NCBI GenBank assembly: GCA_965221125.1 | Contig: CBDCRW010000006.1 | Coordinates: forward strand, 512,001 to 576,000 | Reading direction: 5' to 3' | DNA: 64,000 nt | Origin: Alphaproteobacteria bacterium | GTDB lineage: Bacteria; Pseudomonadota; Alphaproteobacteria; UBA828 | Shown: piece after piece, positions 1 to 64,000 of the stretch | Numbering within the stretch: the stretch's first letter is position 1 | Layout: each line of letters starts with the position of its first letter | The notes under the pieces: model-generated | Seen by the model: the letters and a program-made list of their open reading frames with translations, nothing else | Databases searched by the model: none | Told to the model about the DNA's origin: nothing | Made by a program: the position numbers and the translations under genes

Positions 1-675
1 GATCTCGTGGGGCGTGCCCACCTGCCGGATCTCGCCCGCCGACATCACGGCGATGCGGTCCGACATCGTCAGCGCCTCCTCCTGGTCGTGGGTGACGAAG
101 ACGAAGGTGATGCCGGTGTCCTTCTGGATCTGCTTGAGCTCGATGCGCATGGCCTGGCGGAGCTTGAGGTCGAGCGCCGACAGCGGCTCGTCGAGCAGGA
201 GCACCTTGGGCCGGGGCGCCATGGCGCGGGCGAGTGCCACGCGCTGCTGCTGGCCGCCGGAGAGCTGTGCCGGCCTGCGCGCGGCGAGGTCGCCGAGCTT
301 CACCAGGTCGAGGATGCGCACCGTCTGGTCCTCGATGTCCGCCTTGCTCCAGCCGAGGCGGCGCATGCCGAAGGCCACGTTCTCCGCCACCGTCATGTGC
401 GGGAAGAGCGCGTAGTGCTGGAAGACCGTGTTGATCGGGCGCCGGTTGGGGGGCAGGTCGCCGAGATCCTCGCCGTAGAGGAGGATCTCGCCTTCGGTGA
501 TGTCCTCGAAGCCCGCGATGAGGCGGAGCAGCGTGGTCTTGCCGCAGCCGGAGGGGCCAAGCAGCGTGAAGAACTCGTTGTCGCGGATGGTGAGCGATGC
601 GCCGGCGAGCGCGGTCACCGGGCCGAACCGCTTGACGGCGTTGCGCACGTCGATGGCGATTGTCTGCTCGGTCAA
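1..675 (-). CDS. PotA-like polyamine ABC transporter ATP-binding subunit (5' part; runs off the window start)
   Basis: Translated by hand from TTG at 675 with a GGGAGAG RBS upstream: [18 protein letters not shown]...GPSGCGKTT (Walker A), [63 protein letters not shown]. Absent from the ORF track because there is no stop codon in the window. Confidence 0.88.
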
Positions 676-712
676 GACGCCTCTCCCGGCCCGCGGCGGA
701 TCGTGAACCCGG

Positions 713-1657
713 CTACGCCTGGACGACCGGAATCTCGGGCCCGGTCAGGGTCCTGATCGCGTAGTCGGGCTCGTCGACCCGCGCGAACCCGACCCTCTCC
801 AGCCAGTCGTCCGTCGAAAGCGCGAGGATATCCGTATCCTCCGCGATGTTCCTGAACGCGCCGGTGGGCAGCGTCACGTAGGGCGCGCAGGCGAGCGCAC
901 AGCCCACGTGGTTCTTCGGGATGTGCGACGCCTTCCAGCCGATGTAGATCTTCCGGTAGCGCGCCCCCTGGTTCTCGCCGCAGAGGTAGGCCGCATAGGC
1001 GATCCTGTTGAGCCTCGCGTCGAGCCTGTCCCGCACGGCGTCCTCCTCGTCCGCCGCATGAGACATGATCCCTGTGTCTTCCATGAAGAGGCACGCGTGG
1101 TTGTCTCTGTCCTCGGCGATGGCGAAGCCGAGCGCGCACCAGATCCACATGTTGCCGTCGGAGACCGCGCTCGTGCGGTATTTTTCGGCGCAGACGACCA
1201 TCGCGCCCTCCTGCGGCGGGAAGTGCCGGCTGTCGGCCACGCCGAAGAGTTGCCGCGTCGCGTCCCGCAGGGGAATGAGGGAGTAGATCGGAATGTTCTC
1301 GATCCGCCCGACCGGATAAGTCTTGCCGATGCGGGAATCGATCGCGAGGTCGTAGCCCCAGATGGCGCCGTTGACGCCGCTGAAGGACGACGCCTGCAGC
1401 ATGTTGACCTGGCCGATGTATGAATCGTTACACTCGGCGCGGTCGTAGGACACGATCTCGGCCATGCCCTGGTCCAGGTCTTCCTCGAAGGGAAAGCCGG
1501 GGAACTGCTCCAGGTTCACGCTGCCCGTGGACAGCAGGACGGTCGAGACGTAGGCCCCCGGCTGCCCGGTCGCGGTGGGCTCCAGGTAGCCGCCGCAAGC
1601 GCTTTCCGTCGTGTTCCGGCAATTCCGAACGATCTCTGCCAGGCGTGCGTCAGTCAT
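713..1657 (-). CDS. hdcA: Pyruvoyl-dependent histidine decarboxylase proenzyme (HdcA-like)
   Basis: IVSYDRAE...[13 protein letters not shown] (Ser90-Ser91 self-cleavage site), RHFPP, VCAEK, FMEDTG and APYVTLP match the Lactobacillus HdcA motifs [36 protein letters not shown] and APYVSLP (recalled, not aligned by software). Confidence 0.85.
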
Positions 1658-1669
1658 CGCGTGCTCCCA

Positions 1670-2440
1670 TCAGCCCGTGAATCCGAGCCGCCTGCCGAGG
1701 TCGGCCGCCGCTGCCGACAGCTTCTCCCTGATCCGCGTGCGCGCCACGGGACGGAAGCGGTCGGCGAGGCCGGTGATGCCGACGGAATAGAGGACGTAGC
1801 CGCCGTTCACGCGGATCGGGTGGCCGTAGCTGAGCACGCCGGCGTCGAGCTCGTTGTCGCAGACCGCCATGCCGTCGGCGCGAATCTGACCGAGCTCGTC
1901 GCGGATCTCCGCGTCGTCCACTCTGGTCTTCTCGGTGTAGCGCTCGCGCGGGCGCGCGAGATAGCGGGCGACGAACTCCTCGTCCTGAAACGCGAGGATC
2001 GCCTTGCCCGAGGCGGCCGCGTGCAGCGGCAGCTGCCGGCCCGGCTGCACGAAGGCGCGATCGGAGCCCGAAGGCTGCTCCATCAGCACGGACTCGGCGA
2101 AGTCGCCGTTGAGCCGGGCCAGATGCGCGGTCTCGCCGAACGCCGCCACCAGCTCGTCGAGAACCGGCTTGGCGAGCCCCGCATAGCCCGCGCGGTCCAT
2201 GCTCGCATGCAGGAGGGACTGCAGCCGGGGCCCGGTCACGTAGCTCTTGGTCCCGGGCGCACTCCGCAGCAGGTCGAGGTCCACGAGGCCCCGGATCAGG
2301 CGATGCACCGTCCCCGGTTGCAGCGCCAGCTCCCGCGCGATGTCCGTGAGCGTGAGCCCGGTGCGCGCGGCGGCCACCGTCTCGAGCACGCGGACGTAGC
2401 GCCCGAGTGGCTTGTCGTTGCTATCGGTGCTATCGGCCAT
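1670..2440 (-). CDS. IclR family transcriptional regulator
   Basis: N-terminal HTH (LTLTDIARELALQPGTVHRLIRGL), FGETAHL, LPLHAAASGKAILA, ELDAGV effector domain. Confidence 0.92.
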   Translation of the reverse strand: MADSTDSNDKPLGRYVRVLETVAAARTGLTLTDIARELALQPGTVHRLIRGLVDLDLLRSAPGTKSYVTGPRLQSLLHASMDRAGYAGLAKPVLDELVAAFGETAHLARLNGDFAESVLMEQPSGSDRAFVQPGRQLPLHAAASGKAILAFQDEEFVARYLARPRERYTEKTRVDDAEIRDELGQIRADGMAVCDNELDAGVLSYGHPIRVNGGYVLYSVGITGLADRFRPVARTRIREKLSAAAADLGRRLGFTG

Positions 2441-2460
2441 CGTTCAGGGCGCTCCCGCCG

Positions 2461-4785
2461 TCATCGCGCGGCGGCGTGCTGCTGCAAGGCGCGGACCACG
2501 CGCTCCGGCGTGATCGGCATCTCGAAGACGCGCACGCCGATGGCGTCGGCGACGGCGTTGGCGATGGCGGGGGCCACGGCGGTCATGGCCGGCTCGCCGA
2601 TGCCCTTGGCGCCGAAGGGCCCGACCCCGCTGCGGGATTCGAGGACGATGCACTCGACGTTCGGCATGTCCATCGCCGTCGGCATCAGGTACTCGCTGAA
2701 CGACGGCGTGACCAGGCGGCCTTCCTCGTAGAGCATCTCCTCGCTGAGCGCGTAGCCTTGCCCGTTCTGCGCGCCGCCCTGGATCTGGCCTTCCACGGCG
2801 GACGGGTTGATGCACTGGCCGACGTCGTGGGCGGCGACGCTCTTCAGCACCTCGACCTCGCCGGTCTCCACGTCGACCGAGACCTCGACCGCGTGGGCGC
2901 CATAGGCGTAGTCGGGGTGGGCCTGGCCCTGGCCGGTCTCGGGATCCAGGAAGTCGCCGAAGGGCGCGCGGAAGATCGCGAGTTCCGAGCGGTGGATGCC
3001 CTCGGCCGCGCAGATGCGCACCAGATCGACCAGCGGCATGGTCTTCTCCGGCCGGTCGATGACGAAGACCTCGTTGAAGGCCATGTCGATCTCGTCCGGG
3101 GAGACGCCGAATTCCTGCGCCGCGCGTTCGGCGAGGCGGGCGCGAAGGCCCTCGGCCGCCTGCTTGGCGGCGTTGCCGGTCATGTAGAGCGCGCGCGTCG
3201 CCGTGGTGGTGCCGGCGAGCGGGGTGACGGCGGAATCGCTGTTGTAGGTGACCACGTTGTCGAGGGTGACGCCGAGCACCTCCACCGCGATCTGGCCCAG
3301 CGCCGAAATCTGGCCGGCGCCGATGTCAGTGACGCCGGAGCGCACCACGACGGTGCCGTCCATCTCGACGCCGACCCAGGCTTCCGAGGTGTCGTGCAGG
3401 AAGGTGAGGCGGCCGTAGCTCTGCTGATAGCAGGCGAGGCCGCGGCCGGTGCGGATCGGCCCCTCGGCTGGGGTGGGCGCGCCGAGGGCGGCCCAGGCCT
3501 GCTCCGCGCACTGCTCGGTCCAGATCGCGCTCGGCGGCACGAAGCCGGTGGACATGGGCTCGCCGGTCTTGAGGAAGTTGCGCCGGCGCACCTCCATCCG
3601 GTCGAGGCCGAGCGCGTTCGCGATCTCGTCCATCTGCTGCTCGTAGGCCGCGCAGGCCTGCAGCGCGCCGAAGCCGCGGAAGGCACTCGTGTACATGTTG
3701 TTGGTGGCGACGGCCTGGGCGAAGACGTTGAGGTTGTCGACACGGTAGGGGCCGGGGGCCGCGACCAGCGCGTAGAGGATGACGTAGGGGCTGAGGAAGA
3801 CGTAGGCGCCGGCGTCGGCGATCATCTTCACTTCGAGGGCTGTGATCTTGCCGTCCTTCGTGACGCCGGTGCGGTAGGTGAGGATGAACGGGTGGCGCTT
3901 GCCGTGGCCGACGAAGGAATCCTCGCGCGAGTATTCCAGCCGCACCGGCCGGCCGGTGTGCTTGGCCAGCAGCGCGAGGTAGACCTCGACGGTCAGGTCC
4001 TCCTTGCCGCCGAAGCCGCCGCCCACCAGCGCGCCCCGCACGCGGACCTTGTTGTGGGGCACGCCGATGGCGTCGGCGATGGGCCGAAAATGCTCGATCA
4101 CCTGGGTCGAGACGCGGATGTTCACCACGTCGTTCTCGTCCACCCAGGCGAGGCCCACCTCCGGCTCGAGGAAGGCGTGCTCCTGGAACGGGGTCTTGTA
4201 GGTGTGCTCGACGATCAGGTCGGCCACGCCGAAGCCGGCCTCGGCGTCGCCCTTCCTGATCCTGCGCTCGGCGACGATATTGTCCGAGCCGTAGACCAGA
4301 GGCGCGCCGGGCTTCAGCGCCTCCAGCGGGTCGTAGACGCCGGGGATCGGCTCCAGCTCGAACTCGATCAGCTCGGCCGCGTGGTCGGCGATGTCGCGGG
4401 TCTCGGCGGCGATCAGGGCCAGCGGCTCGCCGAAGTAGCGGACCCGGTCCTTCACCAGGATCGGCTGGTCGGTATCCAGCCTCTTGCGTCCGGTCTGGCC
4501 GGGGATGTCGGTGGCCGATGTGCGATCGGTGATGTCGGCGGCGGTCAGCACGCAGGCCACGCCCTTGAGCGCGCGCGCCCTGGAGACATCAAGGCGCACC
4601 AGACGGGCGCTCGCGATGTCGGCGCGGAGCACGCGCATGTGCAGCATGTTCGGCATCACGTAGTCGCCGGCATAGGGCGTGCGCCCCGTGACCTTGCCCG
4701 GCGCGTCGGTGCGGGTGAGCGGCTTGCCGATTTGCCGGTACTGGACGTTGGCCAGCGCGCCCGGATCGGTGTCGGTGTAGGTCAT
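2461..4785 (-). CDS. Xanthine dehydrogenase-family molybdopterin-binding large subunit
   Basis: Start moved to ATG 4785 (ATGA overlap with the upstream gene). Motifs KVTG..YAGD, QEHAFLEP, VGGGFGGK, SAFRGFG, AVEGQIQGG, GAKGIGEP. Confidence 0.92.
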   Translation of the reverse strand: MTYTDTDPGALANVQYRQIGKPLTRTDAPGKVTGRTPYAGDYVMPNMLHMRVLRADIASARLVRLDVSRARALKGVACVLTAADITDRTSATDIPGQTGRKRLDTDQPILVKDRVRYFGEPLALIAAETRDIADHAAELIEFELEPIPGVYDPLEALKPGAPLVYGSDNIVAERRIRKGDAEAGFGVADLIVEHTYKTPFQEHAFLEPEVGLAWVDENDVVNIRVSTQVIEHFRPIADAIGVPHNKVRVRGALVGGGFGGKEDLTVEVYLALLAKHTGRPVRLEYSREDSFVGHGKRHPFILTYRTGVTKDGKITALEVKMIADAGAYVFLSPYVILYALVAAPGPYRVDNLNVFAQAVATNNMYTSAFRGFGALQACAAYEQQMDEIANALGLDRMEVRRRNFLKTGEPMSTGFVPPSAIWTEQCAEQAWAALGAPTPAEGPIRTGRGLACYQQSYGRLTFLHDTSEAWVGVEMDGTVVVRSGVTDIGAGQISALGQIAVEVLGVTLDNVVTYNSDSAVTPLAGTTTATRALYMTGNAAKQAAEGLRARLAERAAQEFGVSPDEIDMAFNEVFVIDRPEKTMPLVDLVRICAAEGIHRSELAIFRAPFGDFLDPETGQGQAHPDYAYGAHAVEVSVDVETGEVEVLKSVAAHDVGQCINPSAVEGQIQGGAQNGQGYALSEEMLYEEGRLVTPSFSEYLMPTAMDMPNVECIVLESRSGVGPFGAKGIGEPAMTAVAPAIANAVADAIGVRVFEMPITPERVVRALQQHAAAR

Positions 4786-5270
4786 GGTGCGCCTCCTCCG
4801 GCGCGCATGTCGCCGGCGGCGTCGGCGATTGCCTCGAAGATCTTGGTGTAGCCGGTGCAGCGGCAGAGATTGCCGCTCAGCCCCAAGCGAATGTCGTCCT
4901 CGCTTGGCTGCGGATGCTCGTCGATGATCGCCTTGGCCGCGATGATGATGCCGGGAATGCAGTAGCCGCACTGCGCGGCGCCGCCGTCGGCAAACGCTTT
5001 CTGCAGGGGATGCGGCGAATCCAGGTCGCCGAGGCCGGAGACGGTGGTGACCTCCTTGCCCGCCGCCATCCAGGCAAGGGTCAGGCAGCTGTCCACGGCC
5101 ATGCCGTCCAGCAGCACGGCGCAGGCGCCGCAGTCGCCCTTCTCGCAGCCGCACTTCACCTCCATGTGGCCGAGCTGGCGCAGCGCCTCCAGCAGCGTGC
5201 GGTGGGCGGGGAAGCGGCCTTCCTCCTCGCGGCCGTTGATGCGGAGCGTGATGGTTCTCGTCTCAGGCAT
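4782..5270 (-). CDS. Molybdoenzyme 2x[2Fe-2S] small subunit (CoxS/XdhC type)
   Basis: KCGCEKGDCGACAV..DSC, QCGYCIPG and GNLCRCTGY. ATG 5270 follows a GGAG RBS; GTG 5279 is an alternative start. Confidence 0.93.
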   Translation of the reverse strand: MPETRTITLRINGREEEGRFPAHRTLLEALRQLGHMEVKCGCEKGDCGACAVLLDGMAVDSCLTLAWMAAGKEVTTVSGLGDLDSPHPLQKAFADGGAAQCGYCIPGIIIAAKAIIDEHPQPSEDDIRLGLSGNLCRCTGYTKIFEAIADAAGDMRAGGGAP

Positions 5271-6150
5271 GGGCGTCACTCCCTCGGGCCAGGCGGTTCC
5301 ACGCTTGCGTGACCAGGCGCCGGGTCAGGGCTTCCACCGTGTGGCGGCGGTAGCCGGCGGAGGCGCGGATGTCGTCGATGGGGCTGCATGTCTCCGCCGC
5401 CGCCGCCGCCGCCTCGTCGATGAGCGCGGGCGTGAGCGTCCGGCCCTCCAGCATCGCTTCCGCCTCCTTCACGCGGCGGACGTAGGGCGCGACGGAGGCA
5501 AGCGCGATCCGCGCCCTGGTGCAGGTGCCGTCCGCCACCGAGAGCGCCACCGCCACGCCGGTGACGGTGATCGCGTCGCCCTTGCGGCGCGCGAGCTTGT
5601 AGAAGGTGTCGGTGGAGTTCTCCGGCTGCTGCGGCCATGAGATGCGGGTGATCAGCTCGTCCGGCCGGCGCGCGTCCTCCTTGTAGCCGAGGTAGTAGTC
5701 GTCGAGCGCCAGCGTGCGCGTGCCGGACGCGCTGGCCAGCTCCAGCTCGGCGTCGAGCACGAGCAGCGGCGGCACGAGGTCGGCCGCCGGCGAGCCGCTG
5801 GCGATGTTGCCGGCGACCGTGCCCGTATTGCGCACCATCAGGCCGCCGAAGAGGCGCGCGGCGTCGATCAGCGACGGCGCCTCGCGCGCGATCTCGGGCG
5901 AGCGCAGCAGGTCGCTCACCGTGGTGCGGCTGCCGATGGCGATGCGCTCAGGACCGAAGGCCATGCCGAGCAGCGCGTCGACCTCGCCGAGGCCCACCAT
6001 CCGGTCGGGCCGCTCGCGCTTCGCGCGGATGTCGACGATGAGGTTCGTGCCGCCCGCGATGGGGAGCACGGTCTCGCCGGCCCCGTTCGCGAGCGCCGCC
6101 AGGGCGCCATCCAGGTCCGTCGGGATATCCAGTTCGAAGGGCGCGTACAT
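5263..6150 (-). CDS. Molybdoenzyme FAD-binding medium subunit (CoxM/XdhB type)
   Basis: AGGTNL, VRNTGTVAGNI, SPAADL, PIDDIRASAGYRR. No Cys-rich [4Fe-4S] insert. Confidence 0.92.
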   Translation of the reverse strand: MYAPFELDIPTDLDGALAALANGAGETVLPIAGGTNLIVDIRAKRERPDRMVGLGEVDALLGMAFGPERIAIGSRTTVSDLLRSPEIAREAPSLIDAARLFGGLMVRNTGTVAGNIASGSPAADLVPPLLVLDAELELASASGTRTLALDDYYLGYKEDARRPDELITRISWPQQPENSTDTFYKLARRKGDAITVTGVAVALSVADGTCTRARIALASVAPYVRRVKEAEAMLEGRTLTPALIDEAAAAAAETCSPIDDIRASAGYRRHTVEALTRRLVTQAWNRLARGSDAHA

Positions 6151-6178
6151 ATCGCGATGTCTCCCGTCTCTGCCCGCG

Positions 6179-6961
6179 CTACACGTCCCAGCCGCCGTCG
6201 ACGGTGATGGCCTGGCCGGTGATCTGGCGGCTCTCCTCGCTCGCCATGAACAGCACGGCGTCGGCCACGTCCTGGCAGGTGGTGACGCGCTTCAAGCACA
6301 TCTCCTGAACGTACTCGTCGTACACCTCGTCGATGGTCCAGCCGCGCACGCGGGCCTTCTCCTCGCAGAGCTTCTGCATGCGGGGCGTCTCGACGATGCC
6401 GGGGCAGACCGCGTTGACGTTGACGTTGTACTTGCCGACCTCGAGCGCCACCGTGCGCGTGATCCCGCGCACCGCCCACTTGGACGCGCTGTAGGCGGTG
6501 CGCATGGCGTAGCCGCGCAGGCCCGACGTGCCGCCGATGTTGACGATCTTGCCGCTCCGCTGCGCGATCATGGTCGGCACCACGTACTTGATGGGCAGGA
6601 AGGTGCCGATCTCGTTGTTTCGGATGACGTAGTCGAAGTCGGCCACGTCGATGTCCTGCACAGGCGTCTCGATGGGGCCGGTGACGCCCGCGATGTTGAC
6701 CAGGATGTCGATGCGCCCGTCGAAGACCGCGCGCGCCTGCTCGACCATCGCCTTGACCTGCCCATCGTCGGTGACGTCGCAGCCCACGACATGGGCCGCC
6801 CGCCCCAGCGCACGCACGTCCGCCGCGACCGGGGCGAGCGCGTCCGTATCCCGCGCGGTCAGCACGACGTCCGCGCCCTCGCGCGCGAGCGTGGTCGTGA
6901 TCGCCGCGCCCATGCCCTTCGCCGCGCCGGTGACGATCGCCTTCTTGCCATCCACTCTCAC
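6179..6961 (-). CDS. Short-chain dehydrogenase/reductase (SDR)
   Basis: GTG start overlapping the upstream stop; TGAAKGMG, NIAG, YSASK, VNAVCPG, ITVDGG. The 973-aa ORF in the track is over-extended at its 5' end. Confidence 0.92.
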   Translation of the reverse strand: MRVDGKKAIVTGAAKGMGAAITTTLAREGADVVLTARDTDALAPVAADVRALGRAAHVVGCDVTDDGQVKAMVEQARAVFDGRIDILVNIAGVTGPIETPVQDIDVADFDYVIRNNEIGTFLPIKYVVPTMIAQRSGKIVNIGGTSGLRGYAMRTAYSASKWAVRGITRTVALEVGKYNVNVNAVCPGIVETPRMQKLCEEKARVRGWTIDEVYDEYVQEMCLKRVTTCQDVADAVLFMASEESRQITGQAITVDGGWDV

Positions 6962-8574
6962 TGCATCGTTCCCTTGCTTGTTTGGCTCGTTGTCGCGGGC
7001 TCTCCGTAGCCGCCGCCGCCGCAGCTCTCGACGATCACCACGTCGTCCCTGCCGAGCCGCAGGTTGGCCTTGCCCGGCATGTCCTCGCGGCGGCCGTCGG
7101 CATGCGCGACGGTGACCCGGAAGGGCGCGCCGTCCTCGCCGCCCTGCAGGCCGTAGGGCGGCACCACGCGGCGCTCGAACATCGAGGTGACCGACATCTC
7201 GTCGGCGAGCACGCGGTATTCGCGGTGCAGGCCCTCGCCGCCCCGCCGGCGGCCGGCGCCGCCGGAGTCCGCGCGCAGGCGCTGGCACTCGATGCGGATG
7301 GGGAACTCGGCCTCCACCACCTCGGCCGGCGTGTTCATCACGTTGGACATGTGAACGCGCACCACCGGCGCGCCGTCGCGGTCGTGGCGTGCACCTTCGC
7401 CGCCGCCGTGGACCTCGTAGAGCGTGGTCCAGGCGCCGTCCGCGCGCCTTCCGCCGAAGAGCACGAGGCCGGACGTGGTCGGCCCGCCGGCGGAAATGCG
7501 CTCCGGCCCCACGGCCTCGAAGGCGCGGAACACGGCGTCGGCAATCCGCTGCGAGGTCTCGTGGTTGCCGCCCACCACGGGGCTTTCTGCAGACGGATCG
7601 AGCAGGGAGCCGGGGCGCGTCACGATCTCCAGCGGGCGGTAGCAGCCGCCGCTCGGCTGGATGTCGGGCCCGAACAGGGTCTTGACCACGTAGAAGACCG
7701 AGGCCGCGGCGATGAAGGGGGTGGTGTTCACGGGGCCCCGCGCGGCGTCCTCGGTCGCGGAGAAGTCGAAGCGCGCGCCGTCGCCGGCGATGGTGACGCG
7801 CACGCGCACGGCGACCGGCCCGCCGCCGCCGGCATCGTCGTCGAGCCAGTCCTCGCCCTCGTAGGTGCCGTCCGGAACGGCGGCGAGCGCCGCCCGCATT
7901 TGCGCCTCGGCCCGGTCGTGGATCGCGGCGACGGCGGCCAGCACCGTTTCCCGCCCGTGCTCGGCGCAGATGTGGTGGATGCGCTCCTCGGCGGCGCGGC
8001 TGGCCGCGACCTGCGCCAGGATGTCGCCCTCGCGCTCGTCCGCGCCCCGCACGTTGGCGCAGACCATGTCCAGCTTCTCGCGGTCGGGGCCGGAGGCGGT
8101 GAAGAGGCGGAAGGGCGGGATGCGCAGGCCCTCCTGCCAGGCGTCGGTGGCGCCGGCCACATAGCTGCCGGGCACCGCGCCGCCGATATCCGCCCAGTGG
8201 GCGAGGCTCGCGGCGAAGGCCACGATCCGGTCGTCCACGAAGATCGGGCGGATCGCTTTCACGTCCGGCAGGTGGTTGCCGCCCACCTCCGGCAGGTTCA
8301 GGAACCAGACGTCGCCGGGCTCCAGGCGGTCCCTGGGCACGCGCTTCAGGAACTCGCGGACGGTGAAGCTCATGACCCCCATGTGCATGGGGATGTCGCG
8401 GCCCTGGGCGATGAGGTGGCCGTCGGCATCGGTGAGCGCCGAGGAAAGATCGCCGGCCTCGCGCAGGAGCGGCGAGCGGGCCGAGCGCATGACCACGAGC
8501 GACATTTCCTCCGCCGTCGCCGTCAGCGCGTGGCGGATGACCTCCAGGGTGATCGGGTCGACGGTGCGGCTCAT
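6958..8574 (-). CDS. Hydantoinase B / 5-oxoprolinase family subunit
   Basis: DPITLEVI, RSARSPLLRE..DLS, GGNHLPD, AHWADIGG, NTPAEVVE, DSGGAG, CGGGGYG. ATG 8574 overlaps the upstream stop. Confidence 0.92.
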   Translation of the reverse strand: MSRTVDPITLEVIRHALTATAEEMSLVVMRSARSPLLREAGDLSSALTDADGHLIAQGRDIPMHMGVMSFTVREFLKRVPRDRLEPGDVWFLNLPEVGGNHLPDVKAIRPIFVDDRIVAFAASLAHWADIGGAVPGSYVAGATDAWQEGLRIPPFRLFTASGPDREKLDMVCANVRGADEREGDILAQVAASRAAEERIHHICAEHGRETVLAAVAAIHDRAEAQMRAALAAVPDGTYEGEDWLDDDAGGGGPVAVRVRVTIAGDGARFDFSATEDAARGPVNTTPFIAAASVFYVVKTLFGPDIQPSGGCYRPLEIVTRPGSLLDPSAESPVVGGNHETSQRIADAVFRAFEAVGPERISAGGPTTSGLVLFGGRRADGAWTTLYEVHGGGEGARHDRDGAPVVRVHMSNVMNTPAEVVEAEFPIRIECQRLRADSGGAGRRRGGEGLHREYRVLADEMSVTSMFERRVVPPYGLQGGEDGAPFRVTVAHADGRREDMPGKANLRLGRDDVVIVESCGGGGYGEPATTSQTSKGTMQ

Positions 8575-10586
8575 GGCGCGGCCCCGGTGGCGATGTGGAG
8601 GTGGCCGGCGTCGTCGGCCGTGAGCGTGGCACCCGGCGGCACGACCACGGTCGACCATTCATCGTCGACGATGACCGGCCCTTCCAGCGGCCAGTCGGCG
8701 CCCAGGGCGGCGCGGTCGTAGCGCGGCGTCGGCAGCGGCGCGCCGGTATCGAACGTGGCCGGCAGCGTGCGCGCAGGCGACGGCGGCTCGTTGGCCTTGG
8801 GCGCCGGAGCACGTGCCTCGCCGTTGCGGGGCGCGGAGACGCGCACGCGGATCGAGACCAGCTCCCACGGCTCCTCCGTGGCGAAGCCGTAGAGAGTCCG
8901 GTGGCGCTCCATGAAATCCCGGCCGAGCCGCGCGGGATCGTCGAAGGCGGGGGTCGCGATCTCGATGGCGTAGCTCTGGCCCCGGTAGCGGATCGAGGCG
9001 ACCTCCTCGACCGCCAGATTGCCGTTGCCGTGACCGGCCGCCCTGAGCGGCGCGGCGAGGGTCGCATGCAGCGCCCGCCGTGCCTGGTCCACGCGCGCAC
9101 CGTCCCACGCGTCCGACGCCACGCGGAGCGTGCGCTGCTGCGCGTAGCTCATCTCCGCGCCGACGCAACCCAGAGCCGAGAACATGCTGGAATGGGCGGG
9201 CACGACCACGTGCGCGATGGAGAAGGCGCGGGCCAGCGCCACCGCGTGCATGGGGCCGGCGCCGCCGAAGGCGAGCAGGGTGCACGCCCGCCCGTCGACG
9301 CCGCGCTCCACGGTGACGCGCCGCAGCGCGCGCAGCATGGCCGCGTTCGCCACCCTGACGACGCCCAAAGCCGCAGCCTCCGGCGTCATGTCCATGGCTG
9401 TGGCGAGCGGCGCGATCGCGTCACGGGCCGCGCCGGTATCGAGGTGCACGTTGCCGCCGAGGACGCGCCCCGCCTCCATGTAGCCCAGCACCAGGTTGGC
9501 GTCGGTCACGGTCGGCCGCGCGCCGCCCTTGCCGTAGCAGGCGGGGCCCGGCACCGCGCCGGCGCTCTCCGGCCCCACCGCAAGCGAGCCGTGATCGAGC
9601 CGGGCGATGGAGCCGCCGCCGGCGCCGATGGATTCCACCGCGACCATGGGCTGGCGTAGCGGCCGGCCGCCCAAGGAGCGGTCGGCGGAAATCTGCGCCT
9701 CGCCGTCCGCGATCAGGCAGACATCGGTGGTGGTGCCGCCCATGTCGAAGCTGATGGCGCGCTCGAGCCTAAGCGCGCGGGCCATGCTGCCAGCGGCGGC
9801 GACGCCGGCGGCAGGACCGGAGGCGGCGAGGCCCAAGGGAAGGTCGCGCAAGGCCTCGGGCGAAGCCATGCCGCCGGCGGAATGGAAGAGGTGCAGGCGG
9901 GAGTCTTCGGGCTTCGCGCTCTCCAGGTCGTCCATGTACGCGGCCGCGAGCGGCATGACGCCTGCGCTCAGCGCCGTGGTTGCCGTCCGCTCGTACTCGC
10001 GGGCCTCGGGATTGACCCGGTGCGAGAGGGCGACGAAGGGGAAGCGCTCGCCGAGCCGGGCGCCCAGCGCCTCCTCGTGCGCGGGATTGGCGTAGGAATG
10101 GAGCAGCGAGACGGCCACCGCCTCCGCGCCGCTCGCCTCGATGCGGGCGATGGCGTCCTCCACCGAGGCCGGGTCCAGCGCGGCCATGACCCTGCCGTCG
10201 TGGTCGAGCCGCTCGCTCACCTCGAAGCGGCGCTCGGGCGGCACCTGGGGTGCCAGCTTGGGCGCGAGATCGAGCCGGTAGAGGTGGCGGCGGTTCTGGC
10301 GCCCGATGGCGAGCGTGTCTGCGAAGCCGCGCGTCGCGATCAGGGCGACCTTCGCGTGGTCGTCCTGGACGATGGCATTGGTGACGATGGTGGTGCCGTG
10401 GATCAGGTCGTCCACGTCGGCCCACGCGAGATCCACCGCGCCGAGCGCAGACAGCAGGCCGGTGATGCGGTCGTCGGTGCGGGAGGGAACCTTCGCGGCC
10501 CGCACCTCGCCGCGCGCCCGGTGCACGGCGATCACGTCGGTGAACGTGCCACCCACATCGATACCGACTTGCCATCCATGCGGCAT
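8571..10586 (-). CDS. Hydantoinase A / 5-oxoprolinase family ATP-binding subunit
   Basis: GIDVGGTFTD, HGTT, SGPAAG, DMGGTTTD, IGAGGGS, GPESAGAVPGPACY, AFGGAGPMHA. Confidence 0.93.
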   Translation of the reverse strand: MPHGWQVGIDVGGTFTDVIAVHRARGEVRAAKVPSRTDDRITGLLSALGAVDLAWADVDDLIHGTTIVTNAIVQDDHAKVALIATRGFADTLAIGRQNRRHLYRLDLAPKLAPQVPPERRFEVSERLDHDGRVMAALDPASVEDAIARIEASGAEAVAVSLLHSYANPAHEEALGARLGERFPFVALSHRVNPEAREYERTATTALSAGVMPLAAAYMDDLESAKPEDSRLHLFHSAGGMASPEALRDLPLGLAASGPAAGVAAAGSMARALRLERAISFDMGGTTTDVCLIADGEAQISADRSLGGRPLRQPMVAVESIGAGGGSIARLDHGSLAVGPESAGAVPGPACYGKGGARPTVTDANLVLGYMEAGRVLGGNVHLDTGAARDAIAPLATAMDMTPEAAALGVVRVANAAMLRALRRVTVERGVDGRACTLLAFGGAGPMHAVALARAFSIAHVVVPAHSSMFSALGCVGAEMSYAQQRTLRVASDAWDGARVDQARRALHATLAAPLRAAGHGNGNLAVEEVASIRYRGQSYAIEIATPAFDDPARLGRDFMERHRTLYGFATEEPWELVSIRVRVSAPRNGEARAPAPKANEPPSPARTLPATFDTGAPLPTPRYDRAALGADWPLEGPVIVDDEWSTVVVPPGATLTADDAGHLHIATGAAP

Positions 10587-10605
10587 GGCACGGCCTCAAT
10601 TCTCG

Positions 10606-10637
10606 GTTATCGAAAATAGTTTCGATAACTCGATAAC
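10606..10637. promoter_or_regulatory. Candidate operator: perfect inverted repeat GTTATCGAAA-N4-TTTCGATAAC followed by an extra TCGATAAC
   Basis: AT-rich 10-bp-arm palindrome 20 bp upstream of the hydantoinase A start, in the divergent promoter region. Confidence 0.65.
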
Positions 10638-10810
10638 GATGCGCCCGCGCGGCGGCGCCTGTCAACATTAAATCGGGCTGTTCCTGGCGGATCGAACGCT
10701 TGGGTGCGACACAGGCCGTGACCCTGGTGAGAATTGCGGGCTGACGACGGCAAAAATACACTGTGCGGCGGCGGTCGCGCGTCAGGCGGCCGGCTCCCGC
10801 ATGGCGAGGG

Positions 10811-11833
10811 ATGGGGATGACCTGGCTCGACGACAGCGCGTGGCGCTACTTCTGGCACCCGGTCTGCACGCTCGTGGAACTCGACGCGGCCGCCGCCGAG
10901 AGCCGGCCGCTCGCGGTCACGCTGCTCGGCGAGCCGCTCGCCGTCGCCCGGATCGCCGGCACCGTCGCCGCCTTCCCGGACCGCTGCATCCATCGCTCGA
11001 CCCGTCTCACGGTGGGCTGCGTGGAGACGGGCGGGCTGCGCTGCGCCTACCACGGCTGGCTCTACGATGCGGACGGCGCGTGCGTCGAAATCCCCGCCAT
11101 GCCGGACTTCACGATCCCGCCGAGCTTCCGGCTGCGCAGGATCGAGGCGGAGATGGCCTACGACCTCGTCTGGCTGCGCCTCGAGGCGGGCGCCGGGACG
11201 CGCATTCCCGGATGCCCGGCCTGGAGCGACGACGCCTTCCGCTGCGTCCAGGGCGAGCCCTACATCTGGCCGACATCGGCCGGGCGCCGGCTGGAGAATT
11301 TCGTCGACCTCGCGCACTTCCCGTTTGTCCACGACGGCTCGCTCGGCGACCGCCGGCACGCGACCGTGCCGATCGCGGACGTCGCCCGCGTCGGCGGCGA
11401 GCTGCGCTTCCGCTTCGAGCCGGAGCCGGACATGGCGCTGCCCGACGTCGCCCTGATGGCGCCGACGGACTACCGCCTCTGGATGCCGTTCACGGTCAAC
11501 CTGGAATTCGCCTTCGCGGACGGCGAGCGCGGCCAGCTCTGGATGGCGGCGTCGCCGGTCGAGTCCGGGACCTGCCGCAGCTTCTGGTTCACGAGCCGCA
11601 CCGCCGACAGGGACGGCGACGACCGCCCGCACCTCGATTTCCAGGATCTCGTGCTGGGCGAGGACCTCCCGGTGATCGAGGCGCAGGAGCCGCCGGAGAT
11701 TCCGGGTCCGGGCGGCGAGAAGTCCGTGCCGACCGACGCGGTCTCGCTGGCCTATCGCCGCTGGCTGCGCGAGCTCTCCGCCGCCGCCGGGAAGGGGGCT
11801 GCGGCGGTGGCACGGAGTCTGTCCTCCGAATAG
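10811..11833 (+). CDS. Rieske non-heme iron oxygenase alpha subunit (VanA/demethylase-like)
   Basis: Rieske motif DRCIHR...CAYHGW and mononuclear Fe motif ENFVDLAHFPFVH; C-terminal EDLPVIEAQ. Start is ATG 10811 or 10817. Confidence 0.9.
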   Translation: MGMTWLDDSAWRYFWHPVCTLVELDAAAAESRPLAVTLLGEPLAVARIAGTVAAFPDRCIHRSTRLTVGCVETGGLRCAYHGWLYDADGACVEIPAMPDFTIPPSFRLRRIEAEMAYDLVWLRLEAGAGTRIPGCPAWSDDAFRCVQGEPYIWPTSAGRRLENFVDLAHFPFVHDGSLGDRRHATVPIADVARVGGELRFRFEPEPDMALPDVALMAPTDYRLWMPFTVNLEFAFADGERGQLWMAASPVESGTCRSFWFTSRTADRDGDDRPHLDFQDLVLGEDLPVIEAQEPPEIPGPGGEKSVPTDAVSLAYRRWLRELSAAAGKGAAAVARSLSSE

Positions 11834-11897
11834 CGGCCTCGGGAGCGACTTTTTCTTATCCCTCAATCGGCGGGCGCTCGCTCCGCTCGCTTGCCTA

Positions 11898-11946
11898 CGC
11901 GCCTTCGGCGCGCGGCGCGGTCGCGCCGTCCGGGCCTGCGGCCCGG
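11898..11946. repeat. Cluster of three abutting GC hairpins (REP-like)
   Basis: CGCGCC-TTC-GGCGCG, CGGCGCG-GT-CGCGCCG, CCGGGCC-TGC-GGCCCGG. Confidence 0.5.
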
Positions 11947-12200
11947 GCGAAACCGGGCGGCTCTTCATGTCACGCCCGCGAGCTTTCAGGCGCGGGCGAC
12001 GCACCATGGTGCGGTGGAAGGCGGGGGCGGAGCGGGGCAGTCTCGGTGGATGCGGTGTGTGGACCATGAGCTCGGCGACGTGCGAAGACGCCGTCAGCGC
12101 GGCCTGTCGGCGCATGAAAGCGCGGGATGCGGAGGACGAATCAGGCCGGCGGGACCCTCGGCGCGAGGGGGACGCGCGGCCGGGTGGCGGCCCTGGACGG

Positions 12201-12360
12201 GCCAGCTTGGGCCATCATGCGCCACCTTGTGCCACCTTGTGCCACCTTGTGCCACCTTGTGCCACTTTGTGCCACTTTGTGCCACTTTGTGCCGCTCGTT
12301 TTGTGCCACCTTGTCCCACTTTGTGCCACTTTGTGCCGGCGTATGCCGGAATATGCCGGG
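12201..12360. repeat. 10-bp tandem repeat array (GCCACYTTGT)n
   Basis: Seven consecutive units at 12221-12290, about three more after a 4-bp phase shift, and degenerate units at both ends. Confidence 0.95.
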
Positions 12361-12376
12361 TTAAGGCCTTTGTCGC

Positions 12377-13096
12377 TCACGGCAGCCGGTCGTCCTGCGA
12401 TTCCGCCGCCCTGTTCGTGCGCTCCAGGTGCTTGAGCGCCTCGCGCCGGCTGAGCGCGGAGAGCCCGGCGTGGCGTCGGACGAACGCCGTCACCCACTCC
12501 GGGTCGGTCTTGGAATACTCGCGGAGCGCCCAGCCGATGCCCTTGCGCAGGAAGAATTCCGGCTCGCCGATGGAGGGGCGGATTACATCGGCCAGAAGCT
12601 CGGTGTCCGTCGCCTCCCTGGCCCGGAGCTGGGCGAGGATCGCGGTCCGCCGCTTCCAGATGTCGCCGTCATGCGCCCAGTCGCGCAACACCGCCTTCAT
12701 CGGGCGTGGATGGGCGGCGAGCATGGCGCCGACGCCGCGCCCGGCAATCGCGTCCACGTAGTCCCACCAGGCGCCGGTCACCACCAGCTCCTCGACCAGC
12801 GGAAGCCTCGCGGGCTCGAGCCAGCGCGCGTAAGCGCCGAAGAGCAGAAGCTCGACCGCCGCGTAGCGTTCCTCCCGGTGGGCGGCGTTGCGCCAGAGGT
12901 CGAGAATTGCCGCCTCCCAGGTACCGGCGTCCGGCAGCGGGTGCGCCCTGAACACGGAACCCGCGATGCGCCGGCACTGCGGCACGCCCACGCCGAAGAA
13001 GGGTATGGCGGACTTCATGTACGCCTGCTGCTGCGGCGCCCTGGCCGGATCGGCGGCCTTGCGCAGGGCGGCTATGACGGCCCCTCGAACGGTCAT
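12377..13096 (-). CDS. DNA alkylation repair protein (AlkD-like HEAT-repeat glycosylase family)
   Basis: AYMKSAIPFFGV, REERY, WWDYVD, WKRRTAI, EFFLRKGIGWALREYSK, LSRREALKHL. Confidence 0.88.
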   Translation of the reverse strand: MTVRGAVIAALRKAADPARAPQQQAYMKSAIPFFGVGVPQCRRIAGSVFRAHPLPDAGTWEAAILDLWRNAAHREERYAAVELLLFGAYARWLEPARLPLVEELVVTGAWWDYVDAIAGRGVGAMLAAHPRPMKAVLRDWAHDGDIWKRRTAILAQLRAREATDTELLADVIRPSIGEPEFFLRKGIGWALREYSKTDPEWVTAFVRRHAGLSALSRREALKHLERTNRAAESQDDRLP

Positions 13097-13269
13097 CGCA
13101 AATCCTGGCCGACCCGGCGACGGCGGGCAACCCGAGCCGGCGGCAGCGCGCAACGTTGCCTGGGCGGGCGAGGCGCACTAGCGTCTGCGCGCCGACCCGG
13201 GCTCGTGGGCGAATGCGGCTTCGGGCGTCGGCGCGAGCGAATCGAGGGAAAGAGGACGGAGCGAGGTCA

Positions 13270-14271
13270 ATGGAGAAGCTACGCGTCGGCGTGATCGGGG
13301 TCGGCTGGTTCGGGACGGTGCATTGCCGGGTCATCGCCGGCCATCCCGAGCTTGAGCTTTCTGCGCTTTGCGACGCGTCGGAAGAGCGCCTCGCGGAGAT
13401 GGCGCGCGAGCACGGCGTGGCCCGCACGTGTGCGGACTATCGCGAGCTCGCGGAAGACCCGGCGATCGACATTCTCGCCGTCATCACGCCCTGGGACCAC
13501 CACGCCGCGCCCACGCTCGCGGGGCTCGCGGCCGGCAAGCACGTCCTGGTCGAGAAGCCGATGGCATCGACGGTGGAGGAATGCCGGCGCATGTGCGATG
13601 CCGCGCGCGAGGCGGACGCCTTCCTGATGGTGGGTCACGTCTGCCGCTTCAACCCGCGCTACGTCTCGGCCAAGCGCGAGATCGACGCGGGCCGGATCGG
13701 CAAGGTGGTGGCGATCAACGCCCGGCGCAACGTGCCGGCGCGGTGGGTCATCGAGCAACTCGAGAGCATCGGCCCCATCCTGCACACGTGCTCGCACGAC
13801 ACGGACCTGATGCGCTGGCTCACCGGCTCGCACGTCGTGAGCACCTACGCGCAGACGGTCAACACGCTGGGACAGGCGTACGACGACCTGTCTCATGTGA
13901 TGTATCGCTTCGAGAGCGGCGCGACCGCGATGTACGAAGGCGCCTGGTGCATGCCGGACACCTCGCCCTTCGAGCTCGACGAGCGCATGTCGGTGATCGG
14001 CACCGAGGGCTTCATCCAGATTCAGGACACCTTCCCCAACATCGGCGTGGCCTCGAAAGAGGGTTTTTTGAGCCCCGACACGAGCTACTGGCCGGAGCTG
14101 CACGGCGTCACCGGCGGCGCGCTCAGGGACGAATGGTCGTACTTCGCCCGCTGCATCGCAGACGGCACGGCGCCTTCGGTCATCAGGCCGGAGGAGGCGA
14201 TGGAGGTCGTGCGGACCGTGCTGGCTGCGCATGAATCGGCGACTACCGGCAGAGTGGTGACGGTTGCCTGA
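13270..14271 (+). CDS. Gfo/Idh/MocA family NAD(P)-dependent oxidoreductase
   Basis: VGVIGVGWFG, GKHVLVEKPMA, VGHVCRFNP, HDTDL. Confidence 0.92.
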   Translation: MEKLRVGVIGVGWFGTVHCRVIAGHPELELSALCDASEERLAEMAREHGVARTCADYRELAEDPAIDILAVITPWDHHAAPTLAGLAAGKHVLVEKPMASTVEECRRMCDAAREADAFLMVGHVCRFNPRYVSAKREIDAGRIGKVVAINARRNVPARWVIEQLESIGPILHTCSHDTDLMRWLTGSHVVSTYAQTVNTLGQAYDDLSHVMYRFESGATAMYEGAWCMPDTSPFELDERMSVIGTEGFIQIQDTFPNIGVASKEGFLSPDTSYWPELHGVTGGALRDEWSYFARCIADGTAPSVIRPEEAMEVVRTVLAAHESATTGRVVTVA

Positions 14272-14277
14272 TGCGGG

Positions 14278-15195
14278 CTAAGTCTCCGCTTGCGCCGCCG
14301 GCTGGCGGCGGGCCGCGTGGATCAGGAGCGCAACGCCCGCCAGCATCAGCACGGCGGCGGCCCAGACGTAGGCGCTGTGGCGCTCGCTGAAGAAGAGGAT
14401 GCCCCAGCCGAGGCCCGCCACGACGACGACGTAGTTGAACTGCGAGAAGAACACCGGGCCGGCCGCGCGCACGATGATCAGGAACGTGATGTACATGGTG
14501 ATGGTGACGCCGGCGGCGCCGAGGATCGCGAGGTCGGCGACGGTGTCCGGCCCCGGCACCACGTAGGTCTCGCCCAGCCCGAGCATCACCGGGGCCAGCA
14601 TGATGGCCGCTGCCGTCACGATGCCGCTCGCAAACGTCAGCACCGGCGTTTCCGGCGGGTCGATCAGGGCGGCGAGGTTGTTGGTGAGCGCAAAGCAGGC
14701 CGGTGCAAGCAGGGCGAGCAGGAACCAGCCCACCATGCCGGGCTCCGGCAGGGAGAACGTGGGGATCGTCATCAGCAGGATGCCGCCCACCCCGCACAGC
14801 ACGCCGATCAGGCTGAGCGCGCGTATCCGCTCCAGCCGGAGCGTGAGCGCGATCAGGTAGGTGATCGGGGGCGACAGGATCACCACCATGGAGAGGATGC
14901 CGGTCGGCAGCTTCGGCGCGAGCCAGGTCATGAGCGCGACAGGTGCTGCGATGCCAAACAGCCCGATCACGAAATAGGCCGTGAGGTGCCGGGCTTCCAG
15001 CCGCGGGAGCGCGCGCCGCCAGGCTGCGAGGATCAGCAGCAGGACCGCGGCGCCGAGGGTCTGCCAGAAGGTGAAGGCGAGCGGCGGCGTTCCGGCCTCC
15101 ACCGCGATCTTGTTCATGGTGAAGATGAGCGGATAGACCGCCCCGATCGTGAACAGCAGGAAGATCGGGAGGGAAAGCGGCCCGCGGCGCCCCAT
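14278..15195 (-). CDS. DMT/EamA family transporter
   Basis: About ten hydrophobic segments with two-fold repeat; LRLER and GWGILFFSER motifs. Confidence 0.88.
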   Translation of the reverse strand: MGRRGPLSLPIFLLFTIGAVYPLIFTMNKIAVEAGTPPLAFTFWQTLGAAVLLLILAAWRRALPRLEARHLTAYFVIGLFGIAAPVALMTWLAPKLPTGILSMVVILSPPITYLIALTLRLERIRALSLIGVLCGVGGILLMTIPTFSLPEPGMVGWFLLALLAPACFALTNNLAALIDPPETPVLTFASGIVTAAAIMLAPVMLGLGETYVVPGPDTVADLAILGAAGVTITMYITFLIIVRAAGPVFFSQFNYVVVVAGLGWGILFFSERHSAYVWAAAVLMLAGVALLIHAARRQPAAQAET

Positions 15196-15223
15196 CGGGC
15201 TTGAAGGCTAGGGGGTTACAGGA

Positions 15224-16027
15224 CTATTGGGCCGCTGCGCCCGCGGTGTGCTCGGTTCCCACCAGGAGGCAGTCGTCGCCGAGCGGCTCGACCGGCATGA
15301 AGTCCCGGTGCGCGATGTACTCCGGCCGCTGGAAGCGCTGGATCGCGTTGTCCACCCGGTTGGCCGAGAAATAGACCGCGCGCCGCCCCCAGGGCGACAT
15401 GTTGGGCGCAGAGCCGTGCACCAAGTTGCAGTGGAAGAACAGCGCAGCGCCGGGCTCGCCCTTGGGCGCGACGATCCCGCCCTCCGCCACCAGCGTCTCG
15501 ATGGTCTCGTTGTCGATCGTCCAGAGCGGATAGCTCGTGGTCTCGAGGTCGTGGCCGGCCTCGATCCGCCCGCGCCGGTGCGAGCGGGGAATGAACATCA
15601 GCGGGCCGTTGAACTCGTTCACCGGGTCGAGGTAGACGGCGAGGTTCATGGCATGGGGCTCGGGCATCAGGTCGTCGCGTGACCAGGTGCCGTAGTCCTG
15701 GTGCCACTGCCAGACGTCGCCGTCGAAGGCGGCCTTGGCGTTCACCTTGAACTGGTGGATGTAGACGGGCCCGCCGAGGACCTGCATCGCGGGCTCCACC
15801 AGGCGCGGGTGGCGCGAGAGACGCCAGTAGATGTCGCTGTAGGTGTGGACGCCGAAGGCGGTGCGCACGGCGCCGTTGTGCTCGCGCACGATCTCCGGCC
15901 CCGTGCGCGCGAAGATCGCCGGCAGCGCCGCGCGGAGCACCGCGGTCTCCTCGGCCGAGAAAAGATCCGGCAGGAAGAGATAACCCTCGCGGTCCAGGGT
16001 CTCGTACTGTTCGGCCGTGAGCTTCAT
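15224..16027 (-). CDS. PhyH-family Fe(II)/2-oxoglutarate dioxygenase (EctD/proline-hydroxylase-like)
   Basis: HQFKVNAK, WHQD (HxD), NGPLMFIPRSH, LVHGS..N..R. ATG at 16027. Confidence 0.88.
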   Translation of the reverse strand: MKLTAEQYETLDREGYLFLPDLFSAEETAVLRAALPAIFARTGPEIVREHNGAVRTAFGVHTYSDIYWRLSRHPRLVEPAMQVLGGPVYIHQFKVNAKAAFDGDVWQWHQDYGTWSRDDLMPEPHAMNLAVYLDPVNEFNGPLMFIPRSHRRGRIEAGHDLETTSYPLWTIDNETIETLVAEGGIVAPKGEPGAALFFHCNLVHGSAPNMSPWGRRAVYFSANRVDNAIQRFQRPEYIAHRDFMPVEPLGDDCLLVGTEHTAGAAAQ

Positions 16028-16081
16028 GGGCCGCTCCCCTCTATGCCTTGCACGCAAATTGCGCCGACAGCGGCGGGTGCG

Positions 16082-17020
16082 TCAAGACGCCGGATCGGAT
16101 GCGTCGTCCCTCGGGGCGGACGGTCGGTTGACGAGAAAGAGGCCGGCGAGCATGAGAACCAGCGCCAGCCAGATCCAATGGCTGTGACTCTCGCCGAAGA
16201 AGAGCACGCCCCAGCCGATGCCGGTCAGCGGGATCATGAAGTTGACGGTGGTGAAGAAGACGGGGCCCGCGAGGCGGATGATCTCGATCATCAGGTAGAA
16301 GACCAGCGCCATGGTTCCCGCCGCAGCGGCCAGCGCCCAGTCGCCGGCCGTCATCGGCCCCTCGAACCACCACCATTGATCGCTCGCCGCCATCACGACG
16401 AACATGAAGAGGGCGCCGGTCGTGAGAACGCCGCCGGCCAGCGGCAGCGCGCCGGCGGGCGGCGGCCTGAGCCAGGCGATGATCAGCGCGTTCGCGACAT
16501 AGAGCACGGGGCCGACGAAGCTCAGCAGCACCCAGGGGGCCATGTCGGGGCTGGGAAGGCTTGTCTCCGGCACCACCACCAGCGCGACGCCGCCGACGCC
16601 GAGGACCAGGCCTACGGTGCGGATCGCGCGGAAGCGGTCCATGCGAAACAGCGCGGCCGCCGGGTACGTAAGGATGGGTGTGAGCGTCGCGCCGAGCCCA
16701 AGCACGCCGGCCGGCACCTTGGGCGCGACGAAGGCCAGTATCGTGTAGGTCATGCCGAAGGAGATCGTGCCGAGCGCGAGGTAGCCCCGCACATGCTCCC
16801 ACGAGAGCCCGGGCAGCGTGCGGAACGCCGCCCCGAGCCCCAGCAGGATGAGCGCGGCGCCGGTGCCCATCCAGAACACGTAGGGGATGAAGGGGATGCC
16901 GTCAGTGGTCGCGAGCCGGTTGAGCGAATAGAGGGTGCCCCAGCCGAGAGCCGAGACCACCAGCAGGGCCGCCGGCCAGAGGAGCGCGTTGGCGCCGGCG
17001 CGCCGTGCGGGCTCCGTCAC
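16082..17020 (-). CDS. DMT/EamA family transporter
   Basis: About ten TM segments; LAGPVFF and GWGVLFFGE; paralogous to 14278-15195. Confidence 0.88.
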   Translation of the reverse strand: MTEPARRAGANALLWPAALLVVSALGWGTLYSLNRLATTDGIPFIPYVFWMGTGAALILLGLGAAFRTLPGLSWEHVRGYLALGTISFGMTYTILAFVAPKVPAGVLGLGATLTPILTYPAAALFRMDRFRAIRTVGLVLGVGGVALVVVPETSLPSPDMAPWVLLSFVGPVLYVANALIIAWLRPPPAGALPLAGGVLTTGALFMFVVMAASDQWWWFEGPMTAGDWALAAAAGTMALVFYLMIEIIRLAGPVFFTTVNFMIPLTGIGWGVLFFGESHSHWIWLALVLMLAGLFLVNRPSAPRDDASDPAS

Positions 17021-17036
17021 GCGCGATCCTCCGGCG

Positions 17037-19031
17037 CTACAGCGTCATGCCGAGGGTGCGTCCCTCGTAGAAGGCCATGCCGGCGGTCCGTGCCGCCACC
17101 ACGTCGCCGACGGTGTGGACCTCGATGTCGTCGTCCGCGAGTTCGCGGGCGAGAGCGTCGTCGACCGTGTTGGTGGTCGCCAGCACTAGGCTGTCGAACG
17201 TGTGTTCCTGCGTCTCGCCCGTGTAGAGGTTCTGGATCGTGGCCGTGCTCCCGGCCCAGCGCGTGAGCGCGTGGCTGCAGATCACCGTGACGCCCAGCTT
17301 CGCGAATCGCTCGCGCGTGCTCGGGCCGAGATGAGAGCCGTCAAGCGTTTCGGCAGCCTTGTCGGACGGGGTGACCACGGTCACCCCGTGGCCCTGCTCG
17401 GCGAGATGCAGCGCGGTGCCTGAGGCGGGCCACCAGCCGTTGAGGTCGTCGAGCAGGAGGACCCGCTTGCCGGGCCGGGCGGTGCCCTCGAGCACGTCGT
17501 TGGCGGCGTGCACGTTCTCCTGTTCAGCGCCGGGCAGCGCATCGACGTGGGGGAGCGCGCGCTGGAACCCGGTGCGTGTCGGCTGCGACCCGGTCGAGAG
17601 CACGACCGCGTCGGCGCCGAACTCGCGAATGTCGGCGGCGGTCATCTCCTGCCCAAGCTCGACGCGGACCTGCAGCTTCTCGAGCTGCGCGCGGTACCAG
17701 CCCAGCAGCTCGCCGATCTCGTCACGCTCCGGCTGTGCGGCGGCAAGGCGGAACTGCCCGCCGAGGTCCGCCGCCTTCTCCACAAGCGTTACCCTGTGGC
17801 CGCGCGCCGCCGCAATGCGCGCGGTCTCCAGCCCGGCCGGGCCGCCGCCTACCACCAGCACGTGGCGCGGCTTGTCCGCCGGCGACGCAGCGTCGCCGTC
17901 CCACGCGTGCTCGCGGCCGACGGAGGGATTGACGAGGCAGGAGATATGGTAGTCCCGCATGCGCCGCCCGATACAAAGCTGGTTGCAGGAGATGCACGGC
18001 CGGATGTCGTCGGCGCGGCCCGCGCGCGCCTTGTTGGCGAGGTGCGGATCGGCGATCTGTCCGCGCACGATGGAGACGAGATCGCAGAGCCCGCCCGCGA
18101 TGGCGGCCTCGGCCCGCGCGGGCGTCTTGACCCGCGCTTCGGCCGTGACCAGCGCGTGCTTGACCACCTGCTTGATGGCGGCGGCATCGCCCGTGCCCAA
18201 GGGGGTCGCGTGGTGGAAGCCCGGCACGATCGCGGTGAACCTGTTGATGTAGCTGCCGGTGCCGCAAGAGAAGTAGTCCGCGAGGCCGCGCTCGTCGAGC
18301 CAGGCGAAGATCTCCTGCTTGTCGGCCATGGTGAGGCCGCCGGGATAGGGCTCCGCGCCGGAGACCGTCATGCCGACGATGAAGTCCGGCCCGCAGGCCT
18401 TGCGGATGCCATTCGCGATCTCGGTCACGAAGCGAAGCCGGTTCTCCAGCGAACCGCCCCAGGCATCGTCGCGCCGGTTGGTGAGCGGCGACCAGAACTG
18501 GTCGATCAGGCAGGAGTAGCCGGCGAAGAGGTCGACGCCGTCGAAGCCGCCCTGCTTGTCGCGCACCGCCTGGTCGATGAACGCCTGAATCAGCTCGCGA
18601 ATCTCCGCGTCGCTCATGGCGTGGCTGCCCCAGGGGTCGTGGTGACTCACCTGGCCCGAGGGCGACCAGTAGGGCGCCCAGGAGTTGTCCTGATCGCCGT
18701 GGGCGCCCACGTGGTAGATCTGGTGGCACATGACGGTGCCATGGCTGTGGCACTCGTCGGTGATCCTGCGGAAGTGGGGGATCACGGCGTCGTCGGCGAT
18801 GAAGTTGCCGCGCGTGAGCACCGCCGTCGGATGCGGCGGCGTCGGCTCGACGACGATCATCGCGGCGCCGCCCCGCGCTCGCTCGCGGTAGTAGCCGAAG
18901 TGCCGGTCGGCCGGCAGCCCGCCTTCGGCCATGTTCGCCGTGTGCGCGCCGAAGACGATGCGGCACTTGAGCGTGTGCCCCCCGAGGCGCGCCGGTGTAA
19001 ACAGGTTGGGGAAGCGTTCGGGCTGCGTCAT
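17037..19031 (-). CDS. NADH:flavin oxidoreductase (OYE barrel + [4Fe-4S] + FAD domain; StcD/DgcA/FadH-like)
   Basis: RARGGAAMI, GFDGVDL, NRRDDAWGGSLENRLRF, CISCNQLC..C (Fe-S), VVGGGPAG, VGD..AAR. Confidence 0.88.
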   Translation of the reverse strand: MTQPERFPNLFTPARLGGHTLKCRIVFGAHTANMAEGGLPADRHFGYYRERARGGAAMIVVEPTPPHPTAVLTRGNFIADDAVIPHFRRITDECHSHGTVMCHQIYHVGAHGDQDNSWAPYWSPSGQVSHHDPWGSHAMSDAEIRELIQAFIDQAVRDKQGGFDGVDLFAGYSCLIDQFWSPLTNRRDDAWGGSLENRLRFVTEIANGIRKACGPDFIVGMTVSGAEPYPGGLTMADKQEIFAWLDERGLADYFSCGTGSYINRFTAIVPGFHHATPLGTGDAAAIKQVVKHALVTAEARVKTPARAEAAIAGGLCDLVSIVRGQIADPHLANKARAGRADDIRPCISCNQLCIGRRMRDYHISCLVNPSVGREHAWDGDAASPADKPRHVLVVGGGPAGLETARIAAARGHRVTLVEKAADLGGQFRLAAAQPERDEIGELLGWYRAQLEKLQVRVELGQEMTAADIREFGADAVVLSTGSQPTRTGFQRALPHVDALPGAEQENVHAANDVLEGTARPGKRVLLLDDLNGWWPASGTALHLAEQGHGVTVVTPSDKAAETLDGSHLGPSTRERFAKLGVTVICSHALTRWAGSTATIQNLYTGETQEHTFDSLVLATTNTVDDALARELADDDIEVHTVGDVVAARTAGMAFYEGRTLGMTL

Positions 19032-19165
19032 CGCGCTCACCATTGGGGTTTCGGCCGCAAGCCGGCGGCGCGCGCCGCTCAAGGCTTGGCCGGCAACGAT
19101 AGCACCAACTGCCCCCACAGGTTTTCGTGGACATCGCCGCGCCGGCATGACATCAGGCACGCACC

Positions 19166-20077
19166 ATGCAGTGCGAGAGCGTGAGCTTCTACAGCGAGGG
19201 CGTCCGGCTCGATGGCGACCTCTACCGGCCCGACGGCGCGGGCCCGGACGACGCGCGCGCCGGCATCGTGCTCTGCCACGGCTACACGGGCGTGAAGAGC
19301 CTCTACCTGCCCGACAACGCGCGGGTGCTGACGGAGGCGGGCTACGTGGTGCTGGCCTTCGACTACAAGGGTTGGGGAGCGAGCGAGGGGCCGCGCACCC
19401 GGCTCGCGCCCTTCAGTCGCGTCGCCGATGTGCAGGCGGCGCTCACCTTCCTGGGGACCCGGCCGGGAGTCGACCCAGCGCACCTCGGCCTCTACGGCAC
19501 CAGCTACGGCGGCGCCACGGTGATCTGGGCGGCGGCGCTCGACGAGCGGGTCCGCTGCGTGGTGAGCGTGGTGGGCATCGGCGACGGCCGCCGCTGGATG
19601 CGGAGCGTGCGCCGCCCGGACGAGTGGCACGACCTGCTCGCTCGCGCGCAGGCAGACCGGGAGCAGGCCGTCGTGAGCGGCGAGTCCGCGCTCGCCGAGC
19701 GCGACGAGATTTTGATGCAGGATCGCGCATCCGCCGCGCTCTCGGCTGCGCAGCGGGCAAACAATCCCGATGCGGTCTCCACCGTGCCGGCCTCGTTCAT
19801 CGACGAGACGCTCTCCTTCCATGCCGACTGGGTGGTGGCAAAGATCGCCCCGCGTCCGCTGCTCCTCGTCACCACCGAGGACGACCGCCTGGTGCCGCCC
19901 GAGGAGTCGCAATCTCTCTACGACCTCGCCGGCGAGCCGAAACGGCTGGTGGTCCTCAAGGGTTACGGGCACTTCGATGTCTATGCCGAACCCGCCTTCG
20001 GCGAGGTGATGGCGGCGACGCTCGCCTGGTACCGGGCGCACCTGCCGGCGCAGTCGCTCGAGGCCCCGTCGGCTTGA
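19166..20077 (+). CDS. Alpha/beta-fold hydrolase
   Basis: CHG, FDYKGWGASEG, nucleophile elbow GTSYGG, D..VP, GHFDVY. Confidence 0.88.
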   Translation: MQCESVSFYSEGVRLDGDLYRPDGAGPDDARAGIVLCHGYTGVKSLYLPDNARVLTEAGYVVLAFDYKGWGASEGPRTRLAPFSRVADVQAALTFLGTRPGVDPAHLGLYGTSYGGATVIWAAALDERVRCVVSVVGIGDGRRWMRSVRRPDEWHDLLARAQADREQAVVSGESALAERDEILMQDRASAALSAAQRANNPDAVSTVPASFIDETLSFHADWVVAKIAPRPLLLVTTEDDRLVPPEESQSLYDLAGEPKRLVVLKGYGHFDVYAEPAFGEVMAATLAWYRAHLPAQSLEAPSA

Positions 20078-20081
20078 GACC

Positions 20082-21080
20082 ATGGCAGGGCCCATAACGA
20101 TCACGCTCGCGCCAGGCGGCGAGAGCTTCACCTGTGGCCCCGGCGAGACCATCCTGCGCGCGGGCCTCGCGGCGGGCTTCGCCATGCCCTACGAGTGCGC
20201 GAGCGGAAGCTGCGGCTCGTGCAAGGGGCGGCTCCTGGAAGGCGCGGTGGACTCGCTCTGGGCGGACGCGACCGGCTTGAGCGAGCGCGACCGGCGCAAG
20301 GGCGACCGCATCCTCTGCTGCCAGGCGCTGCCCCAAGGCGACTGCACGGTCCAGGTGCGCTTAGGTGAGGTGGAAGGCGCACGCGACGAGCCTGCGCCTG
20401 CACCGTTCGCGGCCACCGTCGAGACGCTGGAGCGGCTCGTGCCGGGCGTCATCGCCTTCAGCTGCCGGCCTGCGCAGCCCGTGCCGTTTCTGCCGGGCCA
20501 GTTCGTGCTGCTGCAGGTGCCGGGCGGCCAACGCCGCGCCTTCTCGATGGCGAACACCGAGGCCGAGACGCTCGCCTTCATCGTGAAGGAGAAGCCGGGC
20601 GGCCACGCCTCGCACTACCTCTTCGAGGAGCTCGCCACGGGCGACACGGTGAACCTGGAGGGGCCCTACGGCCGGGCTTATCTGCGCACGCCGCCGGAGC
20701 GCGAGATCGTCTGCGTCGCCGGCGGCTCCGGGCTCGCGCCGATGCTCTCGGTCGCACGCGCCGCCATCGCGGATCCCGATACACCGGCGGTGCGCCTCTT
20801 CTTCGGTGTGAACAATGCCGATGAGCTCTTCATGGTGGACGAAATGGAGGCGCTCGCCGCCGAGCACGACCGGCTCTCGCTCACGCTCGCGGTCCGCGAC
20901 GGCGCGCCGGGGGCCGTTACAGGCCTCGTCGGCGACGTCGCGCTGGCGGCGATGGAGGAGCTGGCCGCGTGCGACTTCTACATGGCCGGGCCGCCTGGGC
21001 TGATCGACGCGATCCTCCGGCCCGTCATGCGGAGCGGCAAGGTCCGGCCCGAGCGCATCTTCTTCGATCGTTTCTATTAG
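20082..21080 (+). CDS. [2Fe-2S]-FAD-NAD(P)H oxygenase reductase (TmoF/DmpP-like architecture)
   Basis: ECASGSCGSCK..ILCCQ (plant-type 2Fe-2S), RRAFSMA, GPYG, AGGSGLAP, YMAGPP, FFDRF. Confidence 0.9.
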   Translation: MAGPITITLAPGGESFTCGPGETILRAGLAAGFAMPYECASGSCGSCKGRLLEGAVDSLWADATGLSERDRRKGDRILCCQALPQGDCTVQVRLGEVEGARDEPAPAPFAATVETLERLVPGVIAFSCRPAQPVPFLPGQFVLLQVPGGQRRAFSMANTEAETLAFIVKEKPGGHASHYLFEELATGDTVNLEGPYGRAYLRTPPEREIVCVAGGSGLAPMLSVARAAIADPDTPAVRLFFGVNNADELFMVDEMEALAAEHDRLSLTLAVRDGAPGAVTGLVGDVALAAMEELAACDFYMAGPPGLIDAILRPVMRSGKVRPERIFFDRFY

Positions 21081-21097
21081 GTCGCGGCCCAGCGTCG

Positions 21098-21994
21098 CTA
21101 GTATTGCGGCGTGCGGATCCAGGGTTCGGGCTCGGCCGGGCCGGGGTCGGTGACGACGAAGGGCAGCGCCTGGCTGCGATGAGGCTCGGGCCACGTGTGG
21201 GGACGGAGCGTGCGGTCGGCGTCGGAATCGGTATCGATCCCCGCGCGCTCGTAGACCTGCCAAATGCGGGCCTTGATGGTCGCCGGCAGGCCCTCGTAGT
21301 CCGGGTGCCACCACAGCGTGATGTTGGTGCGCTCGGCGCCCGAGCGGTTGGGATGGGCGCCGTGGATCAGCCGCGCGTCCACCACGACGACATCGCCCGC
21401 CGTCACCGGCACGTCGACCTCGTCCGCGTGCGAGGCGAACGCGGCGTCCTCGGGGTTCTTCACCTCAGCCAGCGTGGGGTCGTGGGCATCGACGAGGTCG
21501 TGCAGCGGATGGGGCCTGCGGTGGGTGCCGGGGATCAGCCTGAGGCAGCCGTTCTCGCGCGTCGTGTCGGTCATGTAGAGGAAGAGCGCGACCTGGGCGA
21601 TGCGGTCATCGCGCGAGATCGGGTGCTGCCAGCCCCACCAATCCTGATGCCAGAAGAGCGCCGGCCCGTCCGGCGGCTTGCTGATGACGTAGCCCGACGA
21701 GAAGAGCGTGCCGTGCAGGCCGAGCCGGGCGAACATCGCCTGGAAGCCGGCATGAGCGATCAGCGGCGCGAAGGAGGGGTGGTCGGCCAAGGGGACGAGG
21801 CTTCCCTGCGAGCGCCACTGCGCCCTGTGGTCCGCGCCGATGGTCCCCAGCGCGGCCTCCGCCGCCTCTCTGGTGGCGTGCAGCGCAGTGGGGTCGAGCA
21901 CGCCTGGTGCGCGGCAGAAGCCCTCCGTGACGAGCTGCCGCCGGGCGGCCTCGCCGTCCCACACCGGCTCGCGCGGGCGGGCGGTGTCGTTCAT
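21098..21994 (-). CDS. PhyH-family Fe(II)/2-oxoglutarate dioxygenase
   Basis: WHQD, ENGCLRLIPGTH, LIHGAHPNRS..R. ATG 21994 overlaps the upstream stop. Confidence 0.88.
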   Translation of the reverse strand: MNDTARPREPVWDGEAARRQLVTEGFCRAPGVLDPTALHATREAAEAALGTIGADHRAQWRSQGSLVPLADHPSFAPLIAHAGFQAMFARLGLHGTLFSSGYVISKPPDGPALFWHQDWWGWQHPISRDDRIAQVALFLYMTDTTRENGCLRLIPGTHRRPHPLHDLVDAHDPTLAEVKNPEDAAFASHADEVDVPVTAGDVVVVDARLIHGAHPNRSGAERTNITLWWHPDYEGLPATIKARIWQVYERAGIDTDSDADRTLRPHTWPEPHRSQALPFVVTDPGPAEPEPWIRTPQY

Positions 21995-23154
21995 CCCAGC
22001 TCGCGCTCGACCAGGGTGGCCCAGTAGCTCGCGCCGATGGGCAGGATCTCGTCGTTGAAGTCGTAACCGGGGTTGTGCAGGAAGCACCCGCCGGGGCCTG
22101 AGCCGTTGCCGATCCAGATGTAGCTGCCGGGCCGGGCCTGGAGCATGTAGGCGAAGTCCTCGGAGCCCATGCAGGGGGCGAGGTCGCGGTGCACGCGGTC
22201 CGCCCCCACCACGGCGGCGGCGGCGGCCTCGGCGCGCGATGTCTCTTCCGCGGTGTTGACCGTGGCGGGGAAGCGCCCCTCCACCTTGACCGCGGCCTTG
22301 ATGCCGTAGGAGGCGGCCGTGCTCTCCGCGATCCGCTGGATGTTGGCGGCGATCAGGTCCCGCACCTCGGGTTTGAAGGTTCGCACGGTGCCGGCGAGGT
22401 CCACGGACTGCGGGATGACGTTGAAGGCATCGCCGCCGTGGATCATGGTCACGCTGACGACGCCCGCCTCCAGCGGGTCCACGTTGCGGGCCACGATCGA
22501 CTGCAGGCCGGTGACGATCTGCGCCGCCGCCACCACGGGATCGAGGCCGAGATGCGGCATGGCGCCGTGGGCGCCGGTGCCTTCCACCGAGATGGTGAAC
22601 TCGTCGCAGGCGGCCATCATGGGCCCGGTACGGACGGCGATCTCGCCCGGCGGCATGCCCGGCCAGTTGTGCATGCCGTAGACGGCGGTTGCGGGAAAGC
22701 GCTCGAACAGACCTTCCTTCACCATGGCCTCGCCGCCGCCGAGCCCCTCCTCGGCAGGCTGGAAGACGAAATAGACCGTGCCGGCGAAGTTCCGGGTCTC
22801 GGCAAGGTACTGCGCGGCCCCCAGCAGCATCGTCGTGTGCCCGTCATGGCCGCAGGCGTGCATGGTGCCGTCGTTGGTCGAGCGGTAGTCGACGTCGTTC
22901 CCCTCGAGGATCGGCAGCGCGTCCATGTCCGCGCGGAGCGCGATGGCGCCTTCGCCCGGAGCGCCTTCGAGGACGCCGACCACGCCGGTCTTCGCGAGCC
23001 CGCGATGCACCTGGATGCCGAAGGACTCGAGCTTCTCCGCCACCACGGAAGCGGTGCGCTCCTCTTCGAAGCCCAGTTCCGGGTGGGCGTGAATGTCGCG
23101 CCGCCACGCGGTCATCTCGTCGTGGATCGCGGCGATACGGTTGATGACGGGCAT
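21991..23154 (-). CDS. M20 family amidohydrolase (HipO/aminoacylase-like)
   Basis: RRDIHAHPELGFEE, LRADMDALP, MHACGHDGHT, FQPAEE, SEDFA, LHNP.YDFND. Confidence 0.93.
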   Translation of the reverse strand: MPVINRIAAIHDEMTAWRRDIHAHPELGFEEERTASVVAEKLESFGIQVHRGLAKTGVVGVLEGAPGEGAIALRADMDALPILEGNDVDYRSTNDGTMHACGHDGHTTMLLGAAQYLAETRNFAGTVYFVFQPAEEGLGGGEAMVKEGLFERFPATAVYGMHNWPGMPPGEIAVRTGPMMAACDEFTISVEGTGAHGAMPHLGLDPVVAAAQIVTGLQSIVARNVDPLEAGVVSVTMIHGGDAFNVIPQSVDLAGTVRTFKPEVRDLIAANIQRIAESTAASYGIKAAVKVEGRFPATVNTAEETSRAEAAAAAVVGADRVHRDLAPCMGSEDFAYMLQARPGSYIWIGNGSGPGGCFLHNPGYDFNDEILPIGASYWATLVERELG

Positions 23155-23259
23155 GGCGGCTGGCTCCCCGTTCGGGCTCGTGGATCAAGGGCAGGACGGC
23201 CCGCCGGCGCGCCTCGGCGCACGGACCAGCCGCCCCGATGGCGCGGCGCCCTTCGGGCG

Positions 23260-24627
23260 CTACTCGGCGGCCTCGGCCGGGACCGGGCGGTTCATGCCGA
23301 TCTCGGCGATCCGCTCCTGCGTGTAGACCTGGTGCCACATCTCGTAGGAGAACTCGGAGCGCAGGCGCTGCGCCTTCGGGTTGATGGCGAGGTTCACCGT
23401 CTCGCCGCCGAGGACGATCTCGCGGATGCGGGTGCGGTCCTGCAGCTGGGTGACGTCGGCCAGCGGATCGCCGTCGAAGACCAGGATGTCGGCGAGCCGG
23501 CCCTCTTCCAGCGCGCCCACCTGGCCGGCTTCGCGCACGAAGGTGCCGTTGTTGACCGTGGCGCAGCGCAGCGCTTCCGCCGCCGAGATGCCGAGATAGG
23601 TCACCATGTGCTCCAGCTCGCGGGCGTGCCATTCGCCGTAGGGCGTCACCGCGAAGCCAGAATCGGTGCCGGAGAGGAAGGTCACGCCCGCGTCGCGGGC
23701 CTTCGCGAGCGAGCGCTGGGCCGCCTCGATCTCGCGCTTGTGCGCGTCGGGGAAGCCCGGATAGCAGCCGTCGCCCGGCCGGGTGAAGTCGATGTCGTTC
23801 ACCACGAGGCTGAAGGTCGGGCAGATCATGCAGCCGTTCTCGACCACCGCCTCCAGGCCCTCGTCGTCCATCCAGGCGGCGTGCAGGATGACGTCGACGC
23901 CGGCGCGTGCGGAATAGAGCACGGCCTCGGCGCCCCGCGCGTGCACCACCACCTTCTTGCCGAGCCGGTGGGCCTCGGCCACCATCGCCGTGGTCTCTCC
24001 CTGGTTGTAGCCGGCGACGAGCACGCTGGTCATCGGGTTCATCGAATCGCCGTCCATGGCGATCTTGATGAAGTCCACACCGTCCTTGACCATGGTGCGG
24101 ATCTCCGCGATCCCCTCGTTCGCATCGCGGGCGAGCACGCCGATGGAGGTCTCGGGCACGCCGACCCAGCTCGGATACCAGTCGGAGAGACCCTGACGGT
24201 TGGTGATCTGGCGGCCTGAGCAGGTGATGCGGGGGCCGGTGAAGAGGCCCGCGTCGATCGCATCGCGGATCGACGGCGTGACGCGGCCGCTCGTGGTGGG
24301 ATCCGCCATCGAGGTGAAGCCCGCGGCCAGCACGCGCTGGGCCGCCTCCAGCCCACGCAGCGCGCGGAACTCGACCGGCGCGTAGAGGTCGATGTCCTCT
24401 TCGGTCTTGGCGTTGCCGTAGGAAAGATGGACGTGAACGTCGATCAGGCCGGGCATCACGAAGTGGCCGGAGTGATCCACCACCTCGTCTTCCGGCGCCG
24501 CGACGGGCGCGCCAGCGCTCGGCCCCACATAGGCGATCCGCTCGCCCTCGGTCACCACCGTCTGGTCCCGCTCTGCGCCGTCGCCGAGTCCGGTGAACAG
24601 CTGACCGCATAGAATGTGTCTGCGCAT
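23260..24627 (-). CDS. Metal-dependent amidohydrolase (TIM-barrel, Amidohydro_1)
   Basis: MPGLIDVHVH, DFIKI, VVHARG, LSGTDSG, GRLADILV. Confidence 0.9.
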   Translation of the reverse strand: MRRHILCGQLFTGLGDGAERDQTVVTEGERIAYVGPSAGAPVAAPEDEVVDHSGHFVMPGLIDVHVHLSYGNAKTEEDIDLYAPVEFRALRGLEAAQRVLAAGFTSMADPTTSGRVTPSIRDAIDAGLFTGPRITCSGRQITNRQGLSDWYPSWVGVPETSIGVLARDANEGIAEIRTMVKDGVDFIKIAMDGDSMNPMTSVLVAGYNQGETTAMVAEAHRLGKKVVVHARGAEAVLYSARAGVDVILHAAWMDDEGLEAVVENGCMICPTFSLVVNDIDFTRPGDGCYPGFPDAHKREIEAAQRSLAKARDAGVTFLSGTDSGFAVTPYGEWHARELEHMVTYLGISAAEALRCATVNNGTFVREAGQVGALEEGRLADILVFDGDPLADVTQLQDRTRIREIVLGGETVNLAINPKAQRLRSEFSYEMWHQVYTQERIAEIGMNRPVPAEAAE

Positions 24628-24714
24628 CGCCCGCTCCGTCGTTCTTTCGGCACACCCGGACTGCCGCCGCTCGGGTCCCGAGACCCGCAACGCCCCGGTT
24701 GCTCTCGCCCGGCA

Positions 24715-25527
24715 TCAGCCGAACAGCATCTGCGCCGCAGTCAGCAGTTTATCAGGATGTTCGAGCGCCGGCGAATGCCCGCACGCGGCGATCACGAAGG
24801 TGTCCGCCTTCGGGATGTGGCGGGCCAGCGCCTGCGTGTTCTCCTCGCAGGGGAAGGGCCGGTCGTCGCGGCCGTGCAGCATCATCACGTCGCACGTGAG
24901 CGCGGCCAGCTTCTCAGGCGCGAGCACGGCCTCGTCGATGAAGCGCTGCTTGTCGCCCGCGAACATGCTGCGGAAGTAGGGGCCGTACTCGCCATCGTGC
25001 AGGATCGCCATCCGCGCGTCGAGAAAGGCATCGGTGATGACGCCCGGGTCGTGGACCAGGATCTCCGCCGCCTCGCGCAGTTCCTCGCGGGTCTCGGGAA
25101 AGCGCCAGCAGATCTCTGTCTCGCGGTTGACGTTGCCGCGGGCGCCCATGGCGCCGGTGGTCATCACCTTGGTGACGCGCGGATTGTCGATGGCGAGGCC
25201 CAACGCGAGGCTCGCCGAGAGCGAATGGCCGATCACGCCGACCTCGCCTGCAGACAGGAGATCGAGCGCCGCCTGGGCCTGGCGCCGCCAGAGCGGGAGG
25301 TCGAAGTAGGGCTCCTCGGCCTTGCGGCCGGAGGCGCCGAAGCCAATCAGATCGGTGGCCAGAATGCGGTAGCGGGCGGCCAGCGGCTCCAGCACCAGCC
25401 GCCAGTTGCCGATGGTGCCGGCGCCGGGGCCTGAGCCGTGCAGCATCAGGATGGGAAAGCCCTCGCCCCCTTCCCAGATGTGAACGCGGTATCCCTCGAC
25501 CGTGATGTCGCGCTCGGCCAGTGCCAT
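24715..25527 (-). CDS. Alpha/beta hydrolase (meta-cleavage-product-hydrolase-like)
   Basis: LHGSGPG..NW, DLIGFGAS, GHSLSA, HGRDD, CGH. Confidence 0.85.
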   Translation of the reverse strand: MALAERDITVEGYRVHIWEGGEGFPILMLHGSGPGAGTIGNWRLVLEPLAARYRILATDLIGFGASGRKAEEPYFDLPLWRRQAQAALDLLSAGEVGVIGHSLSASLALGLAIDNPRVTKVMTTGAMGARGNVNRETEICWRFPETREELREAAEILVHDPGVITDAFLDARMAILHDGEYGPYFRSMFAGDKQRFIDEAVLAPEKLAALTCDVMMLHGRDDRPFPCEENTQALARHIPKADTFVIAACGHSPALEHPDKLLTAAQMLFG

Positions 25528-25566
25528 GTCGTCCTCTCGATGTCGATTGCTGGGCGCGTGCGGGAC

Positions 25567-27996
25567 TTACGCGCGCAGCCGCTCGTTGGAAGGGTCGACC
25601 GGCGAGTTGGGGACGATCCGCGCCGGCCTCCGTTCTCCCAGAATCTCGACGGCGAGCCTGCGGCCCCGCACCGCGTGATTGCGGGCGACGTATCCGAGCG
25701 CGAGGCTGCGCCCCACCGTGTGGCCGTATGCGCCCGAGGTCGCGCGCCCAACCATGGTCTCCCCGTCGTAGATCGGCTCGTTGCCCCAGGGATCGGCGTC
25801 GTCCGCCTCCACCTCGAGGGTCACGAAGTCCTGCGGAACCCTTGCCTCGCGCTGGGCCACGAGCGCGTCCCGGCCCACGAACTCGCCCTTGTCCAGCGCA
25901 ACGAAACGATCCAGCCCGGCCTCGAAGGCCGAGTACTCGATGGTGAGATCCTGTCCCCACATGCGGTAGGATTTTTCGATCCTGAGTGAGTCCATCGCCC
26001 GCATGCCGCACATGGCGAGCCCGTGCGCGTCGCCGGCCTCCACCAGCGCATCGAAGATGCGGTTCTGGTACTCGATCGGGTGGTGCAGCTCCCAGCCCAG
26101 CTCGCCCACGAAGTTGACCCGCATGGCGACGGTGGGCGCCACGCCGATGGAGATGGTCTGCGCCGTGAGCCAGGGAAAGGCGGCGTTGGAGAGATCGGCG
26201 TCGGTCACCCGTGCCAGGATGTCGCGGGAGCGCGGGCCTGCCAGCACCAGCACCCCGTGGGCCGTCGTGATGTTCTCGATCGCAACCCCGTCGCCTGCCA
26301 CGGTGCGGCGCAGGAAGTCGTGGTCATAGCGCTCGGCCGCGCCCGAACTCACCAGGTAGAAGGATTCTGAGCCCTCGCGCATCACCGTGAACTCGGAGCG
26401 CACGCCGCCGGTCTCCGTCAGCGCATGGGCAAGCTTGAGCCGGCCTGCGGCCTTGGGCAGCCGGTTGGCGAGCACGCGGTCGAGCGCCGCCTCCGCCCGC
26501 GGTCCCGCAACTCGGAACTTGGAGAAGCTGGTGATGTCGATGAGCCCGGCGCGCTCGCGCACGGCCCGGCATTCCTCGCCCACGGGTCCGAAGTAGTTGG
26601 TGCGGCGGAAGCTCCAGTCGTCGCGCCCCTCCACACCCTCCGGCGCGAACCAGTTGGGCCGCTCCCAGCCGTAGCGCTGGCCCCAGACCGCGCCACGCGC
26701 CGCGAGCCTGTCGTGGCAGGGGCTGGTCTTGGCGGGCCGCGCCGCAGGCCGCTCCTCGTCCGGGTAGTGGACGATGAAGACGTGGGCGTAGGCCTCCTCG
26801 TTCTTGGCCTTGGTGTAGTTCTTGTTGGCGTAGGCGCCGAAGCGGCGGGGGTCGACCGCCAGCATGTCGATGGAGGGCTCGCCGTCGGCGATCCAGCCCG
26901 CAAGCTGCCAGCCTGCGCCGCCCGCAGCCGTGATGCCAAAGCTGAAGCCCTCGGCCAGCCAGAAGTTGGGGAGGCCGTAGGCCGGGCCGATGAGGGGGTT
27001 GCCGTCCGGCGTGTAGGGAATCGGGCCGTTGACGCAGTCCTTGATTCCCGCGCGGCCGAACATGGGCACGCGGTTGATCGCGGCCTCGATGTGGGGCTCC
27101 AACCGCTCGATATCCGGCGGCAGAAGCTCCTGGCCGAACGCCTCGGGCACCCCGTCCACGGCCCAGGCCGGCGCGTCCTTCTCATAAGGCCCGAGGATGA
27201 GGCCCTGGCGTTCCTCCCGCATGTAGTAAGAGGCGTCGCTCTCCCGCAGCACCGGCATCTCGGGCAGGCCCTGCGCCTTGCGCTCCTCCAGCTCCGGGAT
27301 GGTGTCGGTCACGATGTACTGGTGCTCCACCGGGATCGCCGGCAGGTCGAGGCCCACCATGGCGCCCACCTGCCGGGCCCAGGAGCCGGTGGCCGTCACC
27401 ACCGTCTCGCACCTGATGTCGCCCTGCGTGGTCTTCACCAGCCACTCGCCGGCGCGGGTGCGCTCGATGGCGGCGACCTCGGTGTTGCGGTTGATCTCCG
27501 CCCCCCGGTCGCGGGCGCCCTTCGCCAGCGCTTGCGTTACGTCCACCGGCGCCACGTGCCCGTCGTGGGGGTGGAAGAGGGCGCCCACCAGCCCGTCCAG
27601 GTTGCAGAGCGGCCAGAGGTCGCCGATCTCGTTGGGGCCGATCAGCTCGAAGGGGACGCCGATGGTGTTCGCGGTGCCGCAGTAGTTGCGGTACTCGTCC
27701 ATGCGTTCCTGGTTGGTGGCGAGCCTGAGATTGCCGGTGCGATGGAAGCTCACCGCCTGGCCGGTCTCTTCCTCGAGCTGCTGGTAGAGGTCGATCGAGT
27801 ACTTGTGCAGCTGGCCGACGCTGTAGCTCATGTTGAAGAGCGGCAAGAGCCCTGCCGCGTGCCAGGTGGAGCCGGCGGTAAGCTCGGTCTTCTCGACCAG
27901 CACCACGTCGGACCAGCCGAGCTTCGCCAAGTGGTAGAGCACGCTGCAGCCGACGATGCCGCCGCCGATCACCACCACCCGCGCCTGATCTCTCAT
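25567..27996 (-). CDS. Dimethylglycine/sarcosine dehydrogenase-like protein (FAD oxidoreductase + GcvT domain)
   Basis: VIGGGIVG, GSTWHAAG (flavinylation His), NGPIPYTPDG, GWERPNWF, VGELGWELH, LRIEKSY. Confidence 0.92.
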   Translation of the reverse strand: MRDQARVVVIGGGIVGCSVLYHLAKLGWSDVVLVEKTELTAGSTWHAAGLLPLFNMSYSVGQLHKYSIDLYQQLEEETGQAVSFHRTGNLRLATNQERMDEYRNYCGTANTIGVPFELIGPNEIGDLWPLCNLDGLVGALFHPHDGHVAPVDVTQALAKGARDRGAEINRNTEVAAIERTRAGEWLVKTTQGDIRCETVVTATGSWARQVGAMVGLDLPAIPVEHQYIVTDTIPELEERKAQGLPEMPVLRESDASYYMREERQGLILGPYEKDAPAWAVDGVPEAFGQELLPPDIERLEPHIEAAINRVPMFGRAGIKDCVNGPIPYTPDGNPLIGPAYGLPNFWLAEGFSFGITAAGGAGWQLAGWIADGEPSIDMLAVDPRRFGAYANKNYTKAKNEEAYAHVFIVHYPDEERPAARPAKTSPCHDRLAARGAVWGQRYGWERPNWFAPEGVEGRDDWSFRRTNYFGPVGEECRAVRERAGLIDITSFSKFRVAGPRAEAALDRVLANRLPKAAGRLKLAHALTETGGVRSEFTVMREGSESFYLVSSGAAERYDHDFLRRTVAGDGVAIENITTAHGVLVLAGPRSRDILARVTDADLSNAAFPWLTAQTISIGVAPTVAMRVNFVGELGWELHHPIEYQNRIFDALVEAGDAHGLAMCGMRAMDSLRIEKSYRMWGQDLTIEYSAFEAGLDRFVALDKGEFVGRDALVAQREARVPQDFVTLEVEADDADPWGNEPIYDGETMVGRATSGAYGHTVGRSLALGYVARNHAVRGRRLAVEILGERRPARIVPNSPVDPSNERLRA

Positions 27997-28132
27997 GCCA
28001 GGGCCTCTTCCCGCACCGCGCGCCCATGCCTTGGGCGGGCGCACCCTATCACGCGCGGGCGCCCGACAGCATGTGCATCCAGGCCGTTACATGGTTTCTG
28101 CACCGTTGACCGGAGGGCCGTTTCGCTCACCA

Positions 28133-28275
28133 TGAGCGTTTCCGTTTTGCACGGAAACGCTCTATGCATTTTTCGCTCACGGCAGTTGGCCTGCGGCCAA
28201 CGCCTGCGCGGGCGCGCCGCATACGCGGCGGGCCGCTGTCGCGGCCTGTCGCGCGTCCGTCGAAGCCGGACGCGC
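28133..28275 (+). repeat. Multi-hairpin dispersed repeat element, copy A
   Basis: Homologous to the reverse complement of 30863-31005; at least five stems. Confidence 0.85.
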
Positions 28276-28308
28276 TCATGAATTCGTACCCTCGTGTGGA
28301 GACGCCGC

Positions 28309-29259
28309 GTGCCTGACCTGATCGCGATCGGAGAGCCCCTCGTCGAATTCGCCGCGGAATCGGCCGGCCGGCTGGGCGACGTCGATCGCTTCCGCGCCGG
28401 CTGGGGCGGGGACACGGCCAACTTCGCGCTCGCGGCCGCGCGCCTGGGCGGCGCCTGCGGCTACATTACGCGGGTGGGGCAGGATGCCTTCGGCGCGGCC
28501 TTCGTCGCGATGCTGGAGACGCACGGCGTCGACGCGAGCCGGGTGAAGGCCGACGCGGACCACCACACCGGCCTCTATTTCGTCACCTACTCGGAGGAAC
28601 GGGAACACCGCTTCGACTACGTGCGCCGGGGCTCGGCGTCGAGCCATCTCTCGGGCGCCGATATCGACCCGGACTACGTGGCCGGCGCCAAGGTCCTGCA
28701 CGCGAGCGGCATCTCGCAAGCGATCTCCCGCTCGTGCGCGGACGCGATCCGCCTGGCGATGGAAATCGCGCGAAAGGCGGGCACCACCGTCAGCTACGAC
28801 GCCAACGTGCGCCCGGTGCTCGGGGAGCGCGACACCTTGCGCCAGAACTTCGAGGCCGCCGTGGCGCTCGCCGACATCGTGTTCGTGAGCGAGGACGATG
28901 CCACCCACCTGTATGGCGACACCCCGCTCGAGACCGTTCTCGACCGCATCGTGGGGGAGCGGCCCCGGCTCGCGGTGGCGAAGCTCGGGGCCGACGGCTG
29001 TCTCATCAGAAGCGAGGCCGGAGAGCGTTGTCACGTTCCGGCCTGGAGGGTCGATGCGGTCGACGCCACCGGGGCGGGCGATGCGTTCAGCGCCGGCTTT
29101 GTCCTGTCGCTGCTCCGCGGCGCGGAACTCGCCGAGGCGGGGCGCTACGCGAATGCCGTGGGCGCGCTCACCGCATCGGGCGTCGGCGCCATCGCGCCCC
29201 AGCCGAGCCATGCCGAGGTGACGGCCCTCATGGCGGAACAGTCACCCGGCCTGCGCTGA
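28309..29259 (+). CDS. PfkB family sugar kinase (2-dehydro-3-deoxygluconokinase-like)
   Basis: IGEPLVEF, GGDTAN, TGLYF, SYDANVRP, DATGAGDAF. GTG 28309 follows GGAG. Confidence 0.88.
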   Translation: MPDLIAIGEPLVEFAAESAGRLGDVDRFRAGWGGDTANFALAAARLGGACGYITRVGQDAFGAAFVAMLETHGVDASRVKADADHHTGLYFVTYSEEREHRFDYVRRGSASSHLSGADIDPDYVAGAKVLHASGISQAISRSCADAIRLAMEIARKAGTTVSYDANVRPVLGERDTLRQNFEAAVALADIVFVSEDDATHLYGDTPLETVLDRIVGERPRLAVAKLGADGCLIRSEAGERCHVPAWRVDAVDATGAGDAFSAGFVLSLLRGAELAEAGRYANAVGALTASGVGAIAPQPSHAEVTALMAEQSPGLR

Positions 29260-29286
29260 GATACGGCGAATGATAGAGTGGTAGCC

Positions 29287-30087
29287 ATGTCAGGACGTCT
29301 CGACGGCAAGGTCGCGTTGGTCACGGGTGCGGGCTCGGTCGGCCCCGGCTGGGGCAACGGCCGCGCCACCGCCGTGTTGTTCGCCCGCGAGGGCGCGCGG
29401 GTCGTCGCGCTCGACCGTGACACGGCCGCCGCCGAGGCGACGCGGCAGATCATCGAGAGCGAGGGCTACGCCTGCGCCGTCGAGACCGCCGACGTCACCG
29501 ACAGGGGCCAGATCGAGCAAGTGATCGCCACGGTCTGCGAGCACTGGGGCGCGCTGCACGTGCTCGTCAACAACGTCGGCGGCTCGGTGCCGGGCGGGCC
29601 GGTCGAGCTGAGCGAGGAGGACTGGGCCGCGCAGCTCGACTTCAACCTCACCAGCGCCTTCCTCACCACCAAGTGCGTGCTCCCGGTGATGGAAGCGCAG
29701 GGTGCGGGCGCCATCGTGAACATCTCCTCGGTGGCGGGGCTCCGCTTCATCGGCAACCACCACGCGGCCTATGCGGCGGCGAAGGCGGGGCTGGTGCAGT
29801 TCACCAAGGCGGTCGCCGTGCAGTACGCTGGGCGCGGCGTGCGCTGCAACTCGATCTCCGTCGGCCTCATGCACACGCCGCTGGTGGAGGCGCGGCTCGC
29901 GAGCCAGTACGGTGCGGGCGACCTCCAGGCCCTGGTCGCGAAGCGCCACGCCCAGGTGCCCATGGGCCGCATGGGTTCCGGCTGGGACGTGGCCCACGCG
30001 GCGCTCTACCTGGCTTCCGACGATGCCGGCTACGTCACCGCGGCCGATCTGGTCGTGGACGGCGGGCTCACCGCGAAGTGCGACTGA
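29287..30087 (+). CDS. SDR oxidoreductase
   Basis: TGAGSVGPGWGNG, NNVG, YAAAK, LVVDGG. Confidence 0.92.
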   Translation: MSGRLDGKVALVTGAGSVGPGWGNGRATAVLFAREGARVVALDRDTAAAEATRQIIESEGYACAVETADVTDRGQIEQVIATVCEHWGALHVLVNNVGGSVPGGPVELSEEDWAAQLDFNLTSAFLTTKCVLPVMEAQGAGAIVNISSVAGLRFIGNHHAAYAAAKAGLVQFTKAVAVQYAGRGVRCNSISVGLMHTPLVEARLASQYGAGDLQALVAKRHAQVPMGRMGSGWDVAHAALYLASDDAGYVTAADLVVDGGLTAKCD

Positions 30088-30097
30088 CCAGGCGCCC

Positions 30098-30862
30098 GTG
30101 ATCGAGGGGATCGCGCGCCGCGACCGGCTGGTGGTGCTGGCCGGCCTCGTCGCAGCCGCGGCGCTCGCCTGGTTCTACCTCATCGACATGGCCCTCGACA
30201 TGGGGGGCGACATGGCCGTCGGCAGCGGCGCCATGATGCGGATGCAGGCGTGGAGCCTCGCCCACGGCCTCCTCATGTGGGCCATGTGGGCGGTGATGAT
30301 GGTGGCGATGATGGTGCCGAGCGCGGCGCCCATGATCCTCATCTTCGCCCGTGTGGACCGCTCGAAGGGCGCCGGACGCCCGTTTGCCGCCACCACGCTC
30401 TTCGCGCTCGGCTACGTGGCGGTCTGGGCGGGGTTCAGCGTGGCTGCGACGGCGATGCAGTGGGGGCTGCAGAGCGCGGCGCTGCTCTCACCGATGATGG
30501 TCGCCACCAGCACGATCCTCGGCGGCGTCCTGTTCATCGCCGCGGGCGTCTATCAATGGACGCCGCTCAAGTACGCCTGCCTCAGGCACTGCCGCTCGCC
30601 CATGGCCTTCATCATGGGGCACTGGCGGCCGGGCAGGTGGGGCGCCTTGCGCATGGGGCTCGGCCACGGCGCCTTCTGCCTCGGCTGCTGCGGCTTCGTG
30701 ATGGGGCTTCTCTTCGTCGGCGGGGTGATGAACCTCGCCTGGGTGGCGGCGATCACGGTCTTCGTCGTCGCCGAGAAGCTCGCGCCGAGGGGTGAGTGGG
30801 TGGCGCGCGCCGGCGGCGTCGCCATGGTCGCCGCCGGCATCTACCTCCTGGCGGCGAGTTAG
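30098..30862 (+). CDS. Predicted metal-binding integral membrane protein (DUF2182-like)
   Basis: MWAVMMVAMMVPS, YQWTPLKYACLRHCRSP, CLGCC, GGVMN, EK. Confidence 0.85.
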   Translation: MIEGIARRDRLVVLAGLVAAAALAWFYLIDMALDMGGDMAVGSGAMMRMQAWSLAHGLLMWAMWAVMMVAMMVPSAAPMILIFARVDRSKGAGRPFAATTLFALGYVAVWAGFSVAATAMQWGLQSAALLSPMMVATSTILGGVLFIAAGVYQWTPLKYACLRHCRSPMAFIMGHWRPGRWGALRMGLGHGAFCLGCCGFVMGLLFVGGVMNLAWVAAITVFVVAEKLAPRGEWVARAGGVAMVAAGIYLLAAS

Positions 30863-31005
30863 CCCGAGGCCGACTTTGTCGGACTCGGGACAGGCCGCGA
30901 CCGCGGCCCGCCGCGAATGCGGCGCCCTCGCGGAGGCGCCGGCCGCAGGCCGGCTGCCGTGAGCGAAAAATTCCTGGAGCGCTTCCGCCTAACGCGAAAC
31001 GTTCA
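30863..31005 (-). repeat. Multi-hairpin dispersed repeat element, copy B (inverted relative to copy A)
   Basis: Ungapped 108-nt core 30864-30971 matches 28168-28275 with 17 mismatches by hand count. Confidence 0.85.
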
Positions 31006-31013
31006 AGACGCGC

Positions 31014-31802
31014 CTACCGCGCGGTCGTGCCGCCGTCGACGGGGAGCAGAGTGCCGGTGACGAAGGCGGCGGCATCCGAGGCGAGGTACATCACCGCGTG
31101 GGCGATATCCACGGGCTGGCCCACCTTGCCGAGCGGAATGTGCTCCTTGAGCTTCTCGCGGATTTCGGCCGAGGAGAGGTCGAGGTGCGCCCAGCCGAGG
31201 TCGGTCATCGGCGTGTCGATATCGCCGGGGCAGACCGCGTTGACGCGGATGCCGTCGCGCGCGTGATCCATCGCCATGCACTTGGTCAGCATGGCGATGG
31301 CGCCCTTGGTCGCGCTGTAGGCGGGCAGGCGCTCGTAGGCGATCAACCCGCATTCCGACGACATGTTGATGATCGCCCCGCCCTCGCCCTGCGCCTTCAT
31401 GCGGCGCACGGCGGCGCGCGCCATGAAGAAGCTGCCGCTCACGTTGATGCCGATCAGGTGGTCCCAATCGCCGTCCGACATCTCGTCGATCGGCCCGTGC
31501 AGGCAGATGCCGGCGTTGTTGAAGAGGACGTCGAGCCGGCCGAAACGGTCTGCCGTCTCCTCCACCAGCCGGTCGCAGTAGGCGGAGTCCGCCACGTCGC
31601 CGAGGCTGAGCGCCGCGCTGCCACCTTTGCTAGTGATCGCATCCAGCACCGCGCCGCCCCGCGCCGCATCGCGCCCGTTGAGCATGACGTTGGCGCCGTG
31701 GGCGGCGAAGGCCTTGGCGGTGCCCTCGCCGATCCCGGAAGTGGCGCCGGTGACGAGGACCGTCCGGCCGGCGAACGCATCGTTGGCGAAGACTGAGGTC
31801 AT
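31014..31802 (-). CDS. SDR oxidoreductase
   Basis: TGATSGIG, NNAG, YSATK, VNAVCPG, VDGG. Confidence 0.92.
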   Translation of the reverse strand: MTSVFANDAFAGRTVLVTGATSGIGEGTAKAFAAHGANVMLNGRDAARGGAVLDAITSKGGSAALSLGDVADSAYCDRLVEETADRFGRLDVLFNNAGICLHGPIDEMSDGDWDHLIGINVSGSFFMARAAVRRMKAQGEGGAIINMSSECGLIAYERLPAYSATKGAIAMLTKCMAMDHARDGIRVNAVCPGDIDTPMTDLGWAHLDLSSAEIREKLKEHIPLGKVGQPVDIAHAVMYLASDAAAFVTGTLLPVDGGTTAR

Positions 31803-31908
31803 GGGAGCCTCCCTGTTGGCGGGCCGCGGTTTCGGCCTCTAACGCGTCCGTCATCGGCGGACGCTCTCAGAACGGACTATCCGCCGCGGCGTCCGATCTC
31901 GGCGTCGT

Positions 31909-33342
31909 TCAGGCGTCGGTGCCGCCCACGGTGATGGGGTCGACGAGCAGCGTCGGCAGGCCGACGCCCACCGGCACGCCCTGCCCGTTCTTGCCGCAGG
32001 TGCCGATGCCGGTATCCAGCGCGAAGTCGTTGCCGATGGCGGCGACGCGGGTGAGCACGTCGGGACCGTTGCCGATGAGGCTCGCGCCCTTGAGCGGCGC
32101 CGTCGTCCTGCCGTCCTCGATCAGGTAGGCCTCGGCGGCCGAGAACACGAACTTGCCGGACGTGATGTCCACCTGGCCGCCGCTGAAGTTCTTGGCGTAG
32201 ATGCCCTTGCTCACCCGGCCGATGATCTCGTCGGGATCGTCGGCGCCGTCCAGCATGAAGGTGTTGGTCATGCGCGGCATGGGCGCATGGGCGAAGCTCT
32301 CGCGCCGGCCGTTGCCGGTGGGCTCCATGCCCATGAGCCGCGCGTTCATGCGGTCCTGCAGGTAGCCGCGCAGGATGCCGTCCTCGATCAGCACGGTGCG
32401 CCCGGTGGGCGTGCCCTCGTCGTCCACCGTGAGCGAGCCGCGGCGGTCGTCGATGGCGCCGTCGTCCACCACCGTCACCCCCGGCGAGGCCACGCGCTTG
32501 CCGAGAAGGCCGGAGAAGGCGCTGGTCTTCTTGCGGTTGAAGTCGCCTTCGAGGCCGTGGCCGATGGCCTCGTGCAGCAGGATGCCGGGCCAGCCGGGGC
32601 CGAGCACCACCGGCATCTCGCCGGCGGGTGTCGCGACGGATTCGAGGTTGACCAGCGCCTGGCGGAGCGCCTCGTCCACCTGCGCCTGCCAGCGCCCGGG
32701 CGCGAGGAACTCGTCGTAGACCGCGCGCCCGCCCACGCCTTGCGAGCCGGTCTCCTGCCGCTCGCCCTCGCCCACCATGACGGAAACGTTGAGGCGGACG
32801 AGCGGGCGCACGTCTGAGGCGCGGCTGCCGTCGGCGCGGACGATCTCCACCGCCTGCCAGGAGCCGAGCAGCGACGCCATCACCTGCCGCACCCTTGGCT
32901 CCTTGGCTCTGGCGTACGCGTCGATCTCCGCCAGCAGCGCGACCTTGTCGTCGAAGGGTGTGCCGTCCAGCGGGTTGTCGTCCACGTAGAGCGAGCGGTT
33001 GGTGCGGGACGGCGCCGCCGCCATGGTGCCGCCGTGGCCGCTGCGGACCGCACGAACCGTGGCGGACGCCCGCTTGAGCGCGTCCTCGCCGAGCTCGCCG
33101 GCATGGGCGTACGCCGTCGTCTCGCCGGAGACCGCCCGCAGGCCGAAACCCTGGTGGGTATCGAAGCTCGCACTCTTGAGGCGGCCGTCGTCGAAGGAGA
33201 AGCTCTCGCTCTGGCGGTATTCGAGGAAGAGCTCGCCGTCGTCGGCGCCGTTTAGCGCGTCCGCGACGATCCCCTCCGTTCGCGGCCGGTCGAGCCCTGC
33301 GCGATTGAAGAAGATCTCGTCGGTGACGGCATCTCGGCTCAT
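31909..33342 (-). CDS. tldD: Metalloprotease TldD
   Basis: GPGWPGILLHEAIGHGLEGDFNRK, PRMTNT, GTCGKNGQGVPVGVG. Confidence 0.95.
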   Translation of the reverse strand: MSRDAVTDEIFFNRAGLDRPRTEGIVADALNGADDGELFLEYRQSESFSFDDGRLKSASFDTHQGFGLRAVSGETTAYAHAGELGEDALKRASATVRAVRSGHGGTMAAAPSRTNRSLYVDDNPLDGTPFDDKVALLAEIDAYARAKEPRVRQVMASLLGSWQAVEIVRADGSRASDVRPLVRLNVSVMVGEGERQETGSQGVGGRAVYDEFLAPGRWQAQVDEALRQALVNLESVATPAGEMPVVLGPGWPGILLHEAIGHGLEGDFNRKKTSAFSGLLGKRVASPGVTVVDDGAIDDRRGSLTVDDEGTPTGRTVLIEDGILRGYLQDRMNARLMGMEPTGNGRRESFAHAPMPRMTNTFMLDGADDPDEIIGRVSKGIYAKNFSGGQVDITSGKFVFSAAEAYLIEDGRTTAPLKGASLIGNGPDVLTRVAAIGNDFALDTGIGTCGKNGQGVPVGVGLPTLLVDPITVGGTDA

Positions 33343-33683
33343 CGGGCTCGTCCTTACGTTCTTGCGCGCCGTCGCGCGCGAGCGTTCGTTGCGCGCCGCT
33401 ACGCGCAGGCCTTCCGGGGCGGCCTCTACACAGACGCAGGCCGCACCATCCCGAAGAATTGGCGACGCATCGGCCCGCCGTCAATGCGGGGCTTCAAGAG
33501 GGCTTCAAAAACGGCGGGGTGCATGGTAGGACCCTCGCGTCTTGTATGCAGCGGACGGCGCGACAACGGCCGCGTCGTACGGCCGCGTGCGGAGTGACTT
33601 GGCTGCCGGAGGGCCACGCCTGCGATCCATGGGGTGGACCGGCGGTGATCGGGCGATTCCCGTCGAGCGGGTGGAGGAGTGTA

Positions 33684-34535
33684 GTGAGGCATCTCGCGAA
33701 ACTGGGCGCTTTGGGTGCCGGTCTCGCCGGCTTGGCTGGCGCCGCCGGAACGGCGCTGGCGCAGCAGCCGACGGACTGGGAGGTCGACTTTCAGACCGCC
33801 CTTTCGCCGTCGATGGAGCGCATCGTCGATTTCAACCTCATGGTGACGATCATCATCGTCATCATCACCGCCTTCGTGTTCGCCCTGATGGCGTGGATTG
33901 TGATCCGCTACAACAAGAAGCGGAACCCGGTACCCTCCAAGACCACCCACAACACCACGCTGGAGGTGATCTGGACCGTCGTGCCGGTGATCATCCTGCT
34001 CGTCATCGCGGTGCCCTCGTTCCGGCTCCTCTACTACACGGACCGGGTCGAGGAGGCCGACATGACGCTGAAGGCGATCGGCCACCAGTGGTACTGGTCC
34101 TACGAGTACCCGGACCACGGTGACTTCACCTTCGACGCCCTGATGCTGGAGGACGACGAGCTGGAGGAGGGTCAGCCCCGCCTGCTGGCGACCGACGAGG
34201 CGGTGGTGCTGCCGGTGGGCGCCAAGATCAGGCTGCTGACGACGGCCGACGACGTGATCCACTCCTGGGCCATCCCGGCGTTCGGCGTCAAGATGGATTC
34301 CGTGCCCGGCCGGGTCAACGAGACCTGGTTCCAGATCAACCGCGAGGGCATGTATTACGGGCAATGCTCGGAGCTCTGCGGCACGCTGCACGGCTTCATG
34401 CCGATCATGATCGAAGCGGTGTCGCAGGAGGAATTCGACGCCTGGGTGGAATTCGCGCGAGAAGAATTCGCCTCGGCGGACGATACGCCCACCGAGGTTG
34501 CATCGCTCGACGCCAGCGCGCCTCTGGCGCGCTGA
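33684..34535 (+). CDS. coxB: Cytochrome c oxidase subunit II
   Basis: GHQWYWSYEY, DVIHSW, CuA motif GQCSELCGTLHGFMP. GTG 33684 follows GGAGGA. Confidence 0.96.
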   Translation: MRHLAKLGALGAGLAGLAGAAGTALAQQPTDWEVDFQTALSPSMERIVDFNLMVTIIIVIITAFVFALMAWIVIRYNKKRNPVPSKTTHNTTLEVIWTVVPVIILLVIAVPSFRLLYYTDRVEEADMTLKAIGHQWYWSYEYPDHGDFTFDALMLEDDELEEGQPRLLATDEAVVLPVGAKIRLLTTADDVIHSWAIPAFGVKMDSVPGRVNETWFQINREGMYYGQCSELCGTLHGFMPIMIEAVSQEEFDAWVEFAREEFASADDTPTEVASLDASAPLAR

Positions 34536-34550
34536 GGAAGGAGAGAGGCC

Positions 34551-36149
34551 ATGGCGGACCACGCCCACGCCCACGCAGCGCACGATCACATGCCGCGGGG
34601 CATCACGCGGTGGCTCTACTCCACCAACCACAAAGACATCGGCACGATGTACATCGCCTTCGCGGTGGTGTTCGGCATCGTGGGCGCGGTGCTCTCCATC
34701 TTCATGCGGATGGAGCTGGCCGAGCCGGGGATGCAGATCTTTGCCGATTCCCACACGTTCAACGTCTTCGTGACCGGCCACGGGCTGATCATGGTGTTCT
34801 TCATGATCATGCCGGCATTCATCGGCGGCTTCGGCAACTGGTTCGTGCCGTTGATGATCGGCGCGCCGGACATGGCGTTCCCGCGCATGAACAACATCAG
34901 CTTCTGGCTGCTGGTGCCCTCCGGCGCACTGCTCGTGACCTCGATGTTCGTGGACGGAGGGCCCGGGCCGGGCGTCGGTGCGGGCTGGACGGTCTATGCG
35001 CCGCTATCCACCTCGGGCCATGCGGGCCCGGCCATGGATCTCGGCATCTTCGCGCTGCATCTGGCGGGCGCGTCGTCGATCCTCGGCGCCATCAATTTCA
35101 TCACCACCATCCTCAACATGCGCGCGCCGGGCATGACGATGCACAAGCTGCCGCTCTTCGTCTGGTCGGTGCTGGTGACCGCCTTCCTGCTGCTGCTCTC
35201 GCTGCCGGTACTGGCGGGCGCCATCACGATGCTGCTGACGGACCGGAACTTCGGCACCGCCTTCTTCGACGCGGCCGGGGGCGGCGATCCGATCCTCTAC
35301 CAGCATCTCTTCTGGTTCTTCGGGCACCCGGAGGTCTACATCCTGATCCTGCCGGCCTTCGGCATCGTGAGCCACATCGTCTCCACCTTCTCCAACAAGC
35401 CGGTCTTCGGCTACCTCGGCATGGCCTACGCCATGGTCGCCATCGGCTTCATCGGCTTCGTCGTGTGGGCGCACCACATGTTCACGGTGGGGATGGACGT
35501 CGACACGCGCGCCTACTTCATTGGCGCGACGATGGTCATCGCGGTGCCGACGGGCATCAAGATATTCAGCTGGATCGCCACCATGTGGGGCGGCTCCATC
35601 GAGTTCAAGACGCCGATGCTCTGGGCCTTCGGCTTCATCTTCCTGTTCACCGTGGGCGGCGTGACCGGGGTCGTGCTCGCCAATGCGGGCCTCGATAGCG
35701 CGCTCCACGATACCTACTACGTCGTCGGGCACTTCCACTACGTGCTCTCGCTCGGCGCCGTGTTCATGGCCTTCGGAGCGTTCTACTACTGGATCGGCAA
35801 GATGTGCGGTCGCCAGTACCCGGAGACGCTGGGCAAGATCCACTTCTGGATCACCTTCATCGGCGTGAACCTGACCTTCTTCCCGATGCACTTCTCGGGC
35901 GTCTCGGGCATGCCGAGGCGCATCCCCGACTACCCGGACGCGTACGCCGGGTGGAACATGATCTCGTCCATCGGCGCCTACATCTCGACGGTCGGGCTGA
36001 TCCTCTTCATCTACATCCTCATTTACACGCTCTTCTGGGGTAAGAAGTGCCCTGCCAACCCCTGGGGCGAGGGTGCGCGCACGCTGGAGTGGTCGGTGCC
36101 GTCGCCGGCGCCCTTCCACACCCACGAGGAGCTCCCCCGGGTCCGCTAG
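34551..36149 (+). CDS. ctaD: Cytochrome c oxidase subunit I (A1 type)
   Basis: [34 protein letters not shown]. Confidence 0.98.
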
Positions 36150-36170
36150 GACGGAGCGGGGACTGGCGCC

Positions 36171-37088
36171 ATGAGTGAGCCGGCGGCGAGGATAGCGGGC
36201 GCGGACGTCGCGGCGCCGGTCGCGCTCGCCGACGCGTTCGCGCTGCTGAAGCCCAGGGTGATGTCGCTGGTGGTCTTCACCGGCGCCGTCGGCCTCGTCA
36301 TCGCGCCCGGCGCCATCCATCCGTTGATTGCGGCGGTGGCGGTGCTCTGCATCGCCGTCGGCGCCGGCGGCTCTGCGGCCATCAACATGTGGTACGACCG
36401 CGACATCGACGCCGTGATGACCCGCACGCGCGCGAGGCCGGTCCCCGCCGGGCGGGTAGAGCCAGGTGCCGCCCTCGGCCTCGGCATCGTTCTCTCCGCC
36501 GGATCGACCGCGATGATGGGGATCGCCGTCAACTGGGTCGCGGCCGGCCTGCTCGCGTTTACGATCTTCTTCTACGTCGTGATCTACACGATGTGGCTGA
36601 AGCGGCGCACGCCGCAGAACATCGTGATCGGCGGCGCCGCCGGCGCCTTCCCGCCGATGATCGGCTGGGCGGCGGTGACCGGCGGGGTCGACCTCACCTC
36701 GCTCGCGCTGTTCGGGATCATCTTCCTCTGGACGCCGCCGCACTTCTGGGCGCTGGCGCTGGTGCGCTCGGAGGACTACGAGGCCGCCAACGTGCCGATG
36801 CTGCCCGTGGTCGCGGGCGATCGCAGCACGCGGCGCTGGATCGTGATCTATTCGCTGCTGCTGCTCCCCGTGAGCCTCGCGCCTTGCGCGACCGGGGCTT
36901 CCGGCGCGATCTACGGCATCGGCGCGCTGGTGGCGGGCCTCGTGCTCGCGGCCGGCGCCTTCCGCGTCCTCGTGGACCACAGCCCGGCTGCGGCGAAGCG
37001 CCTCTTCGGCACCTCGATCGTCTACCTCTTCGCGCTCTTCGCGCTCCTCCTCGTCGACCGCGCGTGGCCGGTCCCGCTCCTGCCATGA
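36171..37088 (+). CDS. cyoE: Protoheme IX farnesyltransferase (heme O synthase)
   Basis: [46 protein letters not shown]. Confidence 0.96.
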
Positions 37089-37219
37089 GGGACGAACTCG
37101 TGAAAGACCGAGAGACGGAGAAGCGGCGCAGGCTCCGCAACTTCGCGATCGGCGGCGCGCTGCTCGCGCTCGCGATCCTGTTCTACCTCATCACCATCGT
37201 CAGGATGGGGGGCGAGTAG
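37085..37219 (+). CDS. Small single-pass membrane protein of the alphaproteobacterial cox cluster (CoxF-like)
   Basis: [44 protein letters not shown]; ATGA overlap with cyoE; stop 1 bp before ctaG. Confidence 0.75.
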
Positions 37220-37220
37220 G

Positions 37221-37877
37221 ATGACGGCCGAAGCCCCCCGCACACCCGCCAAGGCCGCCAGCCGGCGGCGCATGGCGACCGCGCTCGTCCTGGGCGGTGT
37301 CGTCTGCGGCATGGTGGGACTCGCCTTCGGCGCGGTGCCGCTCTACCAGCTCTTTTGCCAGGTCACGGGCTTCGGCGGCACCACACAGGTGGCGGAGGAA
37401 GCGCCTGCGGAAATCGGCGAGCGGGTGGTCACCATCCGCTTCAACGCGGATACCGCGCGCGACCTGCCGTGGCGCTTCAAGCCCGAGCAGCGCGAGATGA
37501 CGGTGCGCGTCGGCGAGATGGCGATGGCCTTCTACAACGCCGTGAACCAGTCGGACCGTTCGCTCGTCGGCAGCTCGACCTTCAACGTGACGCCGGTGAA
37601 GGCCGGCGCCTACTTCAACAAGATCGAGTGCTTCTGCTTCGAGGAGCAGACGCTGGCGCCGGGCGAGCGTGCCGAATTCCCGGTGTCCTTCTTCGTCGAT
37701 CCCGACATCGTCGAGGATCGCCGGCTCGACGACGTAAGCACCATCACCTTGTCCTACACGTTCTTCGCACGCGGAGAGGGCGTGACCGAAGCCGCGCTGG
37801 CGCCCGGCGCGGCCGGCGACGCGACCCCCGACGCGGCGGGCCCCAGACCAGGGAGCGAGTCTAGTTATGGCGGATAG
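37221..37877 (+). CDS. ctaG: Cytochrome c oxidase assembly protein CtaG/Cox11
   Basis: VPLYQLFCQVTGFGGT, YFNKIECFCF, ITLSYTF. Confidence 0.95.
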   Translation: MTAEAPRTPAKAASRRRMATALVLGGVVCGMVGLAFGAVPLYQLFCQVTGFGGTTQVAEEAPAEIGERVVTIRFNADTARDLPWRFKPEQREMTVRVGEMAMAFYNAVNQSDRSLVGSSTFNVTPVKAGAYFNKIECFCFEEQTLAPGERAEFPVSFFVDPDIVEDRRLDDVSTITLSYTFFARGEGVTEAALAPGAAGDATPDAAGPRPGSESSYGG

Positions 37878-38670
37878 CGCACACGGGACCGCGAACCACG
37901 AGTACCACATGGTGAAGCCGAGCCCGTGGCCGGTCATCGGCGCGCTGGGCGGCGGCGGGCTCGGGCTCGGCGGCGTGGTCATCTTCATGCACACCGGCCA
38001 GCTCTGGCTGATGACCATCGGCGGGATCGTGGTCATCCTCACCATGTACTTCTGGTGGCGCGACGTGATCCGCGAGGCGCTGGTCGAGAACGAGCACACG
38101 CAAGTCGTGCAGCGGGGATTGCGCTTCGGCATGGTGCTCTTCATCGCCTCCGAGGTGATGTTCTTCGCGGCCTTCTTCTGGGCGTTCTTCAACGCCTCGA
38201 TCATGCCGCCCGACGTGATCGCCAACACATGGCCGCCGCCGGGGGTCGAGACCATCCCGGCGTGGCGGCTGCCCTTCGTGAACACGCTGCTGCTGCTGAC
38301 CTCGGGCGCCACCGTGACCTGGGCGCACCACGCGCTCCGCCACGGCAACCAGCAACAGCTGGTCTACGGGCTCGCGCTCACCGTTGCGCTGGGCGTAGCC
38401 TTCATCGGCGTCCAGGGCTACGAGTACGCCCACGCGGCCTTCGGATTCCGCGATGGCATCTATCCCTCGACCTTCTTCATGGCGACGGGCTTCCACGGTT
38501 TCCACGTCACCGTCGGCGCCATTTTCCTCGCGGTCTGCCTCTACCGGGCGCTGAAGCGGCAGTTCAAGCCGGACCAGCACATCGGGCTCGAGGCCGCAGC
38601 GTGGTACTGGCACTTCGTCGACGTGGTGTGGCTGTTCCTGTTCATCTGGGTCTACTGGTGGGGCGGTTGA
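37867..38670 (+). CDS. ctaE: Cytochrome c oxidase subunit III
   Basis: PSPWP, FIASEVMFF, ATGFHGFHV, AWYWHFVDVVW. Confidence 0.97.
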   Translation: MADSAHGTANHEYHMVKPSPWPVIGALGGGGLGLGGVVIFMHTGQLWLMTIGGIVVILTMYFWWRDVIREALVENEHTQVVQRGLRFGMVLFIASEVMFFAAFFWAFFNASIMPPDVIANTWPPPGVETIPAWRLPFVNTLLLLTSGATVTWAHHALRHGNQQQLVYGLALTVALGVAFIGVQGYEYAHAAFGFRDGIYPSTFFMATGFHGFHVTVGAIFLAVCLYRALKRQFKPDQHIGLEAAAWYWHFVDVVWLFLFIWVYWWGG

Positions 38671-38680
38671 TCGGGACGGC

Positions 38681-39055
38681 ATGGCGGATGGGACCTACTA
38701 TCCGCCGGTCTCGGTCCTGAAGGCCGGCCTGCTCTTCCGCTGCCCGCGATGCGGACGCGGCAAGCTGTTCCGAGGCTACCTGCGGGTGGCCGAGCGCTGC
38801 GGCGCGTGCGCCTTCGAGCTCAAGCGGCATGACAGCGCCGACGGGCCTGCCGTCTTCGTCATGTTCATCGTCGGCGCCATCGTCGTGGCGCTTGCGTTCT
38901 GGCTGGAGTTCACCCATGCGCCGCCTTACTGGCTGCACGCGGTGCTCTGGCTGCCGGCGATCCTTGTCTTGAGCCTCATCCTGCTCAGGCCCGCCAAGGC
39001 GCTCCTGATCGCGCTTCAGTACAGGCACAGGGCGGCCGGCTTTGGCGAAGACTGA
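38681..39055 (+). CDS. DUF983 family membrane protein
   Basis: CPRCGRGKLF..CGAC, DGPAVF, PPYWLH, ALQY. Confidence 0.88.
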   Translation: MADGTYYPPVSVLKAGLLFRCPRCGRGKLFRGYLRVAERCGACAFELKRHDSADGPAVFVMFIVGAIVVALAFWLEFTHAPPYWLHAVLWLPAILVLSLILLRPAKALLIALQYRHRAAGFGED

Positions 39056-39800
39056 GGGCGCCCCGCGGCGGGTGAGCAACGCGCGCGCGCGGCGGCGGGC
39101 GACGTGGTTCGCGATCCCGGGCATCATCATCCTGCTCGCGCTGGGCTCCTGGCAGGTGCATCGCCTGATGTGGAAGACCGAGCTCAACGAGGAGCGCCGC
39201 GCCCAGTTCCAGGCGGAGGCGGTGATGCTGCCCGCCGAGGTCGGCGATCCCGCCTCCTTCGCCTACCGCCGGGTCTGGCTGGAGGGACGCTTCCGCCACG
39301 AGGCGGAGATGTTCCTCGCCGCCCGCACCTTCGACCGCCGGGTGGGCTACCAGATCATCACCCCGTTCGAGCGCACGGACGGCCCGGCGGTGCTGGTCAA
39401 CCGCGGCTGGGTGCCGCTCGAGAACAAGGCGCCGGAGACCCGCCTGGGCGGCCAGGTCCAGGGCACGTTCCGTCTCGAAGGCATCGTCGTGCCGGCCGGG
39501 CGGGCCGGGTGGTTCACGCCCGACAACGAGCCCGAGAACAACATCTGGTTCTGGACCGATACGGAAGCGCTCGCGGCGGAGGCGGGCATACCACCGCCCG
39601 CCTACCTGGTGGACGCCGGCCCCACGCCCAATCCCGGCGGCCTGCCGATCGGCGGCCAGACCAAGGTCGAGCTCCGCAGCGAGCACATGCAGTACATCGT
39701 GATCTGGTACGCGCTCGCCATCGGCCTTGCCGTGATCTACGTGATCTACATGCGCCGCAACCGGGGCCCGGATCAGAGCACGGACGAGAACGAGGCATGA
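39042..39800 (+). CDS. SURF1/Shy1 family protein
   Basis: LGSWQVHRLMWK, VLVNRGWVP, HMQYIVIWY. Confidence 0.93.
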   Translation: MAKTEGAPRRVSNARARRRATWFAIPGIIILLALGSWQVHRLMWKTELNEERRAQFQAEAVMLPAEVGDPASFAYRRVWLEGRFRHEAEMFLAARTFDRRVGYQIITPFERTDGPAVLVNRGWVPLENKAPETRLGGQVQGTFRLEGIVVPAGRAGWFTPDNEPENNIWFWTDTEALAAEAGIPPPAYLVDAGPTPNPGGLPIGGQTKVELRSEHMQYIVIWYALAIGLAVIYVIYMRRNRGPDQSTDENEA

Positions 39801-41278
39801 GCGCCTACGCCGCGCTGGAGGCCCGCTTCCGCCGCCTCGGCCTGCTCGGCGGCGCGGCCGCGATGCTGCATTGGGACTGGGCGACGATGATGCCGCCCGG
39901 CGGCGCCGAGCCGCGCGCGGCCCAACTGGCCGAGCTCGCGCTGATCCGCCACGAGACGCTGACCGATTCCAGGCTTTGCGACCTGCTGAACGAAGCCGAG
40001 GGTGCGATCGACACGCTCGACGAGTGGCAGCGGGCCAACCTCGCCCGCATGTGGCGCCGCTGGCGCGAGGCGGCGGCGCTGCCGGGCGATCTGGTGCAGG
40101 CGCTGAGCGAGGCCTCGTCCCGCTGCGAGATGGTGTGGCGCGAGGCCCGGCCGGCGAACGACTTTGCGGCCTTCGCGGAGACTTTCGCGCCGCTGCTCGC
40201 CCTCGTCCGCGAGAAGGCCGCGGCGCTGGGCGGGGCGCTGGATTGCGCGCCCTACGACGGGCTGATCGAATCCTACGAGCCAGGGCTGCGCTCCGCCACC
40301 ATCGACCCGCTCTTCGACGATCTCGCGGACTTCCTCCCCGCGTTCCTCGGCCGCGTTCGGGAGAAGCAGGCCGGCTCGGAGGCGCTGCCGCCGGTGGGGG
40401 CGCCGGTGGCGGCGCAGCAGGCCCTTGCCAGGCGCCTGATGACGGCGCTCGGATTCGACTTCGACCACGGGCGCCTCGATATCAGCCTCCACCCCTTCTG
40501 CGGCGGCAGTGCGGGCGACATCCGCATAACCACCCGCTACGACGAGGCGGACGCGCTTTCCGGCCTCATGGGCGTGCTGCACGAGACCGGCCACGCGCTC
40601 TATGAGGCAAGCCTGCCCGAGGCGTGGCGGTATCAGCCGGTGGGGCAGGCGGGCGGCATGGCGCTGCACGAGAGCCAGTCGCTGCTGATCGAGATGCAGG
40701 CCTGCCGCAGCCGGCCCTTCATGCGCTTTCTCGCGCCGCTGCTCGGCGAGCATCTGAACGGCGGGGATTCTGCCGATGCGGAGGCGCTCTACCGCCGCGC
40801 GATCCGGGTCGAGCCCTGCTACATCAGGGTGGACGCCGACGAGGTGACCTACCCCGCCCACGTCATGCTGCGCTACCGGCTGGAGCGCGCCCTGATCGCC
40901 GGCGATCTCGGCGTGGACGAGATTCCCGGCGCCTGGGCCGAGATTCACGAGGCCCTGCTCGGGCTGAGACCTGAGAACGATACCCTCGGATGCCTGCAGG
41001 ACATCCACTGGTCGGTGGGCGAGATCGGCTACTTCCCGAGCTACACCATCGGCGCGCTCATGGCGGCGCAGTTCTTCAACGCCGCCGCGCGGGACGAGCC
41101 GGACGTCTGGCCCGCCATCGAGCGGGGCGACTTCGGGCCTCTTCTCGGCTGGCTCAGGGCCAACGTGCACGGCCTCGGGTCCCGCTACCAGGGCCCGGTG
41201 CTGCTCGAACGTGCGACCGGTGCGCCGCTCGGCACCGCCGTTTTCAAGGCCCACCTGCAGCGGCGCTATCTGGGCTGA
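39797..41278 (+). CDS. M32 family carboxypeptidase (carboxypeptidase Taq-like)
   Basis: WDWATMMP, HPFC, RITTRY, HETGH, HESQS, IRVDADEVTY, GCLQDIHW, GYFPSY. Confidence 0.94.
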   Translation: MSAYAALEARFRRLGLLGGAAAMLHWDWATMMPPGGAEPRAAQLAELALIRHETLTDSRLCDLLNEAEGAIDTLDEWQRANLARMWRRWREAAALPGDLVQALSEASSRCEMVWREARPANDFAAFAETFAPLLALVREKAAALGGALDCAPYDGLIESYEPGLRSATIDPLFDDLADFLPAFLGRVREKQAGSEALPPVGAPVAAQQALARRLMTALGFDFDHGRLDISLHPFCGGSAGDIRITTRYDEADALSGLMGVLHETGHALYEASLPEAWRYQPVGQAGGMALHESQSLLIEMQACRSRPFMRFLAPLLGEHLNGGDSADAEALYRRAIRVEPCYIRVDADEVTYPAHVMLRYRLERALIAGDLGVDEIPGAWAEIHEALLGLRPENDTLGCLQDIHWSVGEIGYFPSYTIGALMAAQFFNAAARDEPDVWPAIERGDFGPLLGWLRANVHGLGSRYQGPVLLERATGAPLGTAVFKAHLQRRYLG

Positions 41279-41408
41279 ATCCGGCTTTGCCGTGGCGGCA
41301 GTGGCCGCTGCGTGTTGACGCTCGCCGTGCAGGCGTTCTACTGTCTTGGCGCGGGCATCGGGGAGATAACTTTTTGCAGCCCGCCACGCGACTAACAACG
41401 CCTTCATC

Positions 41409-41720
41409 ATGTCGGAACTGAAGAGGGCGAGCGACCGGCTCGAGCAGGCGATCGAGCGGCTCGACAAGGCGCTCGCAAATGGCCGCCAATCGGCTGAAGA
41501 CGCGCACACGCTGGCGCTGGCAAGCACCGTCGCCACCGTCGAACGCGAACGCGATTCGCTGCGCGTCGACGTCGATGCGCTCAAGCTCGAGCGGGCGCAG
41601 CTTGCTCAGGCGCTCGCCGATGCGAGGGAGCGCCAGGCCGCCGCGCGCCAGGCCAACGAGGCGGTCGCCGAACGCCTCGATGACGCGATCGGCTCGCTGC
41701 GCGTGATCCTGGGAGTCTAG
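41409..41720 (+). CDS. Coiled-coil protein upstream of zapA (DUF4164/ZapB-like)
   Basis: Heptad-rich sequence ending RLDDAIGSLRVILG; conserved position before zapA. Confidence 0.7.
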   Translation: MSELKRASDRLEQAIERLDKALANGRQSAEDAHTLALASTVATVERERDSLRVDVDALKLERAQLAQALADARERQAAARQANEAVAERLDDAIGSLRVILGV

Positions 41721-41728
41721 AAGGGGCC

Positions 41729-42082
41729 ATGGGCGAGGTCGCGGTCACCATCGGCGGGCGGCGCTATCCGGTCTCTTGCGACGACGGGCAGGAAGAGCAC
41801 GTCGCCAAGCTCGCGGCCTACGTCGACCGGCGCGCGCAAGAGCTTTCGGAGACGGTGGGCCGGGTCGGCGAGGTCCGGCTCCTGCTCATGGCCTGCCTCG
41901 TCATCGCCGACGAGCTGGCCGACGCCTACGACGAGCTCGACCGGCTGCAGTCGCACGCCAGGCTTGCCGAACGAAGAGCCCGCATCGATGCCGAAGCGGG
42001 GCTGGAGGGCCGGTTCGCGCCCATCGTCGACGCGCTGGCCGAACGCATCGAGAATATTGCCGGCACCCTAGAGAAAGACTAG
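41729..42082 (+). CDS. zapA: Cell division protein ZapA
   Basis: VTIGGRRYPVSCDDGQEEH..LA, RLLLMACLVIADEL. Confidence 0.92.
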   Translation: MGEVAVTIGGRRYPVSCDDGQEEHVAKLAAYVDRRAQELSETVGRVGEVRLLLMACLVIADELADAYDELDRLQSHARLAERRARIDAEAGLEGRFAPIVDALAERIENIAGTLEKD

Positions 42083-42091
42083 ATTTCTCCT

Positions 42092-42255
42092 TGGACGGTT
42101 ACTGCCGGATTTGTCGCGCCGACTGTTTCCCGCGGTCAATTTTCGCTTCTCGGGAGCTGTCCCTGCCGGGGCTGCGGTCTCGGCAACACGGCGCCCACCT
42201 GGTCACATCGGCCTGGAGGAAGCTCTGGGTGCGACGGTTCAGGCGGGGCCGTCCA
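42092..42255 (+). ncRNA. ssrS: 6S RNA
   Basis: Sits between zapA and ygfA; carries alphaproteobacterial 6S motifs GGGAGCTGTCCCTG and CACGGCGCCCACCT; closing stem TGGACGG...CCGTCCA. Ends approximate. Confidence 0.85.
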
Positions 42256-42278
42256 TTTCCGTCTCACGAGGGCCGACC

Positions 42279-42878
42279 GTGTCTCACAGCGCCGCCATCC
42301 ACGATCGCAAGCAGGCGCTGCGCGAGTATGCGCTTGCGCGGCGGCGCTCTGCGCGGCGGACGGCGGGGCCGGGGGCCGGAGTGCGGGCCGCCAACCATTA
42401 CCTGGCTGCGGTCCCGACGCCAGCGGGCGCGGTCGTCTCCGGCTACTGGGCGATCCGGGACGAGATCGACGCCATGCCGCTCCTCGCGCGGCTCGTGGGC
42501 GCGGGCTTCGTTTGCTGCCTGCCGGCGGTGGCGGGCAAGGGCCAGGCGCTCCAGTTTCGCGTCTGGACGCCGGGGGCCGAACTCTCGCGGGGGCCGTTCC
42601 GCATTCCCGAGCCGGCGGAGGACGCCGTACCGTGCCGGCCGACCCACCTTCTGGTGCCGCTGCTCGCCTACGACCGCGATGGCTACCGGCTCGGATACGG
42701 CGGCGGCTACTACGACCGCTCGCTCAGGGCGCTGCGCCAGTCGCGCCCCATCGTCGCGGTGGGCATGGCCTATACGGAGCAGCTCGTGCCGGAGCTGCCC
42801 CGTGCCGAGCACGACGAGCCGCTCGACTGGATCGTCACCGAGCGGGGCGCCATGCCGATGACCGCGCGCGCGGCCTGA
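42279..42878 (+). CDS. ygfA: 5-formyltetrahydrofolate cyclo-ligase
   Basis: K.ALR, GYWAIRDEID, VPLLAYDRDGYRLGYGGGYYDR, HDEPLDWIVTE. GTG at 42279. Confidence 0.93.
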   Translation: MSHSAAIHDRKQALREYALARRRSARRTAGPGAGVRAANHYLAAVPTPAGAVVSGYWAIRDEIDAMPLLARLVGAGFVCCLPAVAGKGQALQFRVWTPGAELSRGPFRIPEPAEDAVPCRPTHLLVPLLAYDRDGYRLGYGGGYYDRSLRALRQSRPIVAVGMAYTEQLVPELPRAEHDEPLDWIVTERGAMPMTARAA

Positions 42879-42904
42879 CCGCAAGCACCGGGCGAGGCTC
42901 GAAA

Positions 42905-43717
42905 ATGCGCATCCTCTTCTGCGGCGACGTCGTGGGCCGCCCCGGCCGCGATATCCTTGCCGAACGCCTGCCGCGCCTGCGCGAGGAGCTTGCCCTCGAT
43001 CTCGTGATCGTCAACGGCGAGAACGCCGCCGGCGGCTTCGGCATCACGCCGGAGATCTGCAAGGCCCTCTATCAGGTCGGCGCCGACGTGATCACGCTCG
43101 GCAATCACGCCTGGGATCAGCGCGGCACGGAGAGCTACATCGAGACCGACCGCCGGCTCGTCCGCGCCCGCAACTACCCGAGGGGCACGCCGGGAAGCGC
43201 CGGCGCGCTGCTCCACACGCAGGACGGCCGCACGGTCTTCGTCTTCCAGGTGCTGACCCAGCTCTTCATGGACCCTATCGGCGAGCCCTTCGCCTGTGTC
43301 GAGGAGACGCTGCAGGAGCACCGCCTCGGGCGGTCAGCGGACGCGATCGTGCTCGACATCCACGGCGAGGCGACGGCCGAGAAGCAGGCGCTGGCCTATC
43401 TCGCCGACGGCCGGGTCTCGCTGGCGGTGGGCACCCACACCCATGTGCCGACGGCCGACCAGCGCATCCTGCCCAAAGGGACGGCCTACATGTCGGACGT
43501 CGGCATGTGCGGCAGCTATGAGTCGATCATCGGCCTTGCGGTCGACGCGCCGCTCGCGCGCTTCACGCGGAAGCGCCCCGGCCCCCGAGCTGCGCCCGCT
43601 GGCGGCGAAGCGACCCTCTGCGCCGTCCTGGTCGAGACCGACGACGAGACTGGCCTCGCGCGCCACGTCGGCCTGCTCAGGCAGGGCGGCGTGCTCGAAG
43701 CCTGCTGGCCCGTGTGA
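42905..43717 (+). CDS. YmdB/TIGR00282 family metallophosphoesterase
   Basis: LFCGDVVGRPG, NGENAAGGFG, TLGNH, DIHGEATAEK, GTHTHVPTAD, DVGMCG. Confidence 0.93.
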   Translation: MRILFCGDVVGRPGRDILAERLPRLREELALDLVIVNGENAAGGFGITPEICKALYQVGADVITLGNHAWDQRGTESYIETDRRLVRARNYPRGTPGSAGALLHTQDGRTVFVFQVLTQLFMDPIGEPFACVEETLQEHRLGRSADAIVLDIHGEATAEKQALAYLADGRVSLAVGTHTHVPTADQRILPKGTAYMSDVGMCGSYESIIGLAVDAPLARFTRKRPGPRAAPAGGEATLCAVLVETDDETGLARHVGLLRQGGVLEACWPV

Positions 43718-43808
43718 CCACGCCGCCGGCCGCAGCCTGAGGACAAGCCGTGGCCGAGACGGCGGGCTCGTGTTTCAGCGGCAGGCTGCTCCGCGAACTT
43801 CCCTAGAA

Positions 43809-43823
43809 TACCAATATTTGGTA
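43809..43823. promoter_or_regulatory. Candidate ParD autoregulatory operator TACCAA-TAT-TTGGTA
   Basis: AT-rich palindrome 26 bp upstream of the parD start. Confidence 0.55.
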
Positions 43824-43848
43824 CACTGGGTGCGAAAGGAGCGTCCAC

Positions 43849-44085
43849 ATGTCACGCAATACATCGGTGTCGCTGGGGGAGCACTTTGTGGGTTTCATCG
43901 ATGAGCGCATCGCGTCGGGCCGCTACAACTCGGCCAGCGACGTGATCCGCGCCGGATTGCGGTTGCTGGAAGAGCACGAGTCCAGGGTAGAGGCCCTGCG
44001 CGACGCCTTGATCGAGGGCGAGCGATCCGGCCCCGCTACGCCATTCGATTTCGACGCGTTCATCGACCGCAAGAAGTCCACCTGA
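43849..44085 (+). CDS. parD: ParD family (RHH) antitoxin
   Basis: NTSVSLGEHF..FI..RIASGRYNSASDVIRAGLRLLE, ALIEGERSG. Confidence 0.93.
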   Translation: MSRNTSVSLGEHFVGFIDERIASGRYNSASDVIRAGLRLLEEHESRVEALRDALIEGERSGPATPFDFDAFIDRKKST

Positions 44086-44090
44086 GGGCT

Positions 44091-44381
44091 ATGCCCGGCT
44101 ATACGCTGTCGCCGGCAGCTCAGGGCGATCTGTCGGAGATTTGGGACTACACGGCGAAGCACTGGGGCGAAGCGCAGGCGGAGCGATATGCCCGCAGCAT
44201 TCAAGCGACGTGCGAAGGTCTGAGCGACGGCACTCTGGTCGGATTATCGGCCGAAGATATCCGGGCCGGATACCGGAAAATCGCCGCTGGCTCGCACGTC
44301 ATGTACTACCGCGAGCGAGAGGGTACCCTTGAGATCGTGCGCATCCTGCACCGGCGCATGGACGTTTCCCGGCACCTCTAG
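44091..44381 (+). CDS. parE: ParE family toxin
   Basis: LSPAAQGDLSEIWDYT..WGEAQAERY, IRAGYR, HVMYY, IVRILHRRMD. Confidence 0.93.
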   Translation: MPGYTLSPAAQGDLSEIWDYTAKHWGEAQAERYARSIQATCEGLSDGTLVGLSAEDIRAGYRKIAAGSHVMYYREREGTLEIVRILHRRMDVSRHL

Positions 44382-44383
44382 CC

Positions 44384-45472
44384 CTAGCTCGCCTGGCGCA
44401 GGGGCTCGGATTGGGCGGCGAAGTGGGGGGCCACGTCGCGGGCGAAGCGCTCCCACATCTCGTGACGATAGGCGCGCGGCATGCCGTAGGTCGCGTTCTG
44501 CAGGATGAAGTGGTTGAAGCCGAGGTCGACGTAGGCCTGCAGCTTCTCACACACGGTCTCGGCGCGGCCGACGAGCTGGAGGTCGAGCCACGGGCCCAGA
44601 TTGTCCGGATTGGTGAGCTTCTTGGAGGTCGCCATGAACTTGCTGAAGGCCTTGAACTCCTTCAGTTCCTTCCAGGGGTCGGCGTCGGCCTCGTAGTGCT
44701 CCACCACCTTCACGAAGTAGCGCGAGAGATGCTCCTTGGCGAGGGCGTCCGCCTCTTCGTCGGTGTCCGCGAGGACCGCGTGGATCAGGATCGGGCGGGT
44801 GACGTCGGTGGAGCCGCCCCGCGCCAGTGTTTCCTCGTTCCAGCGCGCGAAGTCGTTGCTGTGGAAGTGCATGGGGAAGTTCGAGACCCGGATCATGGGG
44901 AGGTCGAGCTGGGCCATGATGCCGGCGCTCTCCGGGCTGCTGGTCGCGCCATAGAGGTTCACCCTCTCGAGGACGGCCTTGGGCCGGAGTTCGATCGGCC
45001 GCTCGATGTCGAAGAATTCGCCCCTGTATGTGAAGGTCCCGCCCGTGAGCGCCTTGCCGATGACCTCGCGGCACTCGCGGAAGCGCGCGCGGGTGTCGGT
45101 CATGGAAACGCCGAAGGCGTCGTACTCGAGCCGCGCGAGGCCGCGCCCGAAGCCGATGTGGAGATTGCCCCGGCTCATCTGGCTTAGCATGGCGATCTCG
45201 CCGGCGAGCCTGAGCGGGCTGTACCAGGGCAGGACCAGAACGCAGGTCCCGAGGTCCATGTCGGGGTAGCGGCCTGCGAGATGGGAGAGCATCACAGTCG
45301 GGCTCGGTGTCGGGAAGTAGTCCGAGAAGTGGTGCTCGATCACCCAGAATGCGTCGTAACCGAGTGCGGCGACGCGATCCGCGTCCACCAGGGCCTCGAC
45401 GTACTGGTCCGCGTCCGACGCGCCGGGCTCGCCCACCGCCGAAATGACCGTTCCGAACTTGATCTCGCTCAT
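44384..45472 (-). CDS. LLM-class (luciferase-like) flavin-dependent monooxygenase
   Basis: GYDAFWVIEHHF, PLRLAGEIAML, GFGRG, FARDVAP. ATG 45472 follows GAGGAG. Confidence 0.88.
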   Translation of the reverse strand: MSEIKFGTVISAVGEPGASDADQYVEALVDADRVAALGYDAFWVIEHHFSDYFPTPSPTVMLSHLAGRYPDMDLGTCVLVLPWYSPLRLAGEIAMLSQMSRGNLHIGFGRGLARLEYDAFGVSMTDTRARFRECREVIGKALTGGTFTYRGEFFDIERPIELRPKAVLERVNLYGATSSPESAGIMAQLDLPMIRVSNFPMHFHSNDFARWNEETLARGGSTDVTRPILIHAVLADTDEEADALAKEHLSRYFVKVVEHYEADADPWKELKEFKAFSKFMATSKKLTNPDNLGPWLDLQLVGRAETVCEKLQAYVDLGFNHFILQNATYGMPRAYRHEMWERFARDVAPHFAAQSEPLRQAS

Positions 45473-45630
45473 GGCTCCTCGTCCCTGCCGGCGCCCCAAC
45501 TCGATTACGGCAATCCTAACCGCAGGCCGAAAAGAAAACAAACGTTTGGTTGGGATCGGGGGCGGTGTGCTCACACGGTCGTGCCCGTTAGCGGTGGCGC
45601 CATTCGCCCTCCGCCCCTATAACCCGGCCC

Positions 45631-46452
45631 ATGACGGGGCTTTCCTTCACCAAGATGCACGGGCTCGGCAACGACTTCGTGGTGTTCGACGCGCGACAGA
45701 CACCGCTCGCGCTCGATGGCGCGCGCGTGCGCGCCATTGCGGACAGACGCGCCGGCGTCGGCTGCGACCAGGTGGTGGCCCTGGAGGCCCCGCGCAACGG
45801 CGGGACGGACGCCTATCTCAGGTTCTGGAACCAGGACGGCGGCGAGGTCGCGGCGTGCGGCAACGGCACCCGCTGCGCGGCCCGGCTGCTGCTGGACGAG
45901 AGCGCACGAACCAGCGTGGTTCTGGAGACCGGCGCCGGACGGCTCGCCGCGCAGGAGGCCGGCGGGGGGCAGGTGCGCGTCGACATGGGGCCGGCGCGGC
46001 TCGACTGGCGCGAGATCCCCTTGGCCCGCGCCACGGACACGCTCCACGTCGCAGTCGGCGCAGGGCCGCTCGGCGACGCGGTCGCGGTCAACATGGGCAA
46101 CCCGCACGCGGTGTTCTTCGTGGACGAGGCGGATGCCGTACCCCTTGAAGCGCTGGGCCCCGGCCTGGAGACCGATCCGCTCTTCCCCGAGCACGCGAAC
46201 ATCGGCGTCGCCCAGCGGCTCGCGGACGACCGCCTGCGGCTGCGGGTATGGGAGCGGGGCGCGGGCCTCACCAATGCCTGCGGCACCGGCGCCTGCGCCG
46301 CAGCGGTCGCCGGCGCACGGCGGGGCCTTACGGGCCGCGGCGTCACGGTCGTGCTCGACGGGGGGGAGCTGGAAATCCTTTGGCGGGACGACGGCCATGT
46401 CGAGATGACCGGGCCCACCGCCGCGAGCTTTTCGGGCGTGCTGCCGGCATGA
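45631..46452 (+). CDS. dapF: Diaminopimelate epimerase
   Basis: KMHGLGNDF, ACGNGTRC, MGNPH, WERGAG.T.ACGTGAC. Confidence 0.97.
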   Translation: MTGLSFTKMHGLGNDFVVFDARQTPLALDGARVRAIADRRAGVGCDQVVALEAPRNGGTDAYLRFWNQDGGEVAACGNGTRCAARLLLDESARTSVVLETGAGRLAAQEAGGGQVRVDMGPARLDWREIPLARATDTLHVAVGAGPLGDAVAVNMGNPHAVFFVDEADAVPLEALGPGLETDPLFPEHANIGVAQRLADDRLRLRVWERGAGLTNACGTGACAAAVAGARRGLTGRGVTVVLDGGELEILWRDDGHVEMTGPTAASFSGVLPA

Positions 46453-47696
46453 GCGGGCTCGACGTCATCACCTTCGGCTGCCGGCTCAACGCCTACGAGT
46501 CGGAGGTCATGCGCGCCCGCGCCCGCGCTGCCGGCCTGACCGAGGGCGTCATCGTCAACACCTGCGCGGTGACGGGCGAGGCCGAGCGCCAGGCGCGACA
46601 GGCGATCCGCCGCGCGAGACGGCAGAACCCGGCGGCGACGATCATCGCCACCGGCTGCGCCGCCCAGCTCGACCCGGAGCGCTACGCCGCGATGCCGGAG
46701 GTCGACCGGGTCATCGGCAACCGGGAGAAGCTCACGTTGGAGGGGCTCGCGCCCGACGCGGGCGAACGCATCGCGGTCGGCGACATCATGGCGGTGCGCG
46801 AGACCGCGGGCCATCTGCTCGCGGGCTACGAGGCCCGTTCGCGCGCCTTCGTGCAGGTGCAGAACGGCTGCGATCACCGCTGCACCTTCTGCATCATCCC
46901 CTTCGCCAGGGGCCCGAGCCGGAGCGTGCCGCTCGGCGCCATCGCGGCCGAGGTGCGCGCGCTCGTCGCCAACGGTCACAACGAGGTGGTGCTGAGCGGC
47001 GTCGATCTCGGCCATTACGGCGCCGATCTGCCGGGCCGGCCACCGCTCGGCGAGGCGGTGCGCCGCCTGCTCCAGGCCGTGCCGGAGCTGCCGCGGCTCA
47101 GACTCTCCTCCATCGACCCGGTGGAGATCGACCCCGCGCTGGAGCGGCTCTTTGCCGACGAGCCGCGCCTCATGCCGCACCTGCACCTCAGCCTGCAGGC
47201 GGGCGACGACATGGTGCTCAAGCGGATGAAGCGCCGCCACTGCCGCGCCGACGTGCTTGCCCTCTGCCGGAGGCTGCGCGCGCTCAGGCCGGGGATCGCC
47301 TTTGGCGCCGACCTGATCGCGGGCTTCCCCACCGAGACACAGGCGATGTACGAGAACACGCGGCGCCTGATCGAGGAGGCCGGCCTGGTCTGGCTCCACG
47401 TCTTCCCCTATTCGCCCCGCCCCGGCACGCCGGCGGCGCGCATGCCGCAGGTGGCGGGGCCCGAGCGCCGCGCCCGCGCTGCGGAACTCCGTGCAGCGGC
47501 GGAGGGTCCGCGACGGCGCTTTCTGGACGGGCGCATCGGTGGTGAGAGCCAGGTCTTGTTGGAGAAGCCGGACAGCGGGCGCGACGAGTGCTTCGCCGAG
47601 GTCGACTTCGACCGCCCGGCGGGAGAGCCCGGCGCCCTGGTTCAGGCGCGCATCAGCGGAGTGGCAGGCGAGCGCCTGATCGGGACCGCCGCCTGA
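46449..47696 (+). CDS. mtaB: tRNA t6A37 methylthiotransferase (radical SAM)
   Basis: TFGCRLN, NTCAVT, GCDHRCTFC, IAGFPTE, HVFPYSPRPGT. Confidence 0.93.
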   Translation: MSGLDVITFGCRLNAYESEVMRARARAAGLTEGVIVNTCAVTGEAERQARQAIRRARRQNPAATIIATGCAAQLDPERYAAMPEVDRVIGNREKLTLEGLAPDAGERIAVGDIMAVRETAGHLLAGYEARSRAFVQVQNGCDHRCTFCIIPFARGPSRSVPLGAIAAEVRALVANGHNEVVLSGVDLGHYGADLPGRPPLGEAVRRLLQAVPELPRLRLSSIDPVEIDPALERLFADEPRLMPHLHLSLQAGDDMVLKRMKRRHCRADVLALCRRLRALRPGIAFGADLIAGFPTETQAMYENTRRLIEEAGLVWLHVFPYSPRPGTPAARMPQVAGPERRARAAELRAAAEGPRRRFLDGRIGGESQVLLEKPDSGRDECFAEVDFDRPAGEPGALVQARISGVAGERLIGTAA

Positions 47697-48637
47697 TGGC
47701 AAGTGAAGGCGGGGCCGGGCGCGGCCTGCTTGCGCGGCTCAAGGCAGGGCTGCGGCGGACCTCGAACAGCCTCACCGGCGGCATCGGCGCGATCTTCACC
47801 GGCCGCCAGTTGGACGACGCGGCCCTCGAGGAGCTGGAAGAGGTGCTCATCGCCGGCGACCTCGGCGCGGCGACGGCAGCCGAGCTCACAGCCGCGCTCG
47901 CCGAGCAGCGCTTCGGCAAGGAAGTCACCGCCGGCGAGGTGCGCCAAGCGCTCGCCGACCAGATCGCCGATCTTCTCGCGCCGGTCGAAGGGACACTTGC
48001 GATCGACGGCGACGCGAAGCCCCACGTGATCCTCGTGGCGGGCGTCAACGGCACGGGCAAGACCACCACCATCGGCAAGCTCGCCCAGCGCCTGGGCGGC
48101 GAGGGGAAGCGCGTCATGCTGGTGGCGGGCGACACCTTTCGCGCCGCCGCCGTGGAGCAGTTAGAAATCTGGGGCGAACGCGCCAGCGCGCCCGTGGTGG
48201 CGCGGACGGACGGCGGCGACCCCGCGGGCCTCGCCTTCGATGCGCTGGAGCGCGCCAGGGCCGAAGGCATCGACGTGCTTCTCATCGACACCGCCGGCCG
48301 GCTGCAGAACAAGGCGCACCTCATGGCCGAGCTGCAGAAGATCGACCGCGTGCTCAAAAAACTCGATCCGAACGCGCCGCACAGCCGCCTCCTGGTGCTC
48401 GACGCGACCACCGGCCAGAACGCGCTCAACCAGGTCGATGTCTTTCGCGAGGCCATCGCCGTCGACGGCCTGGTGATGACGAAGCTCGACGGCACGGCAA
48501 AGGGCGGCGTTCTGGTGGCGCTGGCACGGCGCTTCGGCGTGCCGGTGGTGGCAATCGGCATCGGCGAGGGGATCGACGACCTGCGCCCCTTCGAGGCCCG
48601 CGCCTTCGCCACCGCCCTGATGGGTCTCGACGAGTAG
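47696..48637 (+). CDS. ftsY: SRP receptor FtsY
   Basis: GVNGTGKTTT, DTFRAAA, DTAGR, TKLDGTAKGG. Confidence 0.97.
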   Translation: MASEGGAGRGLLARLKAGLRRTSNSLTGGIGAIFTGRQLDDAALEELEEVLIAGDLGAATAAELTAALAEQRFGKEVTAGEVRQALADQIADLLAPVEGTLAIDGDAKPHVILVAGVNGTGKTTTIGKLAQRLGGEGKRVMLVAGDTFRAAAVEQLEIWGERASAPVVARTDGGDPAGLAFDALERARAEGIDVLLIDTAGRLQNKAHLMAELQKIDRVLKKLDPNAPHSRLLVLDATTGQNALNQVDVFREAIAVDGLVMTKLDGTAKGGVLVALARRFGVPVVAIGIGEGIDDLRPFEARAFATALMGLDE

Positions 48638-48644
48638 ACGGAGT

Positions 48645-49211
48645 TCAGCGGCGGGCGGCGATGCCCGGCCGGTAGTCGCCGACGTCGCCGGCGGGGTTGG
48701 TGAACGGCGCAAACTCGCCGCTCTCCGGCGCTTCCGCATGGTGGCGCAGCGCCCAGGTGACGGAGGGGAACGCGAGCGAATCCCAGGGGATCTCTTCTCG
48801 AGTGAAGAGCGCGGCCTCCAGGCTCTCGAACCCCGGCGCGATCTCGGGCCGCGCAAGGTGCGCCCGGTAGAAGAGCTGCACCAGGCTGATGCGGGGGATC
48901 GTGTAGACCGCGAGCAGCGCTCCGATCACGATATCGGCGCCGGCTTCCTCCTCGGCCTCGCGCCGCGCGCCCTCGGCCGGATCCTCGTGCAGCTCCAGGA
49001 ACCCCGCAGGCAGGGTCCAGAAGCCGGCCTGCGGCTCGATCGCGCGGCGGCAGAGGAGGATGCGCCCGTCCCATGTCGCGACCGAGCCCACGACGATCTT
49101 CGGATTCTCGTAACGGATGAAACCGCACGTGTCGCAGACCAGGCGCGGCCTGTCGTCGCCTTCCGGCACCTTGCGCACGATCGGGCCGCCGCTGTTGGGA
49201 TAGCGCCCCAT
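48645..49211 (-). CDS. NUDIX hydrolase with N-terminal zinc-ribbon remnant
   Basis: VCDTC..YENPK, WTLPAGFLE..GARREAEEEAG, LAFPSV. Start uncertain (49211 or 49217). Confidence 0.88.
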   Translation of the reverse strand: MGRYPNSGGPIVRKVPEGDDRPRLVCDTCGFIRYENPKIVVGSVATWDGRILLCRRAIEPQAGFWTLPAGFLELHEDPAEGARREAEEEAGADIVIGALLAVYTIPRISLVQLFYRAHLARPEIAPGFESLEAALFTREEIPWDSLAFPSVTWALRHHAEAPESGEFAPFTNPAGDVGDYRPGIAARR

Positions 49212-49436
49212 GACCATGCGAGTATGAGGCGCGCGCTCGCCGCGAGTCCAGCGGCCCGGTCGCCAGCCGGGGAGCGAACGCCTCATCCGCCTACCTGCCG
49301 AGCGACACGATGTCGTGATTGGCGATACCCGATGCCGCGACTCATGTTATGCCCTACTGGCGTGGCACAGCGCTGGCGGCCGACGGTGCGCGACGGGCAC
49401 AGGGACCCGGCGCAGCCATCAGGAGGAGGTGGACCC

Positions 49437-51296
49437 GTGAGACTCAGCAGAAGACGCTTCGTTCAGGCCTCAGGCCTAGCCGCCGCGTCGTCGATGGCGC
49501 CGCTCCCGCCCCTGATCGGAGCCGCGACGGCGGAGGAGGCACCCCACGGTCTCTCGCTCTTCGGAGATCTGAAGTACGGCCCCGACTTCGCCCACTTCGA
49601 CTACGTGGACCCCGCCGCGCCCAAGGGCGGGCTGCTGCACCTCGCCACGGTCGACACCTACAGCACGCTCAATCCCTTCACGCTGAAGGGCCAGAGCGTG
49701 GCGGGCGCGGGGCTGCCCTTCGAGAGCCTGCTCGAAGGCTCGGCGGACGAGGCCGATGCGGCCTACGGGCTGATCGCCCAGGGCGTTTCCCTTGCGCCTG
49801 ATCGCCGTAGCGTGCGCTTCCTCCTCAGGCCGGAGGCGCGCTGGCACGACGGCACGCCGATCACGGCACGCGACGTGGCATTTTCGTTTGAAATTCTCAC
49901 GACCGAGGGCCATCCCGCTTACGCCAACCAGCTTGCCGGCGTGGACCGGGTCGAGACCGCCGGCGACCACGACGTCACCTTTCATCTCGCCGACCCCGAC
50001 AACCGCAAGCTGCCGCTGATCGTGGGCGGCATGTCGATCGTCTCCGAGGCCTATTTCAAGGACCGTACGTTCGGAGAGACGACGATGGACCCGCCGCTCG
50101 GCAGCGGCCCCTATCGCATCGCCAAGGTCGATCCGGGCCGCTCGATCACCTACGAGCGCGTCCCGGACCATTGGGGCGCTCACCTGCCGCTCAACGTGGG
50201 GCGCTACAATTTCGGCACCATCGTCTACGACTACTACCGCGACCGCACGGTGCTAGTGGAGGCGCTGAAGGCAGGCGAGTACGACCTGCACGAGGAGTTC
50301 ACGTCGAAGGTGTGGGCGACGCAGTACGACATTCCCGCCGTCGAGGAAGGCTGGCTCGTCAAGGACGTGCTGAAGGACAACACCCCGTCCGGCGTGCAGG
50401 CCTTCTTCTTCAACACGCGGCTCCCCAAGTTCCAGGACCGGCGCGTGCGCGAGGCCTTCGCCTTCGCCTTCGATTTCGAGTGGCTCAACAAGAACCAGTT
50501 CTACGGGCTCTACGAGCGCATGGCGAGCTACTTCGAGAACTCGGAGCTGGCGGCCCGCGGCCTACCGTCGGAGGCCGAGCTCGCTCTGCTCGAGCCCCAT
50601 CGGGGCGCGATCCCCGAGGAGGTCTTCACCACCCCGTTCGTGCCGCCCGCGACCGACGGCTCGGGCAACAACCGGCGCAACCTGCGCGCCGCGCGCACGC
50701 TCCTGGAGGAGGCTGGCTGGATCACGCGGGACGGCGCGCTGGTCAACGAGGCCACCGGCGAGCCGATGACCGTCGAGTTCCTCTATTTCGAGCCCACCTT
50801 CGAGCGCATCTATGCGGTCTTCGCCCGCAGCCTGGAGCGCCTCGGCGTGGGCGTGACGCTCCGCCTCGTCGATGGCGCGCAGTACGAGGAACGGCTCAAG
50901 ACGCACGACTTCGAGATCACGACGATCCGCTTCGTCTTCAGCCTCTCGCCGGGCGTCGAGCTCAACTCCTACTTCGCGAGTGCCACCGTGGACCAGGTCG
51001 GCTCGTTCAACATCCCCGGCATCAAGGACCCGGTGGTCGATGCACTGATCGCCGACGTCGCCGCCGCCACCGACCGCGACTCCCTCATCGCCGCCGCCCG
51101 CGCGCTCGACCGCGTCCTGCTCTGGGGCCACTACATGGTCCCCCAGTGGTATAAGGGGGCGCACCACCTCGTCTACTGGAACAAGTTCGCCCGGCCCGCC
51201 GTCAAGCCCCGCTACGCGCGGGGCATCATCGACACATGGTGGGTCGATGAGGAGAAGGACGACGCCTTGAGGGCCTACCGCGAAGGCGCGGCGTGA
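49437..51296 (+). CDS. yejA: YejA-like oligopeptide ABC solute-binding protein (Tat signal)
   Basis: SRRRFV Tat motif after an AGGAGG RBS; LKYGPDFAHFDYV.P.APKGG, FDFEWLNK, RALDRVL. Confidence 0.88.
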   Translation: MRLSRRRFVQASGLAAASSMAPLPPLIGAATAEEAPHGLSLFGDLKYGPDFAHFDYVDPAAPKGGLLHLATVDTYSTLNPFTLKGQSVAGAGLPFESLLEGSADEADAAYGLIAQGVSLAPDRRSVRFLLRPEARWHDGTPITARDVAFSFEILTTEGHPAYANQLAGVDRVETAGDHDVTFHLADPDNRKLPLIVGGMSIVSEAYFKDRTFGETTMDPPLGSGPYRIAKVDPGRSITYERVPDHWGAHLPLNVGRYNFGTIVYDYYRDRTVLVEALKAGEYDLHEEFTSKVWATQYDIPAVEEGWLVKDVLKDNTPSGVQAFFFNTRLPKFQDRRVREAFAFAFDFEWLNKNQFYGLYERMASYFENSELAARGLPSEAELALLEPHRGAIPEEVFTTPFVPPATDGSGNNRRNLRAARTLLEEAGWITRDGALVNEATGEPMTVEFLYFEPTFERIYAVFARSLERLGVGVTLRLVDGAQYEERLKTHDFEITTIRFVFSLSPGVELNSYFASATVDQVGSFNIPGIKDPVVDALIADVAAATDRDSLIAAARALDRVLLWGHYMVPQWYKGAHHLVYWNKFARPAVKPRYARGIIDTWWVDEEKDDALRAYREGAA

Positions 51297-51389
51297 GGGG
51301 CGGCATCATCCCTGCCTTGCGGGCCGGTTCCGCCGCAGACGGGGTGCCAGTGGAGAGTCCGGGCTAGCGCCGCAAACACCGCGACAGCC

Positions 51390-52499
51390 ATGTTTGCCTA
51401 TATCGTCCGCCGCCTGCTGCTGATCGTGCCGACGCTGTTCGCGATCATGGTGATCAACTTCGCGATCATCCAGATCGCGCCGGGCGGGCCGGTGGAGCAG
51501 GCGATCGCGGAGCTCACCGGCTCGGCCGTGGGCGCGACGGCGCGCATCTCCGGCGCGGGCCCCGGCGAGGTGGGCACCGAGGGGCAGTTCGACATCTCGC
51601 AGCGCACCGACACGAGCAAGTATCGGGGCGCGCGCGGCCTCGACCCCGAGCTGATCGAGCGGCTGGAGAAGGAATACGGCTTCGACAAGCCGCCGCTGGA
51701 GCGCTTCCTCCACATGATGGGGCAGTACGTGCGCTTCGACTTCGGGACCAGCTTCTTCCGCGACGACCGCGTGGTCGACCTGGTCCTGGACAAGCTGCCG
51801 GTCTCGATCTCGCTCGGGCTCTGGACCACGCTGCTGGCGTATCTGATCTCGATTCCCCTGGGTATCGCCAAGGCGGTGCGCGACGGCCAGCGCTTCGACG
51901 TCTGGACCAGCGGCGTCATTATCGTGGGCTACGCGATCCCGAACTTCATCTTCGCGATCCTGCTGATCGTGCTCTTCGCCGGCGGCAGCTACCTGGACTG
52001 GTTCCCGCTGCGTGGGCTCGTCTCCAACGACTTCGGCGAGCTCTCGCTGCTGGGCCAGATCGAGGACTATTTCTGGCATCTCGCGCTGCCGATCCTGGCG
52101 ATGGCGGTGAGCGGCTTCGCCACCACCACGATGCTGACCAAGAACTCCTTCCTGGATCAGATCAGCCAGCACTACGTCATCACCGCGCGCGCCAAGGGGC
52201 TGACGGAGCGCCGCGTGCTCTACGGCCACGTCTTCCGCAACGCCATGCTGATCGTGATCGCAGGCCTGCCCGGCGCATTCATCGGGATTCTCTTCACCGG
52301 CGTGCTGCTGATCGAGGTCATCTTCTCGCTCGACGGGCTGGGGCTCCTGGGTTTCGAATCCCTGCTCAAGCGGGACTATCCCATCATCTTCGGCACGCTC
52401 TTCTTCTTCACCCTGCTCGGGCTCGTCGTGAACCTGATCGGCGATCTCATGTACGTGATCATCGACCCCCGCATCGATTTCGAGACGCGGGAGGTGTGA
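51390..52499 (+). CDS. yejB: YejB-like ABC permease
   Basis: [38 protein letters not shown]. Confidence 0.92.
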
Positions 52500-52502
52500 G
52501 CG

Positions 52503-53531
52503 GTGGCGCTCTCCCCCATCACACGGCGGCGCTTCTACAACTTCCGCGCCAACCGGCGGGGCTACATCTCGTTCTGGATCTTCCTGGCGCTCCTCCTCGC
52601 CACGCTGTTCGCGGAGTTCATCGCCAACGACAAGCCCATCGTGCTCAGCTACGACGGCGACCTCCACTTCCCGATCTTCTTCGCCTACGCGGAGACCGAG
52701 TTCGGCGGGGACTTCGAGACCGAGGCGGACTACCGCGACCCCTTCGTCGCCGAGCTGATCGAAGAGAAAGGCTGGATGGTCTGGCCGCTCATTCCCTACA
52801 GCTACCGGACCATCAACTACGACCTGCCGGTGCCCGCGCCCGCGCCGCCGTCCGGCGACAACTGGCTCGGCACCGACGACCAGGGGCGGGACGTGCTCGC
52901 CCGCGTGATCTACGGCTTCCGATTATCGGTCCTCTTCGGGCTGATCCTCACCGTTGCCGCTTCGGTTATCGGCATCGCCGCGGCGGCGGTCCAGGGCTTC
53001 TTCGGCGGCTGGATCGATCTCGCCTTCCAGCGCTTCATCGAGGTCTGGTCGGGTCTGCCGCAGCTCTTCATCCTGATCATCCTCTCCAGCATCATCGAGC
53101 CCAACTTCTGGGTCCTGCTGGTGATCCTGCTGCTGTTCAGCTGGATGGCGCTGGTGGGCGTGGTCCGCGCCGAGTTCCTGCGCGTGCGCAACTTCGACTA
53201 CATCCGCGCGGCGCGGGCGCTCGGCGTCGGCAACACGGCGATCATCTTCCGCCACGGGCTGCCCAACGCGATGGTCTCGGCCGTCACCTTCCTGCCCTTC
53301 ATCCTGGTGGGCTCGATCACCTCGCTCACCTCCCTCGACTTCCTGGGCTTCGGCCTGCCGCCGGGCGAGCCCTCGCTGGGCGAGCTGCTGCGCCAGGGCA
53401 AGGCCAACCTGCAGGCGCCGTGGCTCGGCATCGTGAGCTTCGTGGTGCTCGCGCTCATGCTGAGCCTGCTCATCTTCATCGGGGAAGCCGTGCGCGATGC
53501 CTTCGACCCGCGCAAGCTGGTCGGCCGGTGA
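52503..53531 (+). CDS. yejE: YejE-like ABC permease
   Basis: AEFIANDKP, LGTDDQGRDV, RAEFLR, LDFLGFGLP, GEAVRDAFDP. Confidence 0.92.
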   Translation: MALSPITRRRFYNFRANRRGYISFWIFLALLLATLFAEFIANDKPIVLSYDGDLHFPIFFAYAETEFGGDFETEADYRDPFVAELIEEKGWMVWPLIPYSYRTINYDLPVPAPAPPSGDNWLGTDDQGRDVLARVIYGFRLSVLFGLILTVAASVIGIAAAAVQGFFGGWIDLAFQRFIEVWSGLPQLFILIILSSIIEPNFWVLLVILLLFSWMALVGVVRAEFLRVRNFDYIRAARALGVGNTAIIFRHGLPNAMVSAVTFLPFILVGSITSLTSLDFLGFGLPPGEPSLGELLRQGKANLQAPWLGIVSFVVLALMLSLLIFIGEAVRDAFDPRKLVGR

Positions 53532-53568
53532 GCGGGCGCGGCGAAAAGCGGCCGGTGAGGCGGGGCGC

Positions 53569-55191
<1,623 letters not shown>

Positions 55192-55209
55192 GCGGGCGGG
55201 CCAGGCGGA

Positions 55210-55587
55210 CTACGCGAGCGCGAACGTCAGGCCTTCGCTCTCGAACAGACGAAAGTCCCGTTCGTTGGTAGTGGCGATGGGCGCGTTCTCGGCAATCGCC
55301 GTCGCTGCAATCGTGCAGTCCACGAACAACCTTCGCCGTCGCCCCGACAGATTGTACAGGTGTGCGGCAATCTCGGCGTGCGCGGGTGTAAAGTCTATGT
55401 GACGGTTGATGATGTCGGTGGCGAACTCCAATTCGGACGGCTCGACAGGTCCGCAGAGGAACTCCATCCAGGCGACCGAGCTGACTACCAGAGTCTTGTC
55501 GGCGTCGAGCCATATGCGCAGGGCACGGTTCTCGGACGTTCCGGATATGAACCCCCGTATCAGAAAGCTCGTATCAAGATGGATCAT
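55210..55587 (-). CDS. vapC: VapC/PIN-domain toxin
   Basis: MIHLDTSFLI, AWMEFLCG, VDCTIAATA, ATTNERDF (conserved PIN acidic residues). Confidence 0.88.
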   Translation of the reverse strand: MIHLDTSFLIRGFISGTSENRALRIWLDADKTLVVSSVAWMEFLCGPVEPSELEFATDIINRHIDFTPAHAEIAAHLYNLSGRRRRLFVDCTIAATAIAENAPIATTNERDFRLFESEGLTFALA

Positions 55588-55867
55588 CGAGGGCGGCAAA
55601 CCGTTCGCCTGAGTATGCGTCGCGTGTGGCCCGGACCTCGCGCTCCCAGGCCGCGAAATCAACGCCCCGCGCCTTCATTGAGGCTTGCAGCTTGTCCAGG
55701 GCAGCCAGCCTCTCTCCCGCGCGCGGGGTCGTTTCCCGTGCCGCGGCGCGGATGGCGCGGCGCACCACCTCGGTCTTCGACACGTCCCAGCGCCGTGCGA
55801 GCGACTCCAGTGTGCGCACTGTCTCGACATCGAGCGAATACGTCGACTTGATCTTGGGTATGGCCAT
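55574..55867 (-). CDS. RHH/CopG-type antitoxin
   Basis: KSTYSLDVET...LARRWDVSKTEVVRRAI; upstream of and overlapping the PIN gene. Confidence 0.82.
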   Translation of the reverse strand: MAIPKIKSTYSLDVETVRTLESLARRWDVSKTEVVRRAIRAAARETTPRAGERLAALDKLQASMKARGVDFAAWEREVRATRDAYSGERFAALDDPS

Positions 55868-55901
55868 ATCTCAATGTATGGCCATACTGCGTTCAGGTCA
55901 A
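55858..55901 (-). promoter_or_regulatory. sigma70-type promoter (TTGACC-N17-TACATT) with two TATGGCCATA palindromic operators
   Basis: -35 at 55901-55896 and -10 at 55878-55873; ATG begins 5 nt after the -10 box; palindromes at 55859-55868 and 55876-55887. Confidence 0.7.
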
Positions 55902-55911
55902 GCCCGTGCCT

Positions 55912-57096
55912 TCACGCCTCCGCGAAATAGCGCTCCAGGACGCCAAGATAAATGTCCGCCAGGCGGTCGATCGCGTCCACGGGCACGCATTCGTCGGTCC
56001 GGTGCATGGTTCGGCTGAGCAGGCCGAACTCGGCGACGGGGCAGTGATCCTTGATGAAGCGCGCGTCCGACGTGCCGCCGGTGGTGCTGAGGGCGGGCGT
56101 CCTGCCCGTCACGGCGGCGACGGAGTCTGCGATGATCGTGCTGAGCCGGCCCGGCGGGGTCAGGAACGCCTCGCCCGAGACTTCGGTCGCAAGCTCGTAG
56201 GGCTCGCCGGTGGCATCGAGGCAGGCGCGGATGGCGCGCTCGAGGCTGGCCCCGGTGTGGCGGTCGTTGAAGCGGACGTTGAAGCGCGCCGCTGCGGCGC
56301 CAGGAATCACGTTCGTCGCCTCGTTGCCGACATCGATCGTGGTGAGCTCCAGCCGGCTCGGCTGAAAGTGCTCGGTCCCCTCGTCGAGCGTCAGCGCGAG
56401 CAGGGCATTCAGCAGCGCGATGAGGCGGGGCAGCGGGTTGTCCGCCAGCAGGGGATAGGCGACGTGCCCCTGCCGACCCGCGACCCGGAGCGTGCCGTTC
56501 AGGCTGCCGCGCCGGCCGATCTTCACCATCTCGCCGAGCTCTTCCGGGTTGGTGGGCTCGCCCACCAGGCAGACATCGAGCGTCTCGCCCTCTGCGCCGA
56601 GCCAGTCGAGCACCTTGCGCGTGCCGTTGACCGCCGGCCCTTCCTCGTCGCCGGTAATCAGCAGGCTGATGGAGCCTGCGCCGGCGCGAGCGGCATCGAG
56701 CCGCGCCACGGCAGCGACGAAGGCGGCGATGGCGCCCTTCATGTCGGAGGCTCCCCGCCCGTAGAGGATGCCGTCCTCGACCTGCGCCGCAAAGGGCTCG
56801 TGGGTCCAGGCCGCGCGCTCGCCAGTCGGCACCACGTCGGTGTGGCCGGCGAAGCAGAAGTTGGGCCGGCCCTCGCCCCGCCGCGCGTAGAGGTTGTCGA
56901 CCGTTGCGGTCCCCGGCTCCTCGAAGGGGAGGCGATGGCAGGTGAAGCCGAGGGTCTCGAGCGCCTCCTGCAGCACGTCAAGCGCCCCGCCGTCCGCCGG
57001 CGTCACGCTCTCGCAGCGGATCAGCGCCTGGGCAAGCCCCAGTGGATGCGCGAGCGTCTTGGCGCTCGCCGATCCGTCCCGGCCCTCGTCGCTCAA
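55912..57096 (-). CDS. dapE: Succinyl-diaminopimelate desuccinylase
   Basis: [42 protein letters not shown]. Likely TTG start overlapping the dapD stop. Confidence 0.95.
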
Positions 57097-57938
57097 TTGC
57101 GGAGCAGCTCGTTGATCGAGGTCTTGGCCCGCGTGCCCGCGTCCACTCGCTTGACGATCACCGCGCAATAGAGGCTGGGGCCGGGAGAGCCGTCGGGCAG
57201 CGGCCGGCCCGGCAGCGAGCCCGGCACCACCACCGCGTAGGAGGGGATGCGCCCGCGATGGACCTCGCCGGTCTCGCGGTCGATGACCCGGGTGGACGCG
57301 CCCACGTAGACGCCCATTGCAAGCACCGCGCCCTGCTCGACGATGACGCCTTCGGCCACCTCGCTGCGGGCGCCGACGAAGCAGTCGTCCTCGATGATCA
57401 CCGGGTTCGCCTGGAGCGGCTCAAGCACGCCGCCGATGCCCGCGCCGCCGGAGATGTGGCAGTTCTTGCCGATCTGCGCGCAGCTCCCCACCGTGGCCCA
57501 GGTGTCGATCATGGTGCCGCTGTCCACGTAGGCGCCGATGTTCACGAACGAGGGCATCAGCACCACGCCTGGCGCGACGTAGGCCGAGCGCCGCACGATG
57601 GCGCTGGGCACCGCGCGGAAGCCGGCTTCCCGGAAGCGCGCCTCGTCCCAGCCGGCGAACTTGGACGGCACCTTGTCGTACCAGCGCGTATCGGCCCCAG
57701 GTCCGCCCGGAATCGTCTCCATGTCCTGCAGGCGGAAGGAGAGCAGCACCGCCTTCTTGAGCCACTGGTTGACGATCCAGCCGTCGCCCTGCTTCTCGGC
57801 AACGCGCGCTTTCCCGGAATCGAGCAGGGCGAGCGCGGCCTCCACCGCTTCCGCCGCGGCGCCGCCGGTCTTGGGCGAGAGCGTCTCGCGCGCCTCCCAG
57901 GCGGCTTCCACCGCGCGCTCCAGGTCTCCCATATTCAC
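57093..57938 (-). CDS. dapD: Tetrahydrodipicolinate N-succinyltransferase
   Basis: [50 protein letters not shown]. Confidence 0.97.
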
Positions 57939-57976
57939 TGGCTTCTCCCTTGCTCCACGCTGCGCTCGCCGGTCCC

Positions 57977-58684
57977 TTACGCCGCCGCCGGCGCGAAGAG
58001 CGCGGCGAGCCAGGCGGGAAGATCGTCGGTCACGTAGTCGGGTTCCATGTCGTCGGCGCCGGATGACGCCCAGGCGCTGTCGTTGCGCACCCAGACGGTG
58101 GCCATGCCGCGCGCTGCGGCCGGCGCCAGGTTGCGCAGGATGTCCTCGAAGAAGATGGCGCGCGCGGGGTCTACGTCGTGAACGTCCGCGAGCCGGTCAT
58201 AGGCTTCGGGGAAGGGCTTGGGCACCCAGTCGGCCGCCTCGATATCGTAGATCTCGCTGAAGTGGTGGCCGATGCCGAGCCGCGCCATCACGCGCTCAGC
58301 ATAGGGCGCATCGGCGTTGGTGAAGACCAGCTTGCGGCCGGGAAGCCGCGCCAGCGCCGCCTCCAGCGTGTCGCTCCGCGCGATCGGCGAGAGATCGATG
58401 TCGTGCACGTAGTCGAGAAATGGCGCGGGGTCCATGTCGTGCTTGAGCATGAGGCCGCGCAGCGTCGTGCCGTATTCGCGGAAGTAGCCCTTCTGCAGCC
58501 TGTGGGCCTCCGCGCGGTCGACATCGAAGGCGGTTGCGATGTAGTCGCCGATGCGCTGGCTCACCTGGTCGAAGAGGTGCGAGCTCGACGGATAGAGGGT
58601 GTTGTCGAGGTCGAAAATCCAGGTCTCTATGTGCGCGAGGTCGGCGCCCGTGGGCGCGCTCCGGACGCCTTCGGTCAGTTGCAT
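57977..58684 (-). CDS. Pyrimidine 5'-nucleotidase (HAD family)
   Basis: [29 protein letters not shown]. Confidence 0.92.
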
Positions 58685-59193
58685 TGGCCGTTGGAGCCCT
58701 CCGCACAGACCTTGTTGCCGTCGATCCAGCGCGCGCCGCTGAGGTCCGCCTTGAGAAAATCCGTGCCATCCAGCCGGGCGCCGGTGAAGTCGGCGCCGCG
58801 CAAGTCGGCGCGGAAGAAGCGGGCACGGCGGAGGTCGGCGCCCTCGAACACGGCGCCGGAGAGGTCGGACTTGGTGAAATCGGTGCCGATCAGGCGCGCG
58901 CCGTACCAGTGCGTCTCCACCAGGGTCGCATCGGTGAACTTGGCGCGCCGCGCGTCGACGCCCGAGAAGTCGGCCCGGGTCAGGTCCGAGCGCGCGAAGA
59001 ACCCGTCGCGGAGCGTCGCTCCGGCCAGATCGACATCGACGAAGTTGCGGTTGTCGAGCAGGCAGCGCCGCCAGTCGACGCCCGGCTGCGGTGTGTCGGT
59101 GCAGGCGGCATGCACCGCGGGCGCCGCGAGCGCAAGCATCGCCCCGACCAGCCCCGCCGCTACGACGCCCCTTCGTCTGCTATTGCCGAGCAC
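58675..59193 (-). CDS. Exported pentapeptide-repeat protein
   Basis: Signal-peptide-like segment ending AVHA; pentapeptide repeats (SDLTR ADFSG, ADLRR ARFFR ADLRG ADFTG); paired Cys at both ends. Start uncertain; the 730-aa ORF in the track is over-extended. Confidence 0.82.
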   Translation of the reverse strand: MLGNSRRRGVVAAGLVGAMLALAAPAVHAACTDTPQPGVDWRRCLLDNRNFVDVDLAGATLRDGFFARSDLTRADFSGVDARRAKFTDATLVETHWYGARLIGTDFTKSDLSGAVFEGADLRRARFFRADLRGADFTGARLDGTDFLKADLSGARWIDGNKVCAEGSNGQCN

Positions 59194-59219
59194 TGCCTGG
59201 ATGTATCCCGATGCGCCGC

Positions 59220-59444
59220 TCAGTCGCCCTTCGGGCCCCGTCTGCCGCCGCCCTCGGGCTCGTCGGCGTCCTGATCGAGACGCTTGCCGTCCAGCACGGC
59301 ATCGCCGCGCGTCCCTTCGGCCTGCGTCACCCGCTTCTCCGTCTTGGTGCGCCCCGACCGCGCGCGGTTGGCCGCGCGCTTCTGCGCTTTCTCGGCCCGT
59401 TCGCGCTTCTTGCGAAACTGATTGAGGTTGACGACATCGCCCAT
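59220..59444 (-). CDS. DUF4169 family small protein
   Basis: MGDVVNLNQFRKKRER...AANRARSGRTKTEK. Confidence 0.85.
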   Translation of the reverse strand: MGDVVNLNQFRKKRERAEKAQKRAANRARSGRTKTEKRVTQAEGTRGDAVLDGKRLDQDADEPEGGGRRGPKGD

Positions 59445-59628
59445 GACCAAAGGCCTTTCGGTACGTCGGCAAACGTGGTCTAAGAAACGCGGGGCCTCCC
59501 ATCCGATCCGACCCGTTCGATCGAGAGGCAAGCCTAGACGAAATGAATCGGGCTGTTAACCGGAGTCGACCGGGGCGCCGCCGTTTGAGTCGGGCGCGCG
59601 TCTTCCCCGCTTCGAGGCATGGCCGACG

Positions 59629-62600
59629 GTGAAGTTCGTTTACGCGTTTCTCATCCTTCTGGCTCTCCTCGTCGCTGCGCTCTTCCTCGTGCCGATGCTC
59701 CTCGATTGGGAGCAGTACAAGCCCGAGATCGCGGAGCGCCTGGAGGCCATCACGGGTCGTGACGTCGCGATCGACGGCCCTCTCGCGGTCACCATCCTGC
59801 CGACGCCCACGATCGAGGCCAGCGACCTTCGCATCGCCAACGCGTCGGGGGCGGCCGCTCCCGACATGGCACGGATCGGCTCGCTCGAACTCAAGCTCGC
59901 GTTGGGGCCGCTGCTCGGCGGCGACATCGCCGTCACCAGCCTCGAGATGGTGGACCCTGTGATCGAGCTGCAGCGCCTCGCCGGCGGCCGCCCCAACTGG
60001 CTCCCCGAGGGCGCGCCCGGCCAAGGGACGGACCGGGCGGGCGCGAGCGACGCGGAGGCAGCTGACGCTGAGACAGCGGAGGCGGGGCTGACCAGGATCG
60101 ATTCCGCGACCGTCACGAACGGCACGATCGTCTATCGCCATGCGCCCGGCGCGCCGCCGGAGCGGATCGAGGGGATCGATGCTGCGCTTTCCGCCCGCTC
60201 GCTGGAGGGACCCTACCGGGGAGAGGGCACGCTCGCCGTGCGCGGCAGGTCGATCGCGTTCCAGTTCGCGACGGCCACGGTTCGCGACGACCGCACCGTG
60301 CCGGTCTCGTTCGAGGCAACCTTCGAGGCTGAGCGGGGGAGCGCCCTGTTCGAAGGCACCCTCAAGGGCCTCGACGGGACACCTGCGTTCGACGGCAGCG
60401 TGAAGGCCGGGGCGTCCGACTTCGGCGCCTTGCTGAATGCGCTCGCCGTGGATCTCGGGTCGCTGCCCGCCGCGCCGCTCGCCAGCGCGTTCTCTGCCAA
60501 GGGCAAGCTCAGCCTGAGCGCGGATGCCGTCGCCGCGAGCGAGCTGCAGGTGCGGCTCGGCGAGAGCCAGGCGACGGGTGCGGCCTCGTGGGAAGGCGGC
60601 GACCTGCCGCGGCTGGATTCCGAGATCGACCTCAACCGCATCGACCTGGATCGGTTCCTGCCGGATGCCGGCGAGCCGGAGCCCGCCGGTGCGACTGCTG
60701 GCTCGACCGCTGCGGGGCAGCCCGGCGATGCGGCTGCGCTGGCCTCCCTGCAGACGATTACGGACGATATCCGCCACGCAATTCCCGCGGACATGGACGC
60801 CGACCTCGACCTCACGATCGATGCCCTTACCTGGCGCGCGGGCGTCATTCGTCAGGCCACGGCGCATCTTGCGCTCGCCGACGGCGTGGTTACCCTCGGT
60901 CCGGCCTCGGCGCTGCTGCCGGGCGGCGCCAAGGTCGACCTCGTCGGCCGGCTGAGAACCGCCGGCGACGACCCGTGGATGCAGGGCGTCGCCGAGGTCG
61001 CGGCCGAGGACCTGCGCGCCATCCTCTCCTGGCTCGGCGTCGATGTCGGCGCAGTCCCGGCGGACCGGCTGCGCCGCCTCAGCGCGGTCGCCGATCTCTC
61101 CGCCAGCGGAGACCGGATAGCGGCACGCAACCTCGACATCAGGGTCGATACGACTCGGATCGCCGGCGACGCGTCGGTCGTGACCGGCGAGAGAGCGCTG
61201 GTCGACGCGACCCTCGATGTCGATGCAGTCAACGTGGACGCTTACCTTCCTGTCGATAGTGCCGAGCCGTCAGACAAAACCGCCCCCACGCAGGCGGCCG
61301 GGACCGACGGGGCGGACGATGCACCGTCGGAGGTGGCACAGGCGACGCTGGATCGCGCGGGCAACGATCTCCGGACCGTACTCGACGAGATCGACGCCGA
61401 TGTTGCGCTCAGCGTCGATGCGCTCACTTACGGCGGCATTCGCCTGGCCGGGCTTGAGCTCGATGCCGCCCTCGACGACGGCGACGTTACCGTGCGCCGT
61501 GCGGCGGTCGACGACGCCGCGGGCGCGAGCGTCTCGATCACGGGCGTGACGCGCGCGGTCGCAACGGAGCCGCGCTTCGATCTCGCGGTCGAAGGCGCGG
61601 CAGATTCACTCGAAGGCGTGGCCGCGCTCCTCGACATCGACCCCGACATTCGCACCGAGGCGTTCGGCAAGGCCGCGCTGAGCGGCACGCTTGCGGGCGA
61701 CGAGGAGACGCTGTCGCTCGATCTCACCCTGAACACCGGCTCTGCGGCGGTCTCGCTCGCCGGCAACGTCGACCGGCCGTTCGACGCGCCCGCCGCCGCG
61801 CTGGCGCTCCGGCTCCACGCGGCCGAGGCCGCCTCCTTCGCGCGCTCCGCCGGGCTCACGCCGCCGCCCATCGTCACGCGGCTCGGCGAACTCAAGGTGG
61901 ACGGAGGAATCGGCGGCGATCTCGACTCCGTGGCGCTCAATCTGATCGCCGAGACGGCCGGCGCGACCGTTCTGGTGGGCGGCAAGGTCACGAACCCTCT
62001 CGCGTCGCCGGAATACGCGCTTGATGTGGACATCGCCCACCTGCAGACCGGGACCCTGCTCGAGACCCTGGTCGGCGACGTGGCGAGAGGCGCTGACCTC
62101 GGCGCGCTGCGGATCGGCGGGAAGGTCTCCGGCGACCGGACGGCGGTCAATTTCGTTGATATCGACGCGACGGTCGGCGAGAGCACCCTGGCCGGCGCGG
62201 TCTCCCTGCGCCTCGATCAGGAACCACCGGAATTCACCGCCGACCTTCAAGGCGGCGTGCTCGACCTCGCGTGGTTGGGCGGCGGCCTTGTGGCGTCCGG
62301 CGAGACGGAAGACGACGTGTTGCGTCTGACGAGCGCCGGCGGCGCAGACGAGGATGCGCGGAGACCCGCGCGCTGGTCGGACGAGACCATCGACCTCGCG
62401 GCTCTCGATCGGCTCTCCGGCACGCTCGCGCTCGACGCCGAGGCCCTCGCGCTCGGCGCCCACCGTATCGAGCAGGCCAGCGTCGATCTCGCCGCAGCCG
62501 ACGGGACGCTGACGCTGCGCTCCCTCACGGGCCGGCTCTTCGACGGCACACTGCAAGCCGACGGCAGCCTCACGGGCGGGCCGGCGCCGGGCGGGCAAGT

Positions 62601-63690
62601 GGCGTTTGAGGTCGTCGATGCGGACATGGAGGATTTCTTGGGCGCGGTCGCGGGCCTCGATACGGTCTCGGGCCGCGTCGAGGCCGACGGGTACTTCACC
62701 CTGCGCGGGGATACCGAGCGCGCGATGGTTCAAAGCCTCGCGGGCCGCGTTGCGCTCACGTCCAGCAGCGGGAGCATTGCCGGCGTGGACGTGCCGGCGA
62801 TCAGCCGCCAGATCGACGCGCTCTCCCAGATCGGCGCGCTCGACGATATCCCGAGCTTCATTGAGCGGACGGAGCAGGGCCTCTCCAGCGGGCAGACGGC
62901 GATCCGCTCCCTTGAAGGCGCCGTGCGGGTTCAGGACGGCAAGGCGCGCATCGACGGCCTCAAGGTGGTGGCGGACGGCGGCGTCGGCGATATCAGCGGC
63001 ACCGCCGACCTGCCCGCGTGGCAGCTGGATCTCACGGCGCTGTTCCGGCTAACCGAGCACGCGGATGCACCGCCGGTCGGCATGCGCCTCGAAGGGCCGA
63101 TCGATGCGCCCGAGCGCCGCTACGTGATCGAGGACATGCAGGCATATTTGGTCAAGCTCGGGCTTCTCTCGCTCGCCGGTGCGCCGGACATGCCCAGGAT
63201 CACGCTTCGCAAGGGCGCCAAGGCGGAGCCCGGAACCGAGATGGACAAGCTGCTACGCAACGTGCTCGGCGATCCCGACGAGGCGGAGGACGCCGCGCCG
63301 GCGCAAGAGCCGGTGGAGCCGGAGGAGCGGGCGGAAGACGGCGCGCCGCCCGGCCCAGCCGACACCCGCGAAGAGGACGGGGAGGGAAGCGCCGCGCCCT
63401 CACCCGGCGACAGGCCGGCCGATGGATCGGAGGATGCCGAGACGGTGTTGGCGCCCCTGGATCCTCGGGTGGGCATAGAGCCAGTCGAGGCCGGGCCGAC
63501 GGAAGAGGCCGAGGCGGCGCCGGAGACTGGCGAAGAAGGACCGGACGTGTCACCGCCGGGCGAGGCGGCCCCGTCCGATGCGTCCGTGCCCGAAGAGCTC
63601 GTACCCGAGCCCCCTTCGGCCCCGGAGCGCTACCGGAACGAGAGTCTCCGGGACCTGGTCGACGATCTGCTGAAGTCGCTCGAAGAATAG
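59629..63690 (+). CDS. Large AsmA family protein
   Basis: N-terminal TM anchor, DWEQYK..I...TGRDVAIDGPL, long amphipathic beta-repeats, acidic Pro-rich tail. Confidence 0.85.
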   Translation: MKFVYAFLILLALLVAALFLVPMLLDWEQYKPEIAERLEAITGRDVAIDGPLAVTILPTPTIEASDLRIANASGAAAPDMARIGSLELKLALGPLLGGDIAVTSLEMVDPVIELQRLAGGRPNWLPEGAPGQGTDRAGASDAEAADAETAEAGLTRIDSATVTNGTIVYRHAPGAPPERIEGIDAALSARSLEGPYRGEGTLAVRGRSIAFQFATATVRDDRTVPVSFEATFEAERGSALFEGTLKGLDGTPAFDGSVKAGASDFGALLNALAVDLGSLPAAPLASAFSAKGKLSLSADAVAASELQVRLGESQATGAASWEGGDLPRLDSEIDLNRIDLDRFLPDAGEPEPAGATAGSTAAGQPGDAAALASLQTITDDIRHAIPADMDADLDLTIDALTWRAGVIRQATAHLALADGVVTLGPASALLPGGAKVDLVGRLRTAGDDPWMQGVAEVAAEDLRAILSWLGVDVGAVPADRLRRLSAVADLSASGDRIAARNLDIRVDTTRIAGDASVVTGERALVDATLDVDAVNVDAYLPVDSAEPSDKTAPTQAAGTDGADDAPSEVAQATLDRAGNDLRTVLDEIDADVALSVDALTYGGIRLAGLELDAALDDGDVTVRRAAVDDAAGASVSITGVTRAVATEPRFDLAVEGAADSLEGVAALLDIDPDIRTEAFGKAALSGTLAGDEETLSLDLTLNTGSAAVSLAGNVDRPFDAPAAALALRLHAAEAASFARSAGLTPPPIVTRLGELKVDGGIGGDLDSVALNLIAETAGATVLVGGKVTNPLASPEYALDVDIAHLQTGTLLETLVGDVARGADLGALRIGGKVSGDRTAVNFVDIDATVGESTLAGAVSLRLDQEPPEFTADLQGGVLDLAWLGGGLVASGETEDDVLRLTSAGGADEDARRPARWSDETIDLAALDRLSGTLALDAEALALGAHRIEQASVDLAAADGTLTLRSLTGRLFDGTLQADGSLTGGPAPGGQVAFEVVDADMEDFLGAVAGLDTVSGRVEADGYFTLRGDTERAMVQSLAGRVALTSSSGSIAGVDVPAISRQIDALSQIGALDDIPSFIERTEQGLSSGQTAIRSLEGAVRVQDGKARIDGLKVVADGGVGDISGTADLPAWQLDLTALFRLTEHADAPPVGMRLEGPIDAPERRYVIEDMQAYLVKLGLLSLAGAPDMPRITLRKGAKAEPGTEMDKLLRNVLGDPDEAEDAAPAQEPVEPEERAEDGAPPGPADTREEDGEGSAAPSPGDRPADGSEDAETVLAPLDPRVGIEPVEAGPTEEAEAAPETGEEGPDVSPPGEAAPSDASVPEELVPEPPSAPERYRNESLRDLVDDLLKSLEE

Positions 63691-63699
63691 AAGCGGCTT

Positions 63700-63730
63700 G
63701 GGCCGGCGCCCCGGTCAGGAACGCCGGCCC
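63700..63730. terminator. Hairpin between convergent genes (possible terminator)
   Basis: GGGCCGGCG-N13-CGCCGGCCC; no U-tract. Confidence 0.3.
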
Positions 63731-63739
63731 CGCCCGCCC

Positions 63740-64000
63740 TCACGACGTGGCAAAGGGAAGAGCGACGAAGTGCTCGCGCCCGTCACGGCTCATGAGGAGC
63801 AGGACGGCATCGCGCCCGTCGCCCTGAGCGGCCTCGATACGCGCGTTCACGTCCGCCACCGAGCCGACGGGCTCGTTGCCCACGGTGACGATCACGTCGC
63901 CGGGGCGCAGACCCTTGCGATGCGCGGCGCTCCCCGGCGCAACGCCGGCAACGGCCACGGAGCCCGAGCCGGCGTCTTCCGCAGCGTTGTCGCCCGTGTC
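63740..64000 (-). CDS. C-terminal PDZ domain of a DegP/Do (HtrA) serine protease (partial)
   Basis: VAPGSAAHRKGLRPGDVIVTV...VLLLMSRDGREHFVAL; the gene continues beyond the window end. Confidence 0.78.
   Translation of the reverse strand, partial: DTGDNAAEDAGSGSVAVAGVAPGSAAHRKGLRPGDVIVTVGNEPVGSVADVNARIEAAQGDGRDAVLLLMSRDGREHFVALPFATS

Follow-up and report, generated by a model that had tools for sequence, protein, structure and literature searches.

How might a marine bacterium with no detectable urocanase take histidine and histamine apart? The question is raised by 13 co-oriented minus-strand genes of an uncultured marine alphaproteobacterium, a predicted operon with nine genes in the window (the whole stretch of 64,000 nucleotides that was analysed) and the rest to its left (Table 1). 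Our leading reading, held with about as much belief as doubt, is that the operon lets the cell take up and degrade histamine, and likewise histidine via histamine, through Mo-dependent ring hydroxylation and ATP-dependent ring opening, and that the imidazole ring may be broken here by a route not yet described.

Organization of the gene run

The first-pass annotation had described nine tightly packed minus-strand genes, and its junctions matched exactly, with overlaps of 4, 4, 8 and 4 nt and gaps of 28, 20, 12 and 37 nt; the Pfam families that it had named for these nine and for a divergent Rieske gene were all recovered above gathering score (10/10), and none of the ten genes reached a curated NCBIfam equivalog cut-off. 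hyuA starts with ATG and stops with TGA, the hyuB ATG at 8574 forms an ATGA overlap with that stop, and the SDR start overlaps the hyuB stop by 4 nt. The ABC operon expected to continue to the left of the window was indeed found there, with the rest of potA, potB, potC, a PotD-like gene and, last of the 13, the gene of a TMADH-family flavoprotein, after which a convergent carboxyltransferase gene closes the run. A consensus scan of window positions 1-12000 returned no terminator-like site on the minus strand and a single one on the plus strand (1164-1179), a count below the chance expectation of 3.0; in the intergenic region upstream of hyuA, a consensus scan returned no sigma-70 site.

Table 1. 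Features of the gene run and its upstream neighbour. Plain coordinates refer to the window; those headed L001 refer to locus L001 (G000:C6:494001-513000).
Feature	Coordinates	Strand	Evidence
VanA-type Rieske oxygenase	10763..11833	+	Rieske 63.4, VanA_C 68.7 bits
Intergenic region upstream of hyuA	10587..10762	.	presumed promoter/operator region, by position only
hyuA, ATP-dependent hydantoinase/lactamase family A (large) subunit, 671 aa, first gene	8571..10586	-	Hydantoinase_A 267.7, Hydant_A_N 175.1 bits
hyuB, hydantoinase/lactamase B subunit, 538 aa	6958..8574	-	Pfam Hydantoinase_B 599.5 bits
SDR (adh_short), 260 aa, GTG start	6179..6961	-	Pfam adh_short_C2 196.8 bits
coxM/xdhB-like FAD-binding subunit, XDH-family Mo enzyme, 295 aa	5263..6150	-	FAD_binding_5 133.6, CO_deh_flav_C 92.6 bits
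coxS/xdhC-like [2Fe-2S] subunit, 162 aa	4782..5270	-	Fer2_2 99.4, Fer2 37.8 bits
coxL/xdhA-like molybdopterin subunit, 774 aa	2461..4785	-	MoCoBD_1 260.2, MoCoBD_2 237.9, Ald_Xan_dh_C 78 bits
IclR-family transcriptional regulator, 256 aa, internal to operon	1670..2440	-	IclR_C 101.5, HTH_IclR 41.8 bits
hdc, pyruvoyl-type histidine decarboxylase family proenzyme, 314 aa	713..1657	-	Pfam HDC 157.3 bits
potA-like ABC ATPase, N-terminal 225 aa in window, TTG start at 675	1..675	-	ABC_tran 124.9 bits
potA, full gene	L001 17587-18675	-	PotA model 334.6 bits on window's partial protein
potB	L001 16661-17587	-	
potC	L001 15838-16659	-	
PotD-like binding protein	L001 14761-15798	-	
TMADH-family flavoprotein, putative histamine dehydrogenase orthologue	L001 12569-14662	-	end-to-end alignment to solved histamine dehydrogenases

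The divergent Rieske gene lies 176 nt away from where hyuA starts, or 224 nt if counted from the first ATG, a position that favoured the earlier full scheme, in which a methylated histidine or histamine is imported, demethylated by the Rieske enzyme, decarboxylated, ring-oxidised and opened. We now regard that scheme as highly improbable and its demethylation step as unsupported: a Rieske homologue stands beside the cluster in none of eight close loci (upstream of hyuA) and none of 78 CoxL-centred loci, relatives carry a methyltransferase or Zn-ADH gene upstream of hyuA instead, these neighbours vary even among close relatives, and no reductase partner was seen adjoining the gene. The Rieske gene is a neighbour, outside the conserved system.

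Enzymes and transporter for histamine

The flavoprotein gene to the left of the window offers the best support for a histamine theme, as judged from its predicted product, a putative histamine dehydrogenase (HADH) that scored 888.1 bits against 3K30, 877.1 against 6DE6 and 542.5 against trimethylamine dehydrogenase. The CxxCxxC motif of the Fe-S cysteines is preserved, and C, Q, E and D occupy the positions matching Cys35 (the flavin link), Gln65, Glu79 and Asp358 of N. simplex, which we take to be the residues that matter in histamine dehydrogenase. The same pattern recurred in 12 of 13 tblastn rows with at least 73% identity, including every scorable copy linked to the hyuAB-SDR-coxMSL genes; in a 73% copy unlinked to them (L090), the sole such copy scored, E replaces Gln65.

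The hdc product is predicted to cleave itself between Ser90 and Ser91. Its residues S90, S91, F92, Y71, D72, E75, K159 and E193, invariant in a 20-sequence alignment, align with the Lactobacillus 30a residues Ser81, Ser82, Phe83, Tyr62, Asp63, Glu66, Lys155 and Glu197, and the YDRAE, CAxK and F-x-EDxG motifs of the Lactobacillus chains are likewise preserved; against TIGR00541 the protein scored 154.9 bits, under the cut-off of 346.65. Through the HADH scores and through the Ser-Ser site and catalytic residues of the decarboxylase, the histamine theme of the first-pass annotation gained support, whereas the substrates of the Mo enzyme, SDR and HyuAB can still be named only conjecturally.

The import of (methyl)histidine, proposed earlier, gains no support, since the PotABCD-like transporter points to an amine instead. 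The binding protein and the two permeases resemble PotD, PotB and PotC (216, 239 and 222 bits), and 10 of 13 E. coli PotD positions, which we take to be the spermidine contacts, are preserved. Such likeness also speaks for a polyamine or diamine pathway, in which the decarboxylase would make a diamine, PotABCD would import polyamines, and the TMADH-family enzyme would oxidise the diamine to an amino-aldehyde that closes to a cyclic imine; the Mo enzyme would then turn the imine into a lactam and HyuAB would open it to an omega-amino acid, with an omega-transaminase and an aldehyde dehydrogenase finishing the job in the widespread form of the cluster. The solved histamine dehydrogenases accept agmatine and putrescine weakly, and the nearest curated models of HyuAB are caprolactamase subunits. 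We nevertheless consider this pathway quite unlikely: the decarboxylase retains equivalents of Asp63, which binds the imidazole in the Lactobacillus enzyme, and of the other pocket residues there, the dehydrogenase retains the C-Q-E-D pattern of both solved enzymes, ATP would be spent where a plain aldehyde dehydrogenase would suffice, and the SDR would be left without a role.

The hyuAB-SDR-coxMSL module across genomes

Against NCBIfam models, HyuA scored 432.7 bits with caprolactamase alpha (cut-off 1000) and 197.5 and 157.9 with acetophenone carboxylase subunits. Among PDB entries, HyuB matched the 'Hydantoinase' 6YRA_B of P. jessenii at 225.5 bits, N-methylhydantoinase 7HK5 at 223.8, acetophenone carboxylase at 111.4 and acetone carboxylase at 55.9, scores that place it closer to the lactamases and hydantoinases than to the ketone carboxylases. 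For the SDR, the nearest NCBIfam model was 3-hydroxybutyrate dehydrogenase (219.3 bits, cut-off 258), and PDB 6ZZQ gave 161.7 bits. CoxL lies outside every curated equivalog (best pucD, 528.4 bits against a cut-off of 783.65; CODH, 234.2 against 991.15), and its best PDB match is the alpha subunit of 4-hydroxybenzoyl-CoA reductase (354.3 bits).

A survey of 78 loci with CoxL orthologues (64-96% identity), with metagenome-assembled genomes as carriers throughout, revealed that hyuAB-SDR-coxMSL(+IclR) is a conserved module, widespread in many Proteobacteria. HyuA, HyuB and the SDR were all present at 50 of these loci, the SDR stood beside hyuB at 57, and an IclR gene accompanied the module at 48, being divergent in the widespread form. 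In that form, the place that HADH takes here is usually filled by a class-III aminotransferase together with an aldehyde dehydrogenase: among the 50 full-module loci we counted 15 with the aminotransferase, 17 with the aldehyde dehydrogenase and seven with HADH, a single locus (L182) having both aminotransferase and HADH, while 14 showed neither a feeder enzyme nor a matching transporter within 10 kb. The aminotransferase is closest to broad omega-transaminases, including PDB 6G4B, presumably the caprolactam-pathway enzyme, and the aldehyde dehydrogenase scores near aminobutyraldehyde dehydrogenase models; both count towards the polyamine pathway, and the transaminase likeness also fits an order in which a lactam would be opened first and the amino acid deaminated afterwards.

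Does the module, then, belong with the histamine genes at all? Two unrelated units could share one operon, namely HDC, PotABCD and HADH for histidine and histamine, ending at imidazole acetaldehyde or acetate or serving nitrogen scavenging, and hyuAB-SDR-coxMSL for another N-heterocycle or lactam, e.g., a hydantoin-, pyrimidine- or creatinine-derived compound. In favour of this, 38 of the 50 full-module loci have neither HADH nor HDC (12 have one or both), and HADH and PotABCD-like genes occur without the module, a PotA-like gene being found in 40 of 77 HADH loci and orthologues of the module in only one. On the CoxL tree, every HADH-linked cluster belongs to a single clade of 18 rows (support 100), so the link counts as one event that transfer then spread, and not as repeated independent evidence. 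At least eight further HyuAB pairs in the genome indicate, moreover, that such enzymes serve many substrates.

Against this stand the tight packing (overlaps, and gaps of at most 37 nt), with one IclR gene in mid-operon, and a linkage that outlasts rearrangement (L009/L164, L167, L180, L181, L182). Gene order is preserved in all seven close loci of sufficient length; in an eighth, L009, hdc follows the HADH gene, still within the cluster. Against our preferred reading, HADH is non-adjacent in four of the seven close loci that extend past the binding-protein gene. The widespread form likewise has an enzyme that turns an amine into an aldehyde, plus an aldehyde dehydrogenase, which parallels the logic of HADH. 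Within the genus, HDC was confined to genomes with the module: among 21 genomes it was present in 16 of the 17 that have a CoxL orthologue and in 0/4 of the others. We therefore think a pair of unrelated units unlikely, though a stronger contender than the polyamine pathway. The recurrence of HdcA homologues with hyuAB and coxMSL, a test set beforehand, proved confined to this one genus, with 0/71 among more distant HDC loci.

Proposed pathway

In the histamine-breakdown reading that we prefer, the pyruvoyl enzyme would convert L-histidine to histamine, the PotABCD-like transporter would bring in an amine, probably histamine, and the HADH orthologue would oxidise histamine to imidazole-4-acetaldehyde and ammonia; as judged by likeness to characterized proteins, these three steps appear well supported. 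Every step after histamine dehydrogenase we infer. The aldehyde may become imidazole-4-acetate through the XDH-family Mo enzyme itself or an unlinked aldehyde dehydrogenase; none is encoded among the operon's genes, and the genome holds no orthologue of the module's own (best 38% identity). The Mo enzyme would then hydroxylate the imidazole next to a nitrogen to form a 2-oxo-imidazole- or hydantoin-type cyclic ureide or lactam, the SDR might tune the oxidation state of an intermediate, and HyuAB with ATP would open the ring to an aspartate-family product, e.g., N-carbamoyl-aspartate, all presumably under IclR control.

That such a route would differ from Hut, as suggested at the outset, finds support: urocanase was not found in the 92%-complete genome, the sole HAL-family match reached 80 bits against a hutH cut-off of 539, and hutU occurs in three of 21 genomes of the genus. 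In evolutionary terms, the core module with its IclR gene would be the older part, fed in its widespread form by the aminotransferase and aldehyde dehydrogenase; one clade would have handed the conversion of amine to aldehyde to HADH, and a single genus would have gained HDC. This last gain would open a route from histidine to genomes of which most lack Hut.

Comparison with known systems

Lactobacillus 30a HdcA (PDB 1PYA, 1HQ6, 1IBV) shares with the operon's decarboxylase the Pfam family, the Ser-Ser site and aligned Tyr62, Asp63, Glu66, Lys155, Phe195 and Glu197, yet the similarity is low (83.5 bits with the alpha chain; below the TIGR00541 cut-off). HdcA with a histidine/histamine antiporter forms an acid-resistance pairing, whereas the setting here appears catabolic, alongside a putative histamine-consuming enzyme. 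The operon's HADH resembles the enzymes of Nocardioides simplex (3K30) and Rhizobium sp. 4-9 (6DE6) from end to end, with the flavin-link Cys, Fe-S motif and Q/E/D positions in common; unlike those enzymes as described, it is encoded last in a 13-gene operon with HDC, a Pot-type importer and the Mo-hydroxylase/HyuAB module, a context of which we found no published account in the literature searched.

The histamine (Hin) pathway of Pseudomonas putida U takes the amine to the aldehyde and the acid first and leaves the ring step to a flavin monooxygenase and a hydrolase. The widespread module form shares its first two steps (class-III aminotransferase, aldehyde dehydrogenase); the clade of the window has a dehydrogenase in place of the aminotransferase, and the places of the Hin monooxygenase and hydrolase are taken by the three-subunit Mo enzyme, the SDR and ATP-dependent HyuAB. 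The caprolactam pathway of Pseudomonas jessenii (CapAB, omega-aminotransferase, aldehyde dehydrogenase) supplies the curated models nearest to HyuA and HyuB, which nonetheless score 433 and 269 bits, far under the cut-off of 1000; the module's aminotransferase resembles the omega-transaminase class of that pathway, which is not known to include a Mo enzyme, SDR, HDC or amine dehydrogenase.

A precedent for a Mo hydroxylase followed by an ATP-dependent HyuAB-type amidohydrolase, the order first suggested for this locus, comes from anaerobic indoleacetate breakdown, the pathway of Ebenau-Jehle et al. 2012, in which an XDH-family Mo enzyme reportedly makes the lactam. IaaCE of Aromatoleum/Azoarcus is of the HyuA/HyuB type and a predicted 2-oxoindoleacetyl-CoA gamma-lactamase (PMC8453981, PMC5214803). 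That pathway handles indole through CoA thioesters and a later mutase, whereas the operon, for which imidazole is proposed, has no CoA ligase or mutase; in both, a heteroaromatic acetic acid would have its N-ring converted to a lactam, which a HyuA/HyuB-type enzyme then opens.

Layout of the operon

The key new fact of the present analysis is a flavoprotein gene that lies to the left of the window. In the window itself the G+C content is about 69%, so that six-frame ORF lists are noisy, and despite this noise nine genes on the minus strand stand out prominently. The first-pass annotation, made by a model from the sequence of the window alone, had described these as nine co-oriented genes separated by overlaps or short gaps; the overlaps (4, 4, 8 and 4 nt) and the gaps (28, 20, 12 and 37 nt) were indeed confirmed, and its family names held as well, each of the nine genes matching the expected Pfam family above the gathering score. 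A curated NCBIfam equivalog cut-off was reached by none of the nine, and their families can be called certain from sequence, but their exact enzymes cannot.

Features of the operon and its right-hand flank (positions in the window; checked, starts, stops and junctions checked by script)
Feature	Position	Strand	Basis or remark
hyuA	8571-10586	-	checked
hyuB	6958-8574	-	checked
SDR	6179-6961	-	checked
coxM-like	5263-6150	-	checked
coxS-like	4782-5270	-	checked
coxL-like	2461-4785	-	checked
iclR	1670-2440	-	checked
hdc	713-1657	-	checked
potA	from 675, off left window edge	-	checked
Rieske/VanA_C gene	10763-11833	divergent from operon	Pfam
AlkD-type DNA alkylation repair gene	12377-13153	-	beyond Rieske gene
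EamA-family transporter	14278-15195	-	beyond Rieske gene

The rest of the ABC operon, which had been presumed to lie left of the window, was found in the 18 kb (L001) that adjoin the window (G000:C6:512001-576000): the remainder of potA and the genes for a potB-like and a potC-like permease and a PotD-like binding protein, all on the same strand, are followed, again on that strand, by the gene for a 697-aa flavoprotein of the trimethylamine-dehydrogenase (TMADH) family. Since the co-oriented run continues leftward until a convergent carboxyltransferase gene closes it, the unit comprises 13 genes. Promoter and terminator consensus scans gave nothing exceeding chance. Two RNA libraries (sponge and coral metatranscriptome) gave small shares (0.08 and 0.05), and their contigs at 88% likeness are short pieces of relatives; one of these libraries yielded contig X2 (8312-8698), which spans the hyuA/hyuB junction. 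Because such contigs prove neither a single transcript nor an origin from RNA as opposed to DNA, we take them as no evidence for co-transcription or habitat.

A divergent Rieske oxygenase, thought to demethylate the imported compound, had also been counted into the pathway. This part is not supported, as the linkage is not conserved: a homologue stands beside the cluster in 0/8 close loci and in 0/78 loci with an orthologue of CoxL (the Mo-pterin subunit), and close relatives carry other genes in its place. With the gene absent from all of these loci, a pathway that includes Rieske demethylation is extremely improbable. The flank from the EamA gene to hyuA is variable, since it differs between the window and L163, a relative at 96% identity.

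Probable histidine decarboxylation and histamine oxidation

Aligned end to end, the flavoprotein scored 888.1 and 877.1 bits against the solved histamine dehydrogenases 3K30 and 6DE6, versus 701.6 bits against the TMADH-family protein 6L6J (unnamed function) and 542.5 bits against trimethylamine dehydrogenase. Its C37, Q67, E81 and D361 align to Cys35, Gln65, Glu79 and Asp358 of N. simplex, where Cys35 is the cysteine of the 6-S-cysteinyl-FMN link and the other three replace the aromatic bowl of TMADH; the CxxCxxC motif of the Fe-S site is kept as CIGCNIC. By family criteria the flavoprotein is a histamine dehydrogenase (HADH), and a preference for histamine is predicted. All copies linked to the module (hyuAB, SDR and coxMSL, with iclR) that could be scored keep C-Q-E-D, and a copy at 73% identity located elsewhere than the module (L090) has E for Gln65.

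Neighbourhoods centred on HADH (77 loci) were heterogeneous. In the five annotated (L090, L091, L114, L137 and L138) the HyuAB-like and CoxLMS-like neighbours are weak (29-39% identity), and they were rejected as support, being other paralogues beside proline, purine or other genes. In L138 (7940-16582) and, in the same arrangement, L148, four tandem TMADH/HADH-family paralogues come after a PotABCD-like transporter, and CoxLMS-like genes lie convergent to them.

The product of hdc belongs to the pyruvoyl histidine decarboxylase (HDC) family, matching Pfam HDC (PF02329) over residues 17-292 of its 314 aa at 157.3 bits (cut-off 25). It reached 154.9 bits against the TIGR00541 equivalog cut-off of 346.65, as befits a distant branch, so that we infer its histidine specificity and do not assign it. 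Across an alignment of 20 homologues (36-65% identity), the predicted self-cleavage site A-S90-S91-F92 is invariant (20/20), as are Y71, D72, E75, K159 and E193. The site aligns with the point where the beta chain of 1HQ6 ends and its alpha chain begins, and by HMMER the site and residues fall on Ser81/Ser82/Phe83, Tyr62, Asp63, Glu66, Lys155 and Glu197 of the Lactobacillus 30a enzyme; with Ile59 and Phe195 added, all seven of its substrate-pocket and catalytic residues (Ile59, Tyr62, Asp63, Glu66, Lys155, Phe195 and Glu197) are identical. The protein thus represents a distant branch in which the HDC active site is intact, and histidine is its most likely substrate.

Of 13 PotD ligand residues, 10 are retained in the binding protein (changed: T35F, S83G and D168S), a pattern that does not separate histamine from polyamines, so that polyamines may also be ligands. 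We consider it highly probable that histidine and histamine are the compounds on which the HDC, Pot and HADH genes act. The histamine reading of the first-pass annotation is in part supported by the HADH gene, which lay outside the window and out of its sight. The ring-opening chemistry is an attractive, testable hypothesis for a widespread uncharacterised module.

The pathway had been set apart from Hut by the lack of hutH and hutU. Neither was found in the window's own genome (G000; 92% complete, 5.8% contamination): urocanase (hutU) was not detected by PF01175 or TIGR01228, and the sole HAL-family gene scored far under the hutH cut-off (80 and 63 bits vs 539), the completeness of the genome leaving the absence of Hut short of proof. 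This HAL/PAL-family gene (506 aa) lies at G000:C4:437362-438666 (L237 and L238).

Among 21 genomes of the genus, HDC occurs in 16, a CoxL orthologue in 17, an HADH-like gene (at least 73% identity) in 18 and hutU in 3; all 16 genomes with HDC fall among the 17 with CoxL, these counts not being independent because the genomes are kin. No hutU was detected in 14 of the 16 HDC genomes, and G003, with the module and HADH and no HDC, has hutU, a distribution that is suggestive only. G002 holds two copies of the cluster (C7:10605-14665 and C2:167150-171230), with HDC at 96% and 87% and CoxL at 96% and 94% identity, the 96% CoxL copy having one in-frame TGA.

Close HDC homologues (83-96% identity) were found in nine loci of uncultured Alphaproteobacteria/Rhodospirillales. 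In 7/7 of those long enough upstream, the genes from hyuA to hdc keep one order; L007, a fragment of 3 kb, contains iclR, hdc and potA, and in L009 hdc is relocated behind the HADH gene, still within the cluster. HADH directly follows the binding-protein gene in three of the seven close loci reaching that far and does not in the other four. In relatives, the 3' end of the operon is reshaped by mobile elements: L165 (18574-21959), the one annotated among those four, has transposases of the IS1595 and IS91 types together with an integrase where the HADH gene would be, and in L182 (18143-20617) a 487-aa ORF read from the other strand interrupts the HADH gene.

The recurrence of HdcA with hyuAB and coxMSL, put forward earlier as a test, fails outside one genus, since homologues of hyuA, hyuB and coxL/M/S occur in 0/71 more distant HDC loci (35-45% identity, gathered with an alignment query; several loci are short). 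We consider it unlikely that the operon is a mosaic of two units. In the Roseobacter/Roseibium-type loci L017, L019, L023 and L052 (about 8400-10900), the HDC homologue (40-45% identity to that of the window) always follows a TGL-like gene (PF20085, protein-glutamine gamma-glutamyltransferase), with a divergent BTAD and AAA_16 regulator upstream of this conserved pair.

The hyuAB-SDR-coxMSL module

The HyuA and HyuB families are both present, adjacent and as long as hydrolase-type subunits (Hydantoinase_A, Hydant_A_N and Hydantoinase_B; B subunit 538 aa). HyuB scored about 225 bits against both the P. jessenii 'Hydantoinase' (6YRA) and N-methylhydantoinase, versus 111 and 56 bits against acetophenone and acetone carboxylases; since these scores favour the hydrolase branch, a ring-opening amidohydrolase is likelier than a carboxylase, and a ketone carboxylase function for HyuAB was set aside. 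At least eight further HyuA/HyuB-like genes (32-39% identity to the operon pair) lie on contigs C2-C7 of the same genome, at least three of the sets being adjacent A/B pairs (examples of such genes are C3:122920-126572, C5:615745-619377 and C6:758378-762007).

CoxMSL comprise FAD, 2x[2Fe-2S] and Mo-pterin subunits with all six XDH-family domains (Pfam). CoxL stays below the cut-offs of the named enzymes (score/cut-off: pucD 528.4/783.65, 4-HBCR 502.4/994.55, PaoC 297.4/1180, CODH 234.2/991.15), for which reason xanthine or CO dehydrogenase function was set aside; nearest to it, at only 283-354 bits, are 4-hydroxybenzoyl-CoA reductase, nicotinate dehydrogenase and aldehyde oxidoreductases. For the SDR, the closest matches are 3-hydroxybutyrate dehydrogenases.

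Strikingly well conserved CoxL orthologues (64-96% identity) occur in 78 loci of Alpha-, Beta- and Gammaproteobacteria and a few others, accompanied (tblastn) by CoxM in 74, CoxS in 74, SDR in 57, HyuA in 52, HyuB in 52 and IclR in 48; HyuA, HyuB and SDR are all present, by identity thresholds, in 50. The widespread layout, pieced together from Pfam annotation of L161, L196, L193 and L203 with no single locus holding every element, consists of a divergent iclR, then a class-III aminotransferase, hyuA, hyuB, SDR, aldehyde dehydrogenase, coxM, coxS and coxL, often with a LivK-type ABC system after coxL. At E <= 1e-200, 2298 database proteins match CoxL; no cultured organism is among the best 120 matches of the broad protein search, and the plasmid collection held no orthologue (best match 37%).

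The 50 full-module loci include an aminotransferase in 15 (the 45% threshold misses betaproteobacterial ones detected by Pfam), aldehyde dehydrogenase in 17, HADH in 7 and HDC in 8, and 14 have none of these four and no matching transporter. Judging from the aminotransferase and HADH neighbours, the module is usually joined to an enzyme converting a primary amine to an aldehyde, which in the window's clade is the predicted HADH. In a FastTree analysis of 72 CoxL sequences, every HADH-bearing cluster falls within one 18-row clade (support 100), composed of the window's genus, a group of Gammaproteobacteria (L167, L180 and L181 with HADH; L176-L179 and L206 without HADH within 10 kb) and the Rhodobacterales locus L182, which retains the aminotransferase and is the only one to have it together with HADH. 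Because all lie in one clade, the link between HADH and the module arose once, spread across classes and was later rearranged; this fits the replacement of one enzyme by another at the same step, although it is a single event.

No aldehyde dehydrogenase is encoded in the operon, and that of the module has no orthologue in the window's own genome (best 38% identity). The module's enzyme scores near betaine- and aminobutyraldehyde dehydrogenases, and the aminotransferase found in the widespread layout is similar to broad omega-transaminases, among them the caprolactam-pathway enzyme PDB 6G4B; owing to these two likenesses, an order from lactam to amino acid, semialdehyde and acid is possible. 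HyuA and HyuB scored 432.7 and 268.7 bits against caprolactamase equivalog cut-offs of 1000. We judge a polyamine/lactam route to be quite improbable.

Discussion

Our preferred reading starts from histidine. The pyruvoyl decarboxylase and then the histamine dehydrogenase would act first, and the resulting aldehyde would become the acid before ring hydroxylation; the Mo hydroxylase would hydroxylate next to a ring nitrogen to give a cyclic ureide, and, after a redox adjustment, the ATP-driven HyuAB amidohydrolase would open the ring to an aspartate-family product. We infer this order of aldehyde to acid, hydroxylation, redox adjustment and ATP-dependent opening. The full reading of the operon stands, in our opinion, evenly balanced between right and wrong, and only tentatively do we propose a complete non-Hut histidine route with a new imidazole opening, in which the widespread module would let Proteobacteria break down histamine or imidazole acetate.

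To our knowledge, bacteria have only two established ways of breaking down the imidazole ring, namely Hut and, for imidazole acetate, the route by a flavin monooxygenase. In the literature covered, with most subscription journals outside its scope, nothing links HADH or imidazole acetate with a hydantoinase or Mo hydroxylase, and 'not described' is a statement within these bounds. An RB-TnSeq preprint, an R. pomeroyi sRNA paper and a 1995 histamine paper contained nothing relevant, and a sponge neurotransmitter paper deals with PLP-type HDC.

If true, the proposal would add a third imidazole-ring route, which combines a Mo hydroxylase with an ATP-dependent amidohydrolase. It would assign a function to six conserved genes that form a module in dozens of species-level genomes, and explain histidine use by genomes without urocanase. 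It would also mean a histamine sink in animal-associated and environmental communities, a module pathway spanning Proteobacteria from soil, wastewater and sea, and the removal of a host-active amine by sponge- and coral-associated bacteria, and the Gram-negative branch of pyruvoyl HDC-family proteins would for the first time have a physiological context. Should the rivals hold instead, the operon would be an ordinary mosaic of catabolic genes.

What was first observed in the window is confirmed and extended, and the operon is a variation on known catabolic logic. In the anaerobic indoleacetate pathway, a Mo enzyme makes a lactam. Its HyuA/HyuB-type hydrolase, IaaCE, is according to two papers a predicted 2-oxoindoleacetyl-CoA gamma-lactamase (PMC8453981, PMC5214803), and this pathway is the closest precedent for the chemical order proposed here.

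Follow-up and report, generated by a model that had tools for sequence, protein, structure and literature searches.

The window, that is, the whole stretch of 64,000 nucleotides that was analysed, carries close to its left edge an open reading frame for a predicted pyruvoyl-dependent histidine decarboxylase (HDC). It lies in a same-strand array of 13 genes encoding, in order, hydantoinase subunits A and B, a short-chain dehydrogenase/reductase (SDR), the FAD, FeS and Mo subunits of a molybdenum hydroxylase, an IclR-family regulator, HDC, PotA, PotB, PotC, PotD and a histamine dehydrogenase homologue (Table 1). The PotA-type gene extends beyond the left edge of the window and encodes 362 amino acids in full. 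HDC follows the IclR stop codon by 12 nt and has a Shine-Dalgarno-like GGGAG 6 nt upstream of its start, and a gap of 37 nt separates its stop codon from the PotA-type gene, which has its own GGGAGAGG ribosome-binding motif; this close spacing suggests co-transcription of the three genes. A search for promoters and terminators over the array's left half was uninformative, with no promoter-like sites and two terminator-like sites, compared with 3.1 expected from shuffled sequence. The initial annotation had described HDC as standing without its usual partner genes. As far as the classical partners are concerned this is correct, since no amino-acid permease or antiporter, hdcB or hisS is annotated from 13 kb to the left of HDC to about 11 kb to its right (window positions 1-11.8 kb). 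HDC is nevertheless not without partners: the PotABCD system and the histamine dehydrogenase homologue are on the same strand and lie partly past the left edge of the window, beyond which the initial annotation could not see. In addition, a Tetragenococcus HdcB query against the whole genome gave no match at E<=1, a result from a single query without a positive control on an assembly that is 92% complete, with 5.8% contamination.

Table 1. Features of the HDC locus; positions are those of the window, or of locus L002 where so marked.
Feature	Position	Strand	Evidence or remark
PotA-type ABC ATPase, 5' part (225 codons)	1..675	(-)	NCBIfam PotA NF006987, E 1.3e-120
Full PotA-type gene (G000:C6)	L002 17587-18675	same as HDC	extends left of the window
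PotB-like	L002 16661-17587	same as HDC	left of the window
PotC-like	L002 15838-16659	same as HDC	left of the window
PotD-like binding protein	L002 14761-15798	same as HDC	left of the window
Histamine dehydrogenase homologue, 690 aa	L002 12569-14641	same as HDC	left of the window; G000:C6:506572-508641
HDC proenzyme, 314 aa	713..1657	(-)	ATG start; predicted pyruvoyl-dependent histidine decarboxylase
Ser90-Ser91 codons	1385..1390	(-)	predicted serinolysis site; aligns with S81/S82 of the Lactobacillus 30a enzyme
IclR-family transcriptional regulator	1670..2440	(-)	PF01614 E 5e-29; PF09339 E 9e-11
Three-subunit molybdenum hydroxylase, xanthine dehydrogenase family	2461..6150	(-)	Pfam MoCoBD_1/2, Fer2_2, FAD_binding_5
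Mo subunit	2461-4803	(-)	
2Fe-2S subunit	4782-5279	(-)	
FAD subunit	5263-6150	(-)	
SDR, 258 aa	6179..6955	(-)	NCBIfam SDR families, best E 5.9e-65
ATP-dependent hydantoinase/oxoprolinase-family pair	6958..10586	(-)	PF02538 E 6e-180; PF01968, PF05378; first genes of the co-directional array
Hydantoinase B subunit	6958-8658	(-)	
Hydantoinase A subunit	8571-10586	(-)	
Rieske oxygenase	10763-11833	opposite to array	next gene upstream of the hydantoinase pair

The HDC product matches Pfam family PF02329 over profile positions 16-292 of 294 (E-value 6.3e-46; 157.3 bits, far over the cut-off of 25) and TIGR00541, 'histidine decarboxylase, pyruvoyl type', with an E-value of 2.5e-45 and 154.9 bits, which is below the equivalog cut-off of 346.65 bits, so that the substrate is not guaranteed by family membership. 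The AF2 model (mean pLDDT 80, pTM 0.84) has as its top PDB match in Foldseek chain 1pya_B (E-value 2.9e-14, r.m.s.d. 2.3 Å, 223 columns, TM score 0.80 on the target), with pyruvoyl arginine decarboxylase as the next hits, and in a phylogeny the HDC clade groups with characterised Firmicutes hdcA genes (SH-aLRT 92). The call of a pyruvoyl-type HDC in the initial annotation is supported. Judged by homology, the reading frame encodes a pyruvoyl-type histidine decarboxylase homologue that is an ordinary member of its family and is predicted to be cytoplasmic. It shares with HdcA, the enzyme of lactic acid bacteria including Lactobacillus 30a (1pya/1hq6; EC 4.1.1.22), the Pfam family, the Ser-Ser motif, the predicted fold and the active site, to which the beta chain contributes I, Y, D and E, and the alpha chain F, K, F/E and Y besides the Ser that forms the pyruvoyl group.

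Residues were mapped through a phmmer alignment of HDC to the Lactobacillus 30a chains (1hq6/1pya), in which residues 61-90 of the query correspond to residues 52-81 of the beta chain. Accordingly, I68, Y71, D72, E75 and S90 occupy the positions of I59, Y62, D63, E66 and S81, and S90-S91-F92 aligns with S81-S82-F83, F92 being residue 2 of the alpha chain. The constant +9 offset given in the initial annotation is valid up to F92 and is lost beyond it, where indels shift the numbering; the equivalents that it had named for K155, F195/E197 and Y262 are indeed present, as K159 (VCAEK), F191/E193 (FMED) and Y260 (APY) when counted along the alignment. The nine Lactobacillus positions I59, Y62, D63, E66, F83, K155, F195, E197 and Y262, which we take to be the substrate-binding and catalytic residues, are thus all occupied in the HDC translation by the same amino acids. 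The Ser-Ser pair is invariant in 20/20 aligned homologues, as are the mapped active-site positions in the same 20-sequence family alignment, except for F191, which is conserved in at least 90%. By homology, the proenzyme (34.5 kDa) would cleave itself between Ser90 and Ser91 into a beta chain of residues 1-90 (9.72 kDa) and an alpha chain of residues 91-314 (24.79 kDa), Ser91 would be turned into the pyruvoyl cofactor at the N-terminus of the alpha chain, and the mature enzyme would convert L-histidine to histamine and CO2. Acid pH activates the Lactobacillus enzyme; among the aspartates implicated in this response, D53 and D198 are kept as D62 and D194, and D54 is replaced by Q63.

The dN/dS ratio of HDC, calculated against four orthologues, is 0.08-0.23, a range that indicates a gene under purifying selection. 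A recent horizontal transfer was suspected from the lower G+C content around HDC (0.66) and was ruled out, since its GC3 of 0.90 resembles that of its neighbours (0.89-0.97). Plasmid-borne hdcA genes are only 28-33% identical to HDC. Judging by its distribution, HDC was likely acquired at the root of the genus or close to it.

Among the neighbours, the PotA-type ATPase exceeds the cut-off of TIGR01187 (373 against 355.6 bits), and the PotD-like protein matches Escherichia coli PotD with an E-value of 1e-57 and has an N-terminal hydrophobic leader; a binding protein with such a leader identifies the Pot system as an importer. The dehydrogenase aligns end to end with the histamine dehydrogenases of Nocardioides simplex (3k30; E 4.9e-266) and Rhizobium sp. 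4-9 (6de6; E 1.1e-262), its match to trimethylamine dehydrogenase being much weaker (E 2e-161). In the alignment to 3k30 it keeps the FMN-linking Cys35 and the Fe-S cysteines C348/351/354/366, and it also retains the Tyr/His/Asp triad positions. Six of the eight proposed histamine-site residues listed in the available part of PMC10180351 are kept (Q65, I74, F77, E79, W267 and D358), and two are changed (N115 to H and Y181 to L). No report was found in the literature of the 3k30 or 6de6 enzyme being encoded beside a histidine decarboxylase. As for the upstream genes, neither the SDR nor the molybdenum hydroxylase reaches an NCBIfam equivalog cut-off, and the nearest solved relatives of the latter are mixed (4-hydroxybenzoyl-CoA reductase, nicotinate dehydrogenase, aldehyde oxidoreductase and xanthine dehydrogenase), so a substrate assignment for the hydroxylase was dropped. 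The best solved relative of the hydantoinase A subunit is the N-methylhydantoinase 7hk5 (E 8.7e-108).

The closest public records of HDC are metagenome-assembled genomes titled Rhodospirillales or Alphaproteobacteria bacterium, with 83-96% identity, in keeping with the alphaproteobacterial host assumed from the start. The array is common to nine of 79 public-genome HDC loci, all nine belonging to these relatives. Fifteen of 20 genomes from other species of the genus carry HDC, and it was found in none of 40 genomes from other genera (0/16 of the same family and 0/24 of more distant relatives). Judged from neighbouring DNA or from coordinates, HDC remains linked to the cluster in 15 of 16 callable HDC-bearing genomes of the genus. 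Four layouts occur: in one, HDC precedes the importer; in another, it follows the dehydrogenase (in L010/G024 it directly follows the dehydrogenase rather than preceding potA); the other two are the array without the dehydrogenase and, in one genome, the array without HDC. A dehydrogenase copy of at least 85% identity lies within about 6 kb of HDC in seven of the 16 HDC-bearing genomes, another seven have an array that lacks it, and contig ends block the call in two. In the seven genomes whose array lacks the dehydrogenase the best copy, 74% identical, lies elsewhere; at the sole locus inspected (L100) it adjoins putA, amidases and a GST gene, none of them histamine-specific, and a histamine-specific setting for this copy was accordingly rejected. 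The IclR gene adjoins the cluster in all nine close loci and in G008, the genome that has the whole array without HDC; there, about 85 bp of intergenic DNA separate IclR from potA, and no HDC remnant was found between them. The HDC-less genome, taken with the linkage of HDC in two positions, marks HDC, on gene order, as a movable addition to a cluster for the uptake and oxidation of amines.

Pyruvoyl-type histidine decarboxylases are known for histamine secretion and acid resistance in concert with an antiporter, both from spoiled food and from gut bacteria that produce histamine. Compared with the hdcA loci of Tetragenococcus and L. reuteri, no hdcP antiporter, hdcB maturase or hisS lies beside HDC here, and the locus has an ABC importer and a histamine dehydrogenase homologue instead of these three. 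Since one array joins HDC to genes for an amine importer and a histamine dehydrogenase homologue, histidine is most likely fed into histamine breakdown rather than towards secretion, and we consider it probable that the cluster serves both the scavenging of histamine and a catabolic route from histidine through histamine to imidazole acetaldehyde. Going by gene content, the periplasmic PotD-like protein and PotABC would import external histamine, HDC would add histamine made from intracellular histidine, and the dehydrogenase would oxidize histamine, releasing imidazole-4-acetaldehyde and ammonium and feeding the electrons into the respiratory chain; more speculatively, later steps in the breakdown of the imidazole product may fall to the upstream molybdenum hydroxylase, SDR and hydantoinase-type genes. 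HDC would thereby be wired to an importer and a histamine-oxidizing dehydrogenase, in a linkage kept in two gene orders within the genus. Of the two kinds of repurposing that the initial annotation had entertained, catabolism is favoured by the importer and the dehydrogenase, and host-directed histamine production gains little from a locus with an importer and no annotated exporter or antiporter.

HDC would open such a histamine-utilization cluster to histidine in a genus mostly devoid of a HutU match among the genomes searched: urocanase has no match in the source genome, where HutH gives only weak 80-bit matches against a cut-off of 539 bits, or in 13 of the 15 HDC-bearing genomes of the genus that were searched, and the HDC-less G008 carries a HutU match. 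Across the family, however, 36 of 40 genomes have no Hut match, with or without HDC. As Hut is missing irrespective of HDC, its absence is a background trait and not a sign of compensation.

If the catabolic route is real, bacteria can degrade histidine by way of histamine in a pathway that starts with a decarboxylation, the Pot system becomes a candidate ABC-type histamine uptake system and the upstream genes point to an oxygenase-independent route of imidazole ring opening. Surveys that call every hdcA carrier a histamine producer would then mistake such organisms for sources when they are sinks, which matters for telling the makers of biogenic amines from their consumers in sponges and other animal-associated communities. 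One survey of histamine-secretion hdcA operons required an adjacent antiporter gene (gadC, aaxC or adiC), according to the part of it available, and the present locus would go uncounted there (PMC8465708). The same portion of that survey records pyruvoyl-type enzymes in six phyla including Proteobacteria (PMC8465708), and public records name homologues in Yoonia, Palleronia, Roseibium, Thalassococcus, Alloyangia, Salipiger, Rhizobium and Methylocystis, so the enzyme is less out of place in a proteobacterium than was initially supposed. The initial annotation had named, as grounds for refutation, that homologues might already be well described in this setting in Proteobacteria; these grounds do not apply, since a catabolic context for pyruvoyl-type HDC, in the form of a cluster with histamine dehydrogenase, was not found in the literature.

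One of the closest described systems is the hin pathway of Pseudomonas, in which, according to the available text of PMC8231116, the permease HinA, the aminotransferase HinC, the aldehyde dehydrogenase HinD and HinFLHG take histamine through imidazole-4-acetate to aspartate, and among whose genes that text names no histidine decarboxylase. The shared logic is histamine uptake followed by oxidation of the amino group to imidazole acetaldehyde (PMC8231116). The array differs from hin in having a PotABCD-type ABC transporter in place of an APC permease, a dehydrogenase in place of an aminotransferase for the first step, and a molybdenum hydroxylase, an SDR and a hydantoinase pair in place of an aldehyde dehydrogenase, which the array lacks; none of the domain types of HinA, HinC and HinD was found among its 13 genes. 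A more ambitious proposal, which we hold to be doubtful, is that the 13 genes encode in full a route, not described so far, by which a sponge-associated alphaproteobacterial genus turns histidine and histamine into metabolites of the aspartate family. In this scheme the histamine formed by HDC would be oxidized by the dehydrogenase to imidazole-4-acetaldehyde, the molybdenum hydroxylase would oxidize the aldehyde and/or hydroxylate the imidazole ring with water-derived oxygen, the SDR would finish the oxidation to a hydantoin-type ring (5-carboxymethylhydantoin), and the ATP-dependent N-methylhydantoinase-like pair would open this ring to N-carbamoyl-aspartate. Such a route would be an oxygenase-independent alternative to the HinF monooxygenase branch of Pseudomonas and would give pyruvoyl-type HDC its first catabolic role.

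Counting against the shorter route, ending at imidazole acetaldehyde, are the seven HDC-bearing genomes with no dehydrogenase in the array, the lack of an aldehyde dehydrogenase gene among the 13, the PotD-like character of the binding protein, the sub-equivalog TIGR00541 score and the two altered histamine-site residues of the dehydrogenase. It also has to be weighed against three other explanations, the first of which is that the enzyme decarboxylates another amino acid or a modified histidine and that the cluster handles the matching amine, such as agmatine, putrescine or methyl-histamine. The sub-equivalog TIGR00541 score and the 28-33% identity to characterized hdcA would allow this, as would the polyamine type of the transporter, the presence of 8-13 paralogues of the dehydrogenase family in each of these genomes and the two altered specificity-linked positions of the dehydrogenase, whose characterized relatives also oxidize agmatine and putrescine according to the available part of PMC10180351. 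On the other hand, the conservation of every histidine-contacting residue of the Lactobacillus enzyme, all invariant but F191, the far closer relation of the dehydrogenase to two histamine enzymes than to trimethylamine dehydrogenase and the grouping of the HDC clade with Firmicutes hdcA all speak for histidine and histamine, and a different substrate is in our view unlikely.

Also to be considered is that the histamine leaves the cell and acts on an animal host or on neighbouring microbes. Runs labelled as sponge metagenome (eight runs from three studies, P2, P3 and P6, besides the probable source study) contain 26-48% of the words sampled from the window, and sponge symbionts have been proposed to make histamine for host signalling, albeit with a PLP-type enzyme, in the accessible portion of PMC10570526; the seven HDC-bearing genomes whose array lacks the dehydrogenase fit this picture as well. 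Yet the annotated neighbours include no antiporter, exporter or APC permease, the sole transporter being a binding-protein-dependent importer, and the predicted histamine-oxidizing enzyme lies in the same array in seven genomes, once directly adjoining HDC. Secreting members of the family, in Bacteroides (L031), Acidimicrobiaceae (L066) and on Firmicutes plasmids, have an amino-acid permease beside HDC. Taken together, these features make histamine production for host or community signalling very unlikely.

Equally improbable is a chance adjacency, with HDC having landed in a permissive site of an unrelated amine or N-heterocycle cluster and serving some other purpose, such as proton consumption in the cytoplasm or the supply of histamine for a secondary metabolite: the clean presence or absence of HDC between IclR and potA and the very different settings of family members elsewhere (beside TGL and a large regulator in roseobacters, beside DUF885 and an S10 peptidase in Chlorobium and Nocardioides, and beside IS elements on Rhizobium and Methylocystis plasmids) would agree with it, but the linkage in 15 of 16 callable genomes and in two positions relative to the dehydrogenase, the amelioration of HDC in composition, its purifying selection and the gene spacing that suggests co-transcription all argue against it.

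Beyond the genus, the nearest bacterial outgroup (L013; 43% identity) falls in the same 11-row clade (SH-aLRT 100) and has, within 9 kb of HDC, a class-III aminotransferase, an aldehyde dehydrogenase and a Pot-like transporter. These enzyme types are those of the Pseudomonas histamine pathway, as given in the available text of PMC8231116, and by this analogy the locus appears to be an independent parallel for HDC beside histamine-catabolism enzyme types. The sister clade of HDC consists of low-GC sequences, one public copy of which is labelled Theionarchaea. At three metagenome loci from this clade, HDC lies beside a pyruvoyl arginine decarboxylase in two and beside phospholipase-B-like and PLP tyrosine-decarboxylase-like genes in the third, and no transporter or dehydrogenase was found at any of them; these loci rule out a catabolic context as ancestral to the wider clade.

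Relatives of the cluster also surface in three runs labelled as metatranscriptomes, in the form of short assembled contigs with about 88-97% identity, and hence from relatives, that cover parts of the dehydrogenase, potB/C/D and HDC. They were discounted as evidence of expression, since such contigs reveal neither strand nor transcript and RNA libraries can contain DNA. One 213-nt contig from a coral run spans the IclR-HDC junction.

The gene at window positions 713–1657 very probably encodes a pyruvoyl-dependent histidine decarboxylase (HDC), a divergent but otherwise unremarkable enzyme of an established family. In the family HMM search proposed by the initial annotation, its product matched nearly the entire Pfam profile of the histidine carboxylase PI chain (PF02329; E = 6.3e-46) as well as the NCBIfam model 'histidine decarboxylase, pyruvoyl type' (TIGR00541; E = 2.5e-45); since the latter match scores 154.9 bits and does not reach the model's equivalog cut-off (346.65 bits), the protein clearly belongs to the family but has diverged within it. 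A PDB sequence search matched nothing but the Lactobacillus 30a enzyme (both chains), and the top Foldseek match of an AlphaFold2 model (pLDDT 80, pTM 0.84) was 1pya_B (E = 2.9e-14, r.m.s.d. 2.3 Å, TM-score 0.80 on the target), followed by pyruvoyl arginine decarboxylases. Alignment with the Lactobacillus 30a enzyme bore out the residue correspondences read from the sequence earlier, with Ile68, Tyr71, Asp72, Glu75, Ser90 and Phe92 equivalent to Ile59, Tyr62, Asp63, Glu66, Ser81 and Phe83; counted along the same alignment, Lys159, Phe191/Glu193 and Tyr260 correspond to Lys155, Phe195/Glu197 and Tyr262, the proposed constant offset of +9 holding as far as Phe92 but not beyond. All mapped residues are invariant in a 20-sequence family alignment (36–94% identity) other than Phe191, which is at least 90% conserved. 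Judged from sequence, the active site and cleavage motif are complete and self-cleavage is likely to occur; the predicted cut between Ser90 and Ser91 would yield chains with computed masses of 9.72 and 24.79 kDa.

The gene had been described as lacking its usual partner genes. The left edge of the window falls inside the gene that follows HDC, and 20 kb taken across this edge from the same contig revealed a PotABCD-like importer and a histamine dehydrogenase homologue downstream on the same strand, partners of another kind that alter the interpretation of the gene. The PotD-like binding protein has a hydrophobic N-terminal leader, and the sequence characters of the ABC system are those of an importer. 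The dehydrogenase homologue matched the histamine dehydrogenases of Nocardioides simplex (3k30; E = 4.9e-266) and Rhizobium (6de6; E = 1.1e-262), trimethylamine dehydrogenase (E = 2e-161) and dienoyl-CoA reductase being far weaker matches. The cysteine that links FMN and all four cysteines of the cluster are retained, as are six of eight positions suggested to form the histamine site (list from PMC10180351), Asn115 being replaced by His and Tyr181 by Leu; by sequence the enzyme is histamine-dehydrogenase-like with intact cofactor sites. The genes upstream of HDC share its strand and either overlap or are 12–37 nt apart. A Rieske oxygenase gene transcribed divergently precedes the gene array; just past this gene, an intergenic tandem array comprises about 13 copies (83% match) of a 10-nt unit with the consensus GCCACCTTGT. 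The gene array ends with the dehydrogenase homologue, beyond which the genes are oppositely oriented. Its 13 genes are tightly spaced and co-directional, and HDC is probably co-transcribed with the others.

Features of the HDC locus and of related loci
Feature	Location	Strand	Remarks
HDC ORF	window 713-1657	-	314 codons; ATG start preceded by a GGGAG motif
PotA-type ATPase	next gene downstream of HDC	same as HDC	TIGR01187, 373 bits, above cut-off
PotB- and PotC-like permeases	downstream of HDC	same as HDC
PotD-like binding protein	downstream of HDC	same as HDC	E. coli PotD alignment, E = 1e-57
Histamine dehydrogenase homologue	downstream of HDC, last gene of the array	same as HDC	690-aa flavoprotein
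IclR regulator	upstream of HDC	same as HDC
Three-subunit xanthine-dehydrogenase-family Mo enzyme	upstream of HDC	same as HDC
SDR	upstream of HDC	same as HDC
Hydantoinase A/B pair	upstream of HDC	same as HDC	A subunit closest to solved N-methylhydantoinase, E = 8.7e-108
Tandem array	window 12201-12358
HDC-pot-dehydrogenase clusters	G007:C7:4497-11546; G007:C2:170292-177344
TGL-family genes	L017 8742-9989; L020 8589-9944; L023 8678-9967; L048 8384-9922		just upstream of HDC (~10001)
DUF885/S10 or phospholipase-B-like contexts	L053 11034-14032; L058 11242-13973; L014 10909-13974; L097 8595-9995
Neighbours of HDC in L013	10974-16289; about 16617-20400
HDC homologues on plasmids	L092 8962-9954; L093 7890-8873		Rhizobium leguminosarum; Methylocystis
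Apparently split putA	L100 11225-17171		in G002
putA, DNA-binding/PRODH N-terminal part	L100 16086-17171
putA, Pro_dh+Aldedh part	L100 11225-14029

When one genome was scanned for each species, 150 stretches encoding HDC relatives emerged, from which 79 distinct loci were kept and searched by tblastn with the 13 neighbour genes. The array is common only to the nine closest loci (83–96% identity), which are MAGs titled Rhodospirillales or Alphaproteobacteria bacterium, and a dehydrogenase match at E ≤ 1e-10 was found in none of the other 70. HDC occurs in 15 of the 20 other species genomes of the window's genus, in none of 16 genomes from other genera of the family and in none of 24 more distant relatives. 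With coordinates combined, the dehydrogenase lies at ≥85% identity within about 6 kb of HDC in seven of the 16 HDC-bearing genomes, one of which contains the cluster twice; another seven have the array without the dehydrogenase, the best copy (74% identity) being elsewhere in the genome, and two are uncallable owing to contig ends. Linkage of HDC to the array itself is conserved. One genome (L010/G024) displays the order IclR–potABCD–dehydrogenase–HDC instead of IclR–HDC–potABCD–dehydrogenase, and another (G008) contains the entire array but HDC, with about 85 bp between IclR and potA and no HDC remnant. From the two gene orders and the HDC-less array it follows that a cluster for amine uptake and oxidation has gained HDC as an accessory gene, whose linkage is kept in two positions. 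A fresh arrival of HDC is ruled out by its GC3 of 0.90, which is like that of its neighbours, and a dN/dS of 0.08–0.23 against four orthologues.

Genome G007 contains two HDC–pot–dehydrogenase clusters, whose HDCs share 96 and 87% identity with the window's copy; its estimated contamination is 7%, and the clusters may represent two co-binned strains rather than a duplication. Each of five genomes (G001–G005) gave 8–13 matches at E ≤ 1e-50 to the trimethylamine/histamine dehydrogenase family, suggesting a broad amine-oxidising repertoire in the genus. In G002, an opposite-strand gene with DruA and DDE_Tnp_1-associated domains lies between the two parts of putA, which looks like an insertion.

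The initial annotation envisaged repurposing of the enzyme for either catabolism or histamine production. The context points to catabolism rather than secretion, and a catabolic role of HDC within a histamine uptake and oxidation cluster is somewhat favoured. Histidine would be the substrate of HDC, and histamine the amine transported by the importer and oxidised by the dehydrogenase. More speculatively, the Mo-hydroxylase, SDR and hydantoinase pair might convert the imidazole product to a hydantoin and then to N-carbamoyl-aspartate, their only specific ties to imidazoles being constant linkage and N-methylhydantoinase affinity. No urocanase (TIGR01228) match was obtained in the window's own genome (92% complete), 6 of 14 control genomes being positive, and the histidase model returned only fragments of 80 and 63 bits (cut-off 539); no recognisable entry to histidine degradation other than HDC was found there. 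Across the family, 4 of 40 other genomes gave a urocanase match; of the 15 HDC-bearing genomes of the genus in this sample, 13 gave none, and G008, which has no HDC, gave one. Because this urocanase (Hut) route is rare throughout the family, its absence is background and not proof of replacement.

The HDC family is small, since a HMMER search of 1.8 billion representative proteins matched just 282 clusters at E ≤ 0.001. A quick maximum-likelihood tree was built from 92 rows (42 named and, from 104 representatives filtered by length, the 50 with the best scores, omitting the other 54), with midpoint rooting for drawing only. The genus HDCs form a clade (SH-aLRT 100) within an 11-row clade (SH-aLRT 100) that also contains the alphaproteobacterial MAG L013 and a low-GC group in which one public copy carries the label Theionarchaea; this 11-row clade groups with the characterised Firmicutes hdcA rows, from Tetragenococcus, L. 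reuteri and S. capitis plasmids (SH-aLRT 92).

According to neighbour annotation, the gene context varies by clade. An amino-acid permease adjoins HDC in Bacteroides and Acidimicrobiaceae, as in the classical type, and a pyruvoyl arginine decarboxylase lies near HDC in the low-GC sister group. At roseobacter-type loci, a TGL-family gene (protein-glutamine gamma-glutamyltransferase, PF20085) directly precedes the HDC homologue (four of four scanned), and a divergent 1100–1350-aa BTAD and AAA_16 (+TPR) regulator is present (five of five); the pairing of a transglutaminase with an enzyme that makes histamine suggests that an amine is attached to a protein or peptide. In Chlorobium and Nocardioides, genes for a DUF885 protein and for a serine carboxypeptidase of family S10 come after the homologue, another arrangement that recurs, and a phospholipase-B-like gene adjoins HDC in a Nitrospirota MAG and one low-GC metagenome contig. 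The L013 HDC, 43% identical and in the same well supported clade, is convergent with genes for DUF1028, RidA, an M20 peptidase, an aldehyde dehydrogenase, a class-III aminotransferase and a Pot-like ABC transporter. The aminotransferase, aldehyde dehydrogenase and transporter correspond in type to those of the histamine pathway of Pseudomonas, as described in PMC8231116, and L013 may represent a second kind of HDC-linked locus for amine catabolism, one based on an aminotransferase. The two plasmid homologues are isolated between IS elements and transposases and have no transporter in their neighbourhood, consistent with HDC moving as a single cassette. Three rows of the family alignment (P0100, P0119 and P0045) have export-signal-like N-terminal extensions of 40–80 residues, that of P0045 with a twin-arginine-like RR-F-L-K motif, hinting at periplasmic or secreted homologues.

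The view of pyruvoyl HDC as mainly Gram-positive, shared by the initial annotation and repeated in the accessible text of a 2021 review (PMC8231116), is contradicted by a 2021 genome survey (PMC8465708), the available part of which places the enzyme in six phyla including Proteobacteria and scores it always together with an antiporter. Public annotation already shows the enzyme in Alphaproteobacteria; the novelty lies in its context, the recruitment of a pyruvoyl HDC into a putative histamine uptake and oxidation cluster. The literature searched, with most subscription journals outside it, yielded no description of HDC inside a histamine dehydrogenase or ABC-importer cluster; that on histamine dehydrogenase and histidine decarboxylase dealt mostly with food, fermentation and biosensors, with both terms absent from titles and abstracts, and that on imidazoleacetate, hydantoinase and molybdenum held nothing relevant. 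The literature found on HDC of sponge symbionts concerns PLP enzymes (PMC10570526, in the part available).

RNA-library contigs on the stretch are short and divergent, too much so for showing transcription. Eight runs labelled as sponge metagenomes, from three studies and excluding four runs of one possible source study, contained 26–48% of the sampled words of a 7.5 kb stretch. In one of these sponge runs, a 1193-nt contig spans potA–HDC–IclR with 54 differences from the stretch, and relatives with the same layout are therefore present in that run.
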